The position numbers and the translations under genes were made by a program. Positions 1 to 64,000 of a stretch of DNA of 64,000 nt are shown here, piece after piece. Source of the stretch: Deltaproteobacteria bacterium. Its GTDB lineage: Bacteria; Desulfobacterota; GWC2-55-46; UBA9637. The notes beneath the pieces are model-generated. The model saw nothing but the letters and a program-made list of their open reading frames with translations, did no database searches and was not told the origin of the DNA. How positions within the stretch are numbered: the stretch's first letter is position 1; every line of letters begins with the position of its first letter. The stretch is from positions 5,620 to 69,619 of the forward strand of contig JACRNJ010000051.1 in assembly GCA_016219285.1 (NCBI GenBank), read 5' to 3'.

Positions 1-100
1 TAGCAGCTGCAACGGCTACAATGATATACCGCTCGCGTTTTCGCCTTTTATGTTCGTCTGTGAAAATTAGCTGCTCAGTCATAGGTTAATGTAAACAGGT

Positions 101-141
101 TTAGGCTAAGGCTGAGTAAAAGCTTAGCCTTAGCCTCAGCC
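101..141. terminator. Perfect inverted repeat aggctaaggct...agccttagcct, a hairpin between the upstream region and the stop of the minus-strand ORF at 148. Possible bidirectional terminator.
   Basis: 11 bp perfect stem read directly. T-tract only weak (gtttctt). Confidence 0.3.
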
Positions 142-147
142 TGTTTC

Positions 148-726
148 TTACGGTACAAACTCCTTTTCATACCAACTAGTTTCATAATCCCAGAAAGATA
201 CGAAAAAGAGCATGTAGTTGAGTGGGAATGGAAGATTTACAGGATCCAAGGTGGCCTTGATTCTGATCTGATACGATTCTCCCTTTTTTAGCGCCGACTT
301 AACCACGATGCTATCACCGTTTGCCATGATTTTCTTTGCCTGTTCAATCTCTTTAACCCGTATAATGCGGGCAGATTTGGAATCTGCTTCTAATTGCGGC
401 TTTTCCCCCATCACAATTTCATATTCTTGTTTCAAGGTGTCATACTTTATAGTATGCCTGAATGTAATAGAGTTAACTTTCTCATTAAACCAGATATCCC
501 GTTTTCGGTAAAGTTCCACAAAAAAGGTAAAGCTTGTCGGTATACCACTTTTAATCCCTTCCTCTATCTCCTTTGTAAAGGCATTTTTTATCTCAAAAGA
601 TATACTGATATTGTCAGGAGCGCTGGCTACCGCAACCTTATCCACCGCAGCTTCCTTAGAATATGCCATAGGAGGGTAAAGATGCATATATATAGCTGCT
701 ACTATAAATAATATAGCCTTTAACAT
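148..726 (-). CDS. Hypothetical exported protein with an N-terminal hydrophobic signal-like segment.
   Basis: 192 aa ORF with hydrophobic N-terminus MLKAILFIVAAIYM. No family recognised. Confidence 0.45.
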   Translation of the reverse strand: MLKAILFIVAAIYMHLYPPMAYSKEAAVDKVAVASAPDNISISFEIKNAFTKEIEEGIKSGIPTSFTFFVELYRKRDIWFNEKVNSITFRHTIKYDTLKQEYEIVMGEKPQLEADSKSARIIRVKEIEQAKKIMANGDSIVVKSALKKGESYQIRIKATLDPVNLPFPLNYMLFFVSFWDYETSWYEKEFVP

Positions 727-852
727 TGATATTTATGATACGCAAAATTAATATGAAAAGCAAGCGATGTACCTATTTTCTTACATATTTTCTACACCGA
801 TGGGCTATATTTATTGACAGGACATGCTCCAACCTGTTATCCTTTACACAAT

Positions 853-1506
853 ATGATTCCTATAGTTTCCATAGTCGGCAAATCGGGAAGCGGTAAGACC
901 ACATTGCTTGAAAAGGTGGTGGCTGAATTAACCGGCAGAGGTTATAAGGTTGGCACTATCAAACATGATGTTCACGGTTTTGAGATAGATTATGAAGGTA
1001 AAGACAGCTGGCGGCATAAAAGGGCAGGGGCGGCAACGGTAGTGTTATCAGGCCCTGGTAAAATAGCTGTCGTAAAGGATGTGGCTGAAGAATGGGACAT
1101 TGCAAGACTTGGTCTGACATTTATAGATGACGCAGATATTATAATAACAGAGGGTTATAAAAAGGCCGGCTATCCAAAGATAGAAGTTATCAGAAAGGCA
1201 AAATCCACAAAATCAATTTGCAGAAAGGATAAGAATCTCATAGCTGTTACGAGTGATATAAAATTTAAATGTAGAGATATGCCGTGTATTGATATCAACG
1301 ATGCAAAGGGCATTGCAAATTTTATAGAAAAGAGATTTTTGCAAAAGCAGGCATATAATGAAACTGTGGACCTGATGGTAAACGGAAAACATATAACCCT
1401 TAAGCCATTCATAGAAGGAATGCTTGTAGAGACAATAAAAGGAATGTTGAAACCTTTAAAAGGGTGCAGTAATCAAAGAAATATAGAAATAAGGATGAAA
1501 ACATGA
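853..1506 (+). CDS. mobB: Molybdopterin-guanine dinucleotide biosynthesis adapter protein MobB.
   Basis: Walker A IVGKSGSGKTTL right after Met at 853. Followed by mobA with a 4-nt overlap. Confidence 0.8.
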   Translation: MIPIVSIVGKSGSGKTTLLEKVVAELTGRGYKVGTIKHDVHGFEIDYEGKDSWRHKRAGAATVVLSGPGKIAVVKDVAEEWDIARLGLTFIDDADIIITEGYKKAGYPKIEVIRKAKSTKSICRKDKNLIAVTSDIKFKCRDMPCIDINDAKGIANFIEKRFLQKQAYNETVDLMVNGKHITLKPFIEGMLVETIKGMLKPLKGCSNQRNIEIRMKT

Positions 1507-2108
1507 CTGCTATAATCTTAGCAGGCGGGAAAAGCAGCAGAATGGGCTTTAACAAGGCCTTTATAGATATTGGCGGACAAAATATTATCAATAGAACCAT
1601 AAGCCTGTTTAAAGAATTATTCGATGAGATTATACTGGTAGTAAACAATACTGCTGATTATGAAGAATTAGACATACCCACTGTAACTGACATATTTAAG
1701 GGCGCTGGCAGTCTTGGCGGCATATATACGGGCCTGTTTCATGCCTCATCCGAACATAGTTTCGTTGCAGCCTGCGATATGCCTTTCCTGAGCAGCGAAG
1801 TCATCTCAAGGATGATTCAGGTTTCAGGCAGCTGCAATGCGGCAGTGCCTTTCATTATGGGCAGATACCATCCACTCCATGCAGTCTATTCTAAAAAGTG
1901 CCTTAAACCTATTGAAGAAATGATAAAGAATAAAGACCTGCGCATTACAAATCTTTTCCAAAAAGTAAATATTAAAAAGCTTGATGAAAAAAACTGGCTT
2001 TTAAGCGAGCAGGTTTCATCATCTTTGGACAATATCAATACAAAAGAAGACCTTAACAGGGCAATCCAATCCTTAAATCGTTTTACTCCATTCTACTCCG
2101 ACATATAA
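1503..2108 (+). CDS. mobA: Molybdenum cofactor guanylyltransferase MobA.
   Basis: N-terminus MTAIILAGGKSSRMG is the MobA nucleotidyltransferase signature. ~200 aa. Confidence 0.85.
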   Translation: MTAIILAGGKSSRMGFNKAFIDIGGQNIINRTISLFKELFDEIILVVNNTADYEELDIPTVTDIFKGAGSLGGIYTGLFHASSEHSFVAACDMPFLSSEVISRMIQVSGSCNAAVPFIMGRYHPLHAVYSKKCLKPIEEMIKNKDLRITNLFQKVNIKKLDEKNWLLSEQVSSSLDNINTKEDLNRAIQSLNRFTPFYSDI

Positions 2109-2228
2109 CCTTTTTACCCACCCCCACCCTAACCCTCCCCCTGAAGTGGAGGGAAAATAGTGGGTTCCTCCCCTTTCAAGGTGGAGGCCAGGAGGGGGAT
2201 GGGATTATGTGACGGAGTAGTATTACTT

Positions 2229-3038
2229 ATGAAAAAAAATAATGGACTTGCCAAACTTGTAGCAATTATGCAGCGCCTGCGCGGGCCAAAAGGCTGCCCA
2301 TGGGATAGAGAACAGACATTTGAAAGCCTTATACCATTTGTCGTTGAAGAGACCTATGAGGTAATCGGCGCTGTAGATGCAAAGTCCCCTGAAATGCTTA
2401 AACAAGAGCTTGGAGATCTCTTGTTCCAGATTATATTTATGTGCCAACTTGCTAAAGAAAAATGGGATTTTGGCATAGAGGATGTAATAAATGCATCAAT
2501 AGACAAGATGATAAGAAGGCATCCCCATGTTTTTGGAAAGACAAAGGCAAAAACATCAAAAGATGTTTTAAGGCACTGGGCAAGGATAAAAATGGAGGAA
2601 AAAGGGAGCAAAAATAATAAAGGTTATCTATCAGATATACCAGAATACCTTCCAGCCTTGCTCAAAGCTCACAAGGTAACTAAAAAGGCATCTCAAGTTG
2701 GTTTTGACTGGAGCGATATAAATCAGGTTTTTGAAAAGGTTGATGAAGAGACGGCAGAATTTAAGGCAGCATTAAAAAAGAAGAATAAAAAAAGGATGGA
2801 GGAGGAGTTCGGAGACCTGCTCTTTTCGCTGGTAAATGTTGGAAGATTTATAGAAATAAATCCGGAAGAGGCTTTAAGAAAAACAATCGGGAGATTTATA
2901 ACAAGATTTCATTATATTGAAGATGAATTTGCTAAAAAAGGAAAGGCTTTAAGCAATACATCTGCCATTGAAATGGAAAAAATTTGGAATGAAGCAAAAA
3001 GGAAAGAGAAAAATATGCGAGTCATATTACAAAAATAA
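2229..3038 (+). CDS. mazG: Nucleoside triphosphate pyrophosphohydrolase MazG.
   Basis: Tandem MazG motifs: GCPWDREQTFESL...EETYE and a second EE..E/GDLLF repeat. RRHPHVF motif present. Confidence 0.85.
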   Translation: MKKNNGLAKLVAIMQRLRGPKGCPWDREQTFESLIPFVVEETYEVIGAVDAKSPEMLKQELGDLLFQIIFMCQLAKEKWDFGIEDVINASIDKMIRRHPHVFGKTKAKTSKDVLRHWARIKMEEKGSKNNKGYLSDIPEYLPALLKAHKVTKKASQVGFDWSDINQVFEKVDEETAEFKAALKKKNKKRMEEEFGDLLFSLVNVGRFIEINPEEALRKTIGRFITRFHYIEDEFAKKGKALSNTSAIEMEKIWNEAKRKEKNMRVILQK

Positions 3039-3389
3039 TTACACAGATTAAAATATAAATCTATTCAGTTGTTTTTAAATTCCTTCAACCTATTTTAAAA
3101 AATCTGTGTAATCAGGTAGTTACCACGATTTCCCCACAGCATGTGGATAAGTTGTTAGCAACAATGTGATTGCAAAAAAAAGAATGTGATTAAATAAGGC
3201 TTCCTGATGAATTGCATATTTTTTAATCACCAAATTCATATTGAAATTCAAAGAGTTATGTGATTCATAACCTATATTCAATTACATTCATTTTTTTGTT
3301 GGTTTTATACCCTGGAATGGCATTACCTTGCGATGTATTAAACCAATTTTGAAGCGCTATTGCAAGAAAATGCAACTGCATCTTGGTGT

Positions 3390-4955
3390 CTATCGGTATT
3401 TACTCCATCTTTCCATAAACATGTTAGTTAAAAAAACCATTTCCGGGCTTTTAAAAAAACGGGCAAAGAGTAAATAACATATAACACCAAAACTTATTGC
3501 AAGAGATAGCACCAATAGTCTCAGGATAGTGATACCCCCGTCAGACCAATCAACAAGAAGAGATATAGCATAGACACTAATTCCCATCGGTATGGATGAT
3601 ACTACCACTTTTACAGCAGAATTCAGTATCTTTCTTCCACCGATTCCACCCAGCCTCTTTCTAAGTATAAGGAAGAGAAGCAATAGATTCACAATTGACG
3701 AAAGCGATGTGGCCAAAGCAAGACCGCCGTGTCTCAAAGGACCAATAAGCAAGAAACAAAATATTATATTGGAAACTACTGTTATACAGCCAATCTTGAC
3801 CGGAGTTATTGTATCCTTAAGTGAATAGAAAGCAGATACCAGTATTCTTCCACCGCCAAATGCGACAAGACCAATGGAAAAGAAGTAAAGGGCATAAACA
3901 GTTCCTTTAGTTGCTTCATGACCAAACTCACCCCTTTGAAAAAGCATGGTAACAATAGGTTCGCCAAGCGCTAGAAGACCTATAGTAGAAGGAACGGTAA
4001 TAAAGGTTACAAGCCTTATGGCGAAGGAGAGTGACTCTTTAAAACCTGGCCAGTCTTTCTTTATGGCATATTCAGACATGGAAGGCAGCACGGCAGTTGC
4101 AACTGCAAGCACAAAGACACCCATCGGGAGTTCTACTACCCTGTCTGCATAATACAAGTAAGATATGCTGCCTTCTTTGAGCCCGGAGGCAAATCTGCTT
4201 GTAATAAGGATATTTATCTGGCTTACCCCTGTAGCAAGAGAAGCCGGCAGCATAAGGAGAATTATCTTTTTTATGGCAGGGTCATTAAAATTAAAATCAA
4301 GCTTTGGAAGCATGTCATATTGTTTAAGGTATGGGAGCTGATAAAGAAACTGAAATATGCCGCCAAAAACTACACCAAATGCAAGGGCATATACCGGCTC
4401 TTTAAAGAAAGAGATAAGGAAAATGGTGGAACCTATTATAGACAGATTAAACCAGACAGGAGACAGGGCCGGCGCTGTAAAATGTTTTAACGAGTTTAAA
4501 ACCCCCATACTTAAGGCGACAAGACATATAAAGAAAAGAAAAGGGAACATCCATTTTGTTAAAGACGTAGTAATTGCAAGTTTGTTTGGGGTAAAACCAG
4601 GCGCCATAATTTCTACTAGCTGTTCCGAAAATATAATGCCTGCTATTATAATTACTGTTAATATAATAGTGAAAAATGTAAATGCCCTTGAGGCTAAAGC
4701 TTTTGCTTTTTCTCTGGAACCGGTGGTTAGTTCTTCTGTAAATACCGGAATAAAGGATATTGTTAATGCCCCTTCACCAACGAGCCTCCTGAAAAAGTTT
4801 GGAATCCTGTAAGCGATAAAAAACACATCCGCATAAGTACCTGCGCCTAAAAATGCAGCAATAACCGCATCTCTTATATAACCCAGTATTCGGCTCAAAA
4901 ATGTGGCGCCACCCACAATAGAGGCGGCCTTTGTTATGTTTTTAGTCTCTGACAT
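3390..4955 (-). CDS. murJ: Lipid II flippase MurJ (MviN).
   Basis: 521 aa polytopic membrane protein. N-terminus AASIVGGATFLSRILGYIRD...YRIPNFFRRL is the MurJ signature. Confidence 0.9.
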   Translation of the reverse strand: MSETKNITKAASIVGGATFLSRILGYIRDAVIAAFLGAGTYADVFFIAYRIPNFFRRLVGEGALTISFIPVFTEELTTGSREKAKALASRAFTFFTIILTVIIIAGIIFSEQLVEIMAPGFTPNKLAITTSLTKWMFPFLFFICLVALSMGVLNSLKHFTAPALSPVWFNLSIIGSTIFLISFFKEPVYALAFGVVFGGIFQFLYQLPYLKQYDMLPKLDFNFNDPAIKKIILLMLPASLATGVSQINILITSRFASGLKEGSISYLYYADRVVELPMGVFVLAVATAVLPSMSEYAIKKDWPGFKESLSFAIRLVTFITVPSTIGLLALGEPIVTMLFQRGEFGHEATKGTVYALYFFSIGLVAFGGGRILVSAFYSLKDTITPVKIGCITVVSNIIFCFLLIGPLRHGGLALATSLSSIVNLLLLFLILRKRLGGIGGRKILNSAVKVVVSSIPMGISVYAISLLVDWSDGGITILRLLVLSLAISFGVICYLLFARFFKSPEMVFLTNMFMERWSKYR

Positions 4956-5046
4956 GCATATTGTACTTGTTGTAGCATATGATTACACTGGTTTGAAAAA
5001 GGTGTAATCAAAATCCTGTTAGCTAAAAATCCTTAGCTAAAAATCC

Positions 5047-5075
5047 TTGACAACTACGTATTAATAGTTTAAAAA
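5047..5075 (+). promoter_or_regulatory. Candidate sigma70-type promoter for rpsT: CCTTGACA, 17 nt spacer, TAAAAA. The -10 is weak.
   Basis: TTGACA at 5047-5052, ~35 nt upstream of the rpsT ribosome-binding site GGAGG. Confidence 0.3.
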
Positions 5076-5111
5076 TATATGCTAAATTTCTAAATTTCAA
5101 TGGAGGATTAA

Positions 5112-5378
5112 ATGGCAACGCATAAATCAGCAATAAAAAGACACAAACAAAACCTGAAACGCAGGGCCCGCAATGCAGCTGTTGCATCTGCTATAAGAAC
5201 TGCAATAAAACAGGTTAAAGAAACTATAGCAAAGGGAGATAAAGAAAGCGCATTAACATCACTTGCAAAGGCCGCAAGGCTTCTTGACAAGGCAGTTTCT
5301 AAAAAAACCCTTCACAGGAATAATGCTTCAAGGAAAATATCCCGCTTTACAGCGGTAGTAAATTCTATTGCAAAGTAG
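5112..5378 (+). CDS. rpsT: 30S ribosomal protein S20.
   Basis: 88 aa, MATHKSAIKRHKQNLKRRARN, the typical S20 N-terminus. Confidence 0.9.
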   Translation: MATHKSAIKRHKQNLKRRARNAAVASAIRTAIKQVKETIAKGDKESALTSLAKAARLLDKAVSKKTLHRNNASRKISRFTAVVNSIAK

Positions 5379-5424
5379 TTGCCCATTTATTGGCGTATTA
5401 CTCTGAATTGTCAGAAACAGGTTT

Positions 5425-5452
5425 AAAGACTGCCGATAAATCGGCAATTCTA
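5425..5452. terminator. Hairpin TGCCGATAAATCGGCA between the convergent rpsT and holA genes. Short member of the dispersed GCCGATAAATCGGC repeat family.
   Basis: 7 bp stem with 3 nt loop, followed by attctacttt. Sits between convergent genes. Confidence 0.4.
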
Positions 5453-6448
5453 CTTTAAACACAATTCCATGACAAGCCTCTCCATCACCATATGAGGAGA
5501 CTGCCTGCCTGATTTCAAGGCTATATCTGCATGATGGAGTAATTGAAAAACAGTCCGTAGTCCTTCGTTGCTGAAATCTTTTCCCTGCTTGAGATATCCA
5601 TGTATATAAGTTGGAAACGTTCCCAAAGCCGAAGCAATGCTATTGACTGCAGCCCCGTTTTTCTTCATGGCCTTTACCCTCCATATCATACGAAACTGAC
5701 GGGCTATCATCCCCAATATCTTTACAGGCTCTTCCCCCTGTTCAATAAGTTTATTCAGGTTTATCATGCCTTCTCTCAAATTTTTCCTGCCTATAGAATC
5801 CGCCAGGTCGAATACCGTGTCAACTCTGCCGTTGGCAACAGATGTTTCCACATCTTTCCTTTCTATGCCTTCTCTTTCTCCTACAAACAATACCAGCTTG
5901 GCAATCTCTTGTTTTATATCCATCAGTTCACTGCCTGTTGCCTCTAAAAAGATGCCGATTGCATCATGGGTAATTCTTTTCCCCAGCCTTTGCGCCTCTT
6001 GTTTAATCCATGAAGGAAGCTCTGCATCCGAAGGCGGTTTAAAATGGAACAGGTAGTGAGCTTTATCCAGCCCTGAAAAAAAAGACAACCTCTTATCAAT
6101 TTTGCCTGCCGATGCAATGAGGATAAGACAGGTATGCTTAGCAGGGTCTTGCACATATGAGAGAAGCGCTTCTTGCTGTGATTTGGAAAGTGCCTCTATC
6201 CTGTTCACAATAACCAATCTCTTTTGAGACATAACCGGGAAGGTCTGGGCTATTGAAATAATATCATCCGCATCAGCCTCTTTTGCATCAAATGAATGGT
6301 AGTTCATATCCTTGAAAGCAGAAGATAGCATCCTGGCCTTTATGGCATTGACAGTCTCTTCCATCAGGTAACTGTCACCATAGATGCAGTATACAGGAAG
6401 AATATCCCTTCCCTTTTTAAGCTCTTCAATAATTGCGGTGCCGTTCAG
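5450..6448 (-). CDS. holA: DNA polymerase III delta subunit HolA.
   Basis: About 330 aa, placed downstream of lptE in the conserved leuS-lptE-holA arrangement. Start taken at the internal Met (MLNGTAII); the ORF extends to 6523. Confidence 0.75.
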   Translation of the reverse strand: MNGTAIIEELKKGRDILPVYCIYGDSYLMEETVNAIKARMLSSAFKDMNYHSFDAKEADADDIISIAQTFPVMSQKRLVIVNRIEALSKSQQEALLSYVQDPAKHTCLILIASAGKIDKRLSFFSGLDKAHYLFHFKPPSDAELPSWIKQEAQRLGKRITHDAIGIFLEATGSELMDIKQEIAKLVLFVGEREGIERKDVETSVANGRVDTVFDLADSIGRKNLREGMINLNKLIEQGEEPVKILGMIARQFRMIWRVKAMKKNGAAVNSIASALGTFPTYIHGYLKQGKDFSNEGLRTVFQLLHHADIALKSGRQSPHMVMERLVMELCLK

Positions 6449-6551
6449 CATAGATTGATTTACTACTACACAAGCAAGCCCAATCTTTATAAAGGCGAGA
6501 TGAATGGTTCTAGTTTCCAGCAAAGTTGCAGATGGATATTTTACTAAATTG

Positions 6552-7121
6552 TCAAAACCTCTCCAGCATCCTCTCCTTTATTAGCCTTGCTGTATCCCCA
6601 GCCATCTTCTTAACAGCATCCAGATCAGCTGTCTTTGTTGCATTTATATCTGCTGTGTTTACCTTAAAATCCTCATAATCTGTAATGTTCTTGTCTTCCC
6701 ATAAGACCTTTCCGTCACTCTTTCTCACAAGGTTTATCTCCAATTTAATGGTAAGCCTGTATTCCTGGATTACATCGTTGCTGTTAAAGGAAACAGGTGT
6801 TAGATTATAACCAATTACAGCGCCATTCAAGATTGCTTCAGCATTTTCATCAACAACCTTCGCAATTCCGCTTTTTACAAATTCGTTAATCAATGCAGTT
6901 GTGAAAATTGTTTCTATATCAGGTTTCTGCACATGATTTTTTAAAAATGGGATGGATATCGTTGACACGTTGCCAGGCATGCTTCCGCCTTTGCCGGCTA
7001 TATGATAGCCGCAGCCTGTTGAGACAGTGAGTAGTGAACAACAAACGGTAAACAGCAAAAGCAATGAATAGGTGAGAATATTTCTCCGTTTCCAATCTTC
7101 TCCGTTTCTCTTTAGCTTCAT
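6552..7121 (-). CDS. lptE: LPS-assembly lipoprotein LptE.
   Basis: Lipobox LLTVSTGC at the N-terminus and position between leuS and holA. Start at internal Met MKLKRNG; the ORF extends to 7208. Confidence 0.65.
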   Translation of the reverse strand: MKLKRNGEDWKRRNILTYSLLLLFTVCCSLLTVSTGCGYHIAGKGGSMPGNVSTISIPFLKNHVQKPDIETIFTTALINEFVKSGIAKVVDENAEAILNGAVIGYNLTPVSFNSNDVIQEYRLTIKLEINLVRKSDGKVLWEDKNITDYEDFKVNTADINATKTADLDAVKKMAGDTARLIKERMLERF

Positions 7122-7469
7122 GCCTTTTGCCTTTTGTAGCTTGCCTATTGTATACTGCCTGCTTGACATCTGGCTTCCTGCTTCTGACACATGTCTTCTA
7201 TTTTTCATTCTGCTCCTGCTGCTACCTATGAACGGGATGTTCGCCGCAATCCCCCAATGGCCATAGAGGGCACGGCCAGCTATATTATAGTAATAAAACT
7301 ACTTACATGGGTGAATCCCAGCCATCCATGCTAAGGTTCTTCAATTATGAATACCGAAAATGCAGCAACATTTTCTGACAGATTATACTTTTTATAATAT
7401 CGGTAGGCAAGAAGAAAGATAGTTAAAATGCACGGAAAGTTTTGAGGTTTATAAATTGAAGCCAGCTTT

Positions 7470-10040
7470 TTATTCTATTACCACATTCAGTATCTTATTC
7501 TTCACATAAATCATCTTTTTTATCTCCTTGCCTGCCAGCCATTCTGTGATTTTTTTGTCCAACATGGCAATCTTTTCAACACCTTCCCGATCCATATCCA
7601 ATGGCACGTTGATGCGTCCCCTTACCTTGCCGTTTATCTGGACAACCACCAGCACCTCTTCCTTTCGCAAAGCTAACTCGTCATAGGCCGGCCACTGGGC
7701 TTTAAAGATATTTTCTTTTTTCCCAACCTCATGCCACAGCTCTTCGCACATATGCGGCGCAAAGGGAGAAAGAAGAAGCAGCAATATTTCAATGGCCTTT
7801 TTATATTCATAAGAATCTTTACTCTCATATTTTGAAAGAAAATTAATATACTCCATAAGAGCTGCTATGGCTGTGTTAAAGTGAAACCCTTCTAAATCTT
7901 CAGTTACTCTTTTAATAGCCCTATTCACCTCATATTTGAGCTCTGAATCTTGAGCATTTTCTTTTGCCCTTTGCCCCTTGCCCCTTGCCCCTTGCATTTC
8001 TGCCACCAGCCTCCACACCCTGTTTAAAAATCTGTGTGCCCCTTCCACTCCTTCATCACTCCACTCAAGGTCCTTTTCAGGAGGCGCAGCAAAAAGGGAA
8101 AATACCCGTGTTGTATCTGCACCGTATTTCTCAATAATCTTATCAGGGTCTACAATATTCTTTTTAGATTTGCTCATCTTCTCTTTAGCCCCTATTTCCA
8201 CAGGAGCGCCGCATTTTGCACAGTTGCCGTCCTTTAGCTCTTCAGGCAGAAGATAGCCGTGCTCTTTGCATTTTGTAATCTCCTTGCACACCATACCCTG
8301 TGTGAGGAGATTTATAAATGGCTCGTCAATATCTGTAAGTCCGAGATCCCTGATTGCCTTTGTAAAGAATCTTGAGTAGAGTAAATGCAGAACCGCATGT
8401 TCAACTCCTCCTATATACTGGTCAACAGACATCCAGTATTTAACAGCATCCTTACTAAAAGGGTTTGTGCCATCTTTTGGCGAGGTATATCTTAAGAAAT
8501 ACCACGATGAATCCACAAATGTATCCATTGTGTCAGTCTCTCTTCTTGCTTGCTTCCCACACTTAGGACATTTTGTTTTTATAAACTTATCTGACTGAGC
8601 CAAAGGAGAACCGCCTTCACCGGTAAACTTTACATCCTCAGGTAAAATTACCGGTAGATCTTTATAAGGCACTGGCACTATCCCGCAGGTGTCACAGTAT
8701 ATCATCGGTATAGGGCATCCCCAGTAACGTTGGCGTGATATACCCCAGTCCCTTAATTTATAACCAATAGATTTCTTTCCCATGCCCTTTTCTTCAAGAT
8801 GTTCTACGATTGCCTCCATTGTGTCTCTATTCTTCATCCCATTAAAAGGCCCGGAATTGACCATAATCCCGTCATCTACATAAGCCTCTTTCATGGTATC
8901 CGGACTTAACTCTTTGTCCGGCGGTTTGATGACAACAGCCATCGGAAGTTTATACTTCCTTGCAAACTCAAAATCACGCTGGTCATGGGTCGGAACTGCC
9001 ATAACAGCGCCTGTTCCATATTCCATCAAAACAAAATTGGCAGTGTATATAGGCATCTTTTTGTTGGTGAGTGGATTTATGCAGTATGAGCCTGTGAATA
9101 CGCCCTCTTTTTCCAGCAATGCCTCTGTTCTTGCGGTTCTGCTCTGTTTTTTTACTTTTTCTATAAACTCTCTCACCACCGGCCGCTGAGCACTCGTCAC
9201 TAATCGCTCCGCCATCGGATGTTCATGAGCAATGCTCATGAATGTTGCGCCGTAAAGCGTATCAGGTCTTGTGGTAAATACCTTTATGACCTCATTTGAA
9301 TTTTCAACTCCCTGCTTACCGCTTGTAGGGACAAGCTTAAAATCAACCTCAGCGCCTATGCTTTTACCAATCCAGTTTTTCTGCATAATCAAGACATTCT
9401 CAGGCCACCCTGGAAGTTTATCGCAATATTCTAAAAGTTCTTCGGCATAGTGTGTTATCTTGAAAAACCATTGCTCAAGATTTTTCTGTTCCACTTCACT
9501 GTCGCACCTCCAGCAAAGCCCCCCTTCCACCTGCTCATTTGCCAAAACAGTATGGCACTTGGGGCACCAGTTCACAGCAGATTGCTTTCTATAGGCCAGA
9601 CCCTTTTCATATAATTTCAAGAACAGCCATTGATTCCATTTATAATATTCAGGGCTGCATGTGGCAATTTCTCTGTCCCAGTCATAAGATAAACCCATCC
9701 TCTTTAACTGTTTTTTCATAAAGGCTATATTTTCATAAGTCCACTTTGCTGGGTGAACGTCATGCTGTATTGCGGCATTCTCAGCAGGCATACCAAATGA
9801 ATCCCAACCCATGGGATGAAGCACATTACAGCCCTTCATCCTTAAAAATCTTGCTGCCACATCCCCTATCGCATAATTCCTCACATGGCCCATATGTATC
9901 TTGCCTGAGGGATACGGGAACATCTCAAGGACATAATGCTTTTTCTTGGCCTTGTCTTCATCAACCTTAAATGCCTTTGTGTCTTCCCATATTTTCTGCC
10001 ACTTTTCTTCAATTTGCTTATGTTCGTATCTCTCCTGCAT
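7470..10040 (-). CDS. leuS: Leucyl-tRNA synthetase.
   Basis: HMGH (class I HIGH) and KMSKS motifs present, along with the CP1 editing domain and Zn-binding CxxC pairs. About 857 aa from Met MQERYEHKQ. Confidence 0.95.
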
Positions 10041-10237
10041 TATTAATCTCTCCTGTTTGATAAGTTGACTTCTTCTTTTAACACAGCAACACAATTTATT
10101 TCAAATAAAATGATAAATATTGAAGACGGTGCCTTTGCCTTTTTCTTCCTAACCTGTTAATATGCGCAAATATAATAGAAAAAGCCTCTAAGACCATTTC
10201 ATCATACAGACAAGGGACAGGGAAAAACCTCATATTC

Positions 10238-10447
10238 ATGAGACTCATGACTGATAGTGATTGTAAAAAGAGGGGAAGGGGTTTACATCTGGGTAAGGAT
10301 GAACTGCCTATGAAACGAGGCGATATTGCCTTTATTCCAAAAGGTGTATTGCACTACTTTGCAAATACAAGCAGCGAGCCTTCTGTTGCCTATGTGATGT
10401 TTATGCCGTTTTACGACGGTAATGACATGAATTTTGTGGATAAATAA
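10238..10447 (+). CDS. Small cupin-like fragment, 69 aa.
   Basis: GDIAFIPKGVLHYFANTSSEP resembles a cupin beta-barrel motif. Short, possibly a remnant. Confidence 0.25.
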   Translation: MRLMTDSDCKKRGRGLHLGKDELPMKRGDIAFIPKGVLHYFANTSSEPSVAYVMFMPFYDGNDMNFVDK

Positions 10448-10480
10448 GACATAACCAGTTAAGAATTACTTCAACTCTTT

Positions 10481-10999
10481 TCACCCAACACTTATCATCT
10501 CCCTTACCTTCTCAATCTTTTTCTCTCCTATTCCTTTAACCTTTTTAAGGTCGTCAACTGTTTTAAAACCATCAAGCCTTTTCCGGGTTTCAATAATCTT
10601 TTCGGCCAAATTAGGCCCGATGCCGGGAAGGGCCTCAAAATCCTGCGCCGTTGCCTTATTTATATTAAGGGGAATGGCAAAGATGAGGCGCTTTTCTCCG
10701 CTCATGAAGCCTGTATCAGCAGAGCCATCTTTATTGATTGTAATCTTTGAGCCGTTTTTGATTTCTGACTTTTCCTTGGGCAATACATAGACCTTGCTAT
10801 TGCCAGAAGAGTCTTCTATTTCAACGATGGCTTGTTCTGCAGAGGATACAGTGGCGATATGGGCAGGCTCTTTATGTATGTAAAATTCATTCAGAAAATA
10901 AATGGCAGCAAGAAAAACAGCTATAATAAGGAGGGCAATATTTTGTGATTGGTCTTTTGCATTTATAGTTATAAATTTATCGGCGTCTTTAACTGCCAT
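10481..10999 (-). CDS. comEA: ComEA-family helix-hairpin-helix DNA-binding protein.
   Basis: C-terminal tandem HhH: ALPGIGPNLAEKII...LKKVKGIGEKKIEKV. N-terminal TM anchor. Confidence 0.75.
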   Translation of the reverse strand: MAVKDADKFITINAKDQSQNIALLIIAVFLAAIYFLNEFYIHKEPAHIATVSSAEQAIVEIEDSSGNSKVYVLPKEKSEIKNGSKITINKDGSADTGFMSGEKRLIFAIPLNINKATAQDFEALPGIGPNLAEKIIETRKRLDGFKTVDDLKKVKGIGEKKIEKVREMISVG

Positions 11000-11071
11000 G
11001 GCTCACCTACTCAAAATCCGATTTAGGATTTTTTGGGGACTACGTCTTTCTTGACCTCTGCTTCTTGCCCC

Positions 11072-12664
11072 CTAACCCTTTTTTATTGGTTTGACAACTT
11101 GCTTCTTCTCGTCTTTATAAAGTTTATACTCAAGGCTATCCACAAGCGCCTGCCAGCTTGCCTCAATCACATTTTGAGATACACCGACAGTCCCCCATTT
11201 TTCCTTGCCGTCTCCTGATTCCACCAGAACCCTGACTGATGCGGCAGTGCCTTTGCCTGCCGTCAATACCCTGACCTTAAAGTCAAGAAGCTCCACATCT
11301 TTTATATTGGGATAAAATTTCTCAAGCGCCTTTCTCAGCGCATTATCCAGGGCATTCACCGGGCCATTGCCCTCGCTGGCTGTATGTTCAACCTTTCCGT
11401 CAACCTCAAGTTTTATCGCAGCCTCAGCATGAGGATATTCCCCCTCTTTCCTTTTTTCATCAATCACCCTGAAACCGAGGAGTTTGAAATACCGCCTCCT
11501 TGCCTTCAATGCCTTCTGGATAAGGAGTTCAAACGATGCCTCTGCGCCTTCATACTGGAAGCCCTGGTGCTCCAACTCCTTGAGGGTTTTTAGTATGTTT
11601 TGGACAATCGGGTCTTTGCTTTTCAGGTCGATGCCGAACTCCTGCGCCTTATACAATATATTTGATTTGCCGGAAAGGTCGGAGACCAAAACCCTCTGGT
11701 GATTGCCGACCAAATCAGGTTTGATATGTTCATAGGTTTCCTGCCTTTTTAAAACCGCACTTACATGCACGCCGCCTTTGTGCGCAAAGGCGCTTTCCCC
11801 GACATAGGCCTGATGCTTATTATGCTGGAGGTTTGCCAATTCATACACAAAGCGGGAGGTCTCTCTGAGTTTTCTGAGATGTTCTGAGCTTATACAGTCA
11901 ATCCCCATCTTCAATTTGAGGTTCGGAATAATAGAGCAGAGATTGGCGTTGCCGCACCGTTCACCGAAACCGTTGATAGTGCCGTGAACCTGGACAGCTC
12001 CTTCTTTTACTGCAAGGATGGAGTTCGCCACAGCGGTCTCGGAATCGTTGTGCGCATGTATGCCAAGAGGTGTATTGATGTGATGCTTTACATCCCTGAA
12101 TATCTCAATCAACTCATCCGGCAGTGTGCCGCCGTTGGTATCGCATAAGACAAGACACTCTGCGCCAGCCTCTTCTGCGGCCTTGAGTGTCTTTAATGCG
12201 TATTCGGGATTTGATTTGTAGCCGTCAAAGAAATGCTCTGCATCGTAAAACACCTCGTCCACCCGTTCTCGCAGATAAAGAACTGAATCATAGATGAGGT
12301 CAAGATTTTCTTCGGGAGATATTTTCAGGGCCTCTTGCACATGCATATCCCATGCTTTGCCGAATATGGTTATAACCGCAGTGCCGGCCTTTAAAAGCGC
12401 TTTAATATTTGCGTCATCTTTGGCCTTTGCGCCGGCCCTCTTCGTGCTTCCGAATGCAACCAGTTGCGCAGATACCATTTTTACTGAGAGCATCTCCTTA
12501 AAAAACTTAACATCACGCGGATTTGACCCCGGCCAGCCCCCTTCAATATAGTGGATGCCAAGTTCATCCAGCTTTTGCGCAATCCGCACCTTATCCTCGA
12601 CAGAGAAATTTATATCCTCTGCCTGAGTGCCGTCCCGCAACGTTGTGTCGTAGAGCTTTAGCAT
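11072..12664 (-). CDS. cimA: (R)-citramalate synthase of the 2-isopropylmalate synthase family.
   Basis: N-terminus [48 protein letters not shown]. 530 aa with a LeuA-type C-terminal regulatory domain. Confidence 0.75.
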
Positions 12665-12667
12665 CTG

Positions 12668-13606
12668 TTATAATTCCTCTTTTACCGCTGCTGCCAAAAG
12701 CGGCACCATAATCTCATGGTGGCCTGTTAATGTGTAGCCTTTGCCGCCTTTCTTTGTAGGCCTTCTGACAACATTGGTCAAAGGCCGGTAGTGCTGGATA
12801 AAGTCCATGTTCACGGTGGTAAATTTTTCAACTTTATGGCCGAGATTTCTGACCAAGGTCAATGCCTTTAAAAATATCTCCGGCAAAAGCACTGCTGACC
12901 CAATATTCAAATAAACCCCGCCTTCAAGGTTTGCCACCACACCGGCAAATAATTTAAAATCCCTGCTGCTCCCCTCCCCTGTTGCCTTTCCATCCATCTG
13001 CGGATGGATATGGATTATATCGGTGCCTATTGCGACATGCACGGTTACCGGAATGTCAAGCCTGGCACCTGCCGCCAATATGCTTAAATCCTTATACGGA
13101 TATTTTGAATTGTTTATCAGCTCGCCCACTGATTTTCCAATGCCCCAGCCTTTTTTCACGCCGCTCTTTATAGCATTGTTCAAGAGCTTCCCCGTCTCTT
13201 CTGACATGCCGAACTTTCCCGCGCCAATCTCGGCATCCACATCCTCCGATGTCATCCCTGCGAAGGCAATTTCAAAATCATGGACAATACATGCGCCGTT
13301 CATTGCAACAGCATTTATTACCCCTATCTCCATCAAATCAATAATAACAGGGTTCAAACCTACCTTTATCACATGGGCGCCAATACCAACAGCCACGGTC
13401 TTATTGTTTTTATGGCTTGCAACAATGGAGGATGCAATCTGTTTCAGATTTTCTGCTGCAAGGATATGAGGAAGCGAGTTCAGAAAATCTTTAAAGGTCT
13501 TGTTGTGTGTTATAGGTTTCGCGAAGGCATTAATACCAACCTTGCTTTTTCTTGTTTTTAAGGAATAGGTTTTTAAATTGGACGAAGAAATTGGTTTGAA
13601 TTTCAC
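12668..13606 (-). CDS. Deoxyhypusine synthase-like family protein, function unknown.
   Basis: Segment INAVAMNGACIVHDFE resembles the DHS TT.GAIEHD region. Rossmann-like GIGAHVIKVG present. Confidence 0.35.
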   Translation of the reverse strand: MKFKPISSSNLKTYSLKTRKSKVGINAFAKPITHNKTFKDFLNSLPHILAAENLKQIASSIVASHKNNKTVAVGIGAHVIKVGLNPVIIDLMEIGVINAVAMNGACIVHDFEIAFAGMTSEDVDAEIGAGKFGMSEETGKLLNNAIKSGVKKGWGIGKSVGELINNSKYPYKDLSILAAGARLDIPVTVHVAIGTDIIHIHPQMDGKATGEGSSRDFKLFAGVVANLEGGVYLNIGSAVLLPEIFLKALTLVRNLGHKVEKFTTVNMDFIQHYRPLTNVVRRPTKKGGKGYTLTGHHEIMVPLLAAAVKEEL

Positions 13607-13841
13607 TTTTAACCCTCAGCAAAAACTAAATTTGAAGTGGCACAATAAAAATTTCAGGTGAAACCCTCACGAGCCTTGGCTCACAAAGGAGGATTAAAAT
13701 TATTGCAGGCACGGTTTTAACCGTGCCATATTGCACGAATAAATTCGCGCCTACAGGGTTTGCGGAAGGGCATTTTCGGGACAAAAGCAGAGCAAGCCGC
13801 AGATGCAGCTTTACAGATGAGCTTTTTACTATGTTATACTT

Positions 13842-14426
13842 TTAATCCTTGGACATCCCTTGAAAAAGAATATGGTCTACCAATTCGCAGATTATATGTC
13901 CTGCAGTAATATGAACCTCTTGAATCCTTGCGGTAACATCAGAGTCAGCATTCAGGAGTATATCCACTATCTTGGCCATCCTGCCTCCTCCTTTGCCCGT
14001 CAGGCCTATGGTTTTAATACCCATGTCTCTTGCTACCTTTACGGCCAGAATAACATTGTTGGAATCGCCGCTTGTGGATATGGCCAGCAAAACGTCGCCC
14101 TCTTTGCCAATCGCCTTTACCTGTTTTGAAAATATCTGTTCAAAGGCATAATCATTTCCAATACTGGTTATAATGGATGTGTCAGTGGAAAGGGCAACTG
14201 CAGGAAGCGGCGGCCTTTCAATCATAAACCTGTTTACAAATTCTGCTGAAAGATGCTGGGCATCCGCAGCGCTGCCTCCATTGCCGCAGATAAGCAGTTT
14301 ATTGCCGGCCTTGAATGTGTCAGCAATTAGCTCTGCGCACTGGATAACCAACTGCGTGTTTTGTTTGAAGAATGCCTCTTTGAGGTAAATACTCTCTTTA
14401 TAACTTTTTGTAATGACTGCCTTCAT
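13842..14426 (-). CDS. gmhA: SIS-domain phosphoheptose isomerase GmhA (DiaA-like).
   Basis: LLICGNGGSAADAQHLSAEF...AISTSGDSNNV are SIS motifs. Confidence 0.75.
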   Translation of the reverse strand: MKAVITKSYKESIYLKEAFFKQNTQLVIQCAELIADTFKAGNKLLICGNGGSAADAQHLSAEFVNRFMIERPPLPAVALSTDTSIITSIGNDYAFEQIFSKQVKAIGKEGDVLLAISTSGDSNNVILAVKVARDMGIKTIGLTGKGGGRMAKIVDILLNADSDVTARIQEVHITAGHIICELVDHILFQGMSKD

Positions 14427-14493
14427 ATCAACTCACCAGAAATTTACTTTAGCAAAACATATAATTTGTCAAGGGTCAAGGAAATATTTGCAT

Positions 14494-14519
14494 AAAAAAA
14501 TCAATGTCTATTTTCGGGG
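14494..14519. repeat. Copy of the ~26 nt hairpin motif AAAAATCAATGTCTATTTTCGGGG, adjacent to a TTTGTCAAGGG box, upstream of gmhA.
   Basis: Direct reading. Same motif seen at 24243, 25861, 36395, 37069, 38641, 41121 and 54261. Confidence 0.5.
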
Positions 14520-14884
14520 CAGGTTTTTCTCTTGAAAAGCAGTGGTGAGGTTTTGGTGGAGAGCTATGAACGGTGCGCTGTCCATAGATAAATTGATGGA
14601 AAAAGAAGGCGAGTTGTTTGGCAATAGCGATGAAAAAGTTGGCAGGTCTAAGTTTGCTTTATTCCCAAATGAACAGGGCAATATCTCAAAGGCGCTGGCG
14701 GTCTTCGCTTCAAAGGTTGAAAAGATTGTGGAGAGACAGAATGACGGGGACGGAAGGACATAAGGCGTACTTTTATAAGGATTTCATAACGGGACAAGTC
14801 ATCAAGAAATCAAGAAATATGATTCTTTATTTCTTGACAATGATTTTCTTGTTATGGTAACCCTTATGTGGAGGTTCACTGACT

Positions 14885-15124
14885 ATGAAGATAAAAGTAG
14901 GCACTGTTATGGATGAGGACATGGTATTCAAGGTAAAGGAGGCCGCCCTTACCCAGAGGAAGACTTTGAGCCAGATACTGGAAGATGCCTTGAAGGTTTA
15001 TCTGCAAGGACTGGAAAAGAAGGAAAAGAAGAAAAACCTGGCGCAGGATACCAGCGGGATAATGAAGATATCCAAGAAGGACCTTAAGGCAGTAATGGAA
15101 GAGAAAGGACTCTATGAGGCTTAG
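14885..15124 (+). CDS. Antitoxin-like small protein (VapB-like), partner of the downstream PIN protein.
   Basis: 79 aa, charged. The stop overlaps the start of the PIN gene. Typical type II TA organisation. Confidence 0.5.
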   Translation: MKIKVGTVMDEDMVFKVKEAALTQRKTLSQILEDALKVYLQGLEKKEKKKNLAQDTSGIMKISKKDLKAVMEEKGLYEA

Positions 15125-15617
15125 CAATATCAAGAGAGACGCTAATGTATTCATTGACGCAAATATCTTCATATATCACTTTACAGGCGCATCCAAAGAA
15201 TGCAGTGAGTTCCTGAAGAGATGCGAGCAAGGTGAGGTCTCCGGCATGACCTCTGTCATCGCCCTTCTTGAGGTGCTCCATAGATTGATGATGGTTGAAG
15301 CAGTCGGGAAAAAATTGGCGGCTCCGCCCAATATTGTTAAAAAACTTCAAAAACACCCGGAAAAAATTAAACAGTTAAAGGATTACTACTTGAATACCCG
15401 AAAGATTGCGGATATGGGGATAATCATCAAGCCGCTTACCTTTGAGACTGCGGAAAAGAGCAATTCATTCAGGACAGAATACGGCCTTATGGTAAATGAT
15501 TCAATCATTGCGGCAGGCATGGCGGAAGAGGGGATGGATTCTTTGGCGAGCAATGATGACGGATTCAGAAAAATCGGCAAATTTAAGGTCTATAGCCCTG
15601 GGGATGTGGAATTATAA
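15114..15617 (+). CDS. vapC: PIN-domain toxin (VapC family).
   Basis: VFIDANIFIY...D...NDSIIAAGMAEEGMDSLASND shows the PIN acidic residues. 167 aa, slightly long for VapC. Confidence 0.65.
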   Translation: MRLSNIKRDANVFIDANIFIYHFTGASKECSEFLKRCEQGEVSGMTSVIALLEVLHRLMMVEAVGKKLAAPPNIVKKLQKHPEKIKQLKDYYLNTRKIADMGIIIKPLTFETAEKSNSFRTEYGLMVNDSIIAAGMAEEGMDSLASNDDGFRKIGKFKVYSPGDVEL

Positions 15618-15797
15618 ATGCAGCAAAAGGGAAAGGTTGTTGTGGCAGTATCCGGAGAAAGGTCTATGAGCAAGTTCTTAAAAAGAAGGGCTGATAAATA
15701 TATACTGATAGACGATAACCAGACAGAAAAACACAAGCCGTATTTTTACCGGAATTTTTTGCGTTAAGGTTAAAACAAAATAACGGAGGCGGAAGTT

Positions 15798-16967
15798 ATG
15801 CTGGAGATTAAAAGCGGTAATCCATCAGATGCAGATGCCCCTGCATCGTATAACCGTTTTGTCCTTCCATTTGCTTATAATCTTGAAAAAATCACTTCTA
15901 AAGAAAAACAGAATCAATATTATGTCGCTGAAAATGATCCAGATAAAATCTGGAGGGAAAGATATCTAACCGAAGAAACTGCCGATGTTCTATTCCAGCG
16001 GACAAAATGGTTTGCATTGCAAAGCGATAACAAAGATCTGAAGTTTGACATACCAAAGACGGATGGCACTGGTTTTCTTACCGTCTGCATGAATCCTCCG
16101 AGGCTAGTGTTGTTTGAATGGCCTAAAAACATTGAAAACAGAAAAAAGGAAGAGGAAAAAAATACAGACTTGTTGCATACAGGTTTTCTTATTATAGAAC
16201 TTTACTTTGATAAGAGCGATGGAAATTGCCCAACACTGGATGACATGCTCAAGCTAAATGAAATGGAGTTTGATAAACAGGTCAAAGGCAATCGTTTTTC
16301 AATGCTGGCTGATTTGCTTGATAAGATGAAAGGTAACAAAGATTGGATGAATGGTGGTGAGTATCGTATAGAAACATTACTCTGGGGCGGCGACGAATTG
16401 ATGTGGGTTGTTCCTGCATGGAAGGGCTGGGAGACGCTTCAGTTCTTTTATGAGCAGTCAGGAACATGGGAGTTTACTAATACCAAAGGAGGGAAAGCCC
16501 CTCTTAAACATGCTGGCGGTCTGGTATTCTGTCATCACAATGCGCCTATCTACAGGATAAAGGATTTGGCAAGGAGGCTATCGGAGGCGGCAAAGAAGGA
16601 CAAATCCGGAAATCTGTTTGCCTATCAGGTATTGGAATCTTTTGACCATATCAGTAATGATTTCGACAAAATCCGCAAAAGTCAGGCTATAGGCGGTGAT
16701 GCGAATACTTTGATATTGGACGGGAAAGACATAGAAAATATCAGCAACAATATTAAGGCTCTCAAAGACAACGAATTTCCTAAAAATAAACTGCATGAGA
16801 TAACAAAGAGACTGAGAAATGGCGGGGATGCAAAGGATTTAATTGAAAAAGCCATAAAAGGATTATTAGTTGCCACGCAAACAGCGCTTGATAAACTCAA
16901 GGGTGATTGTAACGGCGACAACCCCAAATGGGGACATATCGCCGACCTGTGGGATTATATAGTCTAA
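15798..16967 (+). CDS. Miniature Cas10-like cyclase/palm-domain protein with intact GGDE motif. No HD domain and no second palm.
   Basis: RIETLLWGGDELMWVVPAW matches the Cas10 GGDD..h..GAW motif. Downstream AGGLVFCHHNAPIYRIKDLARRLSEAAKK matches the Cas10 SAGI.I.HHK.PLY..L..A..LL..AK segment. Helical C-terminal ~130 aa. Confidence 0.55.
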   Translation: MLEIKSGNPSDADAPASYNRFVLPFAYNLEKITSKEKQNQYYVAENDPDKIWRERYLTEETADVLFQRTKWFALQSDNKDLKFDIPKTDGTGFLTVCMNPPRLVLFEWPKNIENRKKEEEKNTDLLHTGFLIIELYFDKSDGNCPTLDDMLKLNEMEFDKQVKGNRFSMLADLLDKMKGNKDWMNGGEYRIETLLWGGDELMWVVPAWKGWETLQFFYEQSGTWEFTNTKGGKAPLKHAGGLVFCHHNAPIYRIKDLARRLSEAAKKDKSGNLFAYQVLESFDHISNDFDKIRKSQAIGGDANTLILDGKDIENISNNIKALKDNEFPKNKLHEITKRLRNGGDAKDLIEKAIKGLLVATQTALDKLKGDCNGDNPKWGHIADLWDYIV

Positions 16968-16986
16968 AAAAGGACAGGAGAAAATT

Positions 16987-18879
16987 ATGTTTAACATAAC
17001 ATTGACTGTAACCCTGACACTTGAAGGGCCGATACTCACCAAATCCACATCCATGGGTGGATACGGGTTGGATGCTGTAATGGCAAAAAATCATAACGGA
17101 GAATATTATCTGCCGGGCACATTGGTAAAAGGCAGGCTACTGCAGGCATGGCAGGAACTGCATGATGTGGTTGGCTCTGATTATAAAACATTGCTTGATG
17201 TAGATAAGCAGCTTGATGATTTTGCTAATTTGTGGCTCGGTAAAAAAAGTGGAAGCAGGAAAGACAGAGGGGCTGTTGATTCTTATAGGACAAAGATTCA
17301 TTTTACTGATTTTATCTATGCACCAGAAGCCAAAGCAGGCAGTACTCTTCATCGTATCCATATAGATAAGGATAGAGGTTCTGTAATAAAGGGAGCATTA
17401 TTAGTTATGGAAGCCCCCTTTGCAGTAGGTGAAGAAGTTGCATTTAAAGGGTCTATCAGTTTTACAACAATAAACAATGCCGAAGCTGCTGCGGTTAAGA
17501 AATGCGTGGATATTGGCTTAAAATGGATACCCAACTTTGGTAGTGAAAAGACCGTAGGTTTTGGGCGCCTCGTTAGAGTGTCAATAGATGAAAAATCTTT
17601 TCAAATTGTAGATGCTCACAGCGATGCATTGGGGAAAGAATTTCTGTACATCATTATCAACCCAGAAGCCCCCTTTTGTTTTGCCAAACGGCAGGTGAGC
17701 GATAACCTGTTCGAGTCGGAAGATATAATATCCGGTGGAGCAATCAAAGGAGCATTGGCGAGTACATGGGCAGGATTACTCGGCAAAAGCGGACATATTG
17801 AAATCACGAATGGTTTTGATAATAACAGGAAAGAATTGTCAGAGCATTTTCATGAAATCCGTATTACGCACGCATTCCCTATGCCTGTTGAAAGGAATGA
17901 GCGGCCTGTTGTTGCCCCGCTTTCATTAGCTAAGGTAAAAAAGAACGAAGAAGAAAAGGAGATTAAAGCCAATTATGATGTTGCTTTTGAGAAGGAGGCA
18001 AGATTGATTAATGGCTTTCCCGATAATGCCCCTGCTTTTGCCGTTGACTGGAAGGATAGCACAGATATAGAAAAAATCTTTGGTTGGGATGATAAGCCAA
18101 AGCGCGAACTGCGTGTCCGAACAGCGATGGATAGAGAAAGGCGTAAATCTAAAGATAAAGAGTTATTCGCTTATGAAATGGTTATCCCAACAGGCTTTAA
18201 GTGGGTGAGCCGAATTGACTTGAGCCGAATTACAGATGCAACAATTCGGGCAAAGGTGGAAGCCCAGCTCCGTCAACTTTTATCTCTGGGATTGATTGGA
18301 ATGAGCAAGAACAAAATATCGGCAAAAGTTGAGCCTGCTGATACTCATATAGAAAATAAAATAAAATCTGTCTGTGAACCTATAAACAGAAACGGACAGA
18401 AATATTGGGTAATCACTCTCCAAACTCCGGCAATCCTGTGTAATCCAACTGAGCTTAATGAAATAAGCACCAGTGAGGATTTATTTAATAATTATAAAAA
18501 AGTCTGGGACAAATTATCCAGTAGCACATTGGAATTATCCCATTTCTTTGCTACACAGTCTTTGGCAGGCGGTTACTATCTGCATAAGCGGTTTCAGGAC
18601 GGAAAGCCATATCGTCCTTATCTGCTGACAAACGCAGGCTCTGTATTTGTCTTTACTGAAAAAAGGGATGCAAAGGGCGTAATAGAAAAATGGCTGAAAA
18701 ACGGGTTGGATTTCCCACAGTGGGCAAAAAAAGAGTATGGTAAAGACGGAAAAGAAGACGGTGAATGCTGGCAAAACTGTCCCTATATCCCTGAAAACGG
18801 CTATGGTGAGATTGCTGTAAATATCCATCAGTCTTATTCGAATAATGCGGAAGGGGAGGTGAAAATCAATGTCCTTTAA
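16987..18879 (+). CDS. Fused double-RAMP protein (Cas7/Cas5 superfamily, two RRM-like domains).
   Basis: YYLPGTLVKGRL and ISGGAIKGALAS are RAMP P(G/S)xxKG-type loops. G-rich loops GSEKTVGFGRL and LGLIGM. C-terminal CWQNC. Confidence 0.55.
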   Translation: MFNITLTVTLTLEGPILTKSTSMGGYGLDAVMAKNHNGEYYLPGTLVKGRLLQAWQELHDVVGSDYKTLLDVDKQLDDFANLWLGKKSGSRKDRGAVDSYRTKIHFTDFIYAPEAKAGSTLHRIHIDKDRGSVIKGALLVMEAPFAVGEEVAFKGSISFTTINNAEAAAVKKCVDIGLKWIPNFGSEKTVGFGRLVRVSIDEKSFQIVDAHSDALGKEFLYIIINPEAPFCFAKRQVSDNLFESEDIISGGAIKGALASTWAGLLGKSGHIEITNGFDNNRKELSEHFHEIRITHAFPMPVERNERPVVAPLSLAKVKKNEEEKEIKANYDVAFEKEARLINGFPDNAPAFAVDWKDSTDIEKIFGWDDKPKRELRVRTAMDRERRKSKDKELFAYEMVIPTGFKWVSRIDLSRITDATIRAKVEAQLRQLLSLGLIGMSKNKISAKVEPADTHIENKIKSVCEPINRNGQKYWVITLQTPAILCNPTELNEISTSEDLFNNYKKVWDKLSSSTLELSHFFATQSLAGGYYLHKRFQDGKPYRPYLLTNAGSVFVFTEKRDAKGVIEKWLKNGLDFPQWAKKEYGKDGKEDGECWQNCPYIPENGYGEIAVNIHQSYSNNAEGEVKINVL

Positions 18880-20248
18880 AAATCGCTGGCGTATTGAGGG
18901 TATGCTCACTACTATAAGCCCGCTCCATATTGGCAGCGGGGATACTACAACCCGTGACAAAATATTAGACGAGAAGAAAAAAAAGAAAGCAGATATAGCA
19001 GCGGTTGCAACCGACCACGAAAACAAGCCGTATCTCCCCGGCTCAACACTGAAAGGCAATCTGCGTGCTTATCTTCGAAATAACGGACAGGATAAAAATG
19101 TTATAGATAAATTATTCGGTGCTGAAGACCCCAAGGCCAAAGATAGCTGCGGCGGGGCATTGGAGTTTTGGAATGTGAGGGTTGTTGATATGTCATCAAC
19201 ATTTGATGGGAAGAATGTCCCATACTGGTGTAAAGACCGCCTAACAGGAGTTACCGCATCTGCGGTCATAGACAGGCAGACCCGCACAGCAGCGAACCAG
19301 AAACTCTTTTACACTGAATATGTACCGAAGGGGATAGAGTTTAATGTCGTTATCACAGGGCAGGATTTGGATGATAAGGAAATTGCATTACTCATACATG
19401 CCCTGAATGGTTTCAAAGATGGCGGAGTTAATCTCGGCGCGGGGGAGGCGGATAACTGGGGTGGGTTTAGTTGGGAGTTAGAAACGGTCAAATGTATAGA
19501 GACGGATGATATTAAAAAGTGGCTTGCTAACCCTGATACTGTTGGGTATGAGATGATTAGTAATATAGGTAGAGATAAAAAAACAGATGTTGAATATATT
19601 GAAAAGCAACTAAAGCAATCCAAACCGGATATACTGTCACTTGCTTTTACTTTGACTTTTGATAGCTCATTTTTGGTAAACGATACAAGCAGGGACAGGG
19701 ATGCTAAAGATGGCACTGGTAAGAAAAAATTTGCTGACCACTACCCGCTTACAGATACAAGTGGGAAAGTGATACTCCCTTCAAAGTCTATCAGAGGGGC
19801 ATTCCGAAGTCAGGCGGAGCGGATACTGCGGACTATCGGTGGCGGGCAAGCTGCCTGTATAGACCACGAAAAAGCTGAAAGAAAAGCCTGCCCTTCAGTT
19901 TATGAAGTTGAAAAAGTTAAGGATAGTTGCCCCGCCTGTCAGGTTTTTGGATTATCCGGCTGGCGTTCTCCTGTGCAGTTCAGCGATTTTACCTATGTTA
20001 AGAATGGTGGAATAAAACGGCAACAGTTTGTTGCCATTGACAGATTTACCGGCGGCGGTGTTGACAGGGCGAAATTTGATGCAGATTATGCAGACCGTCC
20101 GGTATTGGAAGGTACTATTGCCATAGATATGACAAGATTGAGAAAAACGAAAGCGATAGGCTGGGGGCTTGGACTGGTTGCCTTGACTCTGCGAGACATG
20201 ATAGAGGGTGATGTTACTTTGGGTCTGGGCACATCTAAGGGTTACTGA
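18869..20248 (+). CDS. Fused double Cas7 (Csm3/Cmr4-like) protein with treble-clef zinc finger.
   Basis: ISPLHIGSGD...PYLPGSTLKGNLRAYL is a classic Csm3/Cmr4 N-terminus. Second domain ILPSKSIRGAFRS. C-x-C...CPAC-QVFG zinc finger. G-rich loop LGLGTSKGY. 11 nt overlap with the upstream gene. Confidence 0.65.
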   Translation: MSFKNRWRIEGMLTTISPLHIGSGDTTTRDKILDEKKKKKADIAAVATDHENKPYLPGSTLKGNLRAYLRNNGQDKNVIDKLFGAEDPKAKDSCGGALEFWNVRVVDMSSTFDGKNVPYWCKDRLTGVTASAVIDRQTRTAANQKLFYTEYVPKGIEFNVVITGQDLDDKEIALLIHALNGFKDGGVNLGAGEADNWGGFSWELETVKCIETDDIKKWLANPDTVGYEMISNIGRDKKTDVEYIEKQLKQSKPDILSLAFTLTFDSSFLVNDTSRDRDAKDGTGKKKFADHYPLTDTSGKVILPSKSIRGAFRSQAERILRTIGGGQAACIDHEKAERKACPSVYEVEKVKDSCPACQVFGLSGWRSPVQFSDFTYVKNGGIKRQQFVAIDRFTGGGVDRAKFDADYADRPVLEGTIAIDMTRLRKTKAIGWGLGLVALTLRDMIEGDVTLGLGTSKGY

Positions 20249-20345
20249 ACCTGTACAGTAAAAATTAAAGATAGTGATTTTAATATATTGAAAGAGAAAT
20301 TAAAGGAATGTCCTGATTGGTATAAAAACTTACTTAAATTTTTGT

Positions 20346-21179
20346 TTGAGGGTAAAAATCATGAGTAAAAAAAATAAAAGGAAAACATTCACTTCATTTC
20401 AGGCGCTGAATGAAGAGATGCAAAAAAGTTATAACGCAGGGAACCGGCGGTCTCAGTCCAAAGTCGCCACTGCTCCACAGCCCAAAACACAACTGAAAAA
20501 TGGAGGAAAACAAACTATGCCGGCACACACAAATAATAATACCAGCACATGGGATAACTTTCACAATCCATATCATTTTGTACCTGCAAAACAAAGTGGA
20601 AGGATTGATGATTTATGCCTTACTGCCTTTGATGACCGCCAACTCAACCATGTAACCCATGATCTATATGTTGACAACACCCACTCCGGCAGAGTTATCT
20701 GCCGCCTGACTGCGAAGTCCCCATTTTTTGTGGGAGATGAACGAACAAAAGAGGCTTCGGAAGAAGCGCCTGCCGAAGTTTCTAATTTTGAGATTGACGG
20801 GAAACCGGCTATACCGGCGTCATCCTTGAGAGGACTAATCTCCAACATTGCAGAAGCAGCGAGTAATTCGGCGATGAGGGTGATGGAAAACAGGTATTAT
20901 TCATATCGTGTCAATATGAGAAAGGGTTTGGGTTCATTAGGTATGATAATAAAAAATGATGACGGATATTATAGACTCCGACCCCTATCCCTGCCATCTC
21001 TATCATGGAATGATACACGTAACGAGGCAACTGTTGCACCTAAGTATAATAAAATGTTCACAACAGGTTTGCTAAAAGTTTATATAGATGGTTATCGAAA
21101 AAAAACCGAGTACAAATCCTACAGAAATGGAAATAAATCCAGGTTCTTTTCTTGCCGCCCCAAACCTAAAATCTTATAG
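20346..21179 (+). CDS. RAMP protein, N-terminal part (Cas7-like). Probably continuous with the next ORF via a frame change at the A8 run 21098-21105.
   Basis: GKPAIPASSLRGLISN RAMP loop and KGLGSLG G-rich segment. Overlaps the next ORF out of frame by 92 nt. Confidence 0.5.
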   Translation: MRVKIMSKKNKRKTFTSFQALNEEMQKSYNAGNRRSQSKVATAPQPKTQLKNGGKQTMPAHTNNNTSTWDNFHNPYHFVPAKQSGRIDDLCLTAFDDRQLNHVTHDLYVDNTHSGRVICRLTAKSPFFVGDERTKEASEEAPAEVSNFEIDGKPAIPASSLRGLISNIAEAASNSAMRVMENRYYSYRVNMRKGLGSLGMIIKNDDGYYRLRPLSLPSLSWNDTRNEATVAPKYNKMFTTGLLKVYIDGYRKKTEYKSYRNGNKSRFFSCRPKPKIL

Positions 21180-22734
21180 CGCTGATAATAATGAATACTG
21201 GTATATAAAAATTATTCCTTCAGCCGCTTTAACTGGTAATACTATTACCTGCAGAAATCCAAGAATTAAAACGATTACCAGTAGGGACGGCAGAGAAAGT
21301 AAATTTCTTAATGGGCAACTTGCCACCGGTGTGCCGATTAGCGAGGCTGAATATATCAAAAAAGGTAAACCGGCAGGTTATGAACGTGGTATCTTAAAAA
21401 TACTTAACATTAGGGAAAAAGATATTCCGGCCGGCAAATGGCATGAAATATTTTTACTTTATCGGGATGGAATTGAAGATAATCTGCCAACCTTTGAGGC
21501 AACAGATGCCGTAGAACAATTCCATGCTTTAGCCATGGAACGAACCCGTGAAGATGAAAAATTGCCGTTTGAGTTAAAGGGTTCAAACCGAAATTCTAAT
21601 CCATCAAAAGACAATCAAGGGATTGAACTTCGCACGGGCGACATTGTTTTTTTTGAGCCTGATAAAAATGACTATTCTAAAGTGGGAGAAGTCTCAGTAT
21701 CCTCTATCTGGCGGCACAGTGCGGGAGGAACCAGTCATGACTATTTTAATGCAATCTCCCCGGAAACCCTGCCTTTTAATCCAAAACGCAACTCTATCTC
21801 TATTGCCGAGCAGATGTTTGGCTTTGTAGAGCAGGATTTTTCAGAGTATAAATCCCTTATTAAAAATCGCCAGGCAAGGGCACTTGCTGGAAGACTCAGA
21901 TTTTCTCATGCGAAAGAAGGCAAGGATAACGGCTCAAACTGTTATATTGCTCCCATAACGCTTAAAATACTCGACAGCCCAAAGCCGCCCTCACCTGACA
22001 TGTACTTTAAACATAATAGTGGTGCTGGCGGTTATATCAGCAAACAAGAACTATCACCAAAAAAACATCATCCCCATGGACGAAAGTTTTATCTGCATCA
22101 AAAACAGGACGACAAACCATGGGAGACTCTGAAGCCCAACGATCACTGCAAGCAAAAAGTCAAAATAACACCAGTTAAGGACGAGGCTGTTTTTTATTTT
22201 CACATAGATTACGACAATCTTAGTGAACTTGAACTGGGATTATTGCTATATTCTCTCAATCCGTCAGACACCTTCCGGCATAAACTTGGAATGGGGAAGC
22301 CGATCGGACTTGGCACTGTCAAAATAGAGCCTGTGGGTCTGTTTACTGTTAATAGAAAAGACCGCTATTCTAAACAGACTGCAAATCTATTTAATGAGAA
22401 ACGGTATCACAATGCATGGGTGAAGGATGGAACTAATTCATGGCCTCCTATTTATGACCGTGAAAAGACAGAATATGGAGATGGAAGCTTACTCATTAAG
22501 TTAGATTATGAAAAGATTAAGAAAGACTTTGCAGACAAAATGGATAAAGATATACAAAAGGCTCTGGAGATTTTGGGCGACCCGGCAAAAGTAACAATCC
22601 CTGCTGTCCATTATCCGCAACTCAAAGGTAAGGATATAGAAAATGAAAACTTCAGATGGTTCGTAAAAAATGATGACCGTAATAATACGAATAAGCAGTT
22701 TTTAGAGCCGATAAAACTTACTGGTTTAAAATGA
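21088..22734 (+). CDS. Large RAMP protein, C-terminal part, with long insertion (Csm5/Cas5-like capping subunit candidate).
   Basis: C-terminal G-rich loop KLGMGKPIGLGTVKIEPVG typical of RAMPs. In +1 frame relative to the upstream ORF. Confidence 0.5.
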   Translation: MVIEKKPSTNPTEMEINPGSFLAAPNLKSYSADNNEYWYIKIIPSAALTGNTITCRNPRIKTITSRDGRESKFLNGQLATGVPISEAEYIKKGKPAGYERGILKILNIREKDIPAGKWHEIFLLYRDGIEDNLPTFEATDAVEQFHALAMERTREDEKLPFELKGSNRNSNPSKDNQGIELRTGDIVFFEPDKNDYSKVGEVSVSSIWRHSAGGTSHDYFNAISPETLPFNPKRNSISIAEQMFGFVEQDFSEYKSLIKNRQARALAGRLRFSHAKEGKDNGSNCYIAPITLKILDSPKPPSPDMYFKHNSGAGGYISKQELSPKKHHPHGRKFYLHQKQDDKPWETLKPNDHCKQKVKITPVKDEAVFYFHIDYDNLSELELGLLLYSLNPSDTFRHKLGMGKPIGLGTVKIEPVGLFTVNRKDRYSKQTANLFNEKRYHNAWVKDGTNSWPPIYDREKTEYGDGSLLIKLDYEKIKKDFADKMDKDIQKALEILGDPAKVTIPAVHYPQLKGKDIENENFRWFVKNDDRNNTNKQFLEPIKLTGLK

Positions 22735-23540
22735 TTAACATAGAAAAACTCACCTTCTTCCTCGGCGGCCACGACCTCGAAATGCTCACTATTCGTGAGA
22801 TTCTTGAAGAACATGCGCCGGGGCGGTTCTTTGACAAAGGGCTTTCGTGGGGCGCGAAGGCTTCGGATTACAGGAAAGAAATTCAGGAGGTTCTTGCAAA
22901 TGGCAGGGTTCCGGTTCTGGTTGAGTTGACGCTTGACATGGAGATTGATGAAGGGCTGACCATAATCATAGACCATCATGGAGAAAGGGCAGGGTCGGAT
23001 AATCCAACATCTCTCCATCAGATTTTTGACCTCCTGAATCTGCCGCAGGATAAATGGACTCGGTGGTTTGACCTGGTTGCCGCCAATGACCGGGGGTATA
23101 TTCCCGCCATGCTTGAAACAGGCGCTACGCAAGAGGAGATAATAAAGGTTCGGGCAGCGGATCGCGCTGCGCAGGGGATTACGGCGGAGGAAGAGGCTGA
23201 AGGAGAAAAGGCGGCGGCAAACGCAGAGGTCTTTGCCGACGGGATGCTCACATTAGTGTGCCTGCCGCATACACGGACAGCAACTGTTGCCGACCGTCTG
23301 GAGGCATCCCTTGGCGGTCCTGGGTACAAAAACCTCCTGATTATTTCACCGACACAGGTAAATTTCTTCGGAGCCGGAAAACTTATATATGTCCTTGATG
23401 AGGCATTCCCCGGCGGCTGGTATGGCGGGGCGTTGCCGGAGAGGGGCTTTTGGGGTCACGGCAATCCTGTGCCGGATGTAATGCCGTTACTTATGGATAA
23501 GTTATGCTCTTTGACAACCAGAAATATAAATGGGAAGTAA
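22731..23540 (+). CDS. Hypothetical metal-dependent phosphohydrolase-like protein (H-D and D-H-H motifs), translationally coupled to the RAMP gene. Locally high GC.
   Basis: ATGA overlap with the upstream stop. Motifs LGGHDLE and IIIDHHGE. Visibly more GC-rich codons than its neighbours. Confidence 0.35.
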   Translation: MINIEKLTFFLGGHDLEMLTIREILEEHAPGRFFDKGLSWGAKASDYRKEIQEVLANGRVPVLVELTLDMEIDEGLTIIIDHHGERAGSDNPTSLHQIFDLLNLPQDKWTRWFDLVAANDRGYIPAMLETGATQEEIIKVRAADRAAQGITAEEEAEGEKAAANAEVFADGMLTLVCLPHTRTATVADRLEASLGGPGYKNLLIISPTQVNFFGAGKLIYVLDEAFPGGWYGGALPERGFWGHGNPVPDVMPLLMDKLCSLTTRNINGK

Positions 23541-23580
23541 GAAGTAAGAAGTTAAAACTTCCTATTTCCCATTTCCCGTT
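23530..23580. repeat. Left inverted repeat of the four-helix-bundle gene cassette (AAATGGGAAGTAAGAAGTAAGAAG...).
   Basis: Reverse-complement partner at 23960-24010. Confidence 0.5.
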
Positions 23581-23605
23581 TGTCACTTGCTTTACTTGGA
23601 TACAA

Positions 23606-23962
23606 ATGGGAAGTAAAAATGAAGAGCTTGGAAAACGGTTTTATGATTTTGCATTAAGGATTATAAGGCTTGTTAGAAAGTTGCCTAAGGAGATAGCAGC
23701 CAACGAAATAGGCAGGCAATTATTGAGGTCAGGCACCTCAATTGCCGCCAACTATGAAGAAGCCACCGGCGCATTCAGCAGGGAAGATTTTACTTATAAA
23801 CTGAGTATAGCCTTTAAAGAGACCAAAGAAACAACATTGTGGTTAAGGCTTCTACGCGATTCCGGTATAAGTGGCGATGAGATCGGGGATATTATTAAGG
23901 AATCGGAGGAAATCAGAAACATTCTTGGCAAAAGTGTGAAGACTGCAAAAGAAAACAGGTAA
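23606..23962 (+). CDS. Four-helix-bundle protein (family commonly found in 23S rRNA intervening sequences).
   Basis: ~118 aa, FYDFALRIIRL...SIAANYEEATGA...ETKETTLWLRL are typical of this family. Flanked by inverted repeats. Confidence 0.7.
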   Translation: MGSKNEELGKRFYDFALRIIRLVRKLPKEIAANEIGRQLLRSGTSIAANYEEATGAFSREDFTYKLSIAFKETKETTLWLRLLRDSGISGDEIGDIIKESEEIRNILGKSVKTAKENR

Positions 23963-24010
23963 CTCTTTCTACTTCCCATTTCTTACTTTCTACTTCCCAT
24001 TTATCCCTTG
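23960..24010. repeat. Right inverted repeat of the four-helix-bundle cassette (...CTACTTCCCATTTCTTACTTTCTACTTCCCATTT).
   Basis: Reverse complement of the left repeat motif GGGAAGTAAGAAG. Confidence 0.5.
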
Positions 24011-24162
24011 CTCTTTCCCGTAAAATAGCGATTAAAAACCTCGCTATTTTACAAACCTGCGATTTGCCTGCCATACTTCGTTATCGGACAATTTTTACTC
24101 CTCACCGTATCGGTGAACATACGGCTCGTCGTAAAAATTGTCCGCTGCCTCGTCTGGCAGGC

Positions 24163-24269
24163 AACTTGCCCTTGACAGGTGAAACGTCTGTCAAGGACTT
24201 GCCCTTGACTAAACTAAAGTTTTGTCAAGGGCTTGCAGGTTTCCCCAAAAATCAAAGTCTATTTTTGGG
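24163..24269 (+). promoter_or_regulatory. selA upstream region: alternating direct and inverted copies of GCCCTTGACA/TGTCAAGGGC, followed by a hairpin-motif copy (24243-24269).
   Basis: Direct reading of cttgcccttgaca...tgtcaagg...cttgcccttgac...tgtcaagggc. TTGACA is a -35-like box. Confidence 0.4.
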
Positions 24270-24328
24270 TCTTTCCATCAGTTGGCAAAGGGTTGACCTT
24301 CATTTCCCTTCCGTGATAGATTTTATGT

Positions 24329-25693
24329 ATGCAAAAAAACAGCTTAAGGGAACTCCCGTCAGTTGACGAAGTTTTGAGGTCTGATAGACTGCAAAAATGC
24401 GCAGATTTATATTCAATAGGCCTTGTTACGGAGATTGTTAGAGATATTCTTAAGAAAATGAGAGGGAAAATTATTGACGGTCATACTATTGACATTTCTC
24501 CAGAAAAGATAGAAGCGCTTGCCAATAATTATCTTGAAGATATGCTCAAACCATCCCTCAAAAAGGTTGTTAATGCATCTGGCGTAGTCCTGCATACAAA
24601 CCTTGGAAGGGCAATATTATGCAATGAGGCAATTGAGGCAATCAAGATTGCTGCCTGCCATCCAGTGAACCTTGAGCTTAATTTGGAAGAAGGTGAAAGA
24701 GGAAACAGAGACGGTCATTTAGAAGATATATTGTGCCGTCTTACAGGCGCAGAGGCAGCTACAATTGTAAATAACAATGCAGCCGCACTCTTTTTAATAT
24801 TGAATACATTGGCTGAAGCAAAAGAGGTTATTATCTCCAGAGGTGAGCTTGTGGAAATAGGAGGTTCTTTTAGAATCCCTGAGGTGATACAAAAAAGCGG
24901 ATGTAAACTTATAGAGGTTGGCACAACTAACATGACGCATCTATCAGATTATATATCTGCTGTCAATCCAGATACTGCCTTGCTTCTAAAAGCGCATACA
25001 AGCAACTACAGGATAATCGGTTTTACCTCAAATGTAGATTTGAAGGAGGTGGTAAAAATTGGAATGCAGCACAGCATCCCGGTAGTTGAAGATTTAGGAA
25101 GCGGTTCACTGATTGACTTGTCGCAATTTGGCCTTCCCTCTGAACCTCAAGTCAAAAAAAGTATTGAGGCTGGAGCGGATGTGGTTACCTTTAGCGGGGA
25201 TAAACTGCTTGGCGGCCCTCAGGCAGGCATTATTGTTGGAAAAGAGAATTACATCCGTAGGATAAATAAAAACCCTTTAAAGAGGGCATTAAGGGTAGAT
25301 AAACTTACTATTGCGGCTATGGAGGCAACACTTAAGCTTTATCTGAAACCAGATACGTTGCCCGCCAAACTTCCAACTTTGAGATTTTTAACAAGACCTG
25401 TTCCAGAAATAACGTTGATTGCAGAGGAGGCTTCAAGACTTCTTAAACAAAGGCTTGGCAAGGACTACTTTGTGGAGGTTGAGAACGGCGAAAGCAAGAT
25501 AGGAAGCGGTTCGCTGCCCGAAGAGATAATTACTACAAAGGTTGTTTCTATTACACATAAGCAAATACCGTTAAAAAAAATCTTCGATATGTTTTTGAAA
25601 AACAACCCGCCTATTTTGGGCAGAGTGCACAAAGGAAAGTTTTTATTGGATATGCGTATGATAGAAAAGGCTGAAGATGTGGTGATTAAATGA
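24329..25693 (+). CDS. selA: L-seryl-tRNA(Sec) selenium transferase SelA.
   Basis: N-terminus LPSVDEVLRSDRL is the SelA signature. ~454 aa PLP fold. GGPQAGIIVGK motif. Confidence 0.8.
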   Translation: MQKNSLRELPSVDEVLRSDRLQKCADLYSIGLVTEIVRDILKKMRGKIIDGHTIDISPEKIEALANNYLEDMLKPSLKKVVNASGVVLHTNLGRAILCNEAIEAIKIAACHPVNLELNLEEGERGNRDGHLEDILCRLTGAEAATIVNNNAAALFLILNTLAEAKEVIISRGELVEIGGSFRIPEVIQKSGCKLIEVGTTNMTHLSDYISAVNPDTALLLKAHTSNYRIIGFTSNVDLKEVVKIGMQHSIPVVEDLGSGSLIDLSQFGLPSEPQVKKSIEAGADVVTFSGDKLLGGPQAGIIVGKENYIRRINKNPLKRALRVDKLTIAAMEATLKLYLKPDTLPAKLPTLRFLTRPVPEITLIAEEASRLLKQRLGKDYFVEVENGESKIGSGSLPEEIITTKVVSITHKQIPLKKIFDMFLKNNPPILGRVHKGKFLLDMRMIEKAEDVVIK

Positions 25694-25860
25694 TTCACGC
25701 TGAAAATCACCTGCTTCATTTCACTGCTGCCGCCGTTATAGGGATTGGGAGTATGGGCTCACACCCCCATGCCCTCTCACAGTATCGGCGGCAATAACAT
25801 GCAGATATGCATGGGATACCACATCCTGCCAAATAATAATCTCAGCCTTACCATTTGAAA

Positions 25861-25886
25861 ACCGATTACGCCCAAAAATAGACATT
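25861..25886. repeat. Canonical copy of the hairpin motif CCCAAAAATAGACATTGATTTTTGGG.
   Basis: 9 bp stem with 8 nt loop. Dispersed family. Confidence 0.5.
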
Positions 25887-26008
25887 GATTTTTGGGTAAA
25901 CTGGCAAATGATTGAACTTTGATTTCAATTATGCTATATTCCAACATATTGATATAAAAGTAGTAATAATATCGGGCGGCGGGGATTAGACATTTATCCA
26001 AACTCCTG

Positions 26009-26034
26009 CAACAAAATGCAATTGCATTTTGTTG
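26009..26034. promoter_or_regulatory. Perfect 26 bp palindrome CAACAAAATGCAATTGCATTTTGTTG upstream of rpsA. Operator-like.
   Basis: Exact reverse-complement symmetry. A related copy sits at 3362-3386. Confidence 0.35.
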
Positions 26035-26209
26035 GCTAAACCAGATTCTCCAGTTACACCCAGAAAACCATGACCTTCAGACACTGCCATGTAATTCAGA
26101 AAAACCAATGTGTTACACAAAGGCGAAAATCTGCGGTTGCCTGCAATTGATTATCAGACAACCTGTGAGATGGACGTAACATTACAAAAGGCAAAGGGGT
26201 AATTATTTA

Positions 26210-27865
26210 ATGACCGACAACCTATCATCTAAGATTGATACAGAAATATCAACCGGTATCAATAGTGAACAGCTTTATGGAGGAACAATTAAAGAACCTC
26301 ATGCCGGCGAGCTTATAAAGGGGAAAGCAGTATGTATCACAAAGGATGTGGTTATTATTGATATAGGATACAAATCAGAAGGTCATGTGCCCATAAAAGA
26401 ATTTCTTAATGAAAAAGGAAACCCTGAGGTCAAAGTCGGCGATGAGATAGAGGCATTGATAGAAAATACCGATGATGAAAAGGGCTATCTGCTCCTCTCT
26501 AAAGAAAAGGCAGGGCAGATGAGGTTATGGAATGAGATAGAAGACGCATACAAAACCGGCAAGGCAGTAGAAGGAAAGATAGTTCAAAAGATAAAAGCTG
26601 GCTTCAGTGTAGATTTAAATGGTATTATCGCATTTCTTCCAGGCTCCCAATTAGATATATGGCCTGTAAATAATCCTGACCAATTCATAAATAACACATT
26701 CATGTTCAAGGTTTTGCAATATGACCGGCGAAAACCCAACATTGTAGTGTCAAGAAAGGCTGTATTGGAGGAGGAAAGGGAAAGGCATAAACAAGACACG
26801 GCGCAGACACTGGAGGATGGAAAGGTAGTTGATGGCATTGTAAAAAATATTACCAACTATGGCGTCTTTGTTGATTTAGGCGGTATAGATGGGCTTTTAC
26901 ATATTACCGACATCTCATGGGGAAAAACAAAACACCCATCGCAAATTTTTAAGGTCGGCGATAAGATATCTGCTAAAGTTATAAAGTTTAATAAAGAAGA
27001 AAAAAAGGTGGCGCTTGGCTTAAAACAGATGAAACCCAATCCATGGGACACAGCTTCGGAAAAATATAAAGTCGGGATGAAGGTAGCCGGCAAGGTTGTC
27101 AGTATGGTGGATTATGGGGCATTTGTGGAAATTGAACAAGGGTTAGAGGGATTGATACACCTTTCTGAATTGAGTTGGGTAAAGATAAAACATCCATCTC
27201 AGAAGCTTAAAATTGGAGACGAGATAGAGGTAAATGTTTTAGAAATAGATTCCGGAAATAAGAAGCTATCCTTAAGTCTGAAACAGCTTAAACCAAGCCC
27301 CTGGGATGAGATAGCGTTAAAATATCCTAAAGGTATAAAGATTAAAGGCATTGTAAAAAATATTGCAGATTATGGTATCTTTATCGGCATTGAGGAAGGT
27401 GTAGACGGATTAGCGCATATATCAGAGATATCGTGGAAAAAAATTAAACATCCGTCAGAACTTTTCCAAAAGGGGCAGGAGGTGGAGGCTGAAGTTATAA
27501 GCATAGACAAAGATAAGGAAAGGCTTTCCCTCAGCATTAAAAGGCTTCAAAAAGACCCTTGGCAGGAAGTTGAGGAAAGATACCACGCAGGCATGTCTAT
27601 AAACGGCAGAATAACAAATATAGCAAATTTTGGCGCATTTGTAGAACTAGAGGATGGACTTGAGGGTCTTATTCATATATCGGAGTTAACCAGAGGAAGC
27701 AAAAAAGGAGTCAATATAACCGTAGGTGACACCGTAGAGACGGAAGTCTTAAATGTAGACCCTGAAGAAAAAAAGATAGGCCTTGGCTTCAAGGCATTAA
27801 TAAGTAGGGGCAAAAAATCGGAGGAGCAGGATGTCAAGGCGGCGGGTGAAGAGACAACTGCTTAA
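26210..27865 (+). CDS. rpsA: 30S ribosomal protein S1 with six S1 domains.
   Basis: Repeated S1 motifs (G..V.G.V..I...G.FV.L) across 551 aa. Confidence 0.9.
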   Translation: MTDNLSSKIDTEISTGINSEQLYGGTIKEPHAGELIKGKAVCITKDVVIIDIGYKSEGHVPIKEFLNEKGNPEVKVGDEIEALIENTDDEKGYLLLSKEKAGQMRLWNEIEDAYKTGKAVEGKIVQKIKAGFSVDLNGIIAFLPGSQLDIWPVNNPDQFINNTFMFKVLQYDRRKPNIVVSRKAVLEEERERHKQDTAQTLEDGKVVDGIVKNITNYGVFVDLGGIDGLLHITDISWGKTKHPSQIFKVGDKISAKVIKFNKEEKKVALGLKQMKPNPWDTASEKYKVGMKVAGKVVSMVDYGAFVEIEQGLEGLIHLSELSWVKIKHPSQKLKIGDEIEVNVLEIDSGNKKLSLSLKQLKPSPWDEIALKYPKGIKIKGIVKNIADYGIFIGIEEGVDGLAHISEISWKKIKHPSELFQKGQEVEAEVISIDKDKERLSLSIKRLQKDPWQEVEERYHAGMSINGRITNIANFGAFVELEDGLEGLIHISELTRGSKKGVNITVGDTVETEVLNVDPEEKKIGLGFKALISRGKKSEEQDVKAAGEETTA

Positions 27866-27871
27866 GCAATC

Positions 27872-28759
27872 ATGAGTAAAAAATATCTAAAGTGGGTTTT
27901 TGGCATCGCAGGTTTATTGTTTTTCTTTTTTATTATATCCTTTCTATTCCTTGCAGCTATGCCTGGCCACAACAGCCTGTCATTTAGCGATAAGGTGGCT
28001 GTAGTAGAGGTGGACGGAATAATAACCGAACCAGATTCAATAAACCAACAAATTAAGGAGTATGGAGAGCGGGATGATGTAAAGATTATTGTGATAAGGA
28101 TCAATTCACCAGGCGGCGGTGTAGGCCCGTCTCAGGAAATTTATAGAGAGATAAAAAAGGTAAGCGTTAAGAAGAAAGTAGTTGCTTCAATGGGCGCTGT
28201 GGCAGCTTCCGGCGGTTATTATATAGCTGCGGCAGCCGACAAAATAATTGCAAATCCAGGGACAATTACAGGCAGCATTGGCGTTATTATGGAATTTGCT
28301 AATGCCGAAGAGCTTTTTGCCAAGATAGGTTTCAAGGGCTATGTGATAAAGAGCGGAGAGTATAAGGATATCGGCTCCCCTTTCAGGGGCATGAAAGATA
28401 ATGAGAAGAAGCTTTTGCAGGATGTTATAGACGATGTTCATAAACAATTTATTGAAGTTGTGGCTGAAAACAGGAAGCTAAAACTTGATGTGGTAAGAAG
28501 ATTTGCTGACGGCAGGATATTTTCCGGGGCACAGGCCAAAGATATTGGGTTAGTTGATGATATTGGTAATTTTCAGGACGCTATTGATATGGCAGCATCC
28601 ATGGCCAATATCAAAGGGAAACCAATTGTGCTATATCCGGAGAAGAAAGGGATTAGGCTCTGGGACATTATCTTTGGAGATGCAGCCAGTCGGATACTGA
28701 ATGGTTTTAAAAACAGCTACGGATTACAATACCTTGTTTCGTATGGCATAAGTAAATAA
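27872..28759 (+). CDS. sppA: Signal peptide peptidase SppA (36K type).
   Basis: N-terminal TM, ClpP-fold motifs INSPGG and MGAVAASGGYYIA. Confidence 0.8.
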   Translation: MSKKYLKWVFGIAGLLFFFFIISFLFLAAMPGHNSLSFSDKVAVVEVDGIITEPDSINQQIKEYGERDDVKIIVIRINSPGGGVGPSQEIYREIKKVSVKKKVVASMGAVAASGGYYIAAAADKIIANPGTITGSIGVIMEFANAEELFAKIGFKGYVIKSGEYKDIGSPFRGMKDNEKKLLQDVIDDVHKQFIEVVAENRKLKLDVVRRFADGRIFSGAQAKDIGLVDDIGNFQDAIDMAASMANIKGKPIVLYPEKKGIRLWDIIFGDAASRILNGFKNSYGLQYLVSYGISK

Positions 28760-28852
28760 ATTAGTGCGGAGGGAAAAGCAGAAACACGGATATACCCTGC
28801 TTTTCCTTACTTCTCCAATCCCATATCCCAATTTTTACAGGAGGTTTTAAAA

Positions 28853-29137
28853 ATGATAAAGAGTGTTCTTATGGAAAAGGTTGCCGAAAAGGTTAAAAAT
28901 TTTACAAAAAAAGATGTTGAGGTAATTGCAGATGCAATCTTTGACAACATGAAGGGCAGCCTCGCAAAAGGTGAAAAAATTGAAATCAGGGGTTTTGGAA
29001 GCTTTAAGGTAAAAAAGCACAAGGCGCGGAAAGGTAGAAATCCAAAGACAGGAGAAAGTATAGATATCAATGCTAAAAAAAACCCATTCTTCAAGGTTGG
29101 TAAAGAATTAAAAGAAAGGATAAATAGTTCACGTTGA
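28853..29137 (+). CDS. HU/IHF-family DNA-binding protein.
   Basis: 94 aa. GFGSFKVKKHKARKGRNPKTGE is the HU/IHF arm motif. Confidence 0.8.
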   Translation: MIKSVLMEKVAEKVKNFTKKDVEVIADAIFDNMKGSLAKGEKIEIRGFGSFKVKKHKARKGRNPKTGESIDINAKKNPFFKVGKELKERINSSR

Positions 29138-29230
29138 AAAACGCCTGACACATGGCTCTGTCATGGATGCCCCGCTGCGTTGCCGGAGCCTGTTCCGAGC
29201 AGAGAGAGGAATCTGTGCTGCTCACATACC

Positions 29231-29312
29231 TGTAGCTTGCCCGACCCAACCTTCAGTTGGGCGCCCAATGGGCGTTTTTAAAAGCGCCGATAAATCGGCA
29301 CACTACAATCGC
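29231..29312 (+). repeat. Structured dispersed repeat (three consecutive hairpins ending GCGCCGATAAATCGGCA), family copy b.
   Basis: Shares gtagcttgcccgacccaacctt.agttgggcg...ggcgtttttaaaagcgccgataaatcggca with copies at 30011-30143 and 42311-42469. Confidence 0.6.
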
Positions 29313-29356
29313 CTTGTATCCGGGAGATTTTTGAGCGTGAATTACCATAAATAAAC

Positions 29357-29881
29357 ATGAAGCAGATTTGGGCGCCCTGGCGCGCAGAATATATACACGG
29401 ACAAAGGCTTAGCCGCTGCATCTTTTGTAAAGAATACAGCAAAGATAACAAAAGAGGGTTGGTTCTTTATAAGGGAGATTTTGCAGCAGTAATGATGAAT
29501 AAATTCCCTTACAACAATGGGCATCTCCTTGTGTATCCTTGGAAGCATACAAGCTCGTTAGAAAATATGGATAAAGAAGAAATATTAGAGCTTTTTAAGC
29601 TAATAAAGTTGTCTGTATCAATACTAAAAAAAGAGATGAATCCAGGCGGGTTTAATATCGGCATGAATCTAGGAAAAGATGCGGGGGCAGGGATAGAAGA
29701 ACATCTCCACTTTCACATAGTCCCGCGATGGAACGGAGATACAAACTTTATGTCTGTTATAGATGAGATTCGTGTGCTGCCGGAACATCTTGAATCAACT
29801 TACAATAAGCTGCATCCTCATTTCCAAAAGTTGAAGATAAGCGCCGATTCAGGAAAATCAGGCACAGAAATTCATGAATAG
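29357..29881 (+). CDS. HIT-family (histidine triad) hydrolase.
   Basis: HLHFHIVPR histidine triad motif. Confidence 0.75.
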   Translation: MKQIWAPWRAEYIHGQRLSRCIFCKEYSKDNKRGLVLYKGDFAAVMMNKFPYNNGHLLVYPWKHTSSLENMDKEEILELFKLIKLSVSILKKEMNPGGFNIGMNLGKDAGAGIEEHLHFHIVPRWNGDTNFMSVIDEIRVLPEHLESTYNKLHPHFQKLKISADSGKSGTEIHE

Positions 29882-30010
29882 TATAAAATATGAAAAATTC
29901 AAAGGTCTCAATATTAGAAAAAATGATTGCACAGATATTTCAAGGAGTTTAAATCTGTGTCCTCTAATCTTTTACCTGGCAATCAGAGATTGTTGAGTTT
30001 TTCAACAAGC

Positions 30011-30143
30011 TCCTATAGTGGACGACAAAAAAATAAGTAGCTGTAGTTTGCCCGACCCAACCTTTGGTTGGATACCCCATGGGCGTTTTTAAAAGCGCCG
30101 ATAAATCGGCAGACCACAAATTTATGTCGCTGCCTATAGTAGT
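30011..30143 (+). repeat. MITE-like repeat element, ~130 bp, with imperfect terminal inverted repeats (CTATAGTGGACGAC...GTCGCTGCCTATAG), family copy c.
   Basis: Near-identical over ~130 bp to 42311-42469. Same hairpin core. Confidence 0.6.
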
Positions 30144-30167
30144 CTAAAGACTTGTATTTGTATTGTT

Positions 30168-30767
30168 ATGGCTAAAAAAAAAATACCATCCAGTCAAAAA
30201 CAGCAAAGATTAAGAAAAAAAAGAGGCATCGCCGGCGGAGCTATTCTGACAGTAATCATAACTGCCCTGCTTACAGTGGCGCTTGGAATATATCTCCTGA
30301 CTAAGTATGGCGAAAAACTCCCAACTTTTCTGATTCTACAGAGGCCGGAGATAAAAATAATAAACCTATATTTTTCTAATGACGAGGGTATTGCATTAAA
30401 TGCAGAAAAAAGGAAGATAGTAAAAGGTGGTTTGGTAAAAGAAATTAAACAGAGTCTAGACGCTCTTATCAATGGTCCAAAGGGAAGGCTTATATCTACT
30501 ATTCCTAATGGCACACGACTTCTTGACGTGGAGATTAAAGAAGAAGTTGCGTTTTTGAATTTTAGCAAGGAGATATCAGAGAAACACCCTGGTGGAAGCT
30601 ATGCGGAAGCGCAAACTGTCTATTCAATTGTAAATACAATAACCCTCAACTTCCAGGAAGTAAAAAGGGTACAACTCCTCATACAAGGGAAAAAGGCGAA
30701 GACCCTTGCAGGTCATATAGATATTTCCTTTCCACTTGGATATAACAAAGACTTTATAAAAGGATAA
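30168..30767 (+). CDS. GerMN-domain (sporulation/germination-like) lipoprotein or membrane-anchored protein.
   Basis: N-terminal TM. C-terminal LLIQGKKAKTLAGHIDISFPL resembles a GerMN domain. Confidence 0.45.
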   Translation: MAKKKIPSSQKQQRLRKKRGIAGGAILTVIITALLTVALGIYLLTKYGEKLPTFLILQRPEIKIINLYFSNDEGIALNAEKRKIVKGGLVKEIKQSLDALINGPKGRLISTIPNGTRLLDVEIKEEVAFLNFSKEISEKHPGGSYAEAQTVYSIVNTITLNFQEVKRVQLLIQGKKAKTLAGHIDISFPLGYNKDFIKG

Positions 30768-30774
30768 TACACCA

Positions 30775-33201
30775 ATGCAAAACAAATTTTTAAAAATACT
30801 AAATGAACGTCCTATCCTCTTTGACGGCGCTACCGGCACAATGCTTCAGAGGCTTGGGCTAAAGCCAGGCGGCTGCCCTGATGAGCTTAATATCACAAAT
30901 CCCATTATGATAAAGACAGTTCACAAAGGATATATGGACGCAGGCTCTGATGTTGTTACAACATGCACATTTGGCGCCAATAGAACCAAGCTAATGGAAT
31001 ATAATCTTGAAAACCAACTCCATGAAATAAATCTCAAGGCAGCGAAAAACGCAAAAGAGGCAGCCGGTGAAGATAAATTTGTTGCAGGCGGACTTGGGCC
31101 AACCGGCAGGTTTTTGGAACCTGTAGGCAACCTGTCATTTGATGAGGCAGTGGATATATTTTCGGAACAGGTTAATGCGCTTGCACAAGGCGGCGCTGAT
31201 TTAATTATCATTGAAACGATGATGGACATAAGAGAGATGAAGGCGGCAATCATTGCTGCGAAGGCATCTGGCCTGCCGGTAGTGGCAACAATGACCTTTG
31301 ATGAGACAATGAGAACGGTGCTCGGCACTCCGCCAGAGGTGTTTGCCATAGTTGCAGAGAGTCTTGGCGCTGACGTTATTGGCGCTAATTGCAGCCTTGG
31401 AATAGAAGGAATCTATAAGGCTGTTAAGGCCATGAGCGGGGTTACAAATCTCCCTTTAATTGCACAGCCTAATGCAGGCATACCGTATCTAAAAGACGGG
31501 AAAACAATATTCCCTGCCAGCCCTTCCGAGATGGCAGACTATGTGCCGAAACTTTTGGATGCAGGCGTCAGGATAATAGGCGGCTGCTGCGGCACAACGT
31601 CGGAGCATATAAAGGAGATGAAGTCAGAAGTCAGAAATAAAAAGTCAGAAATCAAAAGTCAGAAGTCAGAAATAAAATCAACAAGACTTGCAAGCCGCTC
31701 AGGATTTGTAGACTTTGGAAATGGCCGGCCATCTGTAATTGTGGGTGAAAGGATAAACCCGACCGGCAAAAAGCTCTTTCAACAAGAAATCAAAGAAAGG
31801 AAAACATCTACCATCCGTAAAGAGGCAAAGTCTCAGGCTGATGCAGGCGCACATATCCTTGATGTAAATGTCGGAGTGCCTGGAATAGATGAGTCTGCAT
31901 CAATGCAGATGGCGGTCTTTGCAGTTAATGAGAACTGCCAGCTACCCATAGTTCTGGATTCCTCAAGTCTTGAAGCCTTAGAAATAGGTCTAAAGGCAGT
32001 TGACGGGAAGGTGCTGATAAACTCGGTAAGCGGGGAGGAGAAAAAGTTAAGCACAATCCTTCCTCTGGCAAAAAAATACGGAGCTGCTGTGCTCGGCTTG
32101 ACACTGGATGACAATGGGATACCCGCGACGGCAGAAGCAAGGGTTTACATCGCTGAAGCCATATTAAAGAGGGCGCTGGAATGCGGAATTTCAAAATCCG
32201 ATGTTGTAATAGATTGTCTTGCAATGACTGTAAGCGCGGATCAGAAATCTGCAATGGAAACGCTCAAGGCAATAAGGATGGTCAAGGAAAAACTAGGGCT
32301 TTCAACCATCCTCGGTGTAAGTAACATCTCATTTGGCCTTCCAAACAGGGAGATAATAAATGCAAATTTTCTGACAATGGCAATTGAGGCAGGTCTTGAT
32401 GCTGCCATAATCAACCCTCATAATAATTTGATGATGGATGCGTATCATGCTGCGCTTGTGCTGACTGGCTATGATTTGAGGGCAGAGAGATATATAAAGA
32501 GATATGGCCAGAAGTTAGAAGTTAGAAGCCAGAAGTCAGAAGAAAAAGAAGAACCCAAAACAATTGATGAAAAGTTGAAGAAGGCGATTATAGGCGGTGA
32601 TGAGGAAGGGATTGTTGCATTGGTAGAAGAGGCTTTGAAACAAGGATGGGACCCGTTGAAGATAAGCAATGCGGGGCTCATACCTGGACTTGAAGAAGTT
32701 GGACGATTGTTTAATAAAAACATTTACTTTCTGCCGCAGGTTATGCTTTCTGCCGATACCATGAAAAGGGCGTTTGACAGATTGAAAAAAGAGTTTAAAG
32801 GGAAAAAAACACAAAGCATGGGCAAGGTTTTGATGGCAACTGTTGAAGGCGACATTCACGATATCGGGAAGAATATTGTATCCACACTATTAGAAAATCA
32901 TGGTTTTGAAGTCATTGATTTGGGAAAAAATGTCCCTGCCGATAAAATAATACAAGAGGCTGTAAAAAACAATGTGGATGTGGTAGGCCTGTCAGCCCTG
33001 ATGACGACAACGGTTATGGAAATGGATAATGTCATAAAAAGGCTTAAGGCAAAAGGCGTGCCTGTCCTGACCATGGTCGGAGGCGCTGTGGTAAATCAGG
33101 AGTTCGCAGACAAGATAGGCGCAAATGGTTATGCCAAGGATGCGCTGGAGGCGGTTGATAAGGTGAAAAGACTGGTTAAAAAGGAGAAGCAGCATGCATA
33201 A
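30775..33201 (+). CDS. metH: Cobalamin-dependent methionine synthase MetH, short form lacking the activation domain.
   Basis: Hcy-binding domain (GGCCGT), pterin-binding domain, B12-binding motif DIHDIGKNIV...G in 808 aa. Two low-complexity linker inserts. Confidence 0.9.
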   Translation: MQNKFLKILNERPILFDGATGTMLQRLGLKPGGCPDELNITNPIMIKTVHKGYMDAGSDVVTTCTFGANRTKLMEYNLENQLHEINLKAAKNAKEAAGEDKFVAGGLGPTGRFLEPVGNLSFDEAVDIFSEQVNALAQGGADLIIIETMMDIREMKAAIIAAKASGLPVVATMTFDETMRTVLGTPPEVFAIVAESLGADVIGANCSLGIEGIYKAVKAMSGVTNLPLIAQPNAGIPYLKDGKTIFPASPSEMADYVPKLLDAGVRIIGGCCGTTSEHIKEMKSEVRNKKSEIKSQKSEIKSTRLASRSGFVDFGNGRPSVIVGERINPTGKKLFQQEIKERKTSTIRKEAKSQADAGAHILDVNVGVPGIDESASMQMAVFAVNENCQLPIVLDSSSLEALEIGLKAVDGKVLINSVSGEEKKLSTILPLAKKYGAAVLGLTLDDNGIPATAEARVYIAEAILKRALECGISKSDVVIDCLAMTVSADQKSAMETLKAIRMVKEKLGLSTILGVSNISFGLPNREIINANFLTMAIEAGLDAAIINPHNNLMMDAYHAALVLTGYDLRAERYIKRYGQKLEVRSQKSEEKEEPKTIDEKLKKAIIGGDEEGIVALVEEALKQGWDPLKISNAGLIPGLEEVGRLFNKNIYFLPQVMLSADTMKRAFDRLKKEFKGKKTQSMGKVLMATVEGDIHDIGKNIVSTLLENHGFEVIDLGKNVPADKIIQEAVKNNVDVVGLSALMTTTVMEMDNVIKRLKAKGVPVLTMVGGAVVNQEFADKIGANGYAKDALEAVDKVKRLVKKEKQHA

Positions 33202-33673
33202 GCTTCCTGCGCTAAAACAACTGGAAGAAGAACTGAAAAAACTGGAGAAGGAACTCAGAATAGATCTGCCCAAAGAGCTAAGAACAGCCGCGGCTCATGG
33301 TGATTTCAGGGAAAATGCTGAATACCATGCCGCAAAGGAGAGGCAGACATTTCTTCAAGCAAGGGTTGCACATTTACATACACGGATAAACGCCCTTGCA
33401 TCAATCAAGTTAGACAGTCTGCCGAGGGATAAGGTTGCATTTGGTTCAAAGGTTTTTTTAGAAGACTTAAATACAGGCGAAGATATTGTGTACGAGCTTG
33501 TTACACCCGAAGAGGTTGACCCAAGAAATGGAAAAATATCCATAGCCTCTCCCATAGGCAAGGCACTTCTGAATAAAAAAGCCGGAGATGAAGCAGCCAT
33601 ACAACTTCCCACAGGGAAAAAAGAATATGAAGTAAAGCGGCTTATTACATTGCATGATATATTAAAAGATTAA
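33194..33673 (+). CDS. greA: Transcription elongation factor GreA.
   Basis: 159 aa, coiled-coil N-terminus plus FKBP-like C-terminus. 8 nt overlap with metH. Confidence 0.8.
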   Translation: MHKLPALKQLEEELKKLEKELRIDLPKELRTAAAHGDFRENAEYHAAKERQTFLQARVAHLHTRINALASIKLDSLPRDKVAFGSKVFLEDLNTGEDIVYELVTPEEVDPRNGKISIASPIGKALLNKKAGDEAAIQLPTGKKEYEVKRLITLHDILKD

Positions 33674-33878
33674 AACAACCTGTTGATTTCTGACAATATC
33701 GGCAGACATGCTTAAATCAGCCTCCCGCCTTACAAAGACTCCATCTTCCGCGGCGGATTCGGCCATGCATTCAAGAAAGTTGTATGCACCATAAGAAACA
33801 AGGATTGTGACAACTGCCTCCTTAAATCAAAATGTATCTATTCTTATGCGTTTTAAATGACAATAATTAATAAAATAG

Positions 33879-33907
33879 TTGACAAGCTAACTGCCTTGTT
33901 TTAATAT
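33879..33907 (+). promoter_or_regulatory. Sigma70-type promoter for trxA: TTGACA, 17 nt spacer, TAATAT.
   Basis: Consensus -35 at 33879-33884 and -10 at 33902-33907, about 30 nt upstream of the ribosome-binding site AGGGGGG and the ATG at 33940. Confidence 0.6.
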
Positions 33908-33939
33908 CGTGGAAAAAAATTAGCAGGGGGGATACAATC

Positions 33940-34269
33940 ATGTCTGAAAAACTTTTAAATATTACTGACAAATCGTTTGAACTGGAGGTTTTGAAATCTG
34001 ATATTCCTGTGCTGGTAGACTTTTGGGCTACGTGGTGCGCCCCCTGCAGAGCCATTGCACCGATTATTGAGGAGATGGCAGAGACGTATGCCGGTAAGAT
34101 AAAGGTGGCGAAAATGGATGTTGATGAAAACCCCTCTACCCCCGGCAAGTATGGTGTTAGAGGAATTCCCACATTGATATTATTTAAGAAAGGAGAAGTA
34201 ATAGATCAGGTGGTTGGAGCTGTGCCTAAAAACCAGATAAAGGGGTTTATAGAAAAGGCAATCTCTTAA
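33940..34269 (+). CDS. trxA: Thioredoxin.
   Basis: WATWCAPCR active site. 109 aa. Confidence 0.9.
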   Translation: MSEKLLNITDKSFELEVLKSDIPVLVDFWATWCAPCRAIAPIIEEMAETYAGKIKVAKMDVDENPSTPGKYGVRGIPTLILFKKGEVIDQVVGAVPKNQIKGFIEKAIS

Positions 34270-34379
34270 TTATTAAGGATATAACAATTGAATTGACAGG
34301 GATTAGAAAATCTCACCTTGCCCTGAGGTCTTGTATCTAAAATCCCAGATAAACCTATTTTTCGGCAACAATTTAATAA

Positions 34380-34454
34380 GGGCGGTTAACTCAGCGGCAG
34401 AGTGTCACCTTCACACGGTGGAAGCCACTGGTTCAAATCCAGTACCGCCCACCA
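34380..34454 (+). tRNA. tRNA-Val (anticodon CAC).
   Basis: Cloverleaf folded by hand: acceptor GGGCGGU/ACCGCCC, anticodon loop UUCACAC, T-loop GGUUCAAAUCC, CCA encoded. Confidence 0.85.
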
Positions 34455-34508
34455 TAAAAACAGTTCATAGCTGCCGGCTCCAAATGGTAGGCAGCCCTCC
34501 TCAGATTA

Positions 34509-35510
34509 TTAATCCATATCTGCCGCTTCGGCTAAATTCTTCGCAACAATAATTGCGCCATACCTGTCAATTGAATTTGCGGCAACAACTTGTCTCCTTA
34601 ACAATTTGCGTTGAAACGCAACCTCTTTTGCCACAGCATCCGCCATCTTTTTTGAGGTTGTAATAAGTATGCTTGATGCCATCTCATCATGCTCTGCCTG
34701 AGAAAGCAAATCCGCAGCTATCCAGCCGGGCTCGCCAGCGCCGTCATTTATAATTAGTATCTCGCTTGGTCCGGCAACCATATCAATATCCACGATGCCG
34801 AACACAAGCCTCTTTGCAGTCGCAACATAGATATTGCCGGGACCGACAATCTTATCCACCTTTGGGATGGTCTCTGTGCCATACGCAAGGGCAGCAATGG
34901 CCTGGGCTCCGCCTGTCTTATATATTTTGTCAACCCCTGCAATCTCTGCCGCCGCAAGGACATACGGGTTTATCCCGTTCTTGGACGGCGGCGTTACCAT
35001 AACCACCTCTTTAACGCCAGCAGCTTTAGCAGGTATTGCATTCATCAAGACAGTGGATGGGTAAACGGCCTTCCCTCCAGGAACATAGATGCCAACTTTT
35101 TCAATGGGGGTAATCATCTGCCCTAACACAGTTCCATCTCCTTCAGCAAATGCCCACGATTTTGTGAGTTGTCTTTTGTGAAATAACTTTATTCTCTTTG
35201 CGGCAAGTTCCAATATTTTTAAATCATTCATGGGAATCTTTTGCAGCGCTTTTTTGATTCCTCTTTTTTCTACCATCAATTCTTTGCCCTTAAGCCTGAC
35301 GCCGTCAAACTTTTCTGTATACTTCAAAATACTTTTATCGCCATTCTGTTTTACATCTTGCAGAATAGCCTTTACAACCTCCTCCGTACGGCTGGTATCG
35401 GACTCCCCCCTTTTAATGATGGCATCCATGGTTTTCGTAAAACTTTTTTCCTTTGTATAAAATATCTTCATGGCTATCACATTATACAAGAGGCAAGAGG
35501 CAAGAGGCAA
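34509..35510 (-). CDS. hisD: Histidinol dehydrogenase, apparently truncated at the C-terminus (~55-60 aa short).
   Basis: Motifs VGIYVPGG, GGAQAIAALAYG, GPSE, AEHD present. The ORF stops ~50 aa after AEHD, 55 nt from tRNA-Val, with no room for the missing part. Confidence 0.6.
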   Translation of the reverse strand: MPLASCLLYNVIAMKIFYTKEKSFTKTMDAIIKRGESDTSRTEEVVKAILQDVKQNGDKSILKYTEKFDGVRLKGKELMVEKRGIKKALQKIPMNDLKILELAAKRIKLFHKRQLTKSWAFAEGDGTVLGQMITPIEKVGIYVPGGKAVYPSTVLMNAIPAKAAGVKEVVMVTPPSKNGINPYVLAAAEIAGVDKIYKTGGAQAIAALAYGTETIPKVDKIVGPGNIYVATAKRLVFGIVDIDMVAGPSEILIINDGAGEPGWIAADLLSQAEHDEMASSILITTSKKMADAVAKEVAFQRKLLRRQVVAANSIDRYGAIIVAKNLAEAADMD

Positions 35511-35543
35511 GGTTTTCTTGCTTCCAACTTCCTGCCTCCGGTT

Positions 35544-36296
35544 TTAACTCCCCATATCTCCAAGCTCATACTGAATAATTGCCGCAACGCTTATGGCTGC
35601 TGTCTCTGCCCTTAATATCCGCGGCCCAAGCGTTACCGTTAAAAAACCTGCCCTTTTTGCCTCGGCTATTTCGTCATCTGAAAACCCTCCTTCAGGACCT
35701 ATTAAAACAACGCATCCTATAAATTTACTTTTCAAAACATCTTTAAGGTTATTTCTCGTTCCCATGCTCTGCGTGAGAACGCCTTCCCACGGGATAATCT
35801 TGCCATACTTATCTCCTACCCTTAGAACCTCTGAAAATGTTTTAAGCTCCTCTATTTTGGGAATAACATTTCTTCCGCATTGTTTTGCCGCCTCAATGGC
35901 TATGTTTTGCCATCTCTGGATTTTATTTGCGCTTCGCATAGTTACCGGTTTTGACACAACCCGTGAAGCAACAAATGGTATAATCCTTGAAACGCCAAGC
36001 TCTGTTGCCTTCTGGATTATCATTTCCATCTTTTCCGGCTTCACAATACCTTGGGCAAGGACTATCTCTATCGGACTTTCTCTTACAACCTCAAGCTGTT
36101 TTTCTATAGCAATGAGCGCATCATCCTTGCCGATAATTTCTATATTGCCTGCAAATTCTCGCCCCTTTCCATCAAACACAATAACCTTATCCCCTTTTTT
36201 TAGACGAAGCACATCCTTCAAATGGTGAAGTTCTTTGCCTGCTAATAAAACTGATTTTTCGTTGCTGCCAGGCTTCTCTATAAAAAATCTCCTCAT
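35544..36296 (-). CDS. rsmE: 16S rRNA (uracil1498-N3)-methyltransferase RsmE.
   Basis: 250 aa. PUA-like N-terminus and SPOUT C-terminus (LVIGPEGGFSDDE). Confidence 0.75.
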   Translation of the reverse strand: MRRFFIEKPGSNEKSVLLAGKELHHLKDVLRLKKGDKVIVFDGKGREFAGNIEIIGKDDALIAIEKQLEVVRESPIEIVLAQGIVKPEKMEMIIQKATELGVSRIIPFVASRVVSKPVTMRSANKIQRWQNIAIEAAKQCGRNVIPKIEELKTFSEVLRVGDKYGKIIPWEGVLTQSMGTRNNLKDVLKSKFIGCVVLIGPEGGFSDDEIAEAKRAGFLTVTLGPRILRAETAAISVAAIIQYELGDMGS

Positions 36297-36428
36297 AACC
36301 CCCCTCTTTTGGTAGAATTTAATCCATATCTGTTAATAATATCAAAAATGGCAGGAAATTTATTGATTTCTTTTGCCAGATACGATATATTTATAAAAAA
36401 TAAAATCTATTTTTGAGAAGGAGAATCT

Positions 36429-37043
36429 ATGTTTCTTTGGCGCCAAGGTATTGCTGGCAAATTACCGGTAGCAGTTCTGATGGCATCATTTCTTATTTTT
36501 ACATATTATGCAATATCTCTTTCAGCAGAAAAATCAAAAGGAGACAGTAAAATGGAAAAATTAAAGAACACCCATGCGGTGCTTCAAACAAAATTCGGCA
36601 GTATTGATATAAAATTTTATCCGGATGTTGCCCCAAATCATGTGAAAAACTTTATAAAACTTAGCAAGGAAGGCTTTTATGATGGCACTATATTTCATAG
36701 GGTTATACCAGGTTTTATGATTCAGGGGGGAGATCCTAATACAAAGGGGACTGATAAGAATATTTATGGCACTGGTGGGCCTGGCTACAATGTAAATGCT
36801 GAATTTAATAATATAAGCCATAAGAGGGGCATGGTATCAATGGCGAGGGCGCAACATCCTGATAGCGCAGGGTCTCAGTTTTTTATAGTTGTTAAAGATT
36901 CCCAGTTTCTTGACAACCAGTATACTGTCTTTGGCGAGGTTGTGAAAGGAATGGATACTGCTGATAAAATTGTAAACCTCCCAAGGGATTCAAGAGATAT
37001 TCCCGGTGAAAGGGTTGATATGATAATCAAGATAACAGAGTGA
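36429..37043 (+). CDS. ppiB: Cyclophilin-type peptidyl-prolyl cis-trans isomerase with N-terminal membrane anchor.
   Basis: FHRVIPGFMIQGGD and QFFI motifs. Confidence 0.85.
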   Translation: MFLWRQGIAGKLPVAVLMASFLIFTYYAISLSAEKSKGDSKMEKLKNTHAVLQTKFGSIDIKFYPDVAPNHVKNFIKLSKEGFYDGTIFHRVIPGFMIQGGDPNTKGTDKNIYGTGGPGYNVNAEFNNISHKRGMVSMARAQHPDSAGSQFFIVVKDSQFLDNQYTVFGEVVKGMDTADKIVNLPRDSRDIPGERVDMIIKITE

Positions 37044-37068
37044 TGAGAGATTTCCTTTAATCTGTTCC

Positions 37069-37119
37069 GTAAAAATCAAAAGTAGACATTTGGGAAAAAT
37101 CAAAAGTAGACATCAGGGG
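37069..37119. repeat. Tandem pair of degenerate hairpin-motif copies (AAAAATCAAAAGTAGACAT x2) between the convergent ppiB and cbiA genes.
   Basis: Direct reading. Confidence 0.4.
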
Positions 37120-37146
37120 TAAATCACAGGTAATATTCACAGATGT

Positions 37147-38637
37147 CTAAACATGGCATAGAAAACACTCTCTTGCAAACCCTTCTGCAAATCTGAGATT
37201 GCTTGCAAAATGCAGATGGATATAGCTGGCAAGGGTGTTTTTGTAGAGATAACCCTCTTTCATTGGGATGTGTGATGTGGCGGGCGCCCTCTGGGCGCGG
37301 ATGTGGTAAACCCTCTTAATCTTTTTAGATGGTTCTTCTATCTCTGAATAATGATATTCATGGCCGCGCATCGTCTGTCCTTTGCTTAAAAACGGGCAGC
37401 CATCAACAACCTGTATCTCCCTGTATCCCAATGATTTCCTTTTTTCAAGCATCCGTGAAACCCATGGAAACACGCCAACCATTTTATACATTTCCCCTTT
37501 TAAATCCTTCAACGCATTTCCAAGATACATAAGCCCGCCGCATTCAGCATAGATTGGAAGCCCTTTCTCTGCAAGGTTTTTAATATGCTGTCTGATCGCT
37601 TTGTTGGCTTCAAGTTTTTTTGCAAAAAGTTCAGGATACCCGCCGCCGAGATATATACCATTTATGTCAGCAGGCAGTCTTTTATCCTTCAAGGGGCTGA
37701 AAAATACAAGTTCGGCGCCAAGTTGCTTTAACATATCCAGATTTTCCTGATAGTAAAAACAAAAGGCGTTGTCCAGGGCAACAGCAATTTTTACAATTCC
37801 GATTTCCGATTCCCGATTCCCGATTTTAAATCTTGAATCTTGAACCTTGAATCTTGAATCTATTTTCAATATTCTATCAATATCAACAAACCTTTCTATT
37901 ATGCCTTCAAGTCTTTTTAATCTTGTATCTTGCATCTTGCATCCTGCATCTTTAGGCATTACCAGCCCCAGATGCCTTTCAGGCAGGATTATTTCTTCAT
38001 CCCGCGGAATATAGCCCAACACCTTTGCCTTGCACTTTGCCTCTACAGCATGTTTCAGCATTTTAAAATGCCTTTTGCTTCCAACCTTGTTGAATATAAC
38101 CCCTGCAATCTTTACATTTGGGTCAAACCTCTCATAACCATAAACCAATGCGCCGGCGCTCCTTGCCATGCTTCTGGCGTCAACAACTAATATAACAGGA
38201 ATGTCTAAAACCTTTGCCACATGGGCTGTACTTCCTTGTTCGTCATTGCCGTCTTTTCCGTCAAAGAGCCCCATGACGCCTTCAATGATGCCAATTGAAA
38301 AATCACCCCTCACCCTATCCCTCTCCCGCAAGGGGAGAGGGAACTTATTATATCCCCTCCCTTGATGGGAGGGGATAAAGGGGAGGGTGAAATGTTGTAT
38401 TGCCTTTGCAAATGTCCTTTGAACCCCGTCAACTCCCATCATCCATGTATCAAGGTTATATGACGGCCTCCCGCATACCGCCTTATGATAGCCCGGATCA
38501 ATATAGTCAGGTCCTACTTTGAATGGTTGAATAACCATCCCTCTTTTGCGGAGCGCTGCCATAAGACCAATAGCAATGGTGGTTTTACCAACCCCGCTAT
38601 GGGTTCCCGCTACTATGAAAGCCTTCATACTTTTCAC
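37147..38637 (-). CDS. cbiA: Cobyrinic acid a,c-diamide synthase (CbiA/CobB) carrying several in-frame repeat-derived inserts. GTG start.
   Basis: N-terminal P-loop GTHSGVGKTT, C-terminal glutamine amidotransferase domain (CGG). Internal heptamer repeats and an 87 nt palindromic insert read in frame. Confidence 0.8.
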   Translation of the reverse strand: MKSMKAFIVAGTHSGVGKTTIAIGLMAALRKRGMVIQPFKVGPDYIDPGYHKAVCGRPSYNLDTWMMGVDGVQRTFAKAIQHFTLPFIPSHQGRGYNKFPLPLRERDRVRGDFSIGIIEGVMGLFDGKDGNDEQGSTAHVAKVLDIPVILVVDARSMARSAGALVYGYERFDPNVKIAGVIFNKVGSKRHFKMLKHAVEAKCKAKVLGYIPRDEEIILPERHLGLVMPKDAGCKMQDTRLKRLEGIIERFVDIDRILKIDSRFKVQDSRFKIGNRESEIGIVKIAVALDNAFCFYYQENLDMLKQLGAELVFFSPLKDKRLPADINGIYLGGGYPELFAKKLEANKAIRQHIKNLAEKGLPIYAECGGLMYLGNALKDLKGEMYKMVGVFPWVSRMLEKRKSLGYREIQVVDGCPFLSKGQTMRGHEYHYSEIEEPSKKIKRVYHIRAQRAPATSHIPMKEGYLYKNTLASYIHLHFASNLRFAEGFARECFLCHV

Positions 38638-38640
38638 TTT

Positions 38641-38667
38641 CCCCAGAAATCAAAATCTATTTTTGGG
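38641..38667. repeat. Hairpin-motif copy (CCCCAGAAATCAAAATCTATTTTTGGG) immediately upstream of the cbiA start and downstream of kef.
   Basis: Direct reading. The 3' arm overlaps the presumed ribosome-binding site GGGG of cbiA. Confidence 0.5.
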
Positions 38668-40633
38668 ACTTTGTTAAAAGTTTTACTGCCTGATCAAGTT
38701 GTGCATGACTGCCCAGCAAAACCAGCACATCTCCTGTATTTATTGTTATATCGGCGGATAAACTTGTAACAGCCTTGCTGCCCCTGACAATGGCAATGAT
38801 AGTTGTACCTGTCTGTTTCCTCAAATCCAGTTCAACCAGTGTCTTGCCTATTACCGGAGAATCTTCTGTTATAAGAAAAGTTGATGTTATGCTGGCTGCA
38901 AACAAGCTGGAAAGCTCCATAAGTCTTTCCTTTGACAGAGACAGGCCTCTGAGCATTGCATATCCTTCATGCCTGATAAGGTCTATCTGATTTTGTATGA
39001 TATTTGTCGGAATGTGATACTCCCCCAAAACCCTGGCAAATATCTCAACCGATGTCTCAAACTCCTCTGATATTACCTGATTTGCGCCAAGTTTATACAG
39101 AACCTCAACCTCGCCTGTGTATCTGGTTCTGGTAATTGCGTATACTGACGGATTTATATCCTTTGCCGCTTTTAATGCCATCCTTGTTGCAACAGGGTCT
39201 GAAACTGCAAATACAATCACCCTTGCCCGTTTAATGCCTGCCTTTTTCAAAATCTCCGGGTGGCTTATGTCTCCGAATAAGGCGCGGTGTTTCTCCTTTT
39301 TTGCCTTGCTGATTCTATCTGCATTAATGTCCAGAATAATATATTCTATGCCTGTTGCCTTTAGCACACTTGCTGTATTTTGCCCGTTCAGGCCGTAACC
39401 GGCAATAATCACATGGTTGGAAAAACCCTTTGGCGCAGATTCCAGGGAGGAGATTCCCTTTGCCCCTAATATATGCGCAAGCCGCAAGGCAACACGTTGA
39501 CTCTTTTCAAATAAGAGCGGGACGGCAAGCATGGTAAGTATAGACGCGGCAATAAATGTTTGATACATCTCCTTGGAAAGGATGCCGTATTCTTCGCCTG
39601 CCTTCATAAGAACAAAAGAAAACTCGCCTATATTGGAAAGACCTATGCCGACAATTATGGCAAGGCGCAGAGGGTATCTAATTGCCTGGCCAATGCCTAT
39701 AATAACCAATATCTTCAGTATGAGAATTGCGCAGGACAGGGGGAAGATATACGGCAGATGGGACAGAAAATAGTCAAACTCAAGAAGCATTCCTATAGAT
39801 ATAAAAAAGAGGCTTGCAAACACATCCTTGAAAGGCAGCATATCCGCTACAATCTGGTGGCTGTATTCGGATTCTGATATAACAAGGCCTGCAATAAATG
39901 CGCCGATGGCCAGAGACAGGCCTGCCTGAGAAGTAAGCCATGCAATTCCAAGACATAGGAATAATGCTGTTATAATAAAAACTTCTCTATTCCTTAACCG
40001 TACAACCTGATAAAGGATGCGCGGCACAAGAAAATATGCGGCTGCAAGGATTAGGGACACAGCCAAACCAGCGGTCAATATGCTTTTAGCAATGAGAAAG
40101 GTTGTTATTACTTCAACCTTTCCCATGTGCTGCAGCAATATGACCATGGGGACAACAGCAATATCCTGCACTATTACTATGCCCATGGAAAGCCGTCCAT
40201 GAGAGGAATCTATCTCGCCCCTGTCGCTTAAAATTTTGAGGATAATGGCAGTAGAGCTTTGCGCTATTATAAACCCGAATAGCATGGCCTGAGGAAAAGG
40301 CTGATTAAATATTCTGGCAATAATAATTATAATAGCGGTTGTAAATATTATCTGGAGCCCGCCGCCGAGAACAGCCTCTCTGCCGACATTTCTCAGTTTT
40401 GCAAAAGAAAGCTCAAGGCCTATGGTAAAAAGAAGCATCACCACCCCAATCTGGGCCAAAAGTTCTACAGTGCTGACCTCGGTAATCAGCTTAAAACCAT
40501 GCGGGCCGATAATGACACCTGTAGCAAGAAAACCAACAATGGTCGGTAATCCAAGCCTGTAAAAGATGAAAATAACAGGGATAGATACGCCCATAAGTAT
40601 GATGATATCTCTAAGTAAAGGAATTTCTTCCAT
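38657..40633 (-). CDS. Kef-type monovalent cation:proton antiporter with TrkA-N/TrkA-C (RCK) domains.
   Basis: 13 TM N-terminal CPA2 domain. IIAGYGLNGQ Rossmann (TrkA-N) plus C-terminal RCK_C. Confidence 0.8.
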   Translation of the reverse strand: MEEIPLLRDIIILMGVSIPVIFIFYRLGLPTIVGFLATGVIIGPHGFKLITEVSTVELLAQIGVVMLLFTIGLELSFAKLRNVGREAVLGGGLQIIFTTAIIIIIARIFNQPFPQAMLFGFIIAQSSTAIILKILSDRGEIDSSHGRLSMGIVIVQDIAVVPMVILLQHMGKVEVITTFLIAKSILTAGLAVSLILAAAYFLVPRILYQVVRLRNREVFIITALFLCLGIAWLTSQAGLSLAIGAFIAGLVISESEYSHQIVADMLPFKDVFASLFFISIGMLLEFDYFLSHLPYIFPLSCAILILKILVIIGIGQAIRYPLRLAIIVGIGLSNIGEFSFVLMKAGEEYGILSKEMYQTFIAASILTMLAVPLLFEKSQRVALRLAHILGAKGISSLESAPKGFSNHVIIAGYGLNGQNTASVLKATGIEYIILDINADRISKAKKEKHRALFGDISHPEILKKAGIKRARVIVFAVSDPVATRMALKAAKDINPSVYAITRTRYTGEVEVLYKLGANQVISEEFETSVEIFARVLGEYHIPTNIIQNQIDLIRHEGYAMLRGLSLSKERLMELSSLFAASITSTFLITEDSPVIGKTLVELDLRKQTGTTIIAIVRGSKAVTSLSADITINTGDVLVLLGSHAQLDQAVKLLTKSQK

Positions 40634-40733
40634 ATTAAAAAGATAGTAAACCCCGCTACACCTTTCTGTCAACCCGAAAAATGATCTGAATGTATTTGCA
40701 TTTTTGGGGTGATTAAGGTAAAAATATAAATCT

Positions 40734-41027
40734 ATGAAAGACGAAATAATCCTGCCTCTTCTGGAAGAGGCAGCAGAAAAACTCTCTGTAAAGGTTTATT
40801 ACGACGATTTGAGAAAGGGCGAGGTAAACACACCGGGCGGCTCTTGTATGCTAAGGGGTGAAAGGCGCATCATTATCCACAAAAAACTATACACCAGAGA
40901 AAAGGTTGATATTTTAATGGAGATCTTGTCAGAAATGGATTTTGAAGATGTTCATCTGCCGGTGGAGATAAGAGAAAGGTTGGATAAGATAAAGGCCAAA
41001 CAAAAACCTGTGGCGGCGTCACATTAA
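40734..41027 (+). CDS. Hypothetical protein, 97 aa.
   Basis: ORF only. No family recognised. Confidence 0.35.
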   Translation: MKDEIILPLLEEAAEKLSVKVYYDDLRKGEVNTPGGSCMLRGERRIIIHKKLYTREKVDILMEILSEMDFEDVHLPVEIRERLDKIKAKQKPVAASH

Positions 41028-41120
41028 CCCCGTTAGACCTTTTACATATAAAATAAGAGTGATAAAATATATTGCTTGTTTAAAAGAGGTCTCACGGGGT
41101 GAAGGTCAATAAAGACTATG

Positions 41121-41150
41121 CACCCAAAAATAGACATTGATTTTTTACGG
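41121..41150. repeat. Hairpin-motif copy (CCCAAAAATAGACATTGATTTTTT) just upstream of the DUF62 gene start.
   Basis: Direct reading. Confidence 0.5.
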
Positions 41151-41162
41151 ATGCAGCAAGCA

Positions 41163-41965
41163 GGGAGTTTTCAAGTCAAATATGGACGGCATAATAACCC
41201 TTTTAACTGACTTTGGAACACAGGATGGCTATGTTGGCGCAATGAAAGGGGCTATCCTCTCCATCAATCCGAGTGCAACAATAGTTGACATATCCCATCA
41301 AATCCCGCCTCAAGATATAATGGCAGGCGCGTTCGTTTTATCGCAGGCAGCGCCATTCTTTCCAAGAAACACAATCCATATAGCAGTAGTTGACCCTGGT
41401 GTCGGCGGAAAGAGAAAACCCATACTCGTTCAAACAGACAGATGTTTTTTTGTCGGGCCAGATAATGGCATCTTCGGCATTGCCTTGCAAAGGGAAAAGA
41501 TTAGGCAAAAAATCCATCTTATCAATAAGGATTATTTTCTTAACCGTATAAGCCATACCTTCCATGGAAGAGATATCTTTTCCCCTGTAGGGGCATATCT
41601 GTCTAAGGGATTTGATCCATCTGTATTTGGGAAAAGGATAAGGGCAATAACAAAGCTGAATCTTAAAAAAACCTCATGCGGAAGATAGAAAAATCACAGG
41701 CCAGATAATCTATACTGACAGGTTTGGAAACCTTATTACAAATATAGATGAAGATTTAATAAAAAAGGTTTTCAAAAGTAAAAGATTTGAGGTAATGATT
41801 GGCAGCTGCACAATAAAAAAGCTTGTTCCTTCATATGCCTATGCAAAGAAAAACGAAATAGTCAGTCTCATAGGCAGCAGTGGGTTTCTGGAGATAGCTG
41901 TGAGAGATGCGAATGCCGACGTAGTGCTTGGAGTTAAGAGAGGTGATATAATAATTTTGCAGTAA
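41163..41965 (+). CDS. SAM hydroxide adenosyltransferase family protein (DUF62, fluorinase/chlorinase-like), interrupted by a +1 frame change at an A7 run (41665-41671).
   Basis: N-terminal DGIITLLTDFGTQDGYVGAMKG and, in the +1 frame after the A-run, ITGQIIYTDRFGNLITNI (conserved C-terminal domain). Confidence 0.6.
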
Positions 41966-41987
41966 ATACAATCACCGGCATGGCAGA

Positions 41988-42191
41988 TTATGGTTTGACT
42001 TTATGGATAAGCGCATCTTTCACTATTTTATCCTTTGGCATGTTATGACACCTTAAACAATCTACAAAGATAAAGGAAACCTTTCCGTGACAATGTCCGC
42101 AATACATTTTTTGATGGCTGGGTGTTGGCTGGAATACCCTTCTCTCTTTATATTTGCAAAAAACATTTGATAATATTATATTATTTTTCAA
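41988..42191 (-). CDS. Small dihaem cytochrome c-like protein, 67 aa.
   Basis: Two CxxCH motifs (CGHCH, CLRCH). Confidence 0.35.
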   Translation of the reverse strand: MKNNIILSNVFCKYKERRVFQPTPSHQKMYCGHCHGKVSFIFVDCLRCHNMPKDKIVKDALIHKVKP

Positions 42192-42310
42192 AACAGGCGG
42201 GTTGTTTAAAAAAGATGTCTTGCGAGGCTAAACGTTAAACCCTTTTTAAGAAAATGCCTGCAGTTTATAAAACATTGGAAAGTGATTTGGATAAAACCTT
42301 TGCAGTTATC

Positions 42311-42469
42311 TATGTATAGTGGACGACAAAAATAAGCAGATGTAGTTTGCCTGACCCAACCTTATGTTGGGCGCCCCATGGACGTATTTTAAAATCGCCG
42401 ATAAACTTGTCCCGTTATGTATTTAAACGGGATCGGCAGACTACAAATTTATGTCGCTGACTATAACTG
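42311..42469 (+). repeat. MITE-like repeat element, family copy d, with a nested hairpin inserted into the GCCGAT...ATCGGC stem.
   Basis: tatagtggacgacaaaaataag.ag.tgtagtttgcc.gacccaacctt..gttgggcgcccc...gtcgctgactata shared with 30011-30143. Confidence 0.6.
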
Positions 42470-42522
42470 AAGAACCCAGCAATTAAGGGTTTTTACTATT
42501 TCCATAACTCCGCTCAATACTA

Positions 42523-43029
42523 ATGAAAAGTTTTTTTATCTACCTCATTCTGGCATTGCTCTTTCTGGTAATAGAAAGCGCCCTCCTCTATCCAATACTC
42601 CCATCATTCTTAATTCCAGATGTTCTCCTTATCATGGTTTTTTATCTCGGATTTAGCAACCGCTCAACTTCAGGAGCATTAACATCCTTTTCACTTGGAT
42701 ATATTGCAGATGTATTTTCAGGAGGGATAATTGGAACCTCATCGTTTACCCTTGTATGTATATTTGCTATCACCTCCCTGCTTGCAAAGATAGTAAGTCT
42801 AAACAGCGTCTTGATAAAGATTGGAGGAACAATCTTTATGAGCATATTAAAGGGATTGTTGACATACATTCTTATCAGGCTCTTAAATCAGGAAATCCCA
42901 TTTTATATTATTCTCCTGCCATCTGTTTTCACAGGCATAGTAAGCCCATTTATATTTAACCTGTTTAAAAAAATTGAACTCAAGGCTAAAGTTGCGGCTT
43001 ATCATACAATGAAAAAAATAGAGTTATAA
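42523..43029 (+). CDS. mreD: Rod shape-determining protein MreD.
   Basis: 168 aa polytopic membrane protein immediately upstream of mrdA-rodA. Confidence 0.65.
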   Translation: MKSFFIYLILALLFLVIESALLYPILPSFLIPDVLLIMVFYLGFSNRSTSGALTSFSLGYIADVFSGGIIGTSSFTLVCIFAITSLLAKIVSLNSVLIKIGGTIFMSILKGLLTYILIRLLNQEIPFYIILLPSVFTGIVSPFIFNLFKKIELKAKVAAYHTMKKIEL

Positions 43030-43033
43030 AACC

Positions 43034-44968
43034 ATGAGCGTTTATTTAGGAAATAATGAACCTGGCGAGCTTAAAACAAGGCTTTATATTGCTATCGGCA
43101 TTGCCATCTCATTATTTTTTTTACTCGCCATAAGGTTATGGTTCCTTCAGATATTCAAGTCAGGGGAATTCAGGGAGCTATCAGAAAATAACAGGATACG
43201 TCTGGTCAGAGAAACTGCCCCTCGTGGATTAATTATAGACAGAACAGGCAAAATAATAGTAGAAAACAGGCCTGTCTTCCACCTGGCTATCATCCCTGAA
43301 GATGTAAAAAATTGGTCAAATATAAAAAAGGCTCTGCCAAGTATTGTTAACATCACAGAAGATGATATTGAAACAAAGGTCAGCCAGGCAAAGAGACGTC
43401 CATTATTCCAGGCAATAAAACTTAAAGACGATCTGACATGGGAAGAGATAGCCCGCATTGAGACATCCAGATTGGATATGCCGGGTATAGTGCTGACAAT
43501 AGAGCCAAGACGGACATACCCATTTGGCAGCGCCGCCGCTCATACTATTGGTTATCTGGGAGAAATAGATGAGCGCCAGATAAAGAAACTTAAGAAAGCT
43601 AAGTATATGCCCGGGGATTTTATTGGTAAGTATGGAATAGAATATCAACTGGAAAAATATCTGCGCGGCAGCGGCGGCGGCAGACAAATAGAGGTAGATG
43701 CCGTTGGGAGGGGAATCAAGCTTCTCAAAAAAATAACTCCGGCACAGGGATATAACATCCATCTTACTATAGATATGGAGACACAACTGGCGGCAAATAC
43801 AGCGATGAAAGACAAAGTCGGAGCTGTAATTGCCATGGACCCTCAAAGCGGCAAGATACTGGCGGCATTAAGCACACCATCTTTTGACCCAAATTATTTT
43901 GCGGCCGGCATTGACAAGGAAAAGTGGAATAACCTTATTGCAAACCCCTTTCGTGTCATGGAAACTAAAACCATTCAAGGCCAATATCCTCCGGCATCTA
44001 CTTTTAAGCTAATAACTGCCGCAGCAGCGCTTGAGGATAAGCTAATTACCCCCTCTACAAAAATATATGCGGGCGAATCATTCTGGTTTGGAAATAAGGA
44101 ATTCAGGGACTGGAAGGCAGGCGGACACGGCATTATAGATGTCCATAGGGCAATCGTAGAATCTTCAGATACCTTCTTTTATCAGGTTGGCTTAAAGATA
44201 GGGATAGACCGTCTTGCATATTATGCAAAGGGCTTCGGACTCGGCAGAAAAACAGGCATCAACCTTATAAATGAACAATCAGGGCTGGTGCCATCCAGTA
44301 AATGGAAAAAAGATACCTATGGCACTAAATGGTATGAAGGCGAAACAATATCAGTATCTGTTGGCCAAGGGTATGTTACAACTACACCGATTCAAATGTT
44401 AAATGCATATGCTGCTATTGCAAACGGCGGCAAATTATATCTGCCTCAACTGATAAACATGGTGGAAACACAAACAGGCGAGGTTATCTGGAGATTTACA
44501 CGGCAGGAAATAGGAATGATTCCTGTATCACCTTTCAACCTAAAGATACTTCAGGATGCATTAAAAGGGGTGGTAAACGAGGCCGGTGGAACTGGATGGG
44601 TAGCAAGGATAGCAGGTATAGAAGTTGCAGGGAAAACAGGGACAGCCCAGGTAATTAGGCTTAAGCAAAACACGCCCAGAAAAAAACCAAAAGACACCCC
44701 TTATGAGCATAGAGACCACGCATGGTTTGTGGGTTTTGCGCCTGTAGAAAATCCTGAGATAGCGGTTGCAGTTATTGTGGAGCATGGCGGCTTTGGCGCA
44801 GAGGCGGCAGCGCCTGTTGCCAGGGAGGTTATAAAGGCATACCTTAAATCAAGGTTGCAGCCAGAAACTATAGGTCATAAACCAAAGGAAGTCATTAAAG
44901 ATTCAGAACAAGATATACAAAATACGGCAACAGCAGAGGAGTTGGCTGCCAATGAAATCAATGATTGA
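43034..44968 (+). CDS. mrdA: Penicillin-binding protein 2 (peptidoglycan D,D-transpeptidase MrdA).
   Basis: STFK active-site motif (ASTFK), SxN and KTG(T) motifs (GKTGTAQ). 644 aa. Confidence 0.9.
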   Translation: MSVYLGNNEPGELKTRLYIAIGIAISLFFLLAIRLWFLQIFKSGEFRELSENNRIRLVRETAPRGLIIDRTGKIIVENRPVFHLAIIPEDVKNWSNIKKALPSIVNITEDDIETKVSQAKRRPLFQAIKLKDDLTWEEIARIETSRLDMPGIVLTIEPRRTYPFGSAAAHTIGYLGEIDERQIKKLKKAKYMPGDFIGKYGIEYQLEKYLRGSGGGRQIEVDAVGRGIKLLKKITPAQGYNIHLTIDMETQLAANTAMKDKVGAVIAMDPQSGKILAALSTPSFDPNYFAAGIDKEKWNNLIANPFRVMETKTIQGQYPPASTFKLITAAAALEDKLITPSTKIYAGESFWFGNKEFRDWKAGGHGIIDVHRAIVESSDTFFYQVGLKIGIDRLAYYAKGFGLGRKTGINLINEQSGLVPSSKWKKDTYGTKWYEGETISVSVGQGYVTTTPIQMLNAYAAIANGGKLYLPQLINMVETQTGEVIWRFTRQEIGMIPVSPFNLKILQDALKGVVNEAGGTGWVARIAGIEVAGKTGTAQVIRLKQNTPRKKPKDTPYEHRDHAWFVGFAPVENPEIAVAVIVEHGGFGAEAAAPVAREVIKAYLKSRLQPETIGHKPKEVIKDSEQDIQNTATAEELAANEIND

Positions 44969-46055
44969 CAGAAGATTGTTGGGACATTTTGACTGGAGTA
45001 TTTTCTCTTTAACCATATTACTGTCCATCATCGGCATTATAAATATCTATAGCGCCACCATGATAGGCGGCAGCGGCAACTTGTATAAAAAACAGCTAAT
45101 CTGGTTTTTAATCGGCTTTGGGTTCATGACCGCTATCACCTTTATAAACTATATACATCTGGAAAGGTTTGCCTATCCAATCTATATTTTATCTATCTTT
45201 TTGCTGCTTCTAACCCTCCTTTTCGGACGCACCACATCTGGCGCCACACGATGGCTCAACCTTGGTTTTATATCATTTCAACCGTCAGAATTTGCAAAAC
45301 TTGCTGTAATAATTATCTTAGCAAAATATTTTAATACAATAAAAATGCCTCTTAAAGGACTATCCATAAAAGGTTTGATTTGGCCGTCTATCCTTGTTTT
45401 TGCCCCCTTCATCCTTATTGCCAAACAGCCCGACATGGGAACAGCGCTGATTGTATTTTTTATATTTGTTTCTATTGTCATATTTGCAAAGGTGCGCGTT
45501 AGAATCCTTGTAGGCATTATCCTGGCGTCTTTACCGCTAATACCTATGGCATGGCGTTTCTTAAAAGATTATCAGAAGGCGCGTTTGATGAGTTTTTTAG
45601 ACCCTGCCTTGGATCCTTTGGGCACAGGTTATCACATACTACAATCAAAGATAGCGATTGGTTCCGGAGGGTTTTGGGGAAATGGTTTTACACACGGAAC
45701 CCAGGGGCAGTTAAGATTCCTTCCTGAGCATCATACGGATTTTATCTTCTCTATATTAGCGGAAGAATGGGGGTTTATCGGCTCCCTTACAGTCATAGCA
45801 TTATATTTCAGCCTTATACTTTTGGGATTGAATATAGCGCAAAATGCAAAGGATAGGCTCGGGGCATTTCTGGCATTTGGCGTCTCGGCTATGCTTTTGT
45901 GGCATACAGCAATAAATATCGGCATGGTGACTGGAATGCTTCCGGTTGTGGTCGTCCCGCTTCCATTTATGAGCTACGGCGGCTCTTTCCTTCTGACCGC
46001 AATGATTGGGGCAGGAATACTGGCAAATGTCAGCATGAGAAGGTTCATATTTTAG
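44952..46055 (+). CDS. rodA: Peptidoglycan glycosyltransferase RodA (SEDS family).
   Basis: 10 TM SEDS protein with HTDFIFS motif region. Overlaps mrdA. Confidence 0.85.
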   Translation: MKSMIDRRLLGHFDWSIFSLTILLSIIGIINIYSATMIGGSGNLYKKQLIWFLIGFGFMTAITFINYIHLERFAYPIYILSIFLLLLTLLFGRTTSGATRWLNLGFISFQPSEFAKLAVIIILAKYFNTIKMPLKGLSIKGLIWPSILVFAPFILIAKQPDMGTALIVFFIFVSIVIFAKVRVRILVGIILASLPLIPMAWRFLKDYQKARLMSFLDPALDPLGTGYHILQSKIAIGSGGFWGNGFTHGTQGQLRFLPEHHTDFIFSILAEEWGFIGSLTVIALYFSLILLGLNIAQNAKDRLGAFLAFGVSAMLLWHTAINIGMVTGMLPVVVVPLPFMSYGGSFLLTAMIGAGILANVSMRRFIF

Positions 46056-46212
46056 TAAATTTCTAATTTCTAAATCCTAATTCCTAATAAATCCTTGACA
46101 AATATTCTTCCTGTCAAGGATAAAATATCAAATAGCAAAAAAACAAAATTTCTGTGATTATAAATTTAGTCATTGGGCATTTCATTGGAAATTAGAAATT
46201 TGGATTTAGGAT

Positions 46213-46695
46213 TTGTATCAAAAACCTATGACCTATAACCTATCAGTAAAAAAACTTGCCATATTTCTTGCAACAGGCATGTATATAGGCTATTCTCCTT
46301 TTGCGCCGGGAACCTTTGGAAGCCTTTTGGGAGTAATTATATGCTTCTTTCTATCAACGGCAGGCCATTTAATATACGGAATTGTGCTATCTGTTGGTTT
46401 CGTTGTTGCAATATGGTCAGCATCAATTGCAGAAAAACATTTTGACAAGAAAGACCCTGGACAAATAGTATGCGATGAGGTTGTAGGATATATTATTGCC
46501 ATGTTCCTCGTACCGTTTACCTTGTTTAATGTAATTATTGTATTCCTCTTGTTCAGGTTTTTTGATATATTAAAACCCTTCCCTATAGGGGTAATAGACA
46601 AGAAAATGAATAGTGGTTTTGGAATAGTATTGGATGATGTTCTGGCTGGCATATATAGCAATATAACATTTAGCTTCATTACGAAGTTATTATGA
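46213..46695 (+). CDS. pgpA: Phosphatidylglycerophosphatase A.
   Basis: 160 aa membrane protein. GTFGSL...DILKP PgpA motifs. Confidence 0.7.
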   Translation: MYQKPMTYNLSVKKLAIFLATGMYIGYSPFAPGTFGSLLGVIICFFLSTAGHLIYGIVLSVGFVVAIWSASIAEKHFDKKDPGQIVCDEVVGYIIAMFLVPFTLFNVIIVFLLFRFFDILKPFPIGVIDKKMNSGFGIVLDDVLAGIYSNITFSFITKLL

Positions 46696-47195
46696 AAAAT
46701 GCCGGGGAGAAACCTGAAGAGGCTGTTGGGCGCATTCTTAAAAAATTGGGACTTACCATTGGCATTGCAGAATCATGCACAGGCGGCCTTCTATGCCACA
46801 GAATAACCAGTGTGCCGGGAAGCTCTGACTATTTTATAGGTGGAGTTATTGCATATAATAATGACTTAAAGAGGCATATCTTAAACGTACCAAAAGAAAT
46901 ATTACAGAAATTTGGAGCTGTGAGTAAAAAGACAGCAAAGGCAATGGCATGGGGGGCAAAAAAAAGATTGGGCAGCAATATTGGCATAGCAATAACAGGT
47001 ATTGCCGGCCCAACAGGCGGAAGTAAGGCAAAACCGATAGGGACGGTATTTATAGCTATATCATCTGAAACAATTGAAAAAGACCAAAGGTTTCTCCTGA
47101 AAGGAAGCAGACAGGATATAAAACTTGCTGCCTCAAATGAGGCGCTTAAAATGTTAAAGGAATTTCTGGAGCAAGCCGACCATGTCGGCGTCTGA
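46692..47195 (+). CDS. CinA C-terminal domain protein (nicotinamide-nucleotide amidohydrolase PncC-like).
   Basis: GIAESCTGGLL motif. 167 aa. Confidence 0.75.
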   Translation: MKNAGEKPEEAVGRILKKLGLTIGIAESCTGGLLCHRITSVPGSSDYFIGGVIAYNNDLKRHILNVPKEILQKFGAVSKKTAKAMAWGAKKRLGSNIGIAITGIAGPTGGSKAKPIGTVFIAISSETIEKDQRFLLKGSRQDIKLAASNEALKMLKEFLEQADHVGV

Positions 47196-47212
47196 ACGGC
47201 AACACGGTTGCC

Positions 47213-47800
47213 TTGATCCAAAATATGGAAGAAGATAAAACCATCAGGACATTCATTGCCATAGAATTGCCGGTAAGAATATCTGATGAATTAAACAAGG
47301 TTCAGAATGAATTAAAAGACGGTGCTAATAAAGTAACATGGGTCAAGACAGGAAATATCCACCTTACCGTAAAATTTCTTGGCAATATAGAAACTAACAG
47401 GATAAATAGCATAGAGCAGATATTGGAAAGTGTGGTTTGTAAAGGCCATATTTTTAATATAACCATTAAAGGAATCGGGGTATTCCCCAGTATGAATAAT
47501 CCGAGGGTGATATGGATTGGCGTAGAAGAAAATGGCACAAACCTGGCTCAGCTTTATAACAATCTTGAAGATGGCCTTACAACACTGGGTTTTGAAAAAG
47601 AAGAGAGGATTTTCAAACCACATCTTACCATGGGAAGGATCAAGTTTCTAAAAGATAAAAAACTTTTAAAGCAGCGATTGGAAAAAAATGCGGATATAAA
47701 CCTTGGGCAATTTGCAGTAGACAGCCTATGCCTTTTTGAAAGTAAGCTAACACCGGAAGGAGTGGTTTATACAAAATTGAAAAAGGCGAAGCTAAAATAA
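47213..47800 (+). CDS. thpR: RNA 2',3'-cyclic phosphodiesterase (2H phosphoesterase, ThpR/LigT).
   Basis: Two H-x-T/S-x motifs: HLTVKFLG and HLTMGR. Confidence 0.75.
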   Translation: MIQNMEEDKTIRTFIAIELPVRISDELNKVQNELKDGANKVTWVKTGNIHLTVKFLGNIETNRINSIEQILESVVCKGHIFNITIKGIGVFPSMNNPRVIWIGVEENGTNLAQLYNNLEDGLTTLGFEKEERIFKPHLTMGRIKFLKDKKLLKQRLEKNADINLGQFAVDSLCLFESKLTPEGVVYTKLKKAKLK

Positions 47801-47891
47801 CTACTAGTCAGAGTGTTAAAGAATCAGAATATAAAAGTAAACTCTGACTCTATGAATCTTTGACTCTTTGACACTAAAAAAGGAGGCCTCA

Positions 47892-48971
47892 ATGGCAGCA
47901 ACAGATAAAGAAAAGGCAATTGACCTGGCAATAGGCCAGATTGAGAAACAGTTTGGAAAAGGTTCTATCATGCGGCTGGACAAGGAGACAGGCATAGCCG
48001 CTGACATACCTGTAATATCCACAGGCTCTGCTGCCATCAACATAGCCCTCGGCACCGGCGGAGTCCCAAGGGGAAGGGTGGTTGAGATATTTGGACCTGA
48101 GTCTTCAGGAAAAACCACCCTCACCCTTCATATAATAGCCGAAGCGCAGAAAGCAGGCGGAACCGCCGCATTTATAGATGCGGAACATGCGCTGGATTTA
48201 GAATATGCCAGAAAACTTGGCGTAAAAACCAGCGAACTCCTTTTATCGCAGCCTGACACAGGCGAACAGGCCCTTGAGATTGCAGAGGTGCTTATAAGGA
48301 GCGGCGCAATTGATGTTCTTGCCATAGATTCTGTCGCAGCGCTTGTGCCGCGGGCTGAACTGGAAGGAGAAATGGGCGATGCCCATATGGGCCTTCAGGC
48401 AAGGCTTATGAGCCAGGCGCTGAGAAAGCTTACATCAACCATAAGCAAGTCAAAGACGTGCATGATTTTTATCAACCAGATAAGGCAAAAGATAGGCGTA
48501 ATGTTCGGAAACCCGGAGACCACCACAGGCGGAAACGCCTTAAAATTCTATGCCTCTGTAAGGATAGATATAAGGAGAATCGGAGCCATTAAACAGGGAG
48601 AAGATGTCATAGGCAACAGGACAAGGGTGAAGATTGTGAAAAACAAACTTGCGCCGCCGTTTAAGGACGCTGAGTTAGACATACTCTATAATGAAGGCAT
48701 ATCCAGGGAAGGAGATTTGATTGACCTTGGCGTTCAGTCATCTATAATTGAGAAAAGCGGCGTATGGTTTTCTTATAATGGAGAGAGAATGGGACAAGGC
48801 AGGGAAGCCGCAAGGCTTTATCTAAAAGAACATGGCAGCATTGCCTCTGATGTGGAAAAAAAGATATACCAGCATCTTGGCATAAACCTTGCTAAAAAGG
48901 AAACACCTCCTGTAAAAACAGAAGAAAAGACAAAATTGTCCAGCATGGTAAAAGGGAAAAAAGAGGCCTGA
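47892..48971 (+). CDS. recA: Recombinase RecA.
   Basis: Walker [10 protein letters not shown] and the full RecA core. The ORF could alternatively start at 47868. Confidence 0.95.
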
Positions 48972-49028
48972 TTGCCGGAATTATGACAACCGATTAGAAA
49001 CCATTAAAGCAAAGGGGTATAGAAGATA

Positions 49029-50189
49029 TTGGAGTTGCATGATGTATTAAGCATTGCAGTTAAGGAAAAGGCATCCGATGTGCACCTCAAGGCAGGTCTG
49101 CCGCCTATATTGAGGGTATACGGAAATCTTACTCCTGTAAGAAACCATGAAAGATTCACTCCTGATGACATAGCCAAAATAGCCATGAGGCTTATGAATG
49201 ACCAGCAGAAGGAAATCTTCAAAACCATGCACCATATAGACATGGCATACAACGTGCCTGGTCTCGGAAGATTCAGGGTAAATATATTCCTTCAGAGAGG
49301 CGCTACAGGCATGGTCTTCAGGGTTATTCCTATGGTTATCAGCTCTATTTCAGACCTCAATCTGCCTAAGGTATTAGAAAAGATTTCAAGCGAATCAAGG
49401 GGGTTAATCCTCGTAACCGGCGTAACAGGCAGCGGCAAATCCACCACCATTGCATCTATGATAGACCACATAAACAACCACTCCACATATAATGTAATAA
49501 CAATTGAGGACCCTATTGAATTTCTGCACAGGGACAAAAAGTGCATAATCAATCAAAGGGAAATCGGGATTGACGCCAGAAATTTTTCCGAGGCGCTGCG
49601 GAGCGCTCTCAGGCAGGACCCTGACATTATTATGGTAGGAGAGATGCGGGATATGGAAACCGTAGAGATAGCGCTTTTAGCTGCCGAGACAGGCCACCTG
49701 GTCTTTTCAACACTGCATACAATAGATGCAATGGAGACCATAAACCGCATAGTAGCTGTATTCCCGCCGTATCAGCAGAAACAGATAAGGATACAGCTAG
49801 CAGGCGTAATAAAGGCGATAATTTCACAGAGGCTTCTTCCCACAAAGGATGGGAAAAACAGGGTGCCGGCTGCGGAGATAATGGTATCCACGGCCAGAAT
49901 AAGGGAGTGCATAGAAGATAAAGAAAAGACAAAGGTCATATTGGATGCAATTGTCAAAGGCCACACAACATATGGAATGCAGACATTTGACCAATCGATA
50001 ATGGAGCTCCTCAACAAGGGGCTTATCTCTTATGAGGAGGCAATATCGCAGGCAAGCAATGCTGATGACTTTGCTCTCAGGGTTAATGGCGTAACTGCAA
50101 CAACTGATCAAGGATGGAAAGAGTTTGATGTGGCCAAAGAGACTCAAAAGAAAAAACAAGAGCCAAAGATAGATATAGAAAGGTTTTGA
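49029..50189 (+). CDS. pilT: Type IV pilus retraction ATPase PilT.
   Basis: GVTGSGKST Walker A, Asp box and His box. 386 aa. Confidence 0.85.
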   Translation: MELHDVLSIAVKEKASDVHLKAGLPPILRVYGNLTPVRNHERFTPDDIAKIAMRLMNDQQKEIFKTMHHIDMAYNVPGLGRFRVNIFLQRGATGMVFRVIPMVISSISDLNLPKVLEKISSESRGLILVTGVTGSGKSTTIASMIDHINNHSTYNVITIEDPIEFLHRDKKCIINQREIGIDARNFSEALRSALRQDPDIIMVGEMRDMETVEIALLAAETGHLVFSTLHTIDAMETINRIVAVFPPYQQKQIRIQLAGVIKAIISQRLLPTKDGKNRVPAAEIMVSTARIRECIEDKEKTKVILDAIVKGHTTYGMQTFDQSIMELLNKGLISYEEAISQASNADDFALRVNGVTATTDQGWKEFDVAKETQKKKQEPKIDIERF

Positions 50190-50265
50190 AAAATATTTAC
50201 GATTTTAGATTTACGATTTTAGATTTTTAAATCCTAATTCGTAGTTCGTAGTTCGTAAATGAAAA

Positions 50266-50760
50266 ATGCCAAAGTATCCAGAAAAAGAAACCCCTTATGC
50301 CAAAACCATCGCCCTGAAATACCTATCCCGTGCGCCAAAGAGCACAAGGGATGTTGAGCTAAAACTAAAGGAAAAGGGTTTTGCTGAAGATGTAATTAAA
50401 GAAACAGCAGGCTATCTCACAGATTACGGTTACCTCAATGACAGGATGTTTGCAAAAAACTGGGCTGCCTCAAGAATAAAACTGCGCCATTGGGGGGAAA
50501 ACAGAATCACGCACGGCCTCAGACAAAATGGTGTATCAGAAGAAATAATTAAGCAGGTTGTTGATATCGCAGCGGCAGATGAATTGGATACGGCAAAGAT
50601 TGCGCTTGAAAAATGGCTTAAAAACAAGAGACAAGAAAAACTAAAAGAAAAACTAAAACAAAAGGCATTCAGGCATCTTCAGACAAAGGGATTCCCTTTA
50701 TCAATAATTATCTCTGTTACGAAAAAATATTTGGGAGATTTAGAAGTATCTGAACTGTAA
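50266..50760 (+). CDS. recX: Regulatory protein RecX.
   Basis: 164 aa helical-repeat protein between recA/pilT and alaS. YLSR...R motif. Confidence 0.6.
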   Translation: MPKYPEKETPYAKTIALKYLSRAPKSTRDVELKLKEKGFAEDVIKETAGYLTDYGYLNDRMFAKNWAASRIKLRHWGENRITHGLRQNGVSEEIIKQVVDIAAADELDTAKIALEKWLKNKRQEKLKEKLKQKAFRHLQTKGFPLSIIISVTKKYLGDLEVSEL

Positions 50761-50826
50761 ATTAAAGATTGTAAATTTGCAATTTGACATTTATAATTTG
50801 TATTTTACAATGGAGCAAAGCAACTA

Positions 50827-53460
50827 ATGAAGACCAATGAGATAAGAAAGACATTCCTTGAATATTTCAGAAAAAACGGACACGCAATCGTCCCTTCATC
50901 TCCGCTTGTGCCGAAAGGAGACCCTACTTTATTGTTTACCAACGCAGGCATGGTTCAATTCAAGGGGGTCTTCCTCGGTGAGGAAAAAAGGGATTATAAA
51001 AGGGCGGTCACAGCCCAAAAGTGCATGAGGGCAGGCGGCAAGCATAATGATCTTGAAAATGTCGGCAGGACAGCGAGGCACCACACATTTTTTGAGATGC
51101 TCGGCAATTTTTCATTTGGAGACTATTTTAAAGAAGATGCAATAAAATTTGCATGGGATTTTATGACAATGGAGATGGGACTTGACCAAAAGAGGCTGTG
51201 GGTCACTGTATTTGAAGATGACGCAGATGCTGCAGATATATGGAAAAACAGCACAGGCATACCAGGAGAACGCATTGTTCTTATGGGAGAAAAAGATAAT
51301 TTCTGGACAATGGGAGATGTTGGACCATGTGGACCATGCTCGGAGATTATAATAGACCAAGGAAAAGATGTGGGCTGCGGCAGACCGGAGTGCGCCATTG
51401 GATGCGCTTGTGACAGGTTTCTTGAACTCTGGAATCTTGTATTCATGCAGTACAATAGAGATTTAAAAGGGAGGCTTACACAATTGCCGAAGCCAAGCAT
51501 TGACACAGGCATGGGCCTTGAACGACTGAGTTCTGTGATGCAGGGCAAAAAAAGTAATTACGATGGCGATATCTTTATGCCAATTATTAATTTCATAGAA
51601 GATGAGTCAGGGAAAAATTATGGAGAAACTGAGATAAATGACGTATCAATCAGGGCTATTGCAGACCACAGCCGCGCGGTTACATTCCTTATTGCAGACG
51701 GCATACTGCCGAGTAATGAAGGCCGCGGTTATGTTCTGAGAAGGATTTTAAGAAGGGCATCCAGACATGGAAAACTCCTCGGCATAAATGAGCCGTTTCT
51801 ATATAAGGTATGCGGCAAGGTAATAGAAGTGATGGGAGAGGCATATGCTGAAATAATAACAGCCAGAAATTCCATTGTAAAAGCGATAGAAGGCGAAGAA
51901 TCGCGGTTTCTTGAGACACTTGAGCGAGGATTAAACATATTGGGTGAGGCGGTGAAGGCATTAAAACGAAAAAGAGCGAAAATAATCCCTGGCGATATCG
52001 CTTTTAAACTTTACGACACTTACGGTTTTCCTATAGACCTGACAGCCGACATAGTCAAGGCGGAAAGTTTTTCCATAGATGAAGAAGGTTTCAATGCATC
52101 TATGGAAGAACAAAGGCTTAAGGCAAGAGGGGCATGGAAAGGCTCGGGGGAAATCAAGACCCAGGACCTTTATAAAAAAATCTTAACCGATGGCATAAAA
52201 ACAATTTTTACAGGATACCATGCAGATGCCGCATCATCAAATGTTACCTGTCTTATAAAAGATGGAATAATTAGCGGCGCTGCCCATCAAGGGGATAGTA
52301 TAGAGGTTATAACGGAAGAAACACCATTTTATGGTGAATCGGGCGGTCAGGTGGGCGATATAGGCGCTATTGTGGGAGAAGGCTTTGAAATGGCTGTACT
52401 GGATACAAAAAAACCTTTGCCAGATTTAATTGTCCATCACTGTACAGTAAAAAAAGGCAGTCTTATAACAGGCGCTGCTGTTAAGCTAATCCCTGATTTA
52501 AATACAAGAAAGGCAACAAGTCGTCATCACACAGCAACCCATCTCATCCATACAGCTCTTAGGAATATACTTGGCAAACATGTGCGTCAATCCGGCTCGC
52601 TGGTAGGTCCAACACGAATTAGATTCGATTACAGCCACTTCTCTCCTTTGTCTGAAAAAGAAATTGCTAAAATAGAATATATGGTAAATGAAAAAATAAT
52701 GGAAAACCTCGATGTATCAACAGAAACCCTATGTTACAAGGACGCCATAACAAAAGGGGCGTTGGCATTTTTTGATGAGAAATACGGAGACATGGTAAGG
52801 ATGATAGCCGTAAATGGATTCAGCAAGGAATTATGCGGCGGTATTCATGTTAAGAGAACCGGCGATATCGGCGTAGTCAAGATTACAGGCGACTATTCTG
52901 TTGCGGCAGGTATCCGAAGGATAGAAGCAGCAGCAGGTGTTGCAGCCCTAAAAACTATAACGGAACAAGAAAATATAATGAAAGAGGCAGTGTCCATATT
53001 AAAAACCTCAACAAAGGAACTGCCTGATAAGATAAATAAACTCATCCAGCATCAAAAGACGCTTGAAAAAGAGATAGCATCTCTCGAGGCAAAACTCAAG
53101 AGCGGCGATGCGGATGCCGTGCTTGAACAATTACGAGTAGTCAAAGACATTCAAGTGATTGCATCGGAAGTGGAGGCCAGTGGGCCTGATGATTTACGGC
53201 AGATGGCCGATACGTTGAGGATGAAAATAAAATCAGGCATTGTGGTTCTGGGGAGCAAGACAAACGGTAAGGCATTGATACTTGCCGCAATAACCAAAGA
53301 TTTGTCAAACAGATTTAATGCCGGCAGCATCATTAAAGAACTTGCGCCAGTGATAGGCGGGAAAGGCGGCGGAAAAGCGGACATGGCGCAGGCAGGCGGA
53401 GATAATCCCGCAGGATTAAAAAAGGCGATGGAAAAGGTATACCACATCATTGATACGTAA
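50827..53460 (+). CDS. alaS: Alanyl-tRNA synthetase.
   Basis: Class II motifs, HxxxH...CGGxH editing-domain zinc motif (HTATHLIHTA...CGGIH), C-terminal DHHA1. 877 aa. Confidence 0.95.
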   Translation: MKTNEIRKTFLEYFRKNGHAIVPSSPLVPKGDPTLLFTNAGMVQFKGVFLGEEKRDYKRAVTAQKCMRAGGKHNDLENVGRTARHHTFFEMLGNFSFGDYFKEDAIKFAWDFMTMEMGLDQKRLWVTVFEDDADAADIWKNSTGIPGERIVLMGEKDNFWTMGDVGPCGPCSEIIIDQGKDVGCGRPECAIGCACDRFLELWNLVFMQYNRDLKGRLTQLPKPSIDTGMGLERLSSVMQGKKSNYDGDIFMPIINFIEDESGKNYGETEINDVSIRAIADHSRAVTFLIADGILPSNEGRGYVLRRILRRASRHGKLLGINEPFLYKVCGKVIEVMGEAYAEIITARNSIVKAIEGEESRFLETLERGLNILGEAVKALKRKRAKIIPGDIAFKLYDTYGFPIDLTADIVKAESFSIDEEGFNASMEEQRLKARGAWKGSGEIKTQDLYKKILTDGIKTIFTGYHADAASSNVTCLIKDGIISGAAHQGDSIEVITEETPFYGESGGQVGDIGAIVGEGFEMAVLDTKKPLPDLIVHHCTVKKGSLITGAAVKLIPDLNTRKATSRHHTATHLIHTALRNILGKHVRQSGSLVGPTRIRFDYSHFSPLSEKEIAKIEYMVNEKIMENLDVSTETLCYKDAITKGALAFFDEKYGDMVRMIAVNGFSKELCGGIHVKRTGDIGVVKITGDYSVAAGIRRIEAAAGVAALKTITEQENIMKEAVSILKTSTKELPDKINKLIQHQKTLEKEIASLEAKLKSGDADAVLEQLRVVKDIQVIASEVEASGPDDLRQMADTLRMKIKSGIVVLGSKTNGKALILAAITKDLSNRFNAGSIIKELAPVIGGKGGGKADMAQAGGDNPAGLKKAMEKVYHIIDT

Positions 53461-53461
53461 T

Positions 53462-53612
53462 TTGTCCATCCCCAATTGAAACACTTGGGGACAAGTTTAT
53501 GGACGTATTTAAAACGCCGATTCACCCCGTTAGAAGTTCATTTTAAGGAAGTTAACAATGTTACTAAAGTTTCATCAAAATCTTCAATTGAAAAACTTCT
53601 AACGGGGTGAAT
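53462..53612 (+). repeat. Structured repeat, family copy e (CCCCAATT-type subfamily), with a large nested hairpin (CCCCGTTAGAAGTT...AACTTCTAACGGGG) inside the GCCGAT/ATCGGC stem.
   Basis: ttgtccatccccaattgaaacacttggggacaag also seen (reverse complement) at 63078-63152. Confidence 0.55.
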
Positions 53613-53650
53613 CGGCAACTACTAAATTAAAGGGGGAGGAGGTAACTATT

Positions 53651-53971
53651 ATGGCAACTGACATCTTTAGAAGGGCGGCGCTTATGGGTATAGGAATAAT
53701 GAGCCTGACAGAAGAAAAGGTTAAAGAACTGGTAAAAGAACTGGAATCAAAAGGAGAGGTAACTGAAAAAGAAGGCAAGGAATTATTAAAAGACCTTATA
53801 GCAAAGGCAGACAAAGAAAAAAAAACGATAGAAGAAAATATTAAAAAAGGGATTAAAGATTATCTCGCAAAGGTCAACATCGCCAGCAGAGAAGATATGA
53901 TAAAACTTGAAAAAAGGGTCAATGGCCTTGAGGAAAAGGTAAGAGAATTGATAAAGACAGTGGAGGCATAA
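53651..53971 (+). CDS. Phasin-family (polyhydroxyalkanoate granule-associated) protein.
   Basis: 106 aa coiled-coil. N-terminus MATDIFRRAALMGIGIMS typical of phasins. Confidence 0.5.
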   Translation: MATDIFRRAALMGIGIMSLTEEKVKELVKELESKGEVTEKEGKELLKDLIAKADKEKKTIEENIKKGIKDYLAKVNIASREDMIKLEKRVNGLEEKVRELIKTVEA

Positions 53972-54170
53972 AGAACAGATGTGGCCTTCCTGTATTATGT
54001 CTTCGATACTTGGTGCAATAACCACGACTGCCTATTATACATGCCATATAGAACCCTCCCTGTGCTGTCTTTTTAGCTTCCATTAGGATTTTTGCAACAG
54101 ACTCTTTGAAAGGAGTTTTTCGGCAGCTTGCTAAACGCACATCATTCGAATTTTGCTCTGCAAAATTTAT

Positions 54171-54247
54171 TGGGGTGGACGAGGGGATTTGAACCCCCGA
54201 CCCTCGGAGCCACAGTCCGATGCTCTAACCGCTGAGCTACGCCCACC
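54171..54247 (-). tRNA. tRNA-His (anticodon GTG) with the extra 5' G-1.
   Basis: Hand-folded cloverleaf. Anticodon loop CUGUGGC, G-1 present, CCA encoded. Confidence 0.85.
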
Positions 54248-54260
54248 ATTGAACTAAAAT

Positions 54261-54285
54261 CCTAAAAATAGACATTGCTTCTTTT
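54261..54285. repeat. Partial hairpin-motif copy (CCTAAAAATAGACATTGCTTCTTTT) directly upstream of tRNA-His.
   Basis: Direct reading. Confidence 0.4.
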
Positions 54286-54324
54286 CACTAACTACTCACC
54301 ACTGAGCGCTATTCACTGCCTTTT

Positions 54325-54401
<77 letters not shown>

Positions 54402-54425
54402 AATGGGTATATTTATCACTAATCT

Positions 54426-54502
<77 letters not shown>

Positions 54503-54859
54503 TAAAGTCCAGTATATCTTGAGACCTTTGAATTTTCCATAATTCAGGCTATTGTTTCTATATGTTGTCCTATTTTTTCAGAATCAGCTTTGATTGCTCG
54601 TTGCAGAGGGCATTTTAATGTATTTGTCTCTAATTTGCAAGATATTTCAATGAGTTTAAATGAGTTGTCTTTGAAAATCTCTCTTTTCCCTCTGCTTCCA
54701 GAATCTATATTCATCCCTTTCTGACGTCCCTCTCCTGCTCGTATCGCCTTTTCCATCTAAAGAGATGCAGAAATATTAGTCTTGCAAAGGTCTCCTTTTG
54801 TTAGAAATAAATCTATAAATATATTGATTCTAATTAAGAGTAAGTTGTCAGCGCTATTA

Positions 54860-55732
54860 TCATAATACGCATATTTTCTTTATAAGACATGCTTCGCATT
54901 TTTTTAAATCTTTTCGCTTAGGACAATGCTCTAATATTCCGAGCCTGCAGAGGGCAAAGTCATATTTTATAGGATCTTCCGGGTCAAGCATTTTCAGGTT
55001 TGCCGTAATCTCCTCTGCCATTTTCCAGTCAGGACTTTTTCTTTTGGTAAGGCCAATGTTCTTGGATATCCGCGCAATATGCGTATCAAGGGGGATTACT
55101 AGTTTGCATGGCTGTATATCCTTCCAAAGACCAAAATCAAGACTATCCCCGTTTCGCACCATCCATCTCAGATAAAGGTTCAGCCTTTTACAAGGGCTCC
55201 CGTCTTTTGGAGATGGAAAGAAAAATCTTACCCCTGCATTTACTGGAAGTTTTTTTTTGTCCGCCCTTGCAATATTAGAATAGATAGCAGATGAGTCAAG
55301 CGATAAAACCCTTTCAGAAAAATTTACAAGCGCATTTTTTATATTTGCATCTCCTGAATTATAACCCTTAAGAAAGAATGCTCCGATAGACCCATTCTTT
55401 TCAATCATCTGCTTTGCAAAATAAACAAGACAGGCGATATCTCTTCCACTATTAAACCTATGGATAAAACCGTCAAATATCTTTGCATCTTTTTCAGGGT
55501 TGAAATTAATAACAAATTTATATGGCTGATTATCCATCCGCTTCAGCACACTTCTTATGCTTACAAGAATCCTATTAACCTGGCCGTATGCAAGTGAAGA
55601 TGCGATAAGGCCTATCACCTCCCTATCTTTTGGCTCTTTAAATTGATGAACAACTTCAAGAGGGTCAGGTGAAAGAAATTTCAGGTCAAAGGTAAGATAG
55701 AGTTTATTAAGGTATGTTTTCAGATTTTTCAT
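54860..55732 (-). CDS. Conserved hypothetical protein (DUF2400/TIGR02757-like) with Cys-rich C-terminus.
   Basis: 290 aa. C-terminal HCPKRKDLKKCEACLIKKIC. Confidence 0.35.
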   Translation of the reverse strand: MKNLKTYLNKLYLTFDLKFLSPDPLEVVHQFKEPKDREVIGLIASSLAYGQVNRILVSIRSVLKRMDNQPYKFVINFNPEKDAKIFDGFIHRFNSGRDIACLVYFAKQMIEKNGSIGAFFLKGYNSGDANIKNALVNFSERVLSLDSSAIYSNIARADKKKLPVNAGVRFFFPSPKDGSPCKRLNLYLRWMVRNGDSLDFGLWKDIQPCKLVIPLDTHIARISKNIGLTKRKSPDWKMAEEITANLKMLDPEDPIKYDFALCRLGILEHCPKRKDLKKCEACLIKKICVL

Positions 55733-55866
55733 GCAGTCTCACATTATGAGACTTTGTAGTTTATTTTATACTGGCAGCCCCTATAATTCCTCACTCTGAA
55801 AATTTTGCTTACCTCATTGATACGGCCGGCTTTGCTTTCATCTTCGTTTGGCAAGTTGCAAAGGTC

Positions 55867-56592
55867 TCATAAAAACTTAACCAGCACTGTTGTTATATTA
55901 TCATCTCCGCCGTTAAAATTTGCAAGAGCTATAAGCTCTTCGCAGGCGCTGTCAAGATTGTCGCCGCATCTCTTGGCAATATCAAGCATATCATTATCTT
56001 CTACCAGCGATGAAAGGCCGTCAGAGCAAATGAGTATCAAATCGTTTTTTATTGCCTCCTCATCCCGTGTGTCTATCTCAATGGTTTGTGTTGTTCCAAT
56101 GGCTCTTGTAATAACATTTTTATATTTTGATGTTTTTGCTTCTTCCTTTGTTATAAGCCCCATAGAAAGTTGCATACCTACCATGGAATGGTCTGTGGAA
56201 AGCTGTTCGATGCTGTTATTTCTTATCCTGTAAATCCTGCTGTCGCCTACATTTGCTGTTGCAAAGCCGCCGTTATAAATTAGTATGCCGGTAATGGTTG
56301 TGCCCATGCCTTTCATACCCTGCCCTTTTTCCGCCATCTCAAATACGGCCTTATTGGCAAGATGTATCGCCCTTGCAAAAACCTCCGAATTTGGCGGTCC
56401 TTTCCTTAGCCAGTCAGAAAGACTCAGCTTTACCACTTCAACCGCTGTCTGGCTTGCGATTTCGCCTGCTGCATGGCCGCCCATGCCGTCTGCCACAAGG
56501 AAAAGCCCAATATCCCCTGCTGCACAAAAGCTGTCCTCGTTAAGCTTCCGTTTTTTACCAACATCTGTTTTTGATGAAAATTGTATGTTCAT
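55867..56592 (-). CDS. PP2C-family Ser/Thr protein phosphatase.
   Basis: DVGKKRKLNEDSF...VADGMGGHAAGEIAS...DGL motifs. Confidence 0.85.
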   Translation of the reverse strand: MNIQFSSKTDVGKKRKLNEDSFCAAGDIGLFLVADGMGGHAAGEIASQTAVEVVKLSLSDWLRKGPPNSEVFARAIHLANKAVFEMAEKGQGMKGMGTTITGILIYNGGFATANVGDSRIYRIRNNSIEQLSTDHSMVGMQLSMGLITKEEAKTSKYKNVITRAIGTTQTIEIDTRDEEAIKNDLILICSDGLSSLVEDNDMLDIAKRCGDNLDSACEELIALANFNGGDDNITTVLVKFL

Positions 56593-56799
56593 ACAATTAG
56601 GCTTAAGGCGCAGGAAGGGTGCTGCCAGGGATTGCATCCTTCGCAGCCGCATCTGAATCTGTCTATTTTTATACTATAGGGTGCGTGGTTTTGCAATAGC
56701 TTTATGATGGAAGGTGAGAGAAATGAGACAGATTGATTTTAAACTGCAAGGTTGGCCAAAGCCAGCCACAAAAAAATTCTATCAAGGGATTTCATTTGT

Positions 56800-58341
56800 T
56801 TACCCACCGAACCTCTTATTATGAAACCCCACATAATTCAGCATCAAACCTGCTGCAAGGTAGCCTCCAAAAAGGGTTGCCGGTACTGATGAGCTTATCT
56901 GCCATGGAAGGAAGAGGCCGCCGTTTTCCAACGGCGAATGGATGATGCCGAACAAAGATAAAATTGCTGCGGCAAAGAAATAGAACGCAGCGGTGTGAAG
57001 TTTGTGGTCTATAATATAGGCAATTGCGGCTCCCCAGAGCATGGAGGAAACAATAAAGCCGTTGGCCAGAACAATGATACTGTGGTATGTTTCTGCGAAT
57101 CCGCCGGTGAGATCAACGGCGCTTTTCCCTACATTCCCAAGAAGCGAGCCAATCTCTATCAAAAGCAAATCAGCAATCACAGGCACAAACGCAAACGCAA
57201 TCGCCTTTGCATGTTTTTTCGGTGTTGCCTCAAATGCCTGGGCAGTTATCTCCATGCCTATAAAGATGAGTATTGGCGCAACTGCGGCCTTTGGAAGGAG
57301 ATTTACAAAAAACGAGAGATAGCCGACAAGGCCGCCGATACCGATGAACAGGGCTGTTGCAAAGGTATAGCCCGCCCTTCCGCCCATGTCTTTGTACGCA
57401 GGGTGTCCAATATACGGCGTTGACTGAGCGACACCTCCGCACATTCCGGCAATAATTGTGGCTATGCCATCAGTTAATATAATATGTTTGGTATTGTATT
57501 CATCGCCTGCAACTGCAGCGCTCTCTGTTACATCCACCGAGCCGACTATAATGGCAAGGGCAAAGGGTATGGCCACAGGCAGGTAGGGGAGCGCATGGGG
57601 AAGCCCCTCAAAAAATCCGAACGTTGGCAAAGGAAATGAGATGGTAAAGTTTGCGGAATCTGAGAGGTGGAGCTTTTCAGCAGGTATCACCCCTGCAAGA
57701 TAGAGTAAATAAAAAATCGCTGTGCCAAAACCCACGGCTGCTAATGCGCCGGGGACTTTAAACGGGAACCGCACCTTGGCAATAAGGGTCATGAGGATAA
57801 TACCGAATGAGATAAAACCCACAATAGGATTGGCAAATACCTCCAGCGAAGGGAGAAAGGCAATCAGAATAAGCGCTACTGCTGCTATTGAACCAAGAAG
57901 TCCTGCCCTTGGCACATTCTTTCTTATGGACGGCCCTATCCATGCGCCGATGATTTTTATCACGCCCATTGCCACGACCACAGCCATTGCTATCTGCCAT
58001 GAGAGCATCGCATCCTTTGTAGCAAGAAACGCAGGCCCTATAACACCGAATGTGAGGCCGAATGTGGAAGGGGTGTCAAGACCGAGGGGCATTGCCGTCA
58101 CATCATCACGGCCTGTCTTTTTTGCAAGCTTTATAGCCATCCATGTATAAACCATGTCGCCTATAAGGACACCGATGGCAGTGCCGGGAATCATCTTGTA
58201 GAGGACTATATCAGCAGGGAATTGAAATACGCCGATGAGGATTCCGGCCATGATGACCATATCGCTCATATTGTCGCCCATGAGGCCGAAGAAGGCATTT
58301 ATATCGCCGAGGCGGAACCAGTGGTAGACGGGTTTTTGCAC
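56800..58341 (-). CDS. NCS2/AzgA-family nucleobase (purine) permease.
   Basis: GDINAFFGLM at the N-terminus and STPYIGHPAYKDMGGRAGYTF resemble AzgA-family adenine/guanine/hypoxanthine permeases. Confidence 0.6.
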   Translation of the reverse strand: MQKPVYHWFRLGDINAFFGLMGDNMSDMVIMAGILIGVFQFPADIVLYKMIPGTAIGVLIGDMVYTWMAIKLAKKTGRDDVTAMPLGLDTPSTFGLTFGVIGPAFLATKDAMLSWQIAMAVVVAMGVIKIIGAWIGPSIRKNVPRAGLLGSIAAVALILIAFLPSLEVFANPIVGFISFGIILMTLIAKVRFPFKVPGALAAVGFGTAIFYLLYLAGVIPAEKLHLSDSANFTISFPLPTFGFFEGLPHALPYLPVAIPFALAIIVGSVDVTESAAVAGDEYNTKHIILTDGIATIIAGMCGGVAQSTPYIGHPAYKDMGGRAGYTFATALFIGIGGLVGYLSFFVNLLPKAAVAPILIFIGMEITAQAFEATPKKHAKAIAFAFVPVIADLLLIEIGSLLGNVGKSAVDLTGGFAETYHSIIVLANGFIVSSMLWGAAIAYIIDHKLHTAAFYFFAAAILSLFGIIHSPLENGGLFLPWQISSSVPATLFGGYLAAGLMLNYVGFHNKRFGG

Positions 58342-58413
58342 AGAAAGACCTCTAAAAACTTTTGGTTTGTAGAAACCGCATCTTTATAAAGATTGTGCAG
58401 GGTTTCTTTCTCG

Positions 58414-59394
58414 TTACAAGTTTATTATCCAGTCGCAAATTGCAGTCAGTTGTTCGTCATTAGTCAGGTTTGCTGCATTGTTCAGTGCACCGCTTTGAAG
58501 CTGCTTGAAAATTTCGGATGCCATGCTGTTTTCAATTGCCGCGCCGACAAAGAACGTTTGAGGCTTAAGTTTCTCTTTAGCAAAACCAGTTCTGATTCTG
58601 TTCAATGCAGAGTTTGCCGTTTTCCAGTGTTCGTCTGCTCCTGCTGGATCAATGCCGCCTTTTAATTCGCCGAGTGCGATATATCTTCCATTGTCATAAA
58701 TGATGGATTGTTCGCCGCTTTGCAACTCGTCAAGAGTCCCTTGCAAAACGGAAAGATCAACATTCTTTTTTATGACCGGAACGGTGATATTCATAATCAA
58801 AAGTCTGGATCTGCCGCCTTTTGACCAAGAAAAACCTTTGATGCGCTTTTCAATTCCAGTGTCGTCTTTGGGTTTTGCAAGCCAAGAGTTTGTATCGGCA
58901 TCTTTCCATTGATAGTTGATGCCGGAAAGATTGAAAACCGATAATAGCGACCGTAAAAATTTTCTTTCACCTAAAGAGCCTGTTAGGTTTCTTGCCTTGC
59001 CGCCTAAAGCATCTCCCTTCGTCAACAAGTAACGGTAAACAAGTTCATCAATGAAATTTTCTCCCGCAGGTTCAAGGAATTCTTCTATCAGCCCCTTAAT
59101 TGCAAGGGTCTTATCATTCTCGGTCAGGTAGTTCAGAGATTTGTCGGAAAGCCCTGATGCAGTGAGCAGACCTACTCTTAAATCTTTGACTTCTAAAAGT
59201 TCTTTTGGCTTTTTTACTTTGCCGGCTAATGCTTTGAGCGCTTTTGCTTCTTCTATGTAAGGAACTGCTATGTAATTTTTCTCCAAAGCCATTGCAACAA
59301 AACCTGCTCTGGTTCTTTCTCTGGATGTAACCAAATCGTCCGCGCTCTGAATAAGGGAGTTGTTCTTTATCTTTTTTGCCATAAGTAAACACAC
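58414..59394 (-). CDS. Putative type II restriction endonuclease, partner of the upstream methyltransferase.
   Basis: 326 aa, 28 nt overlap with the methyltransferase gene. No family recognised by eye. Confidence 0.4.
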   Translation of the reverse strand: MCLLMAKKIKNNSLIQSADDLVTSRERTRAGFVAMALEKNYIAVPYIEEAKALKALAGKVKKPKELLEVKDLRVGLLTASGLSDKSLNYLTENDKTLAIKGLIEEFLEPAGENFIDELVYRYLLTKGDALGGKARNLTGSLGERKFLRSLLSVFNLSGINYQWKDADTNSWLAKPKDDTGIEKRIKGFSWSKGGRSRLLIMNITVPVIKKNVDLSVLQGTLDELQSGEQSIIYDNGRYIALGELKGGIDPAGADEHWKTANSALNRIRTGFAKEKLKPQTFFVGAAIENSMASEIFKQLQSGALNNAANLTNDEQLTAICDWIINL

Positions 59395-60791
59395 TTGCGG
59401 ACTTCGGTTCGTCCATAGCTGCCCATTTGCTGGCTGCTGTTCCCTTTGCCCCTGGGCAATACAAAAATCTTATTGATCTTGAAACCGAAGTTTTCCGCAA
59501 ACTCTGATAAAATTAAATCAACCGGAATTTCTTCGCCGCCGTAACGAACATTATCGTTTACCATTACACAATAGCCCGCGCTTTTCACAACCCTTGCCAT
59601 TTCATAAATTACAAAACACAATTCCAGAAAATAGTTTTTCACCATGCGCGGGATGTTGTTGTTGTTGAGTTTATCCGACTTGTTCAACGCATCAAGAACA
59701 GCGTTCACCTCTGCCATTGCGCCGGAATTGTTATAAACCTCAATAACTTTTTCAAAAGTTTCCGGTCTGCCGATAGAAGAATAAAACTGTTTTAAAGAGT
59801 CGGTTTTTTCTTTGTTTTCTACGGTGCAGGAAAGCATTGATTGCCGCAAATTGCGCACATGGTCGCTGTCGCAGCCGAGATAGACCAATTCCAAAGCGTA
59901 AGTTCTCGTATAGTCATAGCGATTACAGTAGGGCGGCGAGGTAATGATAAAATCAAAAAAGTTGTCTTTAAGTTTAGGTAATTTTTCCAGACAGGAACCT
60001 TCCATAATGCTTACAGGATGCTGTTCGTGTCCTTTATTTTCAAACCGATCAAAGAGTGTGATGGTTTTATTTGGAGACAAGTCGGAAATAATTTGTGAGA
60101 GTTTGCGATTCATTGCCTCTTCAAATGAATGGATTTTCCCGATGTCAAACGGTTTGCCTGGCAGTTTTCTTTTTGAACGATAGTCCCAGCGCAGATACTG
60201 TCCGTCTTTTCTCGTGAAGCTGATTTCTTCAAGCACAGAAAATGCCGCAAATCTTAAAACAGTCTTTATCTGTTTGTTCTTAATCTTATCGCAATAGGCG
60301 AGGTGTTTGTTGAGGGCGATTTCCGTTTCTTCGGAAAAGGCGTCTTGTGTGATTGGAATATGATTTATATGTTTTTTGTAATCATCAATCTCTTTCAACT
60401 TTACCCAAAGATTTTTTACAACCTTTTTCAGTTCTTCCGCATCAATGGCGTTTAATACCTCTCTTGTCTGTATTGCAAAAATACCGACCGGCAGAAGTTC
60501 TATTCCATAAGACTTCCAGCCGAGTTCTTGCGCTGCGAATAAGGCTGAGCCTGCGCCTGCAAACGGATCTAAAATTTTTCCGGGTCTTTTGGAATATTGA
60601 GTCAGGAAATATTTAACGAGGCTTGATGAAAACCCCTCTTTGTATTTGAACCAACGATAAAGAGGCTCGTCTTTGTTGGCCTGAAAACTGACAACCTTGC
60701 GGTTTAAATGGCAAGCGGTCTCCAGCTTGTCTGCAAGCCGGTCATAAAGCTGTTGCCGTTCGGAAGGAAATATTTTTACTGCTTGTCCCAT
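59367..60791 (-). CDS. DNA methyltransferase (N4-cytosine or N6-adenine, SPPY motif IV).
   Basis: Motif I ILDPFAGAGSALF, motif IV IITSPPYCNRYDY. Confidence 0.75.
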   Translation of the reverse strand: MGQAVKIFPSERQQLYDRLADKLETACHLNRKVVSFQANKDEPLYRWFKYKEGFSSSLVKYFLTQYSKRPGKILDPFAGAGSALFAAQELGWKSYGIELLPVGIFAIQTREVLNAIDAEELKKVVKNLWVKLKEIDDYKKHINHIPITQDAFSEETEIALNKHLAYCDKIKNKQIKTVLRFAAFSVLEEISFTRKDGQYLRWDYRSKRKLPGKPFDIGKIHSFEEAMNRKLSQIISDLSPNKTITLFDRFENKGHEQHPVSIMEGSCLEKLPKLKDNFFDFIITSPPYCNRYDYTRTYALELVYLGCDSDHVRNLRQSMLSCTVENKEKTDSLKQFYSSIGRPETFEKVIEVYNNSGAMAEVNAVLDALNKSDKLNNNNIPRMVKNYFLELCFVIYEMARVVKSAGYCVMVNDNVRYGGEEIPVDLILSEFAENFGFKINKIFVLPRGKGNSSQQMGSYGRTEVRKCVYLWQKR

Positions 60792-60863
60792 TGTTGCGAT
60801 TTTAATCCTTTTTCACTTTCCTTAAGTTTGACATAGGTTAGGTTTCGCTTTGCTGAACCCAAC

Positions 60864-61511
60864 CTATTTTTTAGGCACCTTTTCCCAATCCTTCATAAAC
60901 CTGTCAATGCCAATATCTGTGAGCGGATGTTTGGACAACTGCTCTATGACCTTGAACGGTATTGTGGCTACATGCGCGCCCATAAGCGCCGCCTCCACAA
61001 CATGCATTGGATGCCGTATGCTGGCGACAATGACCTCTGTGGAGAATCTATAGTTTTCATAAATAGTCAGAATCTGGTCAATCAAATCCATGCCATTCTG
61101 CGAAATATCATCCAGTCTGCCTACAAACGGGCTTGCATATGTTGCCCCAGCCTTTGCAGCCATGAGCGCCTGCGTGGGCGAAAATACAAGCGTTACATTG
61201 GTCTTTATGCCTTGTTTTGAGACAACCTTAACAGCCTTGATCCCCTCAAGGGTCATGGGTATTTTCACCACTATATTTTTATGAATTTTGCTTAACTCTC
61301 TTGCCTCTTTAATCATGCCATCCGCATCAAGGCTTATTGCCTCCGCGCTTATTGGGCCGTCCACTATGGAGCAAATCTCTTTGATAAGGTCTTTAAAATC
61401 CCTGCCCTCCCTGGACACAAGAGACGGATTGGTTGTTACACCGTCCACAAGCCCCCATTCATTTGCCTTTTTAATCTCTTGAATATTTGCAGTATCAATA
61501 AAAAATTTCAT
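60864..61511 (-). CDS. tal: Transaldolase / fructose-6-phosphate aldolase (short Tal family).
   Basis: [31 protein letters not shown] and Schiff-base Lys region IVVKIP. Confidence 0.85.
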
Positions 61512-61574
61512 GCTTACCCCCTTATGATTTTCTTGACTTACTACGCTGTTGAGTATAAATTAAATGAGGTTATT

Positions 61575-61670
61575 ATTCAACCCTTGACAAAATAAATAAT
61601 TTTATCTTTAAGATAAAATCAGGAAACAGGTTTAGTTAAAACTAAACCTGCTATTTTGTCAAGGGTCAAT
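61575..61670. promoter_or_regulatory. Long inverted repeat CCCTTGACAAAATA...TATTTTGTCAAGGG between the divergent tal gene and tRNA-Leu. Contains -35-like TTGACA boxes on both strands.
   Basis: Direct reading. ~13 bp arms separated by ~60 nt, which itself contains the palindrome GTTTAGTTAAAACTAAAC. Confidence 0.45.
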
Positions 61671-61678
61671 CCAAAATT

Positions 61679-61764
61679 GCCGAAGTGGCGGAATGGCAGA
61701 CGCGCTAGATTCAGGTTCTAGTGGGTGAAAGCCTGTGGGGGTTCGAATCCCCCCTTCGGCACCA
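61679..61764 (+). tRNA. tRNA-Leu (anticodon CAG), long variable arm.
   Basis: Acceptor GCCGAAG/CUUCGGC, anticodon loop UUCAGGU, variable arm, CCA encoded. Confidence 0.85.
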
Positions 61765-61766
61765 AG

Positions 61767-61846
61767 TTTTGTAGTATGCCCATTTATGCGCGTAGTTGAA
61801 AAGAGGGCTTACGCATAAAAATGCCGATGAATCGGCAACTACAAGT
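61767..61846 (+). repeat. Structured repeat, divergent family copy f (GTAGTATGCCC...AATGCCGATGAATCGGCAACTACA).
   Basis: Shares GTAGT.TGCCC and GCCGAT.AATCGGCA modules. Confidence 0.45.
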
Positions 61847-62316
61847 CACAGGCTGTTCAAGATATTCTTGAAATGTATGGCCGCTGCCGTATCCCCGCTT
61901 ATCTCCAGTTTTCTTGAGAAAAATACCGTATCAGGGTCTTCCTTGCCAAGAAGCAGGCCGAAAAATATTTTAGCCTCCCCTTTCATTACAACATCCGGCG
62001 TTTTTGCAAGATGAGGGATAATCTTTATATCACTATCTTTGATGTGCAGATAAAACTTTTTATTTAAATCTAATGCCTCAAATAAAAAGACCTTATCATC
62101 AATCTCCTTCAGCCGTTCTTTAAATCCTTTATTGCTATCAACTATCGCGCCCATAACAGCGCCCATGCCGATCGCCTCAATCCAGAGGGGCATAATCTTC
62201 AAAACACCGGTTGCAAGTTTTAAGTTGCAAGCTGCAAGGAAAGACTTGAATCTTGAAACTTGAATCTTAAAACTTTCTTTATCTTCTGACTTCTTACTTC
62301 TGACTTCTGACTTCAT
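61846..62316 (-). CDS. SCP2 sterol-carrier domain protein (UbiT/UbiJ-like ubiquinone biosynthesis accessory factor).
   Basis: 156 aa. Context ubiB-ubiE-SCP2. The N-terminus MKSEVRSKKSE is encoded by a heptamer repeat. Confidence 0.5.
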   Translation of the reverse strand: MKSEVRSKKSEDKESFKIQVSRFKSFLAACNLKLATGVLKIMPLWIEAIGMGAVMGAIVDSNKGFKERLKEIDDKVFLFEALDLNKKFYLHIKDSDIKIIPHLAKTPDVVMKGEAKIFFGLLLGKEDPDTVFFSRKLEISGDTAAAIHFKNILNSL

Positions 62317-63062
62317 ACTTTGATACCTATATGCACCGCTGCGATGCCGTTAAACAGGTTGTAATATTTGACCTTAAATAGACCCACACCTTCCATTATT
62401 TTTTTCAACTCTTCCTGCGGCGGAAATTTTCTGATGGATTCAGGAAGGTATGTATACGCCTCTCTGTTACCGGTAACCACCTCGCCAATCTCAGGCATGA
62501 CTTTGAAAGAATAGAGGTCGTAGAGTTTGCTGAATGTCTTTGAGGTTGGATGAGAAAACTCAAGGCAGATAACCCTTCCTCCTGGTTTAACGACACGCGC
62601 CATCTCACCGAATGCCTTTTCAAGATAGGTGACATTCCTTATGCCGAAACCCACGGTTGCGCAGTTAAATGTATTATCTTCAAAACTTATATCCTCTGCA
62701 TTCCCCTGCACATACTGAATATTCTTTAAAAACCCCTTGTCAATGCATTTGTCTCTGCCGATTTCAAGCATCTCCCTGTTTATGTCATAAACAACGATTT
62801 TCCCATTCCCGCCAACCCTCTTTGCCATGAGCATGGCGATATCAGCAGTCCCTCCGCATACATCTATTGCAGAATCATCGGGTTTGAGATTTGTTTTCTC
62901 TGCCACAAACCTCTTCCAGAGCCTGTGCGTGCCAAGGCTCATAAGGTCGTTCATCAAATCATATTTATCCGCAACAGAGGTGAATATCTCCTGCACCCGC
63001 CCCCTTTTTTCCTCTACAGGGATTATTTTGCTGCCGAAGTGTGTGGTGTCTTTCTTTTCCAT
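62313..63062 (-). CDS. ubiE: Ubiquinone/menaquinone C-methyltransferase UbiE/MenG.
   Basis: SAM motif VCGGTADIAM. 249 aa. Confidence 0.85.
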   Translation of the reverse strand: MEKKDTTHFGSKIIPVEEKRGRVQEIFTSVADKYDLMNDLMSLGTHRLWKRFVAEKTNLKPDDSAIDVCGGTADIAMLMAKRVGGNGKIVVYDINREMLEIGRDKCIDKGFLKNIQYVQGNAEDISFEDNTFNCATVGFGIRNVTYLEKAFGEMARVVKPGGRVICLEFSHPTSKTFSKLYDLYSFKVMPEIGEVVTGNREAYTYLPESIRKFPPQEELKKIMEGVGLFKVKYYNLFNGIAAVHIGIKV

Positions 63063-63077
63063 TTGTATAACGATTTT

Positions 63078-63152
63078 GCAGCCTGCCGATTTATCGGCGT
63101 TTTAAAGCGCCCAAAACTTGTCCCCAAATGTTTTAATTGGGGATGGGCAAAC
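63078..63152 (-). repeat. Structured repeat, family copy g, reverse orientation.
   Basis: Reverse complement reads gtagttagtttgcccatccccaatt...ggcgctttaaaacgccgataaatcggca. Confidence 0.55.
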
Positions 63153-63155
63153 TAA

Positions 63156-64000
63156 CTACTTCTTACTGCTTACGAGCCTAAATCCAAGAACAGCAGCAAT
63201 TATAAATCCTACCCAGCTCAATGCCGGTATGCCCCACAATACAGCCCCGCCTTTACTTGCCATAGCAATAAACGATGAACCTATTATCAATGCTGCAATT
63301 ATCATCCCTGCTGCAATCCTGCGGCCGAGGCCTGCTATCTCGTCGGACAGCGCCTCAAGCTTATGATGCACAAATCCTATCTTCAGTTCTTCGCTAAGCG
63401 TTTTACTCAATACAGAATGCACCTGATATGGCACATCTGTCGCCATTTCTACAAAATCTTCCACCCTCCCCTTACCCTTTTCATAGAGCCTTTTTGGCGA
63501 GGCCTTTTCCTTGAGCATCCATTTGTAGATTAACGGCTTTGCAACCTCCCACATATTCACATCAGGATAAATCTGCCTGCCGACACCTTCGATTATTACC
63601 ATAGACTTTTGCAGAAGCAGCAGATTGGGCTGAAGCCTCATCTGAAAACGCCTCGCTGTTCTGATAAGCTTCATTATCAACTCAGACATGTTTATCTGCT
63701 CCAGCGTCCGGCCGAATACCGGCTCTGTAATCTCCCTCAATGCATCTTCAAACTCATGGATATCAACCTCCTTACCGATAAGCCCCATCTCGCGATGAAT
63801 CCGCGCCATACTGTAATAATCCTGTCTTATGAGGTGAAACAATAAACTTGCAAGATATTTCCTTACACCCTCATCAAGCCTGCCCATGATGCCAAAATCG
63901 AGATAGATAATAGTGCCGTCAGGGCTTGCAAAGATATTTCCCGGATGAAGGTCTGCGTGAAAAAAGCCGTATTCAAAGACCTGTTTAAAAAATGCCCTTA
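63156..64000 (-). CDS. ubiB: ABC1/UbiB-family protein kinase-like ubiquinone biosynthesis protein. N-terminus lies beyond the window end.
   Basis: FFHADLHPGNI catalytic motif readable in frame up to the window edge. C-terminal TM segments. Confidence 0.8.
   Translation of the reverse strand, partial: RAFFKQVFEYGFFHADLHPGNIFASPDGTIIYLDFGIMGRLDEGVRKYLASLLFHLIRQDYYSMARIHREMGLIGKEVDIHEFEDALREITEPVFGRTLEQINMSELIMKLIRTARRFQMRLQPNLLLLQKSMVIIEGVGRQIYPDVNMWEVAKPLIYKWMLKEKASPKRLYEKGKGRVEDFVEMATDVPYQVHSVLSKTLSEELKIGFVHHKLEALSDEIAGLGRRIAAGMIIAALIIGSSFIAMASKGGAVLWGIPALSWVGFIIAAVLGFRLVSSKK

Follow-up and report, generated by a model that had tools for sequence, protein, structure and literature searches.

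The type III-D2 lineage of CRISPR-Cas systems was characterised in structure and function in 2026, and its complex (9wxh) produces SAM-AMP for a CorA pore (PMC13294483). In this complex, Palm1 of Cas10 docks on the Cas5 lid, and the C-terminal domain (CTD) of Cas10 is Cas11-like, touching Cas7.1, Cas7.4 and the target RNA (PMC13294483). The III-Dv system of Synechocystis sp. PCC 6803 (PDB 8s9t-8s9x; Schwartz et al. 2024, PMC11026444) carries Cas7-2x next to a separate Cas7-insertion protein (TIGR03986). The same accessory set as in the locus described here (CorA, NrN and NYN) accompanies the III-B Cmr system of Bacteroides fragilis (Chi et al. 2023, PMC10600005; Chi & White 2024, PMC11346440), and the role of the NYN family in CorA systems has been described (PMC11346440).

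We analysed a type III locus of an uncultured deltaproteobacterium within a 64-kb window, the whole stretch of DNA under study, which is part of a 93-kb contig. Very probably, the locus is what remains of a type III-D2-like system with CorA and NrN that was inactivated recently, one of the branch that encodes Cas7-2x and Cas7.4 separately. Its Cas7-5, its Cas7.2-Cas7.3 with a zinc finger, its Cas7.4 with insertion and C-terminal extension (INS-CTE), and the Palm2 GGDE and CTD of its Cas10 are homologous to those of III-D2 (9wxh). Both have an HD-less Cas10, no separate Cas11 and a CorA effector gene adjoining cas10. A toxin-antitoxin pair of PIN type lies close to each of them, although the one here may be unrelated to the ancestral system. 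The missing Cas11 is not unusual, because the Cas10 CTD of III-D2 is itself Cas11-like. Unlike III-D2, the locus distributes Cas7.2, Cas7.3 and Cas7.4, all of them present, over two genes (Cas7-2x and a frameshifted Cas7.4) instead of one polypeptide; it lacks the equivalents of Cas10 residues 1-321 (Palm1, linker and the start of Palm2), its CorA has been shortened to 156 residues that are joined to the Cas10 remnant, its cas6 is a fragment, no array lies in the window, and an nrn gene is present.

The other described systems are more distant. The separate subunits of III-Dv are matched here (8s9t_D, E 2e-11; 8s9t_E, E 1.6e-21), and both loci are intermediate forms linking type III-E to multi-subunit type III. 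In contrast to III-Dv, the 630-aa protein is a Cas7-Cas5 fusion without a Cas11 domain, and it gave no PDB sequence match at E<=0.1 to the III-Dv Cas7-Cas5-Cas11 chain, so that the triple fusion is absent; CorA and NrN accessories are present, and the sequences are far nearer to III-D2. The SAM-AMP system of B. fragilis follows the same signalling logic that is inferred for the ancestor of the present locus, but the backbone here consists of III-D2-like fused RAMPs, and CorA and NYN survive as fragments only. Parts of the III-E effector Cas7-11/gRAMP (Cas7.2-7.4 and INS) are homologous to Cas7-2x and Cas7.4. Unlike III-E, the locus has no single-protein effector; separate Cas7-5, Cas7-2x and Cas7.4 genes are present and the Cas5 and Cas10 lineage is kept, NCBIfam gRAMP scores reach 48-74 bits against a cut-off of 700, and no TPR-CHAT was found in the window. 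The kinship to III-D variant and III-E backbones proposed in the initial annotation is supported, as are the fused subunits, but a composition outside described subtypes is not: the gene set matches the III-D2/III-Dv lineage with CorA and NrN (PMC13294483, PMC10600005).

Results

The locus comprises six co-oriented, translationally coupled ORFs (Table 1). The ORFs have the coordinates and orientation given in the initial annotation, and profile and PDB-sequence matches confirmed its reading of the genes as type III CRISPR genes. Its description of the surroundings also held, with housekeeping genes on both flanks, a VapB/PIN pair upstream and a four-helix-bundle gene downstream. As regards the Csx19 subunit of III-Dv, the operon has no unassigned small ORF besides the NYN fragment.

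Table 1. Features of the locus and its surroundings (positions in the window)
Feature	Coordinates	Strand	Evidence
VapB-like antitoxin (14885-15124) and PIN-domain VapC (15114-15617)	14885..15617	+	
NYN ribonuclease gene remnant, 49 codons	15618..15767	+	tblastn
Six co-oriented ORFs, overlapping or closely spaced	15798-16967, 16987-18879, 18869-20248, 20346/20361-21179, 21088-22734, 22731-23540	+	
corA 5' remnant, codons 1-156 of the 389-aa ORF	15798..16265	+	CorA N-terminus homology
cas10 3' remnant, codons 157-389	16266..16967	+	9wxh_B match
cas7-5 (Cas7.1-Cas5 fusion), 630 aa, intact	16987..18879	+	9wxh_C, PADLOC
cas7-2x (Cas7.2 + Cas7.3, zinc finger), 459 aa, intact	18869..20248	+	9wxh_D, PADLOC
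cas7.4 (TIGR03986; Cas7 with INS-CTE), a single gene of ~790 codons, frameshifted	20361..22734	+	
A8 run with frameshift in cas7.4	21098..21105	+	sequence, orthologue alignment
nrn (DHH-family phosphodiesterase), 269 aa, intact	22731..23540	+	9lq9_A, PADLOC
cas6 fragment, ~46 codons, greA-trxA spacer	33716..33853	+	Cas6 matches from relatives

The fused double RAMP of the initial annotation proved to be Cas7 plus Cas5. Residues 3-614 of this protein match residues 3-608 of 9wxh_C (E 3e-120), and it matches PADLOC PDLC01408 (4e-86); the Cas7-5 fusion of III-D2 is thus present, with the catalytic-loop Asp29 in its Cas7.1 part. The fused double Cas7 likewise has its zinc finger (C..C..CxxC) and matches residues 16-457 of 9wxh_D (E 1.5e-76), PADLOC Cas7_IIId (2e-48) and, at E 2e-11, the Cas7-2x of III-Dv (8s9t_D). 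The last gene, taken for a high-GC phosphohydrolase, does encode a DHH-family protein (motif IIIDHHGE) and has a GC content of 52% against 42% for the window. It encodes NrN, the SAM-AMP-degrading accessory of CorA systems and part of the CorA-type SAM-AMP signalling module (PMC10600005), by its matches to the solved NrN 9lq9_A (E 8e-27) and to C3a116 (5e-79) and DHH_CorA (9e-43) in PADLOC, and it is 69% identical to its orthologue in the related locus L004.

The first ORF had been described as a Cas10-like palm protein of ~390 aa and a miniature large subunit. Residues ~157-389 are indeed Cas10-derived, but the N-terminal 156 residues are CorA, so the protein is not a miniature Cas10 and its small size is a deletion lesion. 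In BLASTP, residues 1-156 align at 57% identity with residues 1-154 of P0134, a CorA of 560 aa (59% in phmmer, E 1.3e-45), and PADLOC likewise calls P0134 CorA (2.5e-44). Residues 1-145 of the L004 CorA match the same region with 48% identity (E 4e-35), as do corA N-termini in 38 related loci. All that is left of a CorA of ~540-560 aa is the first part of its cytoplasmic N-terminal domain; the transmembrane pore domain is deleted, and the locus lacks the region (residues ~95-550) that PADLOC CorA models hit in relatives. Residues 154-388 of the ORF match residues 322-579 of the 592-residue Cas10 9wxh_B (E 5e-46), holding part of Palm2 with GGDE (residues 197-200) and the Cas11-like CTD. The full Cas10 of III-D2 (Palm1, linker, Palm2, CTD) is not present, as the ORF lacks Palm1, the linker and the conserved DGNxFG strand. 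Homologues of Cas10 have a length of 460-500 aa, and their conserved N-terminal 230 residues are absent here (alignment A1); no remnant of this half was found in any reading frame.

The distance from the end of the CorA-N match to the start of the Cas10-C match is 1822-2916 nt in 38 relatives (median 1991 nt) and 0 in this locus. By these alignments, the apparent "mini Cas10" is a chimera produced by a ~2-kb deletion that joined the start of corA to the tail of cas10. No other short CorA-N::Cas10-C chimera was found among 1.84 billion representatives, and no other protein with both halves in a short chimeric architecture among 5.8 billion sequences; the only protein matching both halves is P0121, a full-length CorA-Cas10 fusion of 1134 aa with 676 residues between them. 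An architecture seen once fits a lineage-specific accident and not a conserved design. A truncated CorA domain and half a palm domain are also unlikely to fold in one chain. For automated annotation, weak Cas10 palm matches on short ORFs call for caution, as they can be deletion chimeras.

The large RAMP reported as two ORFs of 277 and 548 aa is a RAMP in both halves, which match positions 1-122 and 218-542 of the TIGR03986 model, but it is not a two-gene design. The reconstructed Cas7.4 matches 9wxh_D (E 1.5e-98) and 8s9t_E (E 1.6e-21) and is colinear with intact orthologues of 769-835 aa across the frameshift junction. Deleting one A from the A8 run restores ...LLKVYIDGYRKK/PSTNPTEMEINPGSF... 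(slash, junction), and the split is a single-base (+1) frameshift in this run. Separate Cas7-2x and Cas7.4 genes occur in 31 of 52 related loci and are the commoner layout.

The deletion junction and the frameshift are genuine features of the source DNA and are the same in separate assemblies. Errors in the contig might have been expected, as the source is a metagenome-assembled genome and homopolymers are error-prone on some platforms. However, two independent Logan assemblies from different runs (SRR12113394 and SRR12113407) agree with the window at 100% identity for 9.8 and 8.4 kb, spans that take in both the corA/cas10 junction and the A8 run. The A8 run is unchanged in all three assemblies, and further A8 runs in neighbouring genes leave the reading frame intact. 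An assembly or sequencing artefact is thus hardly credible.

Accessory genes are reduced to fragments. With the protein encoded directly upstream of corA in L004 as tblastn query, the NYN remnant corresponds to residues 131-179 of the 181-aa NYN (65% identity, E 1e-15). The report of no recognisable Cas6 holds for a whole cas6 in the window, but not for the fragment in Table 1, which corresponds approximately to residues 25-75 of a ~300-aa Cas6. Sixteen different Cas6 proteins of related loci match it, the best with 57% identity (E 1.7e-13). The fragment lies 10 kb downstream of the effector genes, with housekeeping genes between, and could derive from a different, older locus. The VapBC pair abuts the relic, in the position expected for the 5' portion of the NYN gene; its VapC matches PIN PF01850 (2.7e-12), and its antitoxin has only a weak DUF6364 match. 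A search for VapBC homologues in 83 related loci gave none at a threshold as loose as E<=1, and the pair may lie outside the ancestral system.

The absence of array and adaptation genes noted in the initial annotation was borne out for the 64 kb, in which four methods found no CRISPR array and neither cas1 nor cas2 was found; III-D2-type array and Cas6 functions are represented there by the 46-codon cas6 fragment alone. The relatives usually contain cas6, corA, full cas10, RT-cas1, cas2 and arrays. CorA is encoded upstream in 39 of the 52 loci with sufficient upstream sequence. Nineteen loci extend for 9 kb or more on each side; the detector that found nothing in the window reports an array in 16 of them, and 18 contain one or more of an array, cas6, cas1 and cas2. 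No relatives were found at more than ~65% identity, near enough for measuring selection or dating the lesions. The survey of relatives also yielded architectures more interesting than the locus in the window.

Discussion

Every truly unusual feature of the locus is a lesion, namely the corA'-'cas10 fusion, the cas7.4 frameshift, the NYN and cas6 fragments, and the absence of array and adaptation genes. A streamlined type III variant that functions without a local array, with a true miniature HD-less Cas10 and a five-protein effector, would account for the co-oriented, coupled ORFs, the kept GGDE and the three intact proteins with their motifs. Nevertheless, this reading is very unlikely. The N-terminal 156 residues belong to CorA and not to a reduced palm domain, the conserved N-terminal half of Cas10 including the DGNxFG strand is gone, and the chimeric architecture occurs in one sequence only. 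Moreover, Cas7.4 is frameshifted, the NYN and cas6 fragments mark decay, and the relatives are ordinary array-bearing systems. The intact state of cas7-5, cas7-2x and nrn with their catalytic motifs indicates recent decay rather than a new minimal system.

The way the ancestor would have worked can be proposed from its characterised relatives. A crRNA-loaded complex of Cas7-5, Cas7-2x, Cas7.4 and Cas10 would have bound foreign RNA, whereupon Cas10 would have linked SAM and ATP into SAM-AMP. SAM-AMP would have opened the CorA membrane pore, leading to growth arrest, and NrN would have broken down the signal; Cas6, and probably NYN too, would have matured the crRNA. A deletion of ~2 kb placed corA codons 1-156 in frame with the last 233 cas10 codons. 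Lost with it were the CorA pore domain and, from Cas10, Palm1 with the SAM pocket, the linker by which the 3' anti-tag is read and the conserved DGNxFG strand before GGDE. Judged from its genes, the present system is presumably no longer able to signal or kill.

Some residual or altered function is conceivable, as three genes are full-length with their motifs and the in-frame fusion keeps GGDE. Homopolymer slippage is an established phenomenon, and transcriptional or translational slippage could partly bypass the A8 frameshift. One possibility is a partly functional relic, in which Cas7-5, Cas7-2x and a slippage-restored Cas7.4 would cleave RNA without signalling on crRNAs from a distant array, with the Cas10 CTD as a scaffold and NrN perhaps retained as a scavenger of SAM-AMP. 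The kept Asp29 of Cas7.1 and zinc finger are consistent with this, as are the Cas11-like nature and contacts of the III-D2 Cas10 CTD, the plausible slippage site offered by the A8 run, and an array search that spans 64 kb of the 93-kb contig. On the other hand, these 64 kb hold neither an array nor a whole cas6, which is down to a fragment. Anchoring of Cas10 on the Cas5 lid is doubtful with Palm1 gone, a CorA piece with half a palm is unlikely to fold, and the frameshift is fixed in 3/3 assemblies. We therefore consider a partly functional relic improbable, though less so than a streamlined system. It is a far-fetched proposal that the chimera is a domesticated subunit, combining a Cas11-like scaffold with a fragment of a SAM-AMP-sensing domain, in a signalling-free RNA-guided RNase that would use distant-array crRNAs together with Cas7-5, Cas7-2x and slippage-restored Cas7.4, the A8 run setting the dosage of Cas7.4.

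Had the locus held a compact type III system with a miniature Cas10 and no array, it would have been a striking find. The main value of our analysis is a correction, as this apparent system is very probably a pseudogenised copy of the III-D2 lineage. The locus is also of modest interest as a clean case from nature of the disarming of a CorA/SAM-AMP type III system: one deletion takes out both the toxic pore and the pocket of the signal synthase, and the RNA-binding backbone is hit by a homopolymer frameshift.

Results

The type III gene cluster recognized in the initial annotation is largely real, but its reading as a new compact subtype is not supported: the locus belongs, in degraded form, to the known type III-D2/CorA-NrN CRISPR lineage. 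Six tightly packed plus-strand ORFs lie at 15.8–23.5 kb, in agreement with the coordinates first reported, and profile (HMM) searches confirm their type III CRISPR content. The flanking genes of this metagenome-assembled deltaproteobacterium are housekeeping genes (SIS-domain protein, selA, rpsA, sppA, HIT protein, metH, greA, trxA, and tRNAs).

Features of the decayed locus and its surroundings (window coordinates)
Feature	Position	Size	Assignment
VapB/VapC (PIN) pair	14885-15617		toxin-antitoxin pair
NYN fragment	15618-15767	49 residues	end of an NYN ribonuclease gene
corA-cas10 chimera	15798-16967 (+)	389 aa	CorA N-terminus, residues 1-156; Cas10 C-terminal part, residues 157-389
Cas7-5	(+)	630 aa	PADLOC 'CAS-III-D effector_G5', end to end, 4e-86
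Cas7-2x	(+)	459 aa	double Cas7; Cas7_IIId, 2e-48
Cas7.4, two ORFs	(+)	277 + 548 aa	one model, TIGR03986: first part (positions 1-122) and last part (218-542)
A8 run	21098-21105		frame switch within Cas7.4
NrN	22731-23540 (+)	269 aa	'DHH family hydrolase, CorA associated', 9e-43
Putative cassette	23526-24004		four-helix-bundle gene, likely start 23606
Left arm	23526-23550	25 nt	ATAAATGGGAAGTAAGAAGTAAGAA
Right arm	23980-24004	25 nt	TTCTTACTTTCTACTTCCCATTTAT
cas6 fragment	33716-33853	46 codons	greA-trxA spacer
tRNA gene	34380-34451

The nearest solved structure in a PDB sequence search is the type III-D2 complex of Gammaproteobacteria bacterium HyVt-522 (9wxh/9wxi/9wxj), solved and characterized in 2026. 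Cas7-5 matches it over the whole length (3e-120), Cas7-2x matches the first 457 residues of its Cas7.2-Cas7.3-Cas7.4 polypeptide, Cas7x3 (1.5e-76), and Cas7.4, with the frame repaired, matches the C-terminal part of Cas7x3 (1.5e-98). The III-D2 complex makes a single cut in target RNA, and the C-terminal domain of its Cas10 is Cas11-like (PMC13294483), which explains why a separate Cas11 is missing in the window. Cas7-2x and Cas7.4 also match subunits of the Synechocystis III-Dv complex and III-E Cas7-11, more weakly than III-D2, which fits a lineage placed between multi-subunit type III and III-E. The last ORF matches the solved NrN 9lq9 (E 8e-27), a DHH phosphodiesterase that breaks down SAM-AMP in CorA systems (PMC10600005).

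Scanning a single genome per species identified 222 loci, of which 80 were analyzed alongside three metagenomic ones. Their genes usually run in the order (cas6)-corA-cas10-cas7-5-cas7-2x/cas7.4-nrn-RT-cas1-cas2-array. CorA lies upstream in 39/52 loci with enough upstream sequence, and NrN is present in 19 of the 37 with enough downstream sequence. Where at least 9 kb is available on each side (19 loci), an array is present in 16, and an array, cas6, cas1, or cas2 in 18. Cas7-2x and Cas7.4 have a gene each in 31 loci and share one in 21; encoding them by two genes is normal for this family. The CRISPR repeats of these relatives end in ...ATTGAGAC/ATTGAAAC. An array was sought in the 64-kb window (the contig is 93 kb) with TRF, a repeat finder, Rfam, and a custom periodic k-mer detector, and none was found; the claim that the locus is array-less thus holds within the window. 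Searches of the window for cas1/cas2 similarity, TPR-CHAT, full CorA, and CRISPR repeat termini likewise found none. A weak Cas6 match at 4059-4358 (+) is probably due to chance; it comes from a single query (locus L062; 32% identity, E 2e-4) and sits within a 521-aa minus-strand ORF.

Several relatives have unusual architectures of their own. Locus L004 (1-21247, Logan SRR13949427) is III-D2-like and combines two output modules, in the order NYN-CorA-Cas10-Cas7-5-Cas7x3-NrN and then a 920-aa TPR-CHAT protease; upstream it has RT-Cas1/Cas2 together with sigma-70-like and zf-HC2 anti-sigma-like genes, and a two-repeat mini-array lies at 18043-18134. In four Thermoanaerobaculia MAGs (L016 10751-16621, L018 10751-16636, L019 5599-11613, and L021 6912-12755), Cas7-5, Cas7-2x, and Cas7.4 share a single stop-to-stop ORF of ~1950-2000 codons, which predicts five RAMP domains in one polypeptide with a separate Cas10 adjacent, one fusion step past Cas7x3. 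Another locus (L003, 3-2348) encodes a 781-aa NrN-CorA fusion, a type already recorded (PMC10600005).

The first ORF, originally described as a miniature Cas10 of ~390 aa, is a chimera. Only residues 154-388 align with III-D2 Cas10 (its residues 322-579 of 592). Its 763 homologues, typically 460-500 aa long, all match the C-terminal ~60% of the query only. Their N-terminal half, strongly conserved among them (YYLRxEGVNLSNFVYDTQDLSTxRGGGLLLL ... MAVIYLDGNxFGKI), is missing from the window protein. Residues 1-156 are instead the N-terminus of a CRISPR-associated CorA, with 48% identity (E 4e-35) to residues 1-145 of the L004 CorA, whose gene lies directly upstream of cas10; both proteins begin at the same Met (MLEIVCGNPS vs MLEIKSGNPS). 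PADLOC does have short Cas10 models (370-460 positions), yet a miniature Cas10 family was rejected, as homologues of similar size keep a conserved N-terminal half, in whose place this ORF has CorA sequence. When 1.84 billion representatives were searched exhaustively with phmmer, the hits fell into two classes, Cas10s matching residues ~150-389 and a 560-aa CorA (P0134; PADLOC CorA, 2.5e-44) whose residues 1-154 match residues 1-156 of the query (57% identity by BLASTP, 59% by phmmer); no short protein other than the query itself covered both halves. A natural full-length CorA-Cas10 fusion of 1134 aa from the representative library (P0121; CorA model at 166-552, Cas10 models at 590-1016) contains regions matching each half, 676 residues apart.

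In 38 related loci, 1822-2916 nt (median 1991 nt) separate the end of the CorA-N match from the start of the Cas10-C match, whereas the two matches adjoin in the window; a deletion of about 2 kb therefore fused corA codon 156 in frame to the last 233 cas10 codons. The fusion point lies between ...LNE and MEFD.... A tblastn search of 15000-16400 (word size 2, E<=50) for remains of the Cas10 N-terminus, upstream or in another frame, yielded nothing above noise; the absent half was therefore deleted rather than frameshifted. The deletion took the pore-carrying region of CorA and Palm1 of Cas10, which in 9wxh holds the SAM-pocket residues E8, N11, L12, S29, S123, and Q186 and docks on the Cas5 lid. 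It also took the linker with which Cas10 senses the 3' anti-tag, along with its conserved DGNxFG strand.

Cas7.4 is interrupted by a frameshift. The initial annotation had a large RAMP encoded in two ORFs; the ORFs do overlap and both belong to TIGR03986, but they are one gene frameshifted in an A8 run. They lie in different frames with a 92-nt overlap, which excludes selenocysteine read-through, an idea suggested by the nearby selA. With one A removed, the gene encodes 790 aa that are colinear across the junction (...LLKVYIDGYRKK|P...PGSFLA...SYSAD..YWY) with intact orthologues of 769-835 aa. Sequencing error at the run was considered and rejected: two Logan assemblies, built independently from different runs (SRR12113394 and SRR12113407), show 100% identity with the window across 9.8 and 8.4 kb, spanning the A8 run and the deletion junction, so that three assemblies concur, and the other A8 runs in neighboring genes are in frame. 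Neither lesion is therefore an assembly error.

Further remnants lie around the effector genes. Of an NYN ribonuclease, an accessory already known from CorA systems (PMC11346440), the last 49 residues are encoded in the 150-nt interval that separates vapC from the chimera (65% identity, E 1e-15). The VapBC pair stops exactly at the start of this fragment (15617/15618), which suggests that the event bringing in or juxtaposing vapBC removed the first ~130 NYN codons. VapBC has no homologue among the 83 related loci, which give no support to its being the conserved III-D2 toxin-antitoxin module, and it may not be part of the system. The cas6 fragment is matched by sixteen different Cas6 proteins of related loci (best E 1.7e-13). 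It is an orphan near a tRNA gene, 10 kb downstream of the effector genes and past selA, rpsA, sppA, and metH; it may reflect one locus split by rearrangement or the decay of a second locus.

At the 3' end of nrn, a four-helix-bundle gene of the 23S rRNA intervening-sequence protein family (TIGR02436) is flanked by inverted repeats that are 92% complementary, with two copies of the motif AAATGGGAAGTA per side. The left arm overlaps the final nrn codons, and similarity to nrn orthologues ends ~11 residues before the stop. The unit resembles a small cassette that entered at this end of the gene.

Discussion

The sequence itself identifies every part and every lesion; the workings of the ancestor are drawn from characterized relatives. 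A crRNA-loaded Cas7-5/Cas7-2x/Cas7.4/Cas10 complex would have sensed RNA and then made SAM-AMP, CorA would have opened, and NrN would have reset the signal. We infer that the present locus can neither signal, with the SAM pocket absent and the palm incomplete, nor kill, with the pore gone, and that crRNA supply is absent locally. Three proteins remain intact, Cas7-5 with its Asp29, Cas7-2x with its zinc finger, and NrN with its DHH motif, and the 7.7 kb contain a single frameshift; the inactivation therefore looks recent. A domesticated chimera with a slippage-controlled Cas7.4 is very improbable. We speculate that joint loss of the toxic pore and its synthase may have been a simple route out of autoimmunity.

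Follow-up and report, generated by a model that had tools for sequence, protein, structure and literature searches.

An in-frame fusion of corA and cas10 remnants, probably a pseudogene, in a type III-D2-like CRISPR locus that appears to be decaying

Introduction

The Cas10 and CorA components considered here, and the system to which they belong, are already known (Chi et al., 2023, PMC10600005; Mitsuda et al., 2026, PMC13294483). The type III-D2 Cas10 of Gammaproteobacteria bacterium HyVt-522, for which three structures have been described (9wxh, 9wxi and 9wxj), is a SAM-AMP/SAM-AMP2 synthase in which D286 is a ligand of both Mg2+ ions, backbone contacts from K289, F290 and G291 keep the phosphates in place, and the SAM/acceptor pocket is built from residues of Palm1 (Mitsuda et al., 2026, PMC13294483). 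Synthesis was abolished both by D286A (SAM-AMP in this case) and in the E8A/Q186A double mutant. [quoted passage not shown] The published type III-D2 layout comprises Cas10, Cas7-5, Cas7x3, CorA and a VapBC toxin–antitoxin (TA) module, the last being typical of such loci (PMC13294483). A CRISPR-associated CorA effector has been described from the type III-B system of B. fragilis (Chi et al., 2023, PMC10600005), and NrN is the SAM-AMP ‘off switch’ in related systems (PMC10600005, PMC13294483).

The 64-kb stretch of DNA analysed here (hereafter ‘the window’), from a Deltaproteobacteria metagenome-assembled genome, agrees with this layout and contains a short reading frame that a first-pass annotation had taken for a miniature Cas10, that is, for an enzyme with a single palm that would have to dimerise in order to make cyclic oligonucleotides. 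Sequence comparison indicates instead that the 389-aa ‘miniature Cas10’ is a CorA front and a Cas10 back half, apparently joined by a deletion of about 2 kb. We interpret the ORF as a pseudogene, formed by fusion, within a type III-D2-like locus of the CorA/NrN (SAM-AMP-type) kind that is itself decaying, and place the probability of this interpretation at roughly 0.9.

Results and discussion

A type III-D2-like effector operon

The fusion ORF opens a type III-D-like effector operon, with cas7-5, cas7-2x and cas7-insertion immediately downstream and a gene for a VapC-like PIN-domain toxin, itself preceded by and overlapping (by 11 nt) a small ORF that may encode its antitoxin, directly upstream (Table 1). 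Matches to the solved type III-D2 complex run through the operon (cas7-5 aa 3–614 against 9wxh_C, E 3e-120; cas7-2x against 9wxh_D aa 16–457, E 1.5e-76), and the nrn product matches the solved NrN 9lq9_A (E 8e-27). The locus is flanked by housekeeping genes, including leuS, a LeuA-like gene, selA, rpsA, metH and greA.

Table 1. Features of the CRISPR locus in the window (positions in nt of the 64-kb stretch).
Feature	Position	Strand	Evidence or content
Putative antitoxin of a VapBC-like TA pair	14885..15124	+	DUF6364 E 7e-4 (Pfam, below threshold); next to PIN gene
VapC-like PIN-domain toxin	15114..15617	+	Pfam PIN E 2.7e-12
corA′ fragment, codons 1–155 of the fusion ORF	15798..16262	+	N-terminal soluble domain of CRISPR-associated CorA
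Putative deletion junction, AAT GAA (N154-E155)	16257..16262	+	Codon-level comparison with corA and cas10 of L005, L007 and L003
′cas10 fragment, codons 156–389	16263..16967	+	End of Palm2 helix A, GGDE hairpin, rest of Palm2, Cas11-like CTD
cas7-5 (Cas7-Cas5 fusion), 630 aa, apparently intact	16987..18879	+	PADLOC Csm4/III-D 4e-86
cas7-2x (Cas7.2-Cas7.3)	18869..20368, stop at 20248	+	PADLOC Cas7_IIId 2e-48
cas7-insertion (Cas7.4 + INS + CTE), split	20547..22734	+	Comparison with Cas7-insertion of L006; PADLOC
nrn, CorA-associated DHH phosphodiesterase, apparently intact	22731..23540	+	PADLOC C3a116 4.6e-79, DHH_CorA 8.8e-43
cas6 fragment, 43 codons	33716..33844	+	tblastn, L006 Cas6 aa 23–65, 47% identity, E 1.5e-10

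The Cas10-derived back half

Translation of nt 15798–16967 of the forward strand yields 389 aa with no internal stop, and bears out the first-pass annotation as to the GGDE motif at residues 197–200 (nt 16386–16397), which lies within LLWGGDELMWVVPAW. Downstream of it, at aa 239–267, is AGGLVFCHHNAPIYRIKDLARRLSEAAKK, which opens with AGGLVFCHHNAPIYRIK, and the motif CHHNAPI occupies aa 245–251. The annotation had assigned this pair of motifs to a Cas10 palm, and rightly so: both GGDE and CHHNAPI align with Palm2 of the type III-D2 Cas10 chain 9wxh_B, the HH.AP.Y segment included. We can confirm that the Cas10 similarity is far above chance, as phmmer matches aa 154–388 to 9wxh_B with an E-value of 5.2e-46, and the best profile matches are Cas10 models (nine of them in PADLOC, best E 1.5e-10, all within aa ~175–370); the Pfam Cas10-Cmr2_palm2 match (E 2.5e-4) falls under the gathering threshold. 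The Cas11-like helical tail that had been proposed is likewise present, in that aa ~289–389 align with the CTD of 9wxh_B and AF2 places helices at 289–384 with pLDDT above 90. The fusion ORF has no HD domain, again as had been noted, which is normal for this Cas10 clade.

What the fragment retains of the palm is the Palm2 GGD[DE] hairpin, the HxNAP segment and, at the end of Palm2 helix A, F158/D159, the counterparts of F306/D307 of 9wxh. Missing are Palm2 strand 1 and the phosphate loop (D286-G287-N-x-F290-G291); the Cas10 part starts 16–18 residues past the essential strand-1 Asp, so that even the one palm is incomplete. The Linker domain (equivalent to aa ~150–215 of the homologues) is also missing, and Palm1 (EGVNL...RGGxLLLL; the acceptor/SAM site) was found neither in the fusion ORF nor in any of the six frames of the window. 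Specifically, a frameshifted or hidden Palm1 was sought with four full-length homologues by tblastn (word size 2, E up to 10, all frames of the window), and nothing was returned outside 16038–16964. In alignments, the first ~150 residues of the fusion match neither Palm1, Linker nor the Palm2 start of the homologues. Residue numbers here follow from a full-length relative aligned to 9wxh_B (chain index = paper residue + 20), by which the family motif DGNxFG is D286-G287-N288-K289-F290-G291 of 9wxh, and EGVNL is E8-L12 (E8/N11/L12). Because Palm1, the Linker and strand 1, with its Mg-binding Asp and the DGNxFG loop, have been lost, the fusion product would most likely be incapable of SAM-AMP or cyclic oligoadenylate synthesis.

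The homologues have a different architecture. We collected 763 of them by word-indexed search of a database of 5.8 billion proteins; they are typically 460–500 aa long with two palms, bar a few fragments that come from short contigs or are marked partial. They share the Palm1 sequence YYLRxEGVNLxNFVYDTQDLSTxRGGGLLLL, the Linker, and the Palm2 start LHHKMAVIYLDGNxFGK. All 763 cover only about 57–79% of the 389-aa query, and the corA′-′cas10 architecture is a singleton among them, its one representative being the window's own protein from the Deltaproteobacteria genome. The idea of a dimerising single palm finds no support in this comparison, as the intact relatives carry two palms and the short form is unique to the organism of the window; it is a one-off degradation product and founds no new family.

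The CorA-derived front and the deletion

Intact relatives carry their genes in the order corA, cas10, cas7-5, cas7-2x, cas7-insertion, and the gene directly upstream of cas10 encodes a CRISPR-associated CorA of 564–652 aa or, in L006, an NrN-CorA fusion of which 781 aa are visible before the contig end; PADLOC CorA scores of these upstream proteins range from 6e-36 to 8.5e-111. It is to these proteins that the front of the fusion belongs. In BLASTP, aa 2–156 are colinear with aa 3–156 of the 575-aa CorA of L007 (48% identity, E 4e-44) and also match the CorA proteins of L005 (564 aa, E 3e-33) and L003 (E 2e-21), those of L005 and L007 being PADLOC CorA at 6e-36 to 9e-50. CorA profiles gave no match to aa 1–156, and a word-indexed search with this segment returned three truncated, uninformative matches, so an exhaustive phmmer search was used instead. 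This gave 241 matches, nearly all of them the N-termini of 510–650-aa proteins (best match 59% identical); all six that were sampled are PADLOC CorA or NrN-CorA, and among the best 150 of the 241 the only protein that continues into Cas10 is the window's own. The GGAGG Shine–Dalgarno (SD) sequence 9 nt upstream is native to corA.

Of the CorA N-terminal soluble domain, the first ~155 residues are present and the remainder is deleted; the C-terminal CorA-like transmembrane domain is absent, and Cas10 sequence takes over from aa ~154. At codon level CorA homology extends through ...PTLDDMLKLNE and Cas10 homology begins at ...(N)EMEFDKQVK, and in tblastn against the closest relative the Cas10 HSP begins at nt 16257; aa ~154 of the fusion, where Cas10 homology starts, corresponds to aa 239 of the homologue P0002 and residue ~302 of 9wxh. 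The hexamer AATGAA at the junction resembles both parents (AAT/AAC GAA/GAG in corA, GAT GAA in cas10). We infer that one deletion of ~2.0 kb, as estimated from L005 and L007, took corA from codon ~157 to its end, a short spacer and cas10 codons 1 to ~240, probably at a short AATGAA-like microhomology, and would have left an in-frame corA′-′cas10 fusion that is still served by the ribosome-binding site of corA. Its product would pair about a quarter of the CorA soluble domain, with no transmembrane part, with a Cas10 fragment, and is most likely incapable of acting as a membrane effector. The first-pass annotation saw no CARF or SAVED effector nearby; the clade's effector, CorA, survives as the remnant in the fusion ORF itself, and an nrn gene closes the operon.

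In some relatives NrN is fused to the N-terminus of CorA (DHH_CorA + CorA, 745–816 aa; L006:3-2348, P0153 and P0158), whereas in the window nrn stands on its own, at the opposite end of the operon from the corA remnant.

Other lesions in the locus

Two further genes of the operon are damaged. In cas7-2x a premature in-frame TGA (20246–20248) replaces the conserved Gly of SKGYG, for which relatives have GGG or GGC, and homology runs on in frame for 39 codons past it (tblastn HSP to nt 20344). Recoding of UGA as Gly was rejected, since TGA terminates 3 of 23 well-supported genes, and selenocysteine is unlikely, the residue in relatives being Gly, not Cys. The selenocysteine synthase gene selA (24329–25693) lies 4 kb from this TGA. 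In cas7-insertion a +1 frameshift falls in an A8 run (21098–21105). The single-gene Cas7-insertion of L006 (769 aa) matches 20547–21131 in frame 3 and 21109–22728 in frame 1; the gene is called as two overlapping ORFs (20346–21179 and 21088–22734) between which the PADLOC models are split, and removal of one A from the run restores an uninterrupted frame of 728 codons. The Cas7 backbone genes are thus not all intact, one being cut short by a nonsense codon and one frameshifted.

Of a third gene, cas6, only the 43-codon fragment survives, and it lies elsewhere. It is N-terminal and Cys-rich and sits, as read from the sequence, between greA and a thioredoxin-like ORF, at ~10 kb from the effector operon with eight housekeeping genes in between. 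The displaced fragment suggests a rearrangement in addition to the deletion.

No CRISPR array was found in the 64-kb window with TRF and a repeat finder. The only spaced repeats, near 23524–24004, were considered as an array and rejected, as they are inverted repeats flanking a gene for a 23S-rRNA-intervening-sequence protein. This gene (Pfam match at nt ~23633–23929) comes right after nrn and is bracketed by 25-nt inverted repeats (23526–23550 and 23980–24004, 92% complementary), together with further copies of a AAATGGGAAGTA motif; the whole resembles a small inserted cassette. The 370-nt gap upstream of selA holds two near-perfect hairpins, at 24085–24144 (26-nt arms, 81% complementarity) and 24201–24232 (15-nt arms, 93%). 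Short tandem heptanucleotide repeats (TTGCCCC, GAAGTCA, CAAGAGG, AATCTTG, CTTCTGA; 3.6–7.4 copies) are scattered in the window (7964–7995, 31620–31671, 35487–35511, 37829–37861, 37920–37952 and 62283–62314), some of them inside ORFs or at ORF ends.

Counting the corA–cas10 deletion, this array-less CorA/NrN locus of type III-D2-like character would have suffered at least three independent inactivating lesions. Several inactivating lesions together with the lack of an array in the window argue that the locus is being lost. An array or a second type III system may lie outside the 64 kb covered; an intact second system there is unlikely. On the other side, cas7-5 and nrn look intact, which counts against a decaying locus, and the fusion is in frame, has a strong SD sequence and no internal stop, and could therefore be translated, which counts against a pseudogene. 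The Cas10-derived part is 66–75% identical to its relatives at the amino acid level, as against 64–73% for the neighbouring genes, and this similar divergence likewise counts against a pseudogene, though it fits a recent inactivation; dS is saturated, so that dN/dS cannot show relaxed selection at the Cas10 remnant.

Alternative readings of the fusion ORF

The reading from which the annotation started, a genuine miniature single-palm Cas10 that forms homodimers like mCpol or the GGDEF cyclases and makes nucleotide signals, draws on the intact GGDE, the retained HHNAPI segment, the F158/D159 pair that corresponds to the ATP-specificity FD pair, and an in-frame ORF with a good SD sequence. Its difficulty lies in the front: the N-terminal 40% is CorA and holds no Cas10 domain, and the deletion took the phosphate loop and the first strand of Palm2, on which D286 lies, D286A being inactive in the solved homologue. 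In principle, a CorA-derived strand followed by D138/D141-G-N could replace strand 1. The CorA-derived FLIIELYFDKSDGN resembles strand 1 of Cas10 (MAVIYLDGN), and MAFFT with the Cas10 homologues places D141-G142-N143 on the invariant DGN. We rejected these residues as a true strand-1 DGN because they belong to a CorA-derived segment in a variable loop; the DKSDGN of this loop is replaced in CorA relatives by KGPPEGAS, PDRIRQ or PEHNHRH, so that the DGN match is by chance, and FLIIELYFDKSDGN is unlikely to serve as a fortuitous surrogate strand 1. AF2 has little confidence in the CorA-derived part (pLDDT 35–58, against ~90 or higher for the Cas10 part), the architecture occurs just once in the set of more than 760 homologues and in no other lineage, and the partner genes are broken. 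Taken with the CorA identity of the first 155 aa and a remaining palm that lacks strand 1, this makes a miniature single-palm enzyme highly improbable. Scarcely better is the prospect of an expressed CorA-N::Cas10-C protein with a new function, whether FLIIELYFD-KSDGN substitutes for strand 1 or the protein acts as a Cas11-like scaffold or decoy, which we hold to be very unlikely. Were such a gain of function true, it would be a natural case of a minimal enzyme or regulator that arose from Cas10 by the joining of two genes and, in its strand-substitute version, a self-contained one-palm GGDE protein.

It is conceivable that a catalytically dead chimera has been kept as a structural subunit or a dominant-negative regulator; as a subunit, its Palm2 remnant and CTD would dock on Cas7-5 and Cas7.4 in a complex that only binds or cleaves RNA. 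The contacts of the 9wxh CTD with Cas7.1, Cas7.4 and target RNA, the intact cas7-5, and an uninterrupted ORF whose conservation holds up well against that of the neighbouring genes are in keeping with this. The chimera has lost the Linker, however, along with Palm1, the part that docks on the Lid of Cas5; cas7-2x is truncated and cas7-insertion frameshifted, and the window has neither a cas6 nor an array to supply crRNA, so we regard a structural or regulatory role as unlikely. Finally, the short ORF could be an artefact of assembly or sequencing, for instance through a collapsed region or a chimeric contig, given that the DNA comes from a metagenome-assembled genome and that homopolymer frameshifts can be sequencing errors. 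Yet two independent single-run assemblies, L001 (SRR12113394) and L002 (SRR12113407), have no mismatches to the window, and their contigs of 9.8 and 8.4 kb match it exactly at the junction, at the TGA and in the A8 run. Since these assemblies are identical, the fusion ORF and the other lesions are real features of the population, and an artefact is extremely unlikely.

If the fusion-pseudogene reading is right, the locus offers a snapshot of a CorA/NrN SAM-AMP-type type III-D CRISPR system being lost from a chromosome; the steps would include a deletion at a microhomology, a nonsense mutation, a frameshift in a homopolymer run, and the disappearance of cas6 and of the array. The fusion ORF adds nothing new on Cas10 enzymology. 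It does offer a caution, in that an unusually short ORF whose catalytic motif is intact looked like a new minimal Cas10, and it was comparison with intact neighbourhoods that exposed a two-gene deletion fusion.

Comparison with known systems

Dimeric single-palm enzymes such as mCpol and the GGDEF diguanylate cyclases have a complete beta-alpha-beta-beta-alpha-beta palm, including the strand-1 Asp. The fusion ORF differs from them in having lost strand 1, and in sequence its relatives are Cas10 proteins with two palms. Its likeness is to 9wxh Cas10, with which it shares the FD pair (F306/D307), GGDE, CxHNAPI, ESFDH, a Cas11-like five-helix CTD ending in LWDY, and the lack of an HD domain; it differs from that protein in having no Palm1, Linker or Palm2 strand 1 and, in their place, an N-terminal fragment of CorA. 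That fragment (aa 1–155) is homologous to the CRISPR-associated CorA of B. fragilis type III-B and of type III-D2 (PMC10600005), and its NrN partner is present, but ~420 residues are gone from it, including the entire transmembrane domain.

At the level of the locus, a Cas7-5 neighbour, Cas7 domains matching Cas7x3, and an associated VapBC-type TA pair and CorA are as in type III-D2 (9wxh). Unlike type III-D2, the clade of the window encodes Cas7x3 as two genes, cas7-2x and cas7-insertion. A two-gene, type III-Dv-like Cas7x3 is seen in the window (18869–22734) and in two relatives (L006:5943-9736 and L007:5261-7394). [quoted passage not shown] A clade that is III-D2-like in sequence yet carries Cas7x3 as two genes is of minor interest in itself, and may represent an intermediate layout.

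Follow-up and report, generated by a model that had tools for sequence, protein, structure and literature searches.

Closest described systems

The closest described counterpart of the locus analyzed here is the type III-D2 system whose effector complex was solved by cryo-EM in 2026 (9WXH; PMC13294483). Chain C of that complex is Cas7-5, which consists of Cas7.1, the linker L1, and Cas5 (N-RRM, Lid, and C-RRM). In this homologous system, the D29A replacement abolishes target-RNA cleavage, which takes place at a single site, and is without effect on phage defence; Cas10 mutants lose defence. The Cas11-like C-terminal domain (CTD) of Cas10 contacts Cas7.1, Cas7.4, and the target RNA, and the only zinc finger described is that of Cas7.3 in the adjacent protein, with none reported for Cas7-5. 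III-D2 loci typically carry VapBC-like modules (PMC13294483). Reviews derive type III-E from III-D2, and, according to a classification paper of 2025, III-D loci do not encode any of the known SAM-AMP-cleaving enzymes.

We analyzed a 64-kb window (the whole stretch of DNA studied) of a 93-kb contig from a metagenome-assembled genome (MAG). The product of positions 16987..18879 is Cas7-5, a Cas7-Cas5 fusion and effector subunit of a type III-D2-like CRISPR-Cas system. The gene on its own terms adds little, as such fusions have been in the literature since at least 2022 and their mechanism is known from the 2026 cryo-EM study; its surroundings are more unusual. Very probably, the defence locus was inactivated recently and Cas7-5 survives in it intact, no longer serving a working signalling effector.

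Organization of the locus and comparison with related loci

The genes around cas7-5 were arranged as follows.

14885-15124, + strand: antitoxin, 79 aa, DUF6364/RHH-like (DUF6364 E=7e-4, weak RHH_1)
15114-15617, + strand: PIN toxin, 167 aa (Pfam PIN E=2.7e-12)
15798..16967, + strand: corA'–'cas10 chimeric ORF, 389 aa (tblastn/blastp against related loci)
16987..18879, + strand: cas7-5 (Cas7.1 + Cas5 fusion), intact, ATG start, 630 aa (ORF list)
18869..20368, + strand: cas7-2x (Cas7.2-Cas7.3), with an ORF at 18869..20248 (9wxh_D residues 16-457, E=1.5e-76)
20361..22734, + strand: cas7.4 with insertion domain, TIGR03986 family (NCBIfam TIGR03986 on both pieces; 9wxh_D residues 812-1199)
22731..23540, + strand: NrN-like DHH phosphodiesterase, 269 aa, intact (PDB NrN 9lq9 E=8e-27; PADLOC 'DHH_CorA' E=9e-43)

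The intact toxin-antitoxin (TA) pair (14885..15617) heads the operon, cas7-2x overlaps cas7-5 by 11 nt, and cas7-2x and cas7.4 are separate genes joined by a ATGAGTAA overlap. A scan for promoters and terminators at 14.3-24.3 kb was uninformative, with a count no higher than in shuffled sequences.

Relatives were found by a search for homologous proteins and then for the contigs encoding them; a scan of a collection of genome contigs with Cas7-5 peptide patterns gave no relatives. Six syntenic loci were recovered (L001, L002, L006, L007, L008, and L010). Cas7-2x and Cas7.4 were split in five of the six, whereas L002, like 9WXH, had a fused Cas7x3. None of the sampled relatives showed frameshifts or a chimeric corA-cas10. 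These III-D-type loci do contain genes for NrN-type phosphodiesterases, as free genes or as fusions to CorA, and the NrN-like protein of the window is 69% identical to its positional counterpart in L002. It is presumed to be the SAM-AMP off-switch of the system.

Identity and domain architecture of Cas7-5

The cas7-5 ORF was confirmed on the + strand at exactly the position given in the initial annotation, with an AGGAG Shine-Dalgarno sequence 8 nt 5' of the ATG. Its product is identical to the NCBI entry 'MAG: hypothetical protein HZB80_07840 [Deltaproteobacteria bacterium]'. Four overlapping ORFs inside the gene, three antisense and one same-strand out-of-frame, were without a family match and were considered spurious; one of the antisense ORFs is listed here.

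18535-19059, - strand: overlapping ORF, 174 aa

From sequence alone, the protein had been proposed to be a fused RAMP subunit of a reduced type III effector, either Cas7-Cas7 or Cas5-Cas7. The fusion was supported, and the second option proved right, although with the order reversed, Cas7 being followed by Cas5.

16987..17604, + strand: Cas7.1 domain, aa 1 to ~206 (boundary approximate), with an RRM core, a thumb hairpin at ~aa 100-145, and the catalytic loop (Pfam RAMPs, profile, predicted structure)
17641..18828, + strand: Cas5 domain, aa ~219-614 (boundaries approximate), with N-RRM, Lid, thumb hairpin, and C-RRM ending in NGYGEIAVN (PADLOC, Foldseek, alignment)

The protein was collinear with the solved homologue: in a phmmer search against PDB, aa 3-614 aligned with aa 3-608 of 9wxh_C (E=3e-120), with 248 of 582 aligned columns identical (43%) and the alignment extending to the C-terminus. 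The Pfam RAMPs model matched aa 9-195 (E=2e-11), and PADLOC assigned Cas5_IIId to aa 224-562 and Cmr3 to aa 311-588. Csx10 models of PADLOC also matched the C-terminal part, the 'Csm4, CAS-III-D effector_G5' model spanned the whole protein (E=4e-86), and a precomputed Pfam Cas_Cmr3 match exists for several homologues. The Cas7-5 family comprises at least 262 proteins, mostly of 600-635 aa; its profile scored the window protein at E=1.4e-190 and matched Csm3 chains at E=0.005-0.03. This Cas7-5 is unremarkable within a family that is already characterised.

The structural comparison that had been proposed for each half separately was run on the full-length protein. The AF2 model (pLDDT 88.9, pTM 0.90) had 8s9t_A as its top Foldseek match in the April-2026 PDB library (E=5.6e-26, TMq 0.61), a chain named Cas7-Cas5-Cas11 by its depositors. 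Further matches were 3x1l_B, 6s8b_H, 9g9a_G, and 9g9f_E of Cmr/Csm complexes, which fit Cmr3, Csm4, and Csm3, an assignment made from chain lengths and not from depositor names. The predicted secondary structure of the Cas7.1 domain was beta-alpha-beta...beta-alpha-beta. In the AF2 model, no Cas11 helical bundle was found, the last 150 aa being predicted as mixed alpha/beta with a glycine-rich loop at the end. The 'two RRM/RAMP halves' of the initial annotation were a simplification: a bipartite fusion is present, but it holds three RRM-like modules, as the Cas5 part of the solved homologue consists of two RRMs and the Lid.

All motifs quoted in the initial annotation were found in the protein, namely YYLPGTLVKGRL (aa 40-51), ISGGAIKGALAS (aa 248-259), GSEKTVGFGRL (aa 185-195), and CWQNC (aa 594-598). 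The loop motifs exceed chance occurrence because they are conserved in an alignment of 113 family sequences, in which G49, G185, G193, G250, and G605 were invariant and P43, K254, and G255 were retained in 103, 93, and 107 sequences, respectively. A glycine-rich loop does occur in each half, GSEKTVGFGRL in the N-terminal part and NGYGEIAVN (aa 604-612), which had not been quoted, at the C-terminus. The proposed C-terminal Cys pair in each half was not borne out: the six Cys residues (173, 231, 463, 485, 594, and 598) include a single pair, C594/C598, and none in the N-terminal half. C598 was kept in 108 of the 113 sequences, while the C594 column mostly held other residues (His in 49, Asp in 30); a zinc site at this pair was rejected since only C598 is conserved.

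Functional residues and putative role of Cas7-5

The catalytic position of the solved Cas7-5 is present in the window protein.

17071..17073, + strand: Asp29 codon GAT, aligned with the catalytic D29 of the solved Cas7-5 (codon checked)

Asp occupied this column in 93 of 112 family members. Thirteen of the 18 published RNA- or ligand-contact residues of the solved protein were identical, including D29, Q53, S88, R123, I124, R235, F288, W367, F394, Y531, L532, and W595, and the other five were conservatively changed; the changes from 9wxh_C to the window protein were K50→R, I134→L, V135→L, T255→S, L337→V, and the I374→M region. The thumb residues R123, I124, L138, and L139 align with R119, I120, I134, and V135 of 9wxh_C. 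In the Cas5 domain, the contacts to the crRNA 5' tag were kept (R235, S259, F288, F394, Y531, L532, and W595, by alignment), and M381 and the Lid residue W367 also align with published contacts. No signs of decay were detected in cas7-5: of 175 conserved columns, 10 deviate, and the median for the family is 12. This unrelaxed constraint fits very recent decay and continued use alike.

The biochemical roles of Cas7-5 are deduced here from the solved homologue. By this analogy, the Cas5 part would clamp the crRNA at its 8-nt 5' tag; in related loci, ATTGAAAC forms the end of the repeats. Cas7.1 would form the first backbone unit, its thumb flipping target nucleotide 6 and its Asp29 cutting the target RNA at one site, and Cas10 would be docked by the Lid and the Cas5 domain. 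In an intact system, target binding may lead Cas10 to make SAM-AMP/SAM-AMP2, which would act on the CorA membrane effector, and NrN may break down the SAM-AMP signal.

Lesions of the neighbouring genes

The locus around cas7-5 was damaged in three places. In the ORF upstream, aa 1-156 correspond to the N-terminus of a CRISPR-associated CorA and aa ~157-389 to the C-terminal half of Cas10, with the junction near nt 16265. The Cas10 part holds a portion of Palm2, GGDE at 16386-16397, and the Cas11-like CTD; 9wxh_B (Cas10) aligned with the chimera only through its residues 322-579. Palm1, the Linker, and the CorA membrane helices are missing, and the ORF contained no hydrophobic 19-mers. The architecture was unique, all 761 homologues covering only ~60% of the ORF. 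No Pfam or NCBIfam model matched the N-terminal 156 aa, which were traced to CorA by homology to L002_542 and L010_544. Those two proteins match L006_433 and L001_781 (27.5 and 26.4 bits, against a Pfam CorA gathering cut-off of 27), both of which carry two C-terminal hydrophobic helices. CorA was represented in the locus by this 156-aa N-terminal fragment without membrane helices only.

In cas7-2x, a TGA at 20246-20248 occupies a position where relatives have Gly (KGYG loop), and homology runs on in frame to the TAA at 20366-20368. The premature stop costs the protein 39 aa, including the strand after the glycine-rich loop. Reading of TGA as Gly (code 25) was rejected because TGA ends 5 of the 25 long ORFs in the window. 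Selenocysteine insertion was considered in view of a selA gene 4 kb downstream and was also rejected, as the 81 nt around the codon folded no better than shuffled sequences (z=-0.17) and Rfam returned nothing. The third lesion lies in cas7.4, which is split by a frameshift (+1 A) at the A8 run 21098-21105, as seen from the change of frame in tblastn and from the sequence.

The 64-kb window contained no direct-repeat CRISPR array, no Rfam CRISPR repeat family, and no relic of a GGATTGAAAC-type repeat. The only trace of cas6 in it was a short fragment, and other cas genes nearby were likewise fragments.

33716-33853: Cas6 fragment, 46 codons

The window covers 64 of the 93 kb of the contig, and crRNA could come in trans from an array, a cas6 gene, or a second type III system outside it.

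The ancestral operon would have been TA – CorA – Cas10 – Cas7-5 – Cas7-2x – Cas7.4 – NrN, as in the related locus L010. A deletion fused the first ~156 corA codons in frame to the last ~233 cas10 codons, the nonsense codon in cas7-2x and the A frameshift in cas7.4 being the other two points of damage. Over 7.6 and 6.2 kb, the per-run Logan assemblies of SRR12113394 and SRR12113407 matched the window at 100% identity, all three lesions included. We infer a loss of function of the locus; the lesions, the lack of an array and of a complete cas6 in the window, and the agreement of the per-run assemblies together point to recent inactivation of a CorA/NrN-linked III-D2-like locus in which cas7-5 has survived. 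The window would document a CorA-linked system of this type in the act of decay, in which corA and cas10 have undergone a unique in-frame fusion by deletion.

Alternative explanations

The locus could still work as a signalling-less, RNA-cleaving effector, in which Cas7-5, the short Cas7-2x, and Cas7.4 produced by slippage at the A8 run act on crRNA from an array elsewhere and the chimera serves only as a Cas11-like small subunit, in parallel to the Cas10-less type III-E systems. Such slippage can be supported by A8 runs. Several observations agree with this explanation: Cas7-5 keeps D29 and all tag-binding residues with no excess of deviant positions, the chimera retains the equivalent of 9wxh_B 322-579 with the Cas11-like CTD, its fusion is in frame with the corA start codon kept, and each damaged gene carries a single lesion. 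Some residual RNA targeting is conceivable, because GGDE and the Cas11-like CTD persist in the chimera and the loss from Cas7-2x is limited to 39 aa. However, the deletion of Palm1 and the Linker removed two of the three Cas10 surfaces that touch Cas7-5, and the strand lost from Cas7-2x is the one that follows its glycine-rich loop. As no relative has the frameshift or the chimeric architecture, the lesions are not a conserved design. The window is without an array or cas6 and its other nearby cas genes are fragments, and cleavage of RNA was not enough for phage defence in the homologous system. We therefore regard a working effector as distinctly unlikely. In a more specific form of this idea, the CorA(N)–Cas10(C) fusion ORF and the truncated Cas7 proteins would constitute a natural 'Cas10-minimised' effector, with the remnant Palm2-CTD as the Cas11-like small subunit of an RNA-cleaving Cas7-5/Cas7-2x/Cas7.4 complex loaded in trans. 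This is very unlikely; if true, it would be a snapshot of III-D signalling systems losing Cas10 function towards III-E-like, pure RNA-targeting effectors.

The lesions could also be sequencing or assembly artefacts, the organism having an intact and functional III-D2-like system. The source is a metagenome-assembled genome, and the same window holds a SAM hydroxide adenosyltransferase gene that is likewise frameshifted at a poly-A run (A7, 41665-41671) and a truncated hisD, which hint at homopolymer errors or local misassembly. Because of this other poly-A frameshift, the one at A8 in cas7.4 could stem from systematic error at homopolymers or from variation in the population rather than from a fixed mutation. 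Against an artefact at all three lesions stand the two per-run assemblies, which agree with the window at every lesion, and the nature of two of the changes, since an in-frame, gene-joining deletion of ~1.9 kb and a GGA→TGA-type substitution are untypical assembler errors. In addition, a collection of 5.8 billion proteins contained no intact allele of >90% identity; the cluster of the chimera had one member, and the nearest Cas10 was 74% identical. This makes the artefact explanation highly improbable.

Finally, Cas7-5 can hardly be a Cas7-Cas7 double fusion of the Cas7-2x kind or a III-Dv-style Cas7-Cas5-Cas11 triple fusion: two Pfam RAMP stretches, some PADLOC 'Csm3' models spanning the full length, and the top Foldseek match would fit one or the other, but the C-terminal part matches Cas5_IIId, Cmr3, and Csx10 (with Pfam Cas_Cmr3 in homologues) and aligns with the Cas5 portion of 9wxh_C, Cas11 is absent from the solved homologue (Cas7.1 plus Cas5), the protein has 630 and not 791 aa with its last 150 aa predicted as RRM-like rather than a helical bundle, the family profile covers only the Cas7 part of 8s9t_A (aa 18-199, E=0.04), and the true Cas7-2x is the next gene.

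Comparison with known systems

The window locus was compared with the 9WXH system. The two Cas7-5 proteins are similar in length (635 aa there, 630 here) and share the same Cas7.1–L1–Cas5 plan, and both systems have as neighbours a Cas10 with GGDE, TIGR03986-family Cas7 proteins, a PIN toxin-antitoxin pair, and CorA, the latter in the window as the 156-aa fragment only. The III-D2 Cas7-5 is without a Cas11 domain, and the Cas11-like function comes from the Cas10 CTD, which is retained in the Cas10 remnant of the window. In contrast, Cas7x3, with its three Cas7 domains, is one gene in 9WXH and two genes (Cas7-2x and Cas7.4) in the window, where an NrN gene follows the operon. The Cas10 of 9WXH has 592 aa, whereas the Cas10 proteins of the relatives of the window locus are shorter (~460-500 aa). 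The complete Cas10 (Palm1, Linker, Palm2 with GGDE, and CTD) of 9WXH is represented in the window only by the equivalent of residues 322-579; the corA-cas10 deletion fusion, the cas7-2x stop, the cas7.4 frameshift, and the lack of an array or cas6 nearby complete the differences.

The best structural match to Cas7-5 was the Synechocystis type III-Dv Cas7-Cas5-Cas11 protein (8S9T chain A; Schwartz et al., bioRxiv 10.1101/2022.06.13.496011), which shares the Cas7-then-Cas5 order and the catalytic Asp in the Cas7 loop (D26 there, D29 in the window). In III-Dv as well, a separate Cas7-2x gene and a Cas7-insertion gene follow the fusion gene. Nevertheless, the III-Dv chain is only ~15% identical to Cas7-5, a sequence similarity that is barely detectable, and has 791 aa with a Cas11 domain against 630 aa without one. 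Its Cas10 carries GGDD, whereas that of the window system carries GGDE and is CorA/NrN-linked. No csx19 as in III-Dv was recognised in the locus, where Pfam, NCBIfam, and PADLOC models assigned the ORFs at 14885-23540 all to other families. The Cas7-2x and Cas7.4 pieces were also far nearer to 9wxh_D, the Cas7x3 chain (E=1.5e-76 and 6e-73), than to the III-Dv chains (E=2e-11 and 1e-8).

Csm3 and Csm4 of type III-A and Cmr4 and Cmr3 of type III-B have the same roles, a backbone RNase unit and a clamp of the 5' tag. They are separate subunits, whereas in the window both are on one polypeptide present in a single copy; because Cas7 and Cas5 are in one single-copy chain, the Cas7.1 active site is fixed at one guide position. 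Cas7-11/gRAMP of type III-E is likewise a single chain of fused RAMP domains (Foldseek E~1e-10 to 1e-9), but it is without a Cas5 domain and a Cas10 partner, while the window protein has one Cas7 domain only.

The occurrence of NrN genes in these III-D-type loci stands against the absence stated in the 2025 classification paper. The III-Dv/III-D2 boundary is blurred, because in this clade Cas7.2-7.3 and Cas7.4 are more often two genes than one, whereas Cas7-5 is always fused, and the fusion or fission of the Cas7.2-7.3 and Cas7.4 modules may have taken place more than once.

Identity and conservation of Cas7-5

The best PDB match of the cas7-5 product was chain C of 9wxh (635 aa), the cryo-EM structure of a type III-D2 complex, with E = 3e-120 and collinearity over residues 3–614; 248 of 582 aligned columns were identical, and the family profile matched the same chain with E = 1.4e-190. 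At the level of sequence, this match is decisive for what cas7-5 encodes. The chain was named Cas7-5 in the original description and consists of a Cas7.1 domain, a linker, and a Cas5 domain; Cas7.1 is a modified RRM with a thumb hairpin and the catalytic Asp29, and Cas5 comprises two modified RRMs flanking a beta-rich Lid (PMC13294483). The PADLOC group-5 RAMP model of CAS-III-D spanned the full window protein (E = 4e-86), the Cas7/Csm3 models covered its N-terminal ~200 aa, and the Cas5_IIId, Cmr3, and Csx10 models covered aa 223–588; the Pfam RAMP superfamily was detected at aa 9–195 (E = 2e-11). The protein is almost certainly a Cas7-5 fusion, which supports the initial annotation of a fused RAMP subunit from a reduced type III effector and sets the order as Cas7 followed by Cas5. 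At least 262 family members were found at E ≤ 1e-5, nearly all of 600–635 aa, and a sequence identical to that of the window is already deposited in NCBI. The window protein adds an uncharacterised orthologue to a family whose structure and biochemistry have been characterised.

The gene has 630 codons (16987..18879, + strand) with an ATG start and a Shine-Dalgarno sequence AGGAG 8 nt 5' of the ORF; it overlaps the downstream gene by 11 nt, as in the related loci L006 and L007. All the motifs quoted in the initial annotation were located in Cas7-5.

Motifs in Cas7-5
Residues 40–51: YYLPGTLVKGRL
Residues 185–195: GSEKTVGFGRL
Residues 248–259: ISGGAIKGALAS
Residues 594–598: CWQNC

In the alignment of 113 homologues, the loop glycines G49, G185, G193, G250, and G605 were invariant, and P43, K254, and G255 were retained in 103, 93, and 107 sequences, respectively; the motifs are therefore family features and not chance. 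The Cys pair proposed for each half did not hold, as the N-terminal half has none and, of C594 and C598, only the latter is conserved (108/113), with His or Asp in the C594 column of most homologues. Cas7-5 was off-consensus at 10 of 175 strongly conserved family columns, the family median being 12.

Functional residues and putative role

Published residues of 9WXH were transferred to the window protein through the pairwise alignment with 9wxh_C.

Functional residues (solved Cas7-5, then window protein)
Catalysis: D29 = D29 (GAT codon, 17071–17073)
Thumb: R119/I120/I134/V135 = R123/I124/L138/L139
crRNA 5'-tag contacts, identical: Q53 = Q53, S86 = S88, R231 = R235, F281 = F288, F387 = F394, Y522 = Y531, L523 = L532, W589 = W595
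crRNA 5'-tag contacts, changed: K50→R50, T255→S259, I374→M381
Lid: L337→V353, W351 = W367

The roles of the Cas7-5 parts were taken by inference from 9WXH. By analogy, the Cas5 part would bury the 5'-OH end and clamp the 8-nt crRNA tag, and Cas7.1 would start the Cas7 filament and flip target nucleotide 6, its D29 cutting the target between positions 5 and 6. The Lid and Cas5 would dock Palm1 and the Linker of Cas10. The NrN-type enzymes (SAM-AMP phosphodiesterases) are thought to reset the signal.

Damage to the neighbouring cas genes

The cas genes lie at 14.9–23.5 kb, all on the + strand, and elsewhere the window carries housekeeping genes, among them leuS, a selA homologue, rpsA, a metH-like gene, and greA. 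The GC content is similar within the locus and outside it.

Genes of the cas operon and its flanks
14885–15124, +, DUF6364/RHH-like antitoxin
15114–15617, +, PIN toxin (Pfam)
15798–16967, +, 389-aa ORF with a weak Cas10 Palm2 match and a GGDE motif
16987–18879, +, cas7-5 (9wxh_C, PADLOC, Pfam)
18869–20248, +, double Cas7 (cas7-2x), 459 aa (9wxh_D residues 16–457, E = 1.5e-76)
20346–21179 and 21088–22734, +, two overlapping TIGR03986-family ORFs (cas7.4)
22731–23540, +, NrN-type DHH phosphodiesterase (9lq9, E = 8e-27; PADLOC "DHH_CorA")
23504–23962, +, four-helix-bundle "23S rRNA intervening sequence" family protein, directly downstream of the operon
24329–25693, +, selenocysteine synthase SelA, downstream of the operon

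Three lesions emerged when proteins of the relatives were aligned to the window by tblastn. In the 389-aa ORF, residues 1–156 corresponded to the N-terminus of CRISPR-associated CorA (48% identity to residues 1–145 of the 542-aa protein of L002, 39% to the 544-aa protein of L010), and residues ~144–389 to the C-terminal half of Cas10 (64% to residues 235–477 in L006, 58% in L001). The ORF thus resembles a short Cas10 but is a deletion chimera, its N-terminal 156 aa being CorA-derived. The junction, "...LKLNE|MEFDKQ...", lies in frame near nt 16265. Lost with the deletion are both membrane helices of CorA, Palm1 of Cas10, and the segment "YLDGNGFG", which in relatives precedes the retained part of Cas10; the SAM-binding residues of 9WXH (E8, N11, L12, S29, L33, S123, and Q186; PMC13294483) all fall within the missing N-terminal part of Cas10. 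Among 761 homologues, none except the chimera itself covered more than ~80% of the ORF, most covering ~60%, and all the others were Cas10 proteins of ~460–530 aa. Judged from these homologues, the chimera reflects a singular event and does not represent a family.

With neither Palm1 nor the CorA pore left, signalling is impossible as the locus is encoded in this genome. In the homologous system, defence depended on signalling, not on RNA cleavage (PMC13294483). The Cas10 part of the chimera keeps GGDE and the CTD, and a residual signalling-less, RNA-cleaving complex could make use of this Cas11-like CTD; however, no conserved design supports such a complex, and we consider it very unlikely.

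In cas7-2x, a TGA at 20246–20248 replaces the Gly of relatives in the loop "GFGxSKGYG," and homology runs in frame for 39 codons further, to a TAA (20366–20368) that overlaps the natural cas7.4 ATG at 20361 (ATGAGTAA). Selenocysteine decoding of this TGA was tested because selA adjoins the operon downstream; it was rejected, as no SECIS-like fold was found after the TGA (z = −0.17). In this genome, TGA serves as a regular stop codon and ends 5 of 25 long ORFs. The third lesion is a frameshift at an A8 run in cas7.4 (21098–21105); with A7, the reading continues as "GYRKKPSTNP...," collinear with relatives. A poly-A frameshift also interrupts the gene for SAM hydroxide adenosyltransferase (41137–41965, +), in this case in a stretch of A7 (41665–41671), which bears on trust in homopolymer indels of this assembly; thus, the A8 shift by itself could reflect a homopolymer problem. 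That the lesions as a whole are an assembly artefact is nevertheless very unlikely, as two per-run Logan assemblies (SRR12113394 and SRR12113407) were 100% identical to the window at all three sites.

Each damaged neighbour carries one lesion with homology kept beyond it, and cas7-5 is undegraded; inactivation of the locus therefore looks recent. The locus has probably lost its function, and cas7-5 is best read as an intact gene whose locus died recently.

Cas relics and other features of the window

No CRISPR array was found in the 64-kb window, and the other cas genes are fragments only. A 46-codon piece at 33716–33853 (+; ISLPPYKDSIFRGGFGHAFKKVVCTIRNKDCDNCLLKSKCIYSYAF), between greA and trxA and 10 kb from the operon, was recognised by PADLOC as the N-terminal portion of Cas6 (E = 6.7e-16); it was 46% identical to Cas6 of L001 and had stop codons on both sides. 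A 73-codon ORF at 14542–14763 (+; start "VRFWWRAM...ELFG"), just upstream of the toxin-antitoxin pair, covered only positions 43–86 of the Cmr1 model (PADLOC E = 3.9e-6) and looks like a type III-B gene relic.

Short heptanucleotide tandem arrays (TTGCCCC, GAAGTCA, CAAGAGG, AATCTTG, CTTCTGA; 3.6–7.4 copies) occur at 7964–7995, 31620–31677, 35487–35511, 37829–37861, 37920–37952, and 62283–62314, some within the coordinates of leuS, metH-like, and hisD ORFs. The histidinol dehydrogenase ORF (34509–35510, minus strand) covers only profile positions 2–303 of 411, and its end adjoins tRNA-Val (34380–34454); a scar left by rearrangement or integration is one possible explanation, misassembly another.

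Comparison with related loci and known systems

The AlphaFold2 model of full-length Cas7-5, built from the 113-sequence alignment, was confident (mean pLDDT 88.9, pTM 0.90). The Foldseek PDB library ended in April 2026 and lacked 9WXH; the III-Dv Cas7-Cas5-Cas11 chain 8s9t_A ranked first, followed by Cas7-2x, then Cas7-11, then chains of Cmr/Csm complexes (3x1l_B, 6s8b_H, 9g9a_G, and 9g9f_E), assigned as Cmr3, Csm4, and Csm3 by chain length and not by depositor names. The structure prediction proposed in the initial annotation, run on the whole protein, is thus in favour of a RAMP fusion. The last 150 residues were predicted as mixed alpha/beta up to the NGYGEIAVN loop, with no helical bundle and hence no Cas11 domain. 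A Cas7-Cas7 or Cas7-Cas5-Cas11 fusion is extremely improbable, both being excluded by domain matches, length, and predicted fold.

Loci were retrieved around Cas7-5 homologues.

Related loci (Cas7-5 identity to the window protein; protein lengths in aa)
L001, 63%: NrN-CorA fusion (781) – Cas10 (481) – Cas7-5 – Cas7-2x (495) – Cas7.4 (769) – antitoxin – Cas6
L006, 60%: same core, Cas7-2x and Cas7.4 split
L002, 58%: CorA (542) – Cas10 (479) – Cas7-5 – fused Cas7x3 (1312) – NrN (261)
L010, 50%: CorA (544) – Cas10 (460) – Cas7-5 – Cas7-2x (473) – Cas7.4 (734) – NrN (261)
L007 and L008, 47% and 44%: same core, Cas7-2x and Cas7.4 split, CorA replaced by S_4TM

In the more distant loci, S_4TM stands instead of CorA upstream of cas10 (L007, 6038–8511, with SMODS and a SLATT-like gene in addition; L008, 7426–8492), and a SLATT_4 gene lies nearby in L009 (13055–13585). 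This pattern suggests effector exchange within the III-D2-like clade. The CRISPR repeats of L007 and L008 end in ...GGATTGAAAC, which fits the 8-nt crRNA tag seen in the 9WXH structure (PMC13294483).

NrN-type genes close the III-D2-like operons of the window (22731–23540), L002 (15819–16604), and L010 (12085–12870), and in L001 (3–2348) the NrN domain is joined to the CorA N-terminus in a 781-aa protein. This is to be set against the 2025 classification, according to which III-D loci encode none of the known enzymes that cleave SAM-AMP (PMC12669027). The unique corA–cas10 fusion, NrN in III-D-type loci, and effector exchange are modestly useful and would not surprise a specialist. Cas7-5 of the window, like that of III-D2, has no Cas11 domain, whereas III-Dv has one. 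Measured against the published definition of III-D2, which includes a fused Cas7x3, the window locus is a split-gene variant (Cas7-2x and Cas7.4), an arrangement common among its relatives.
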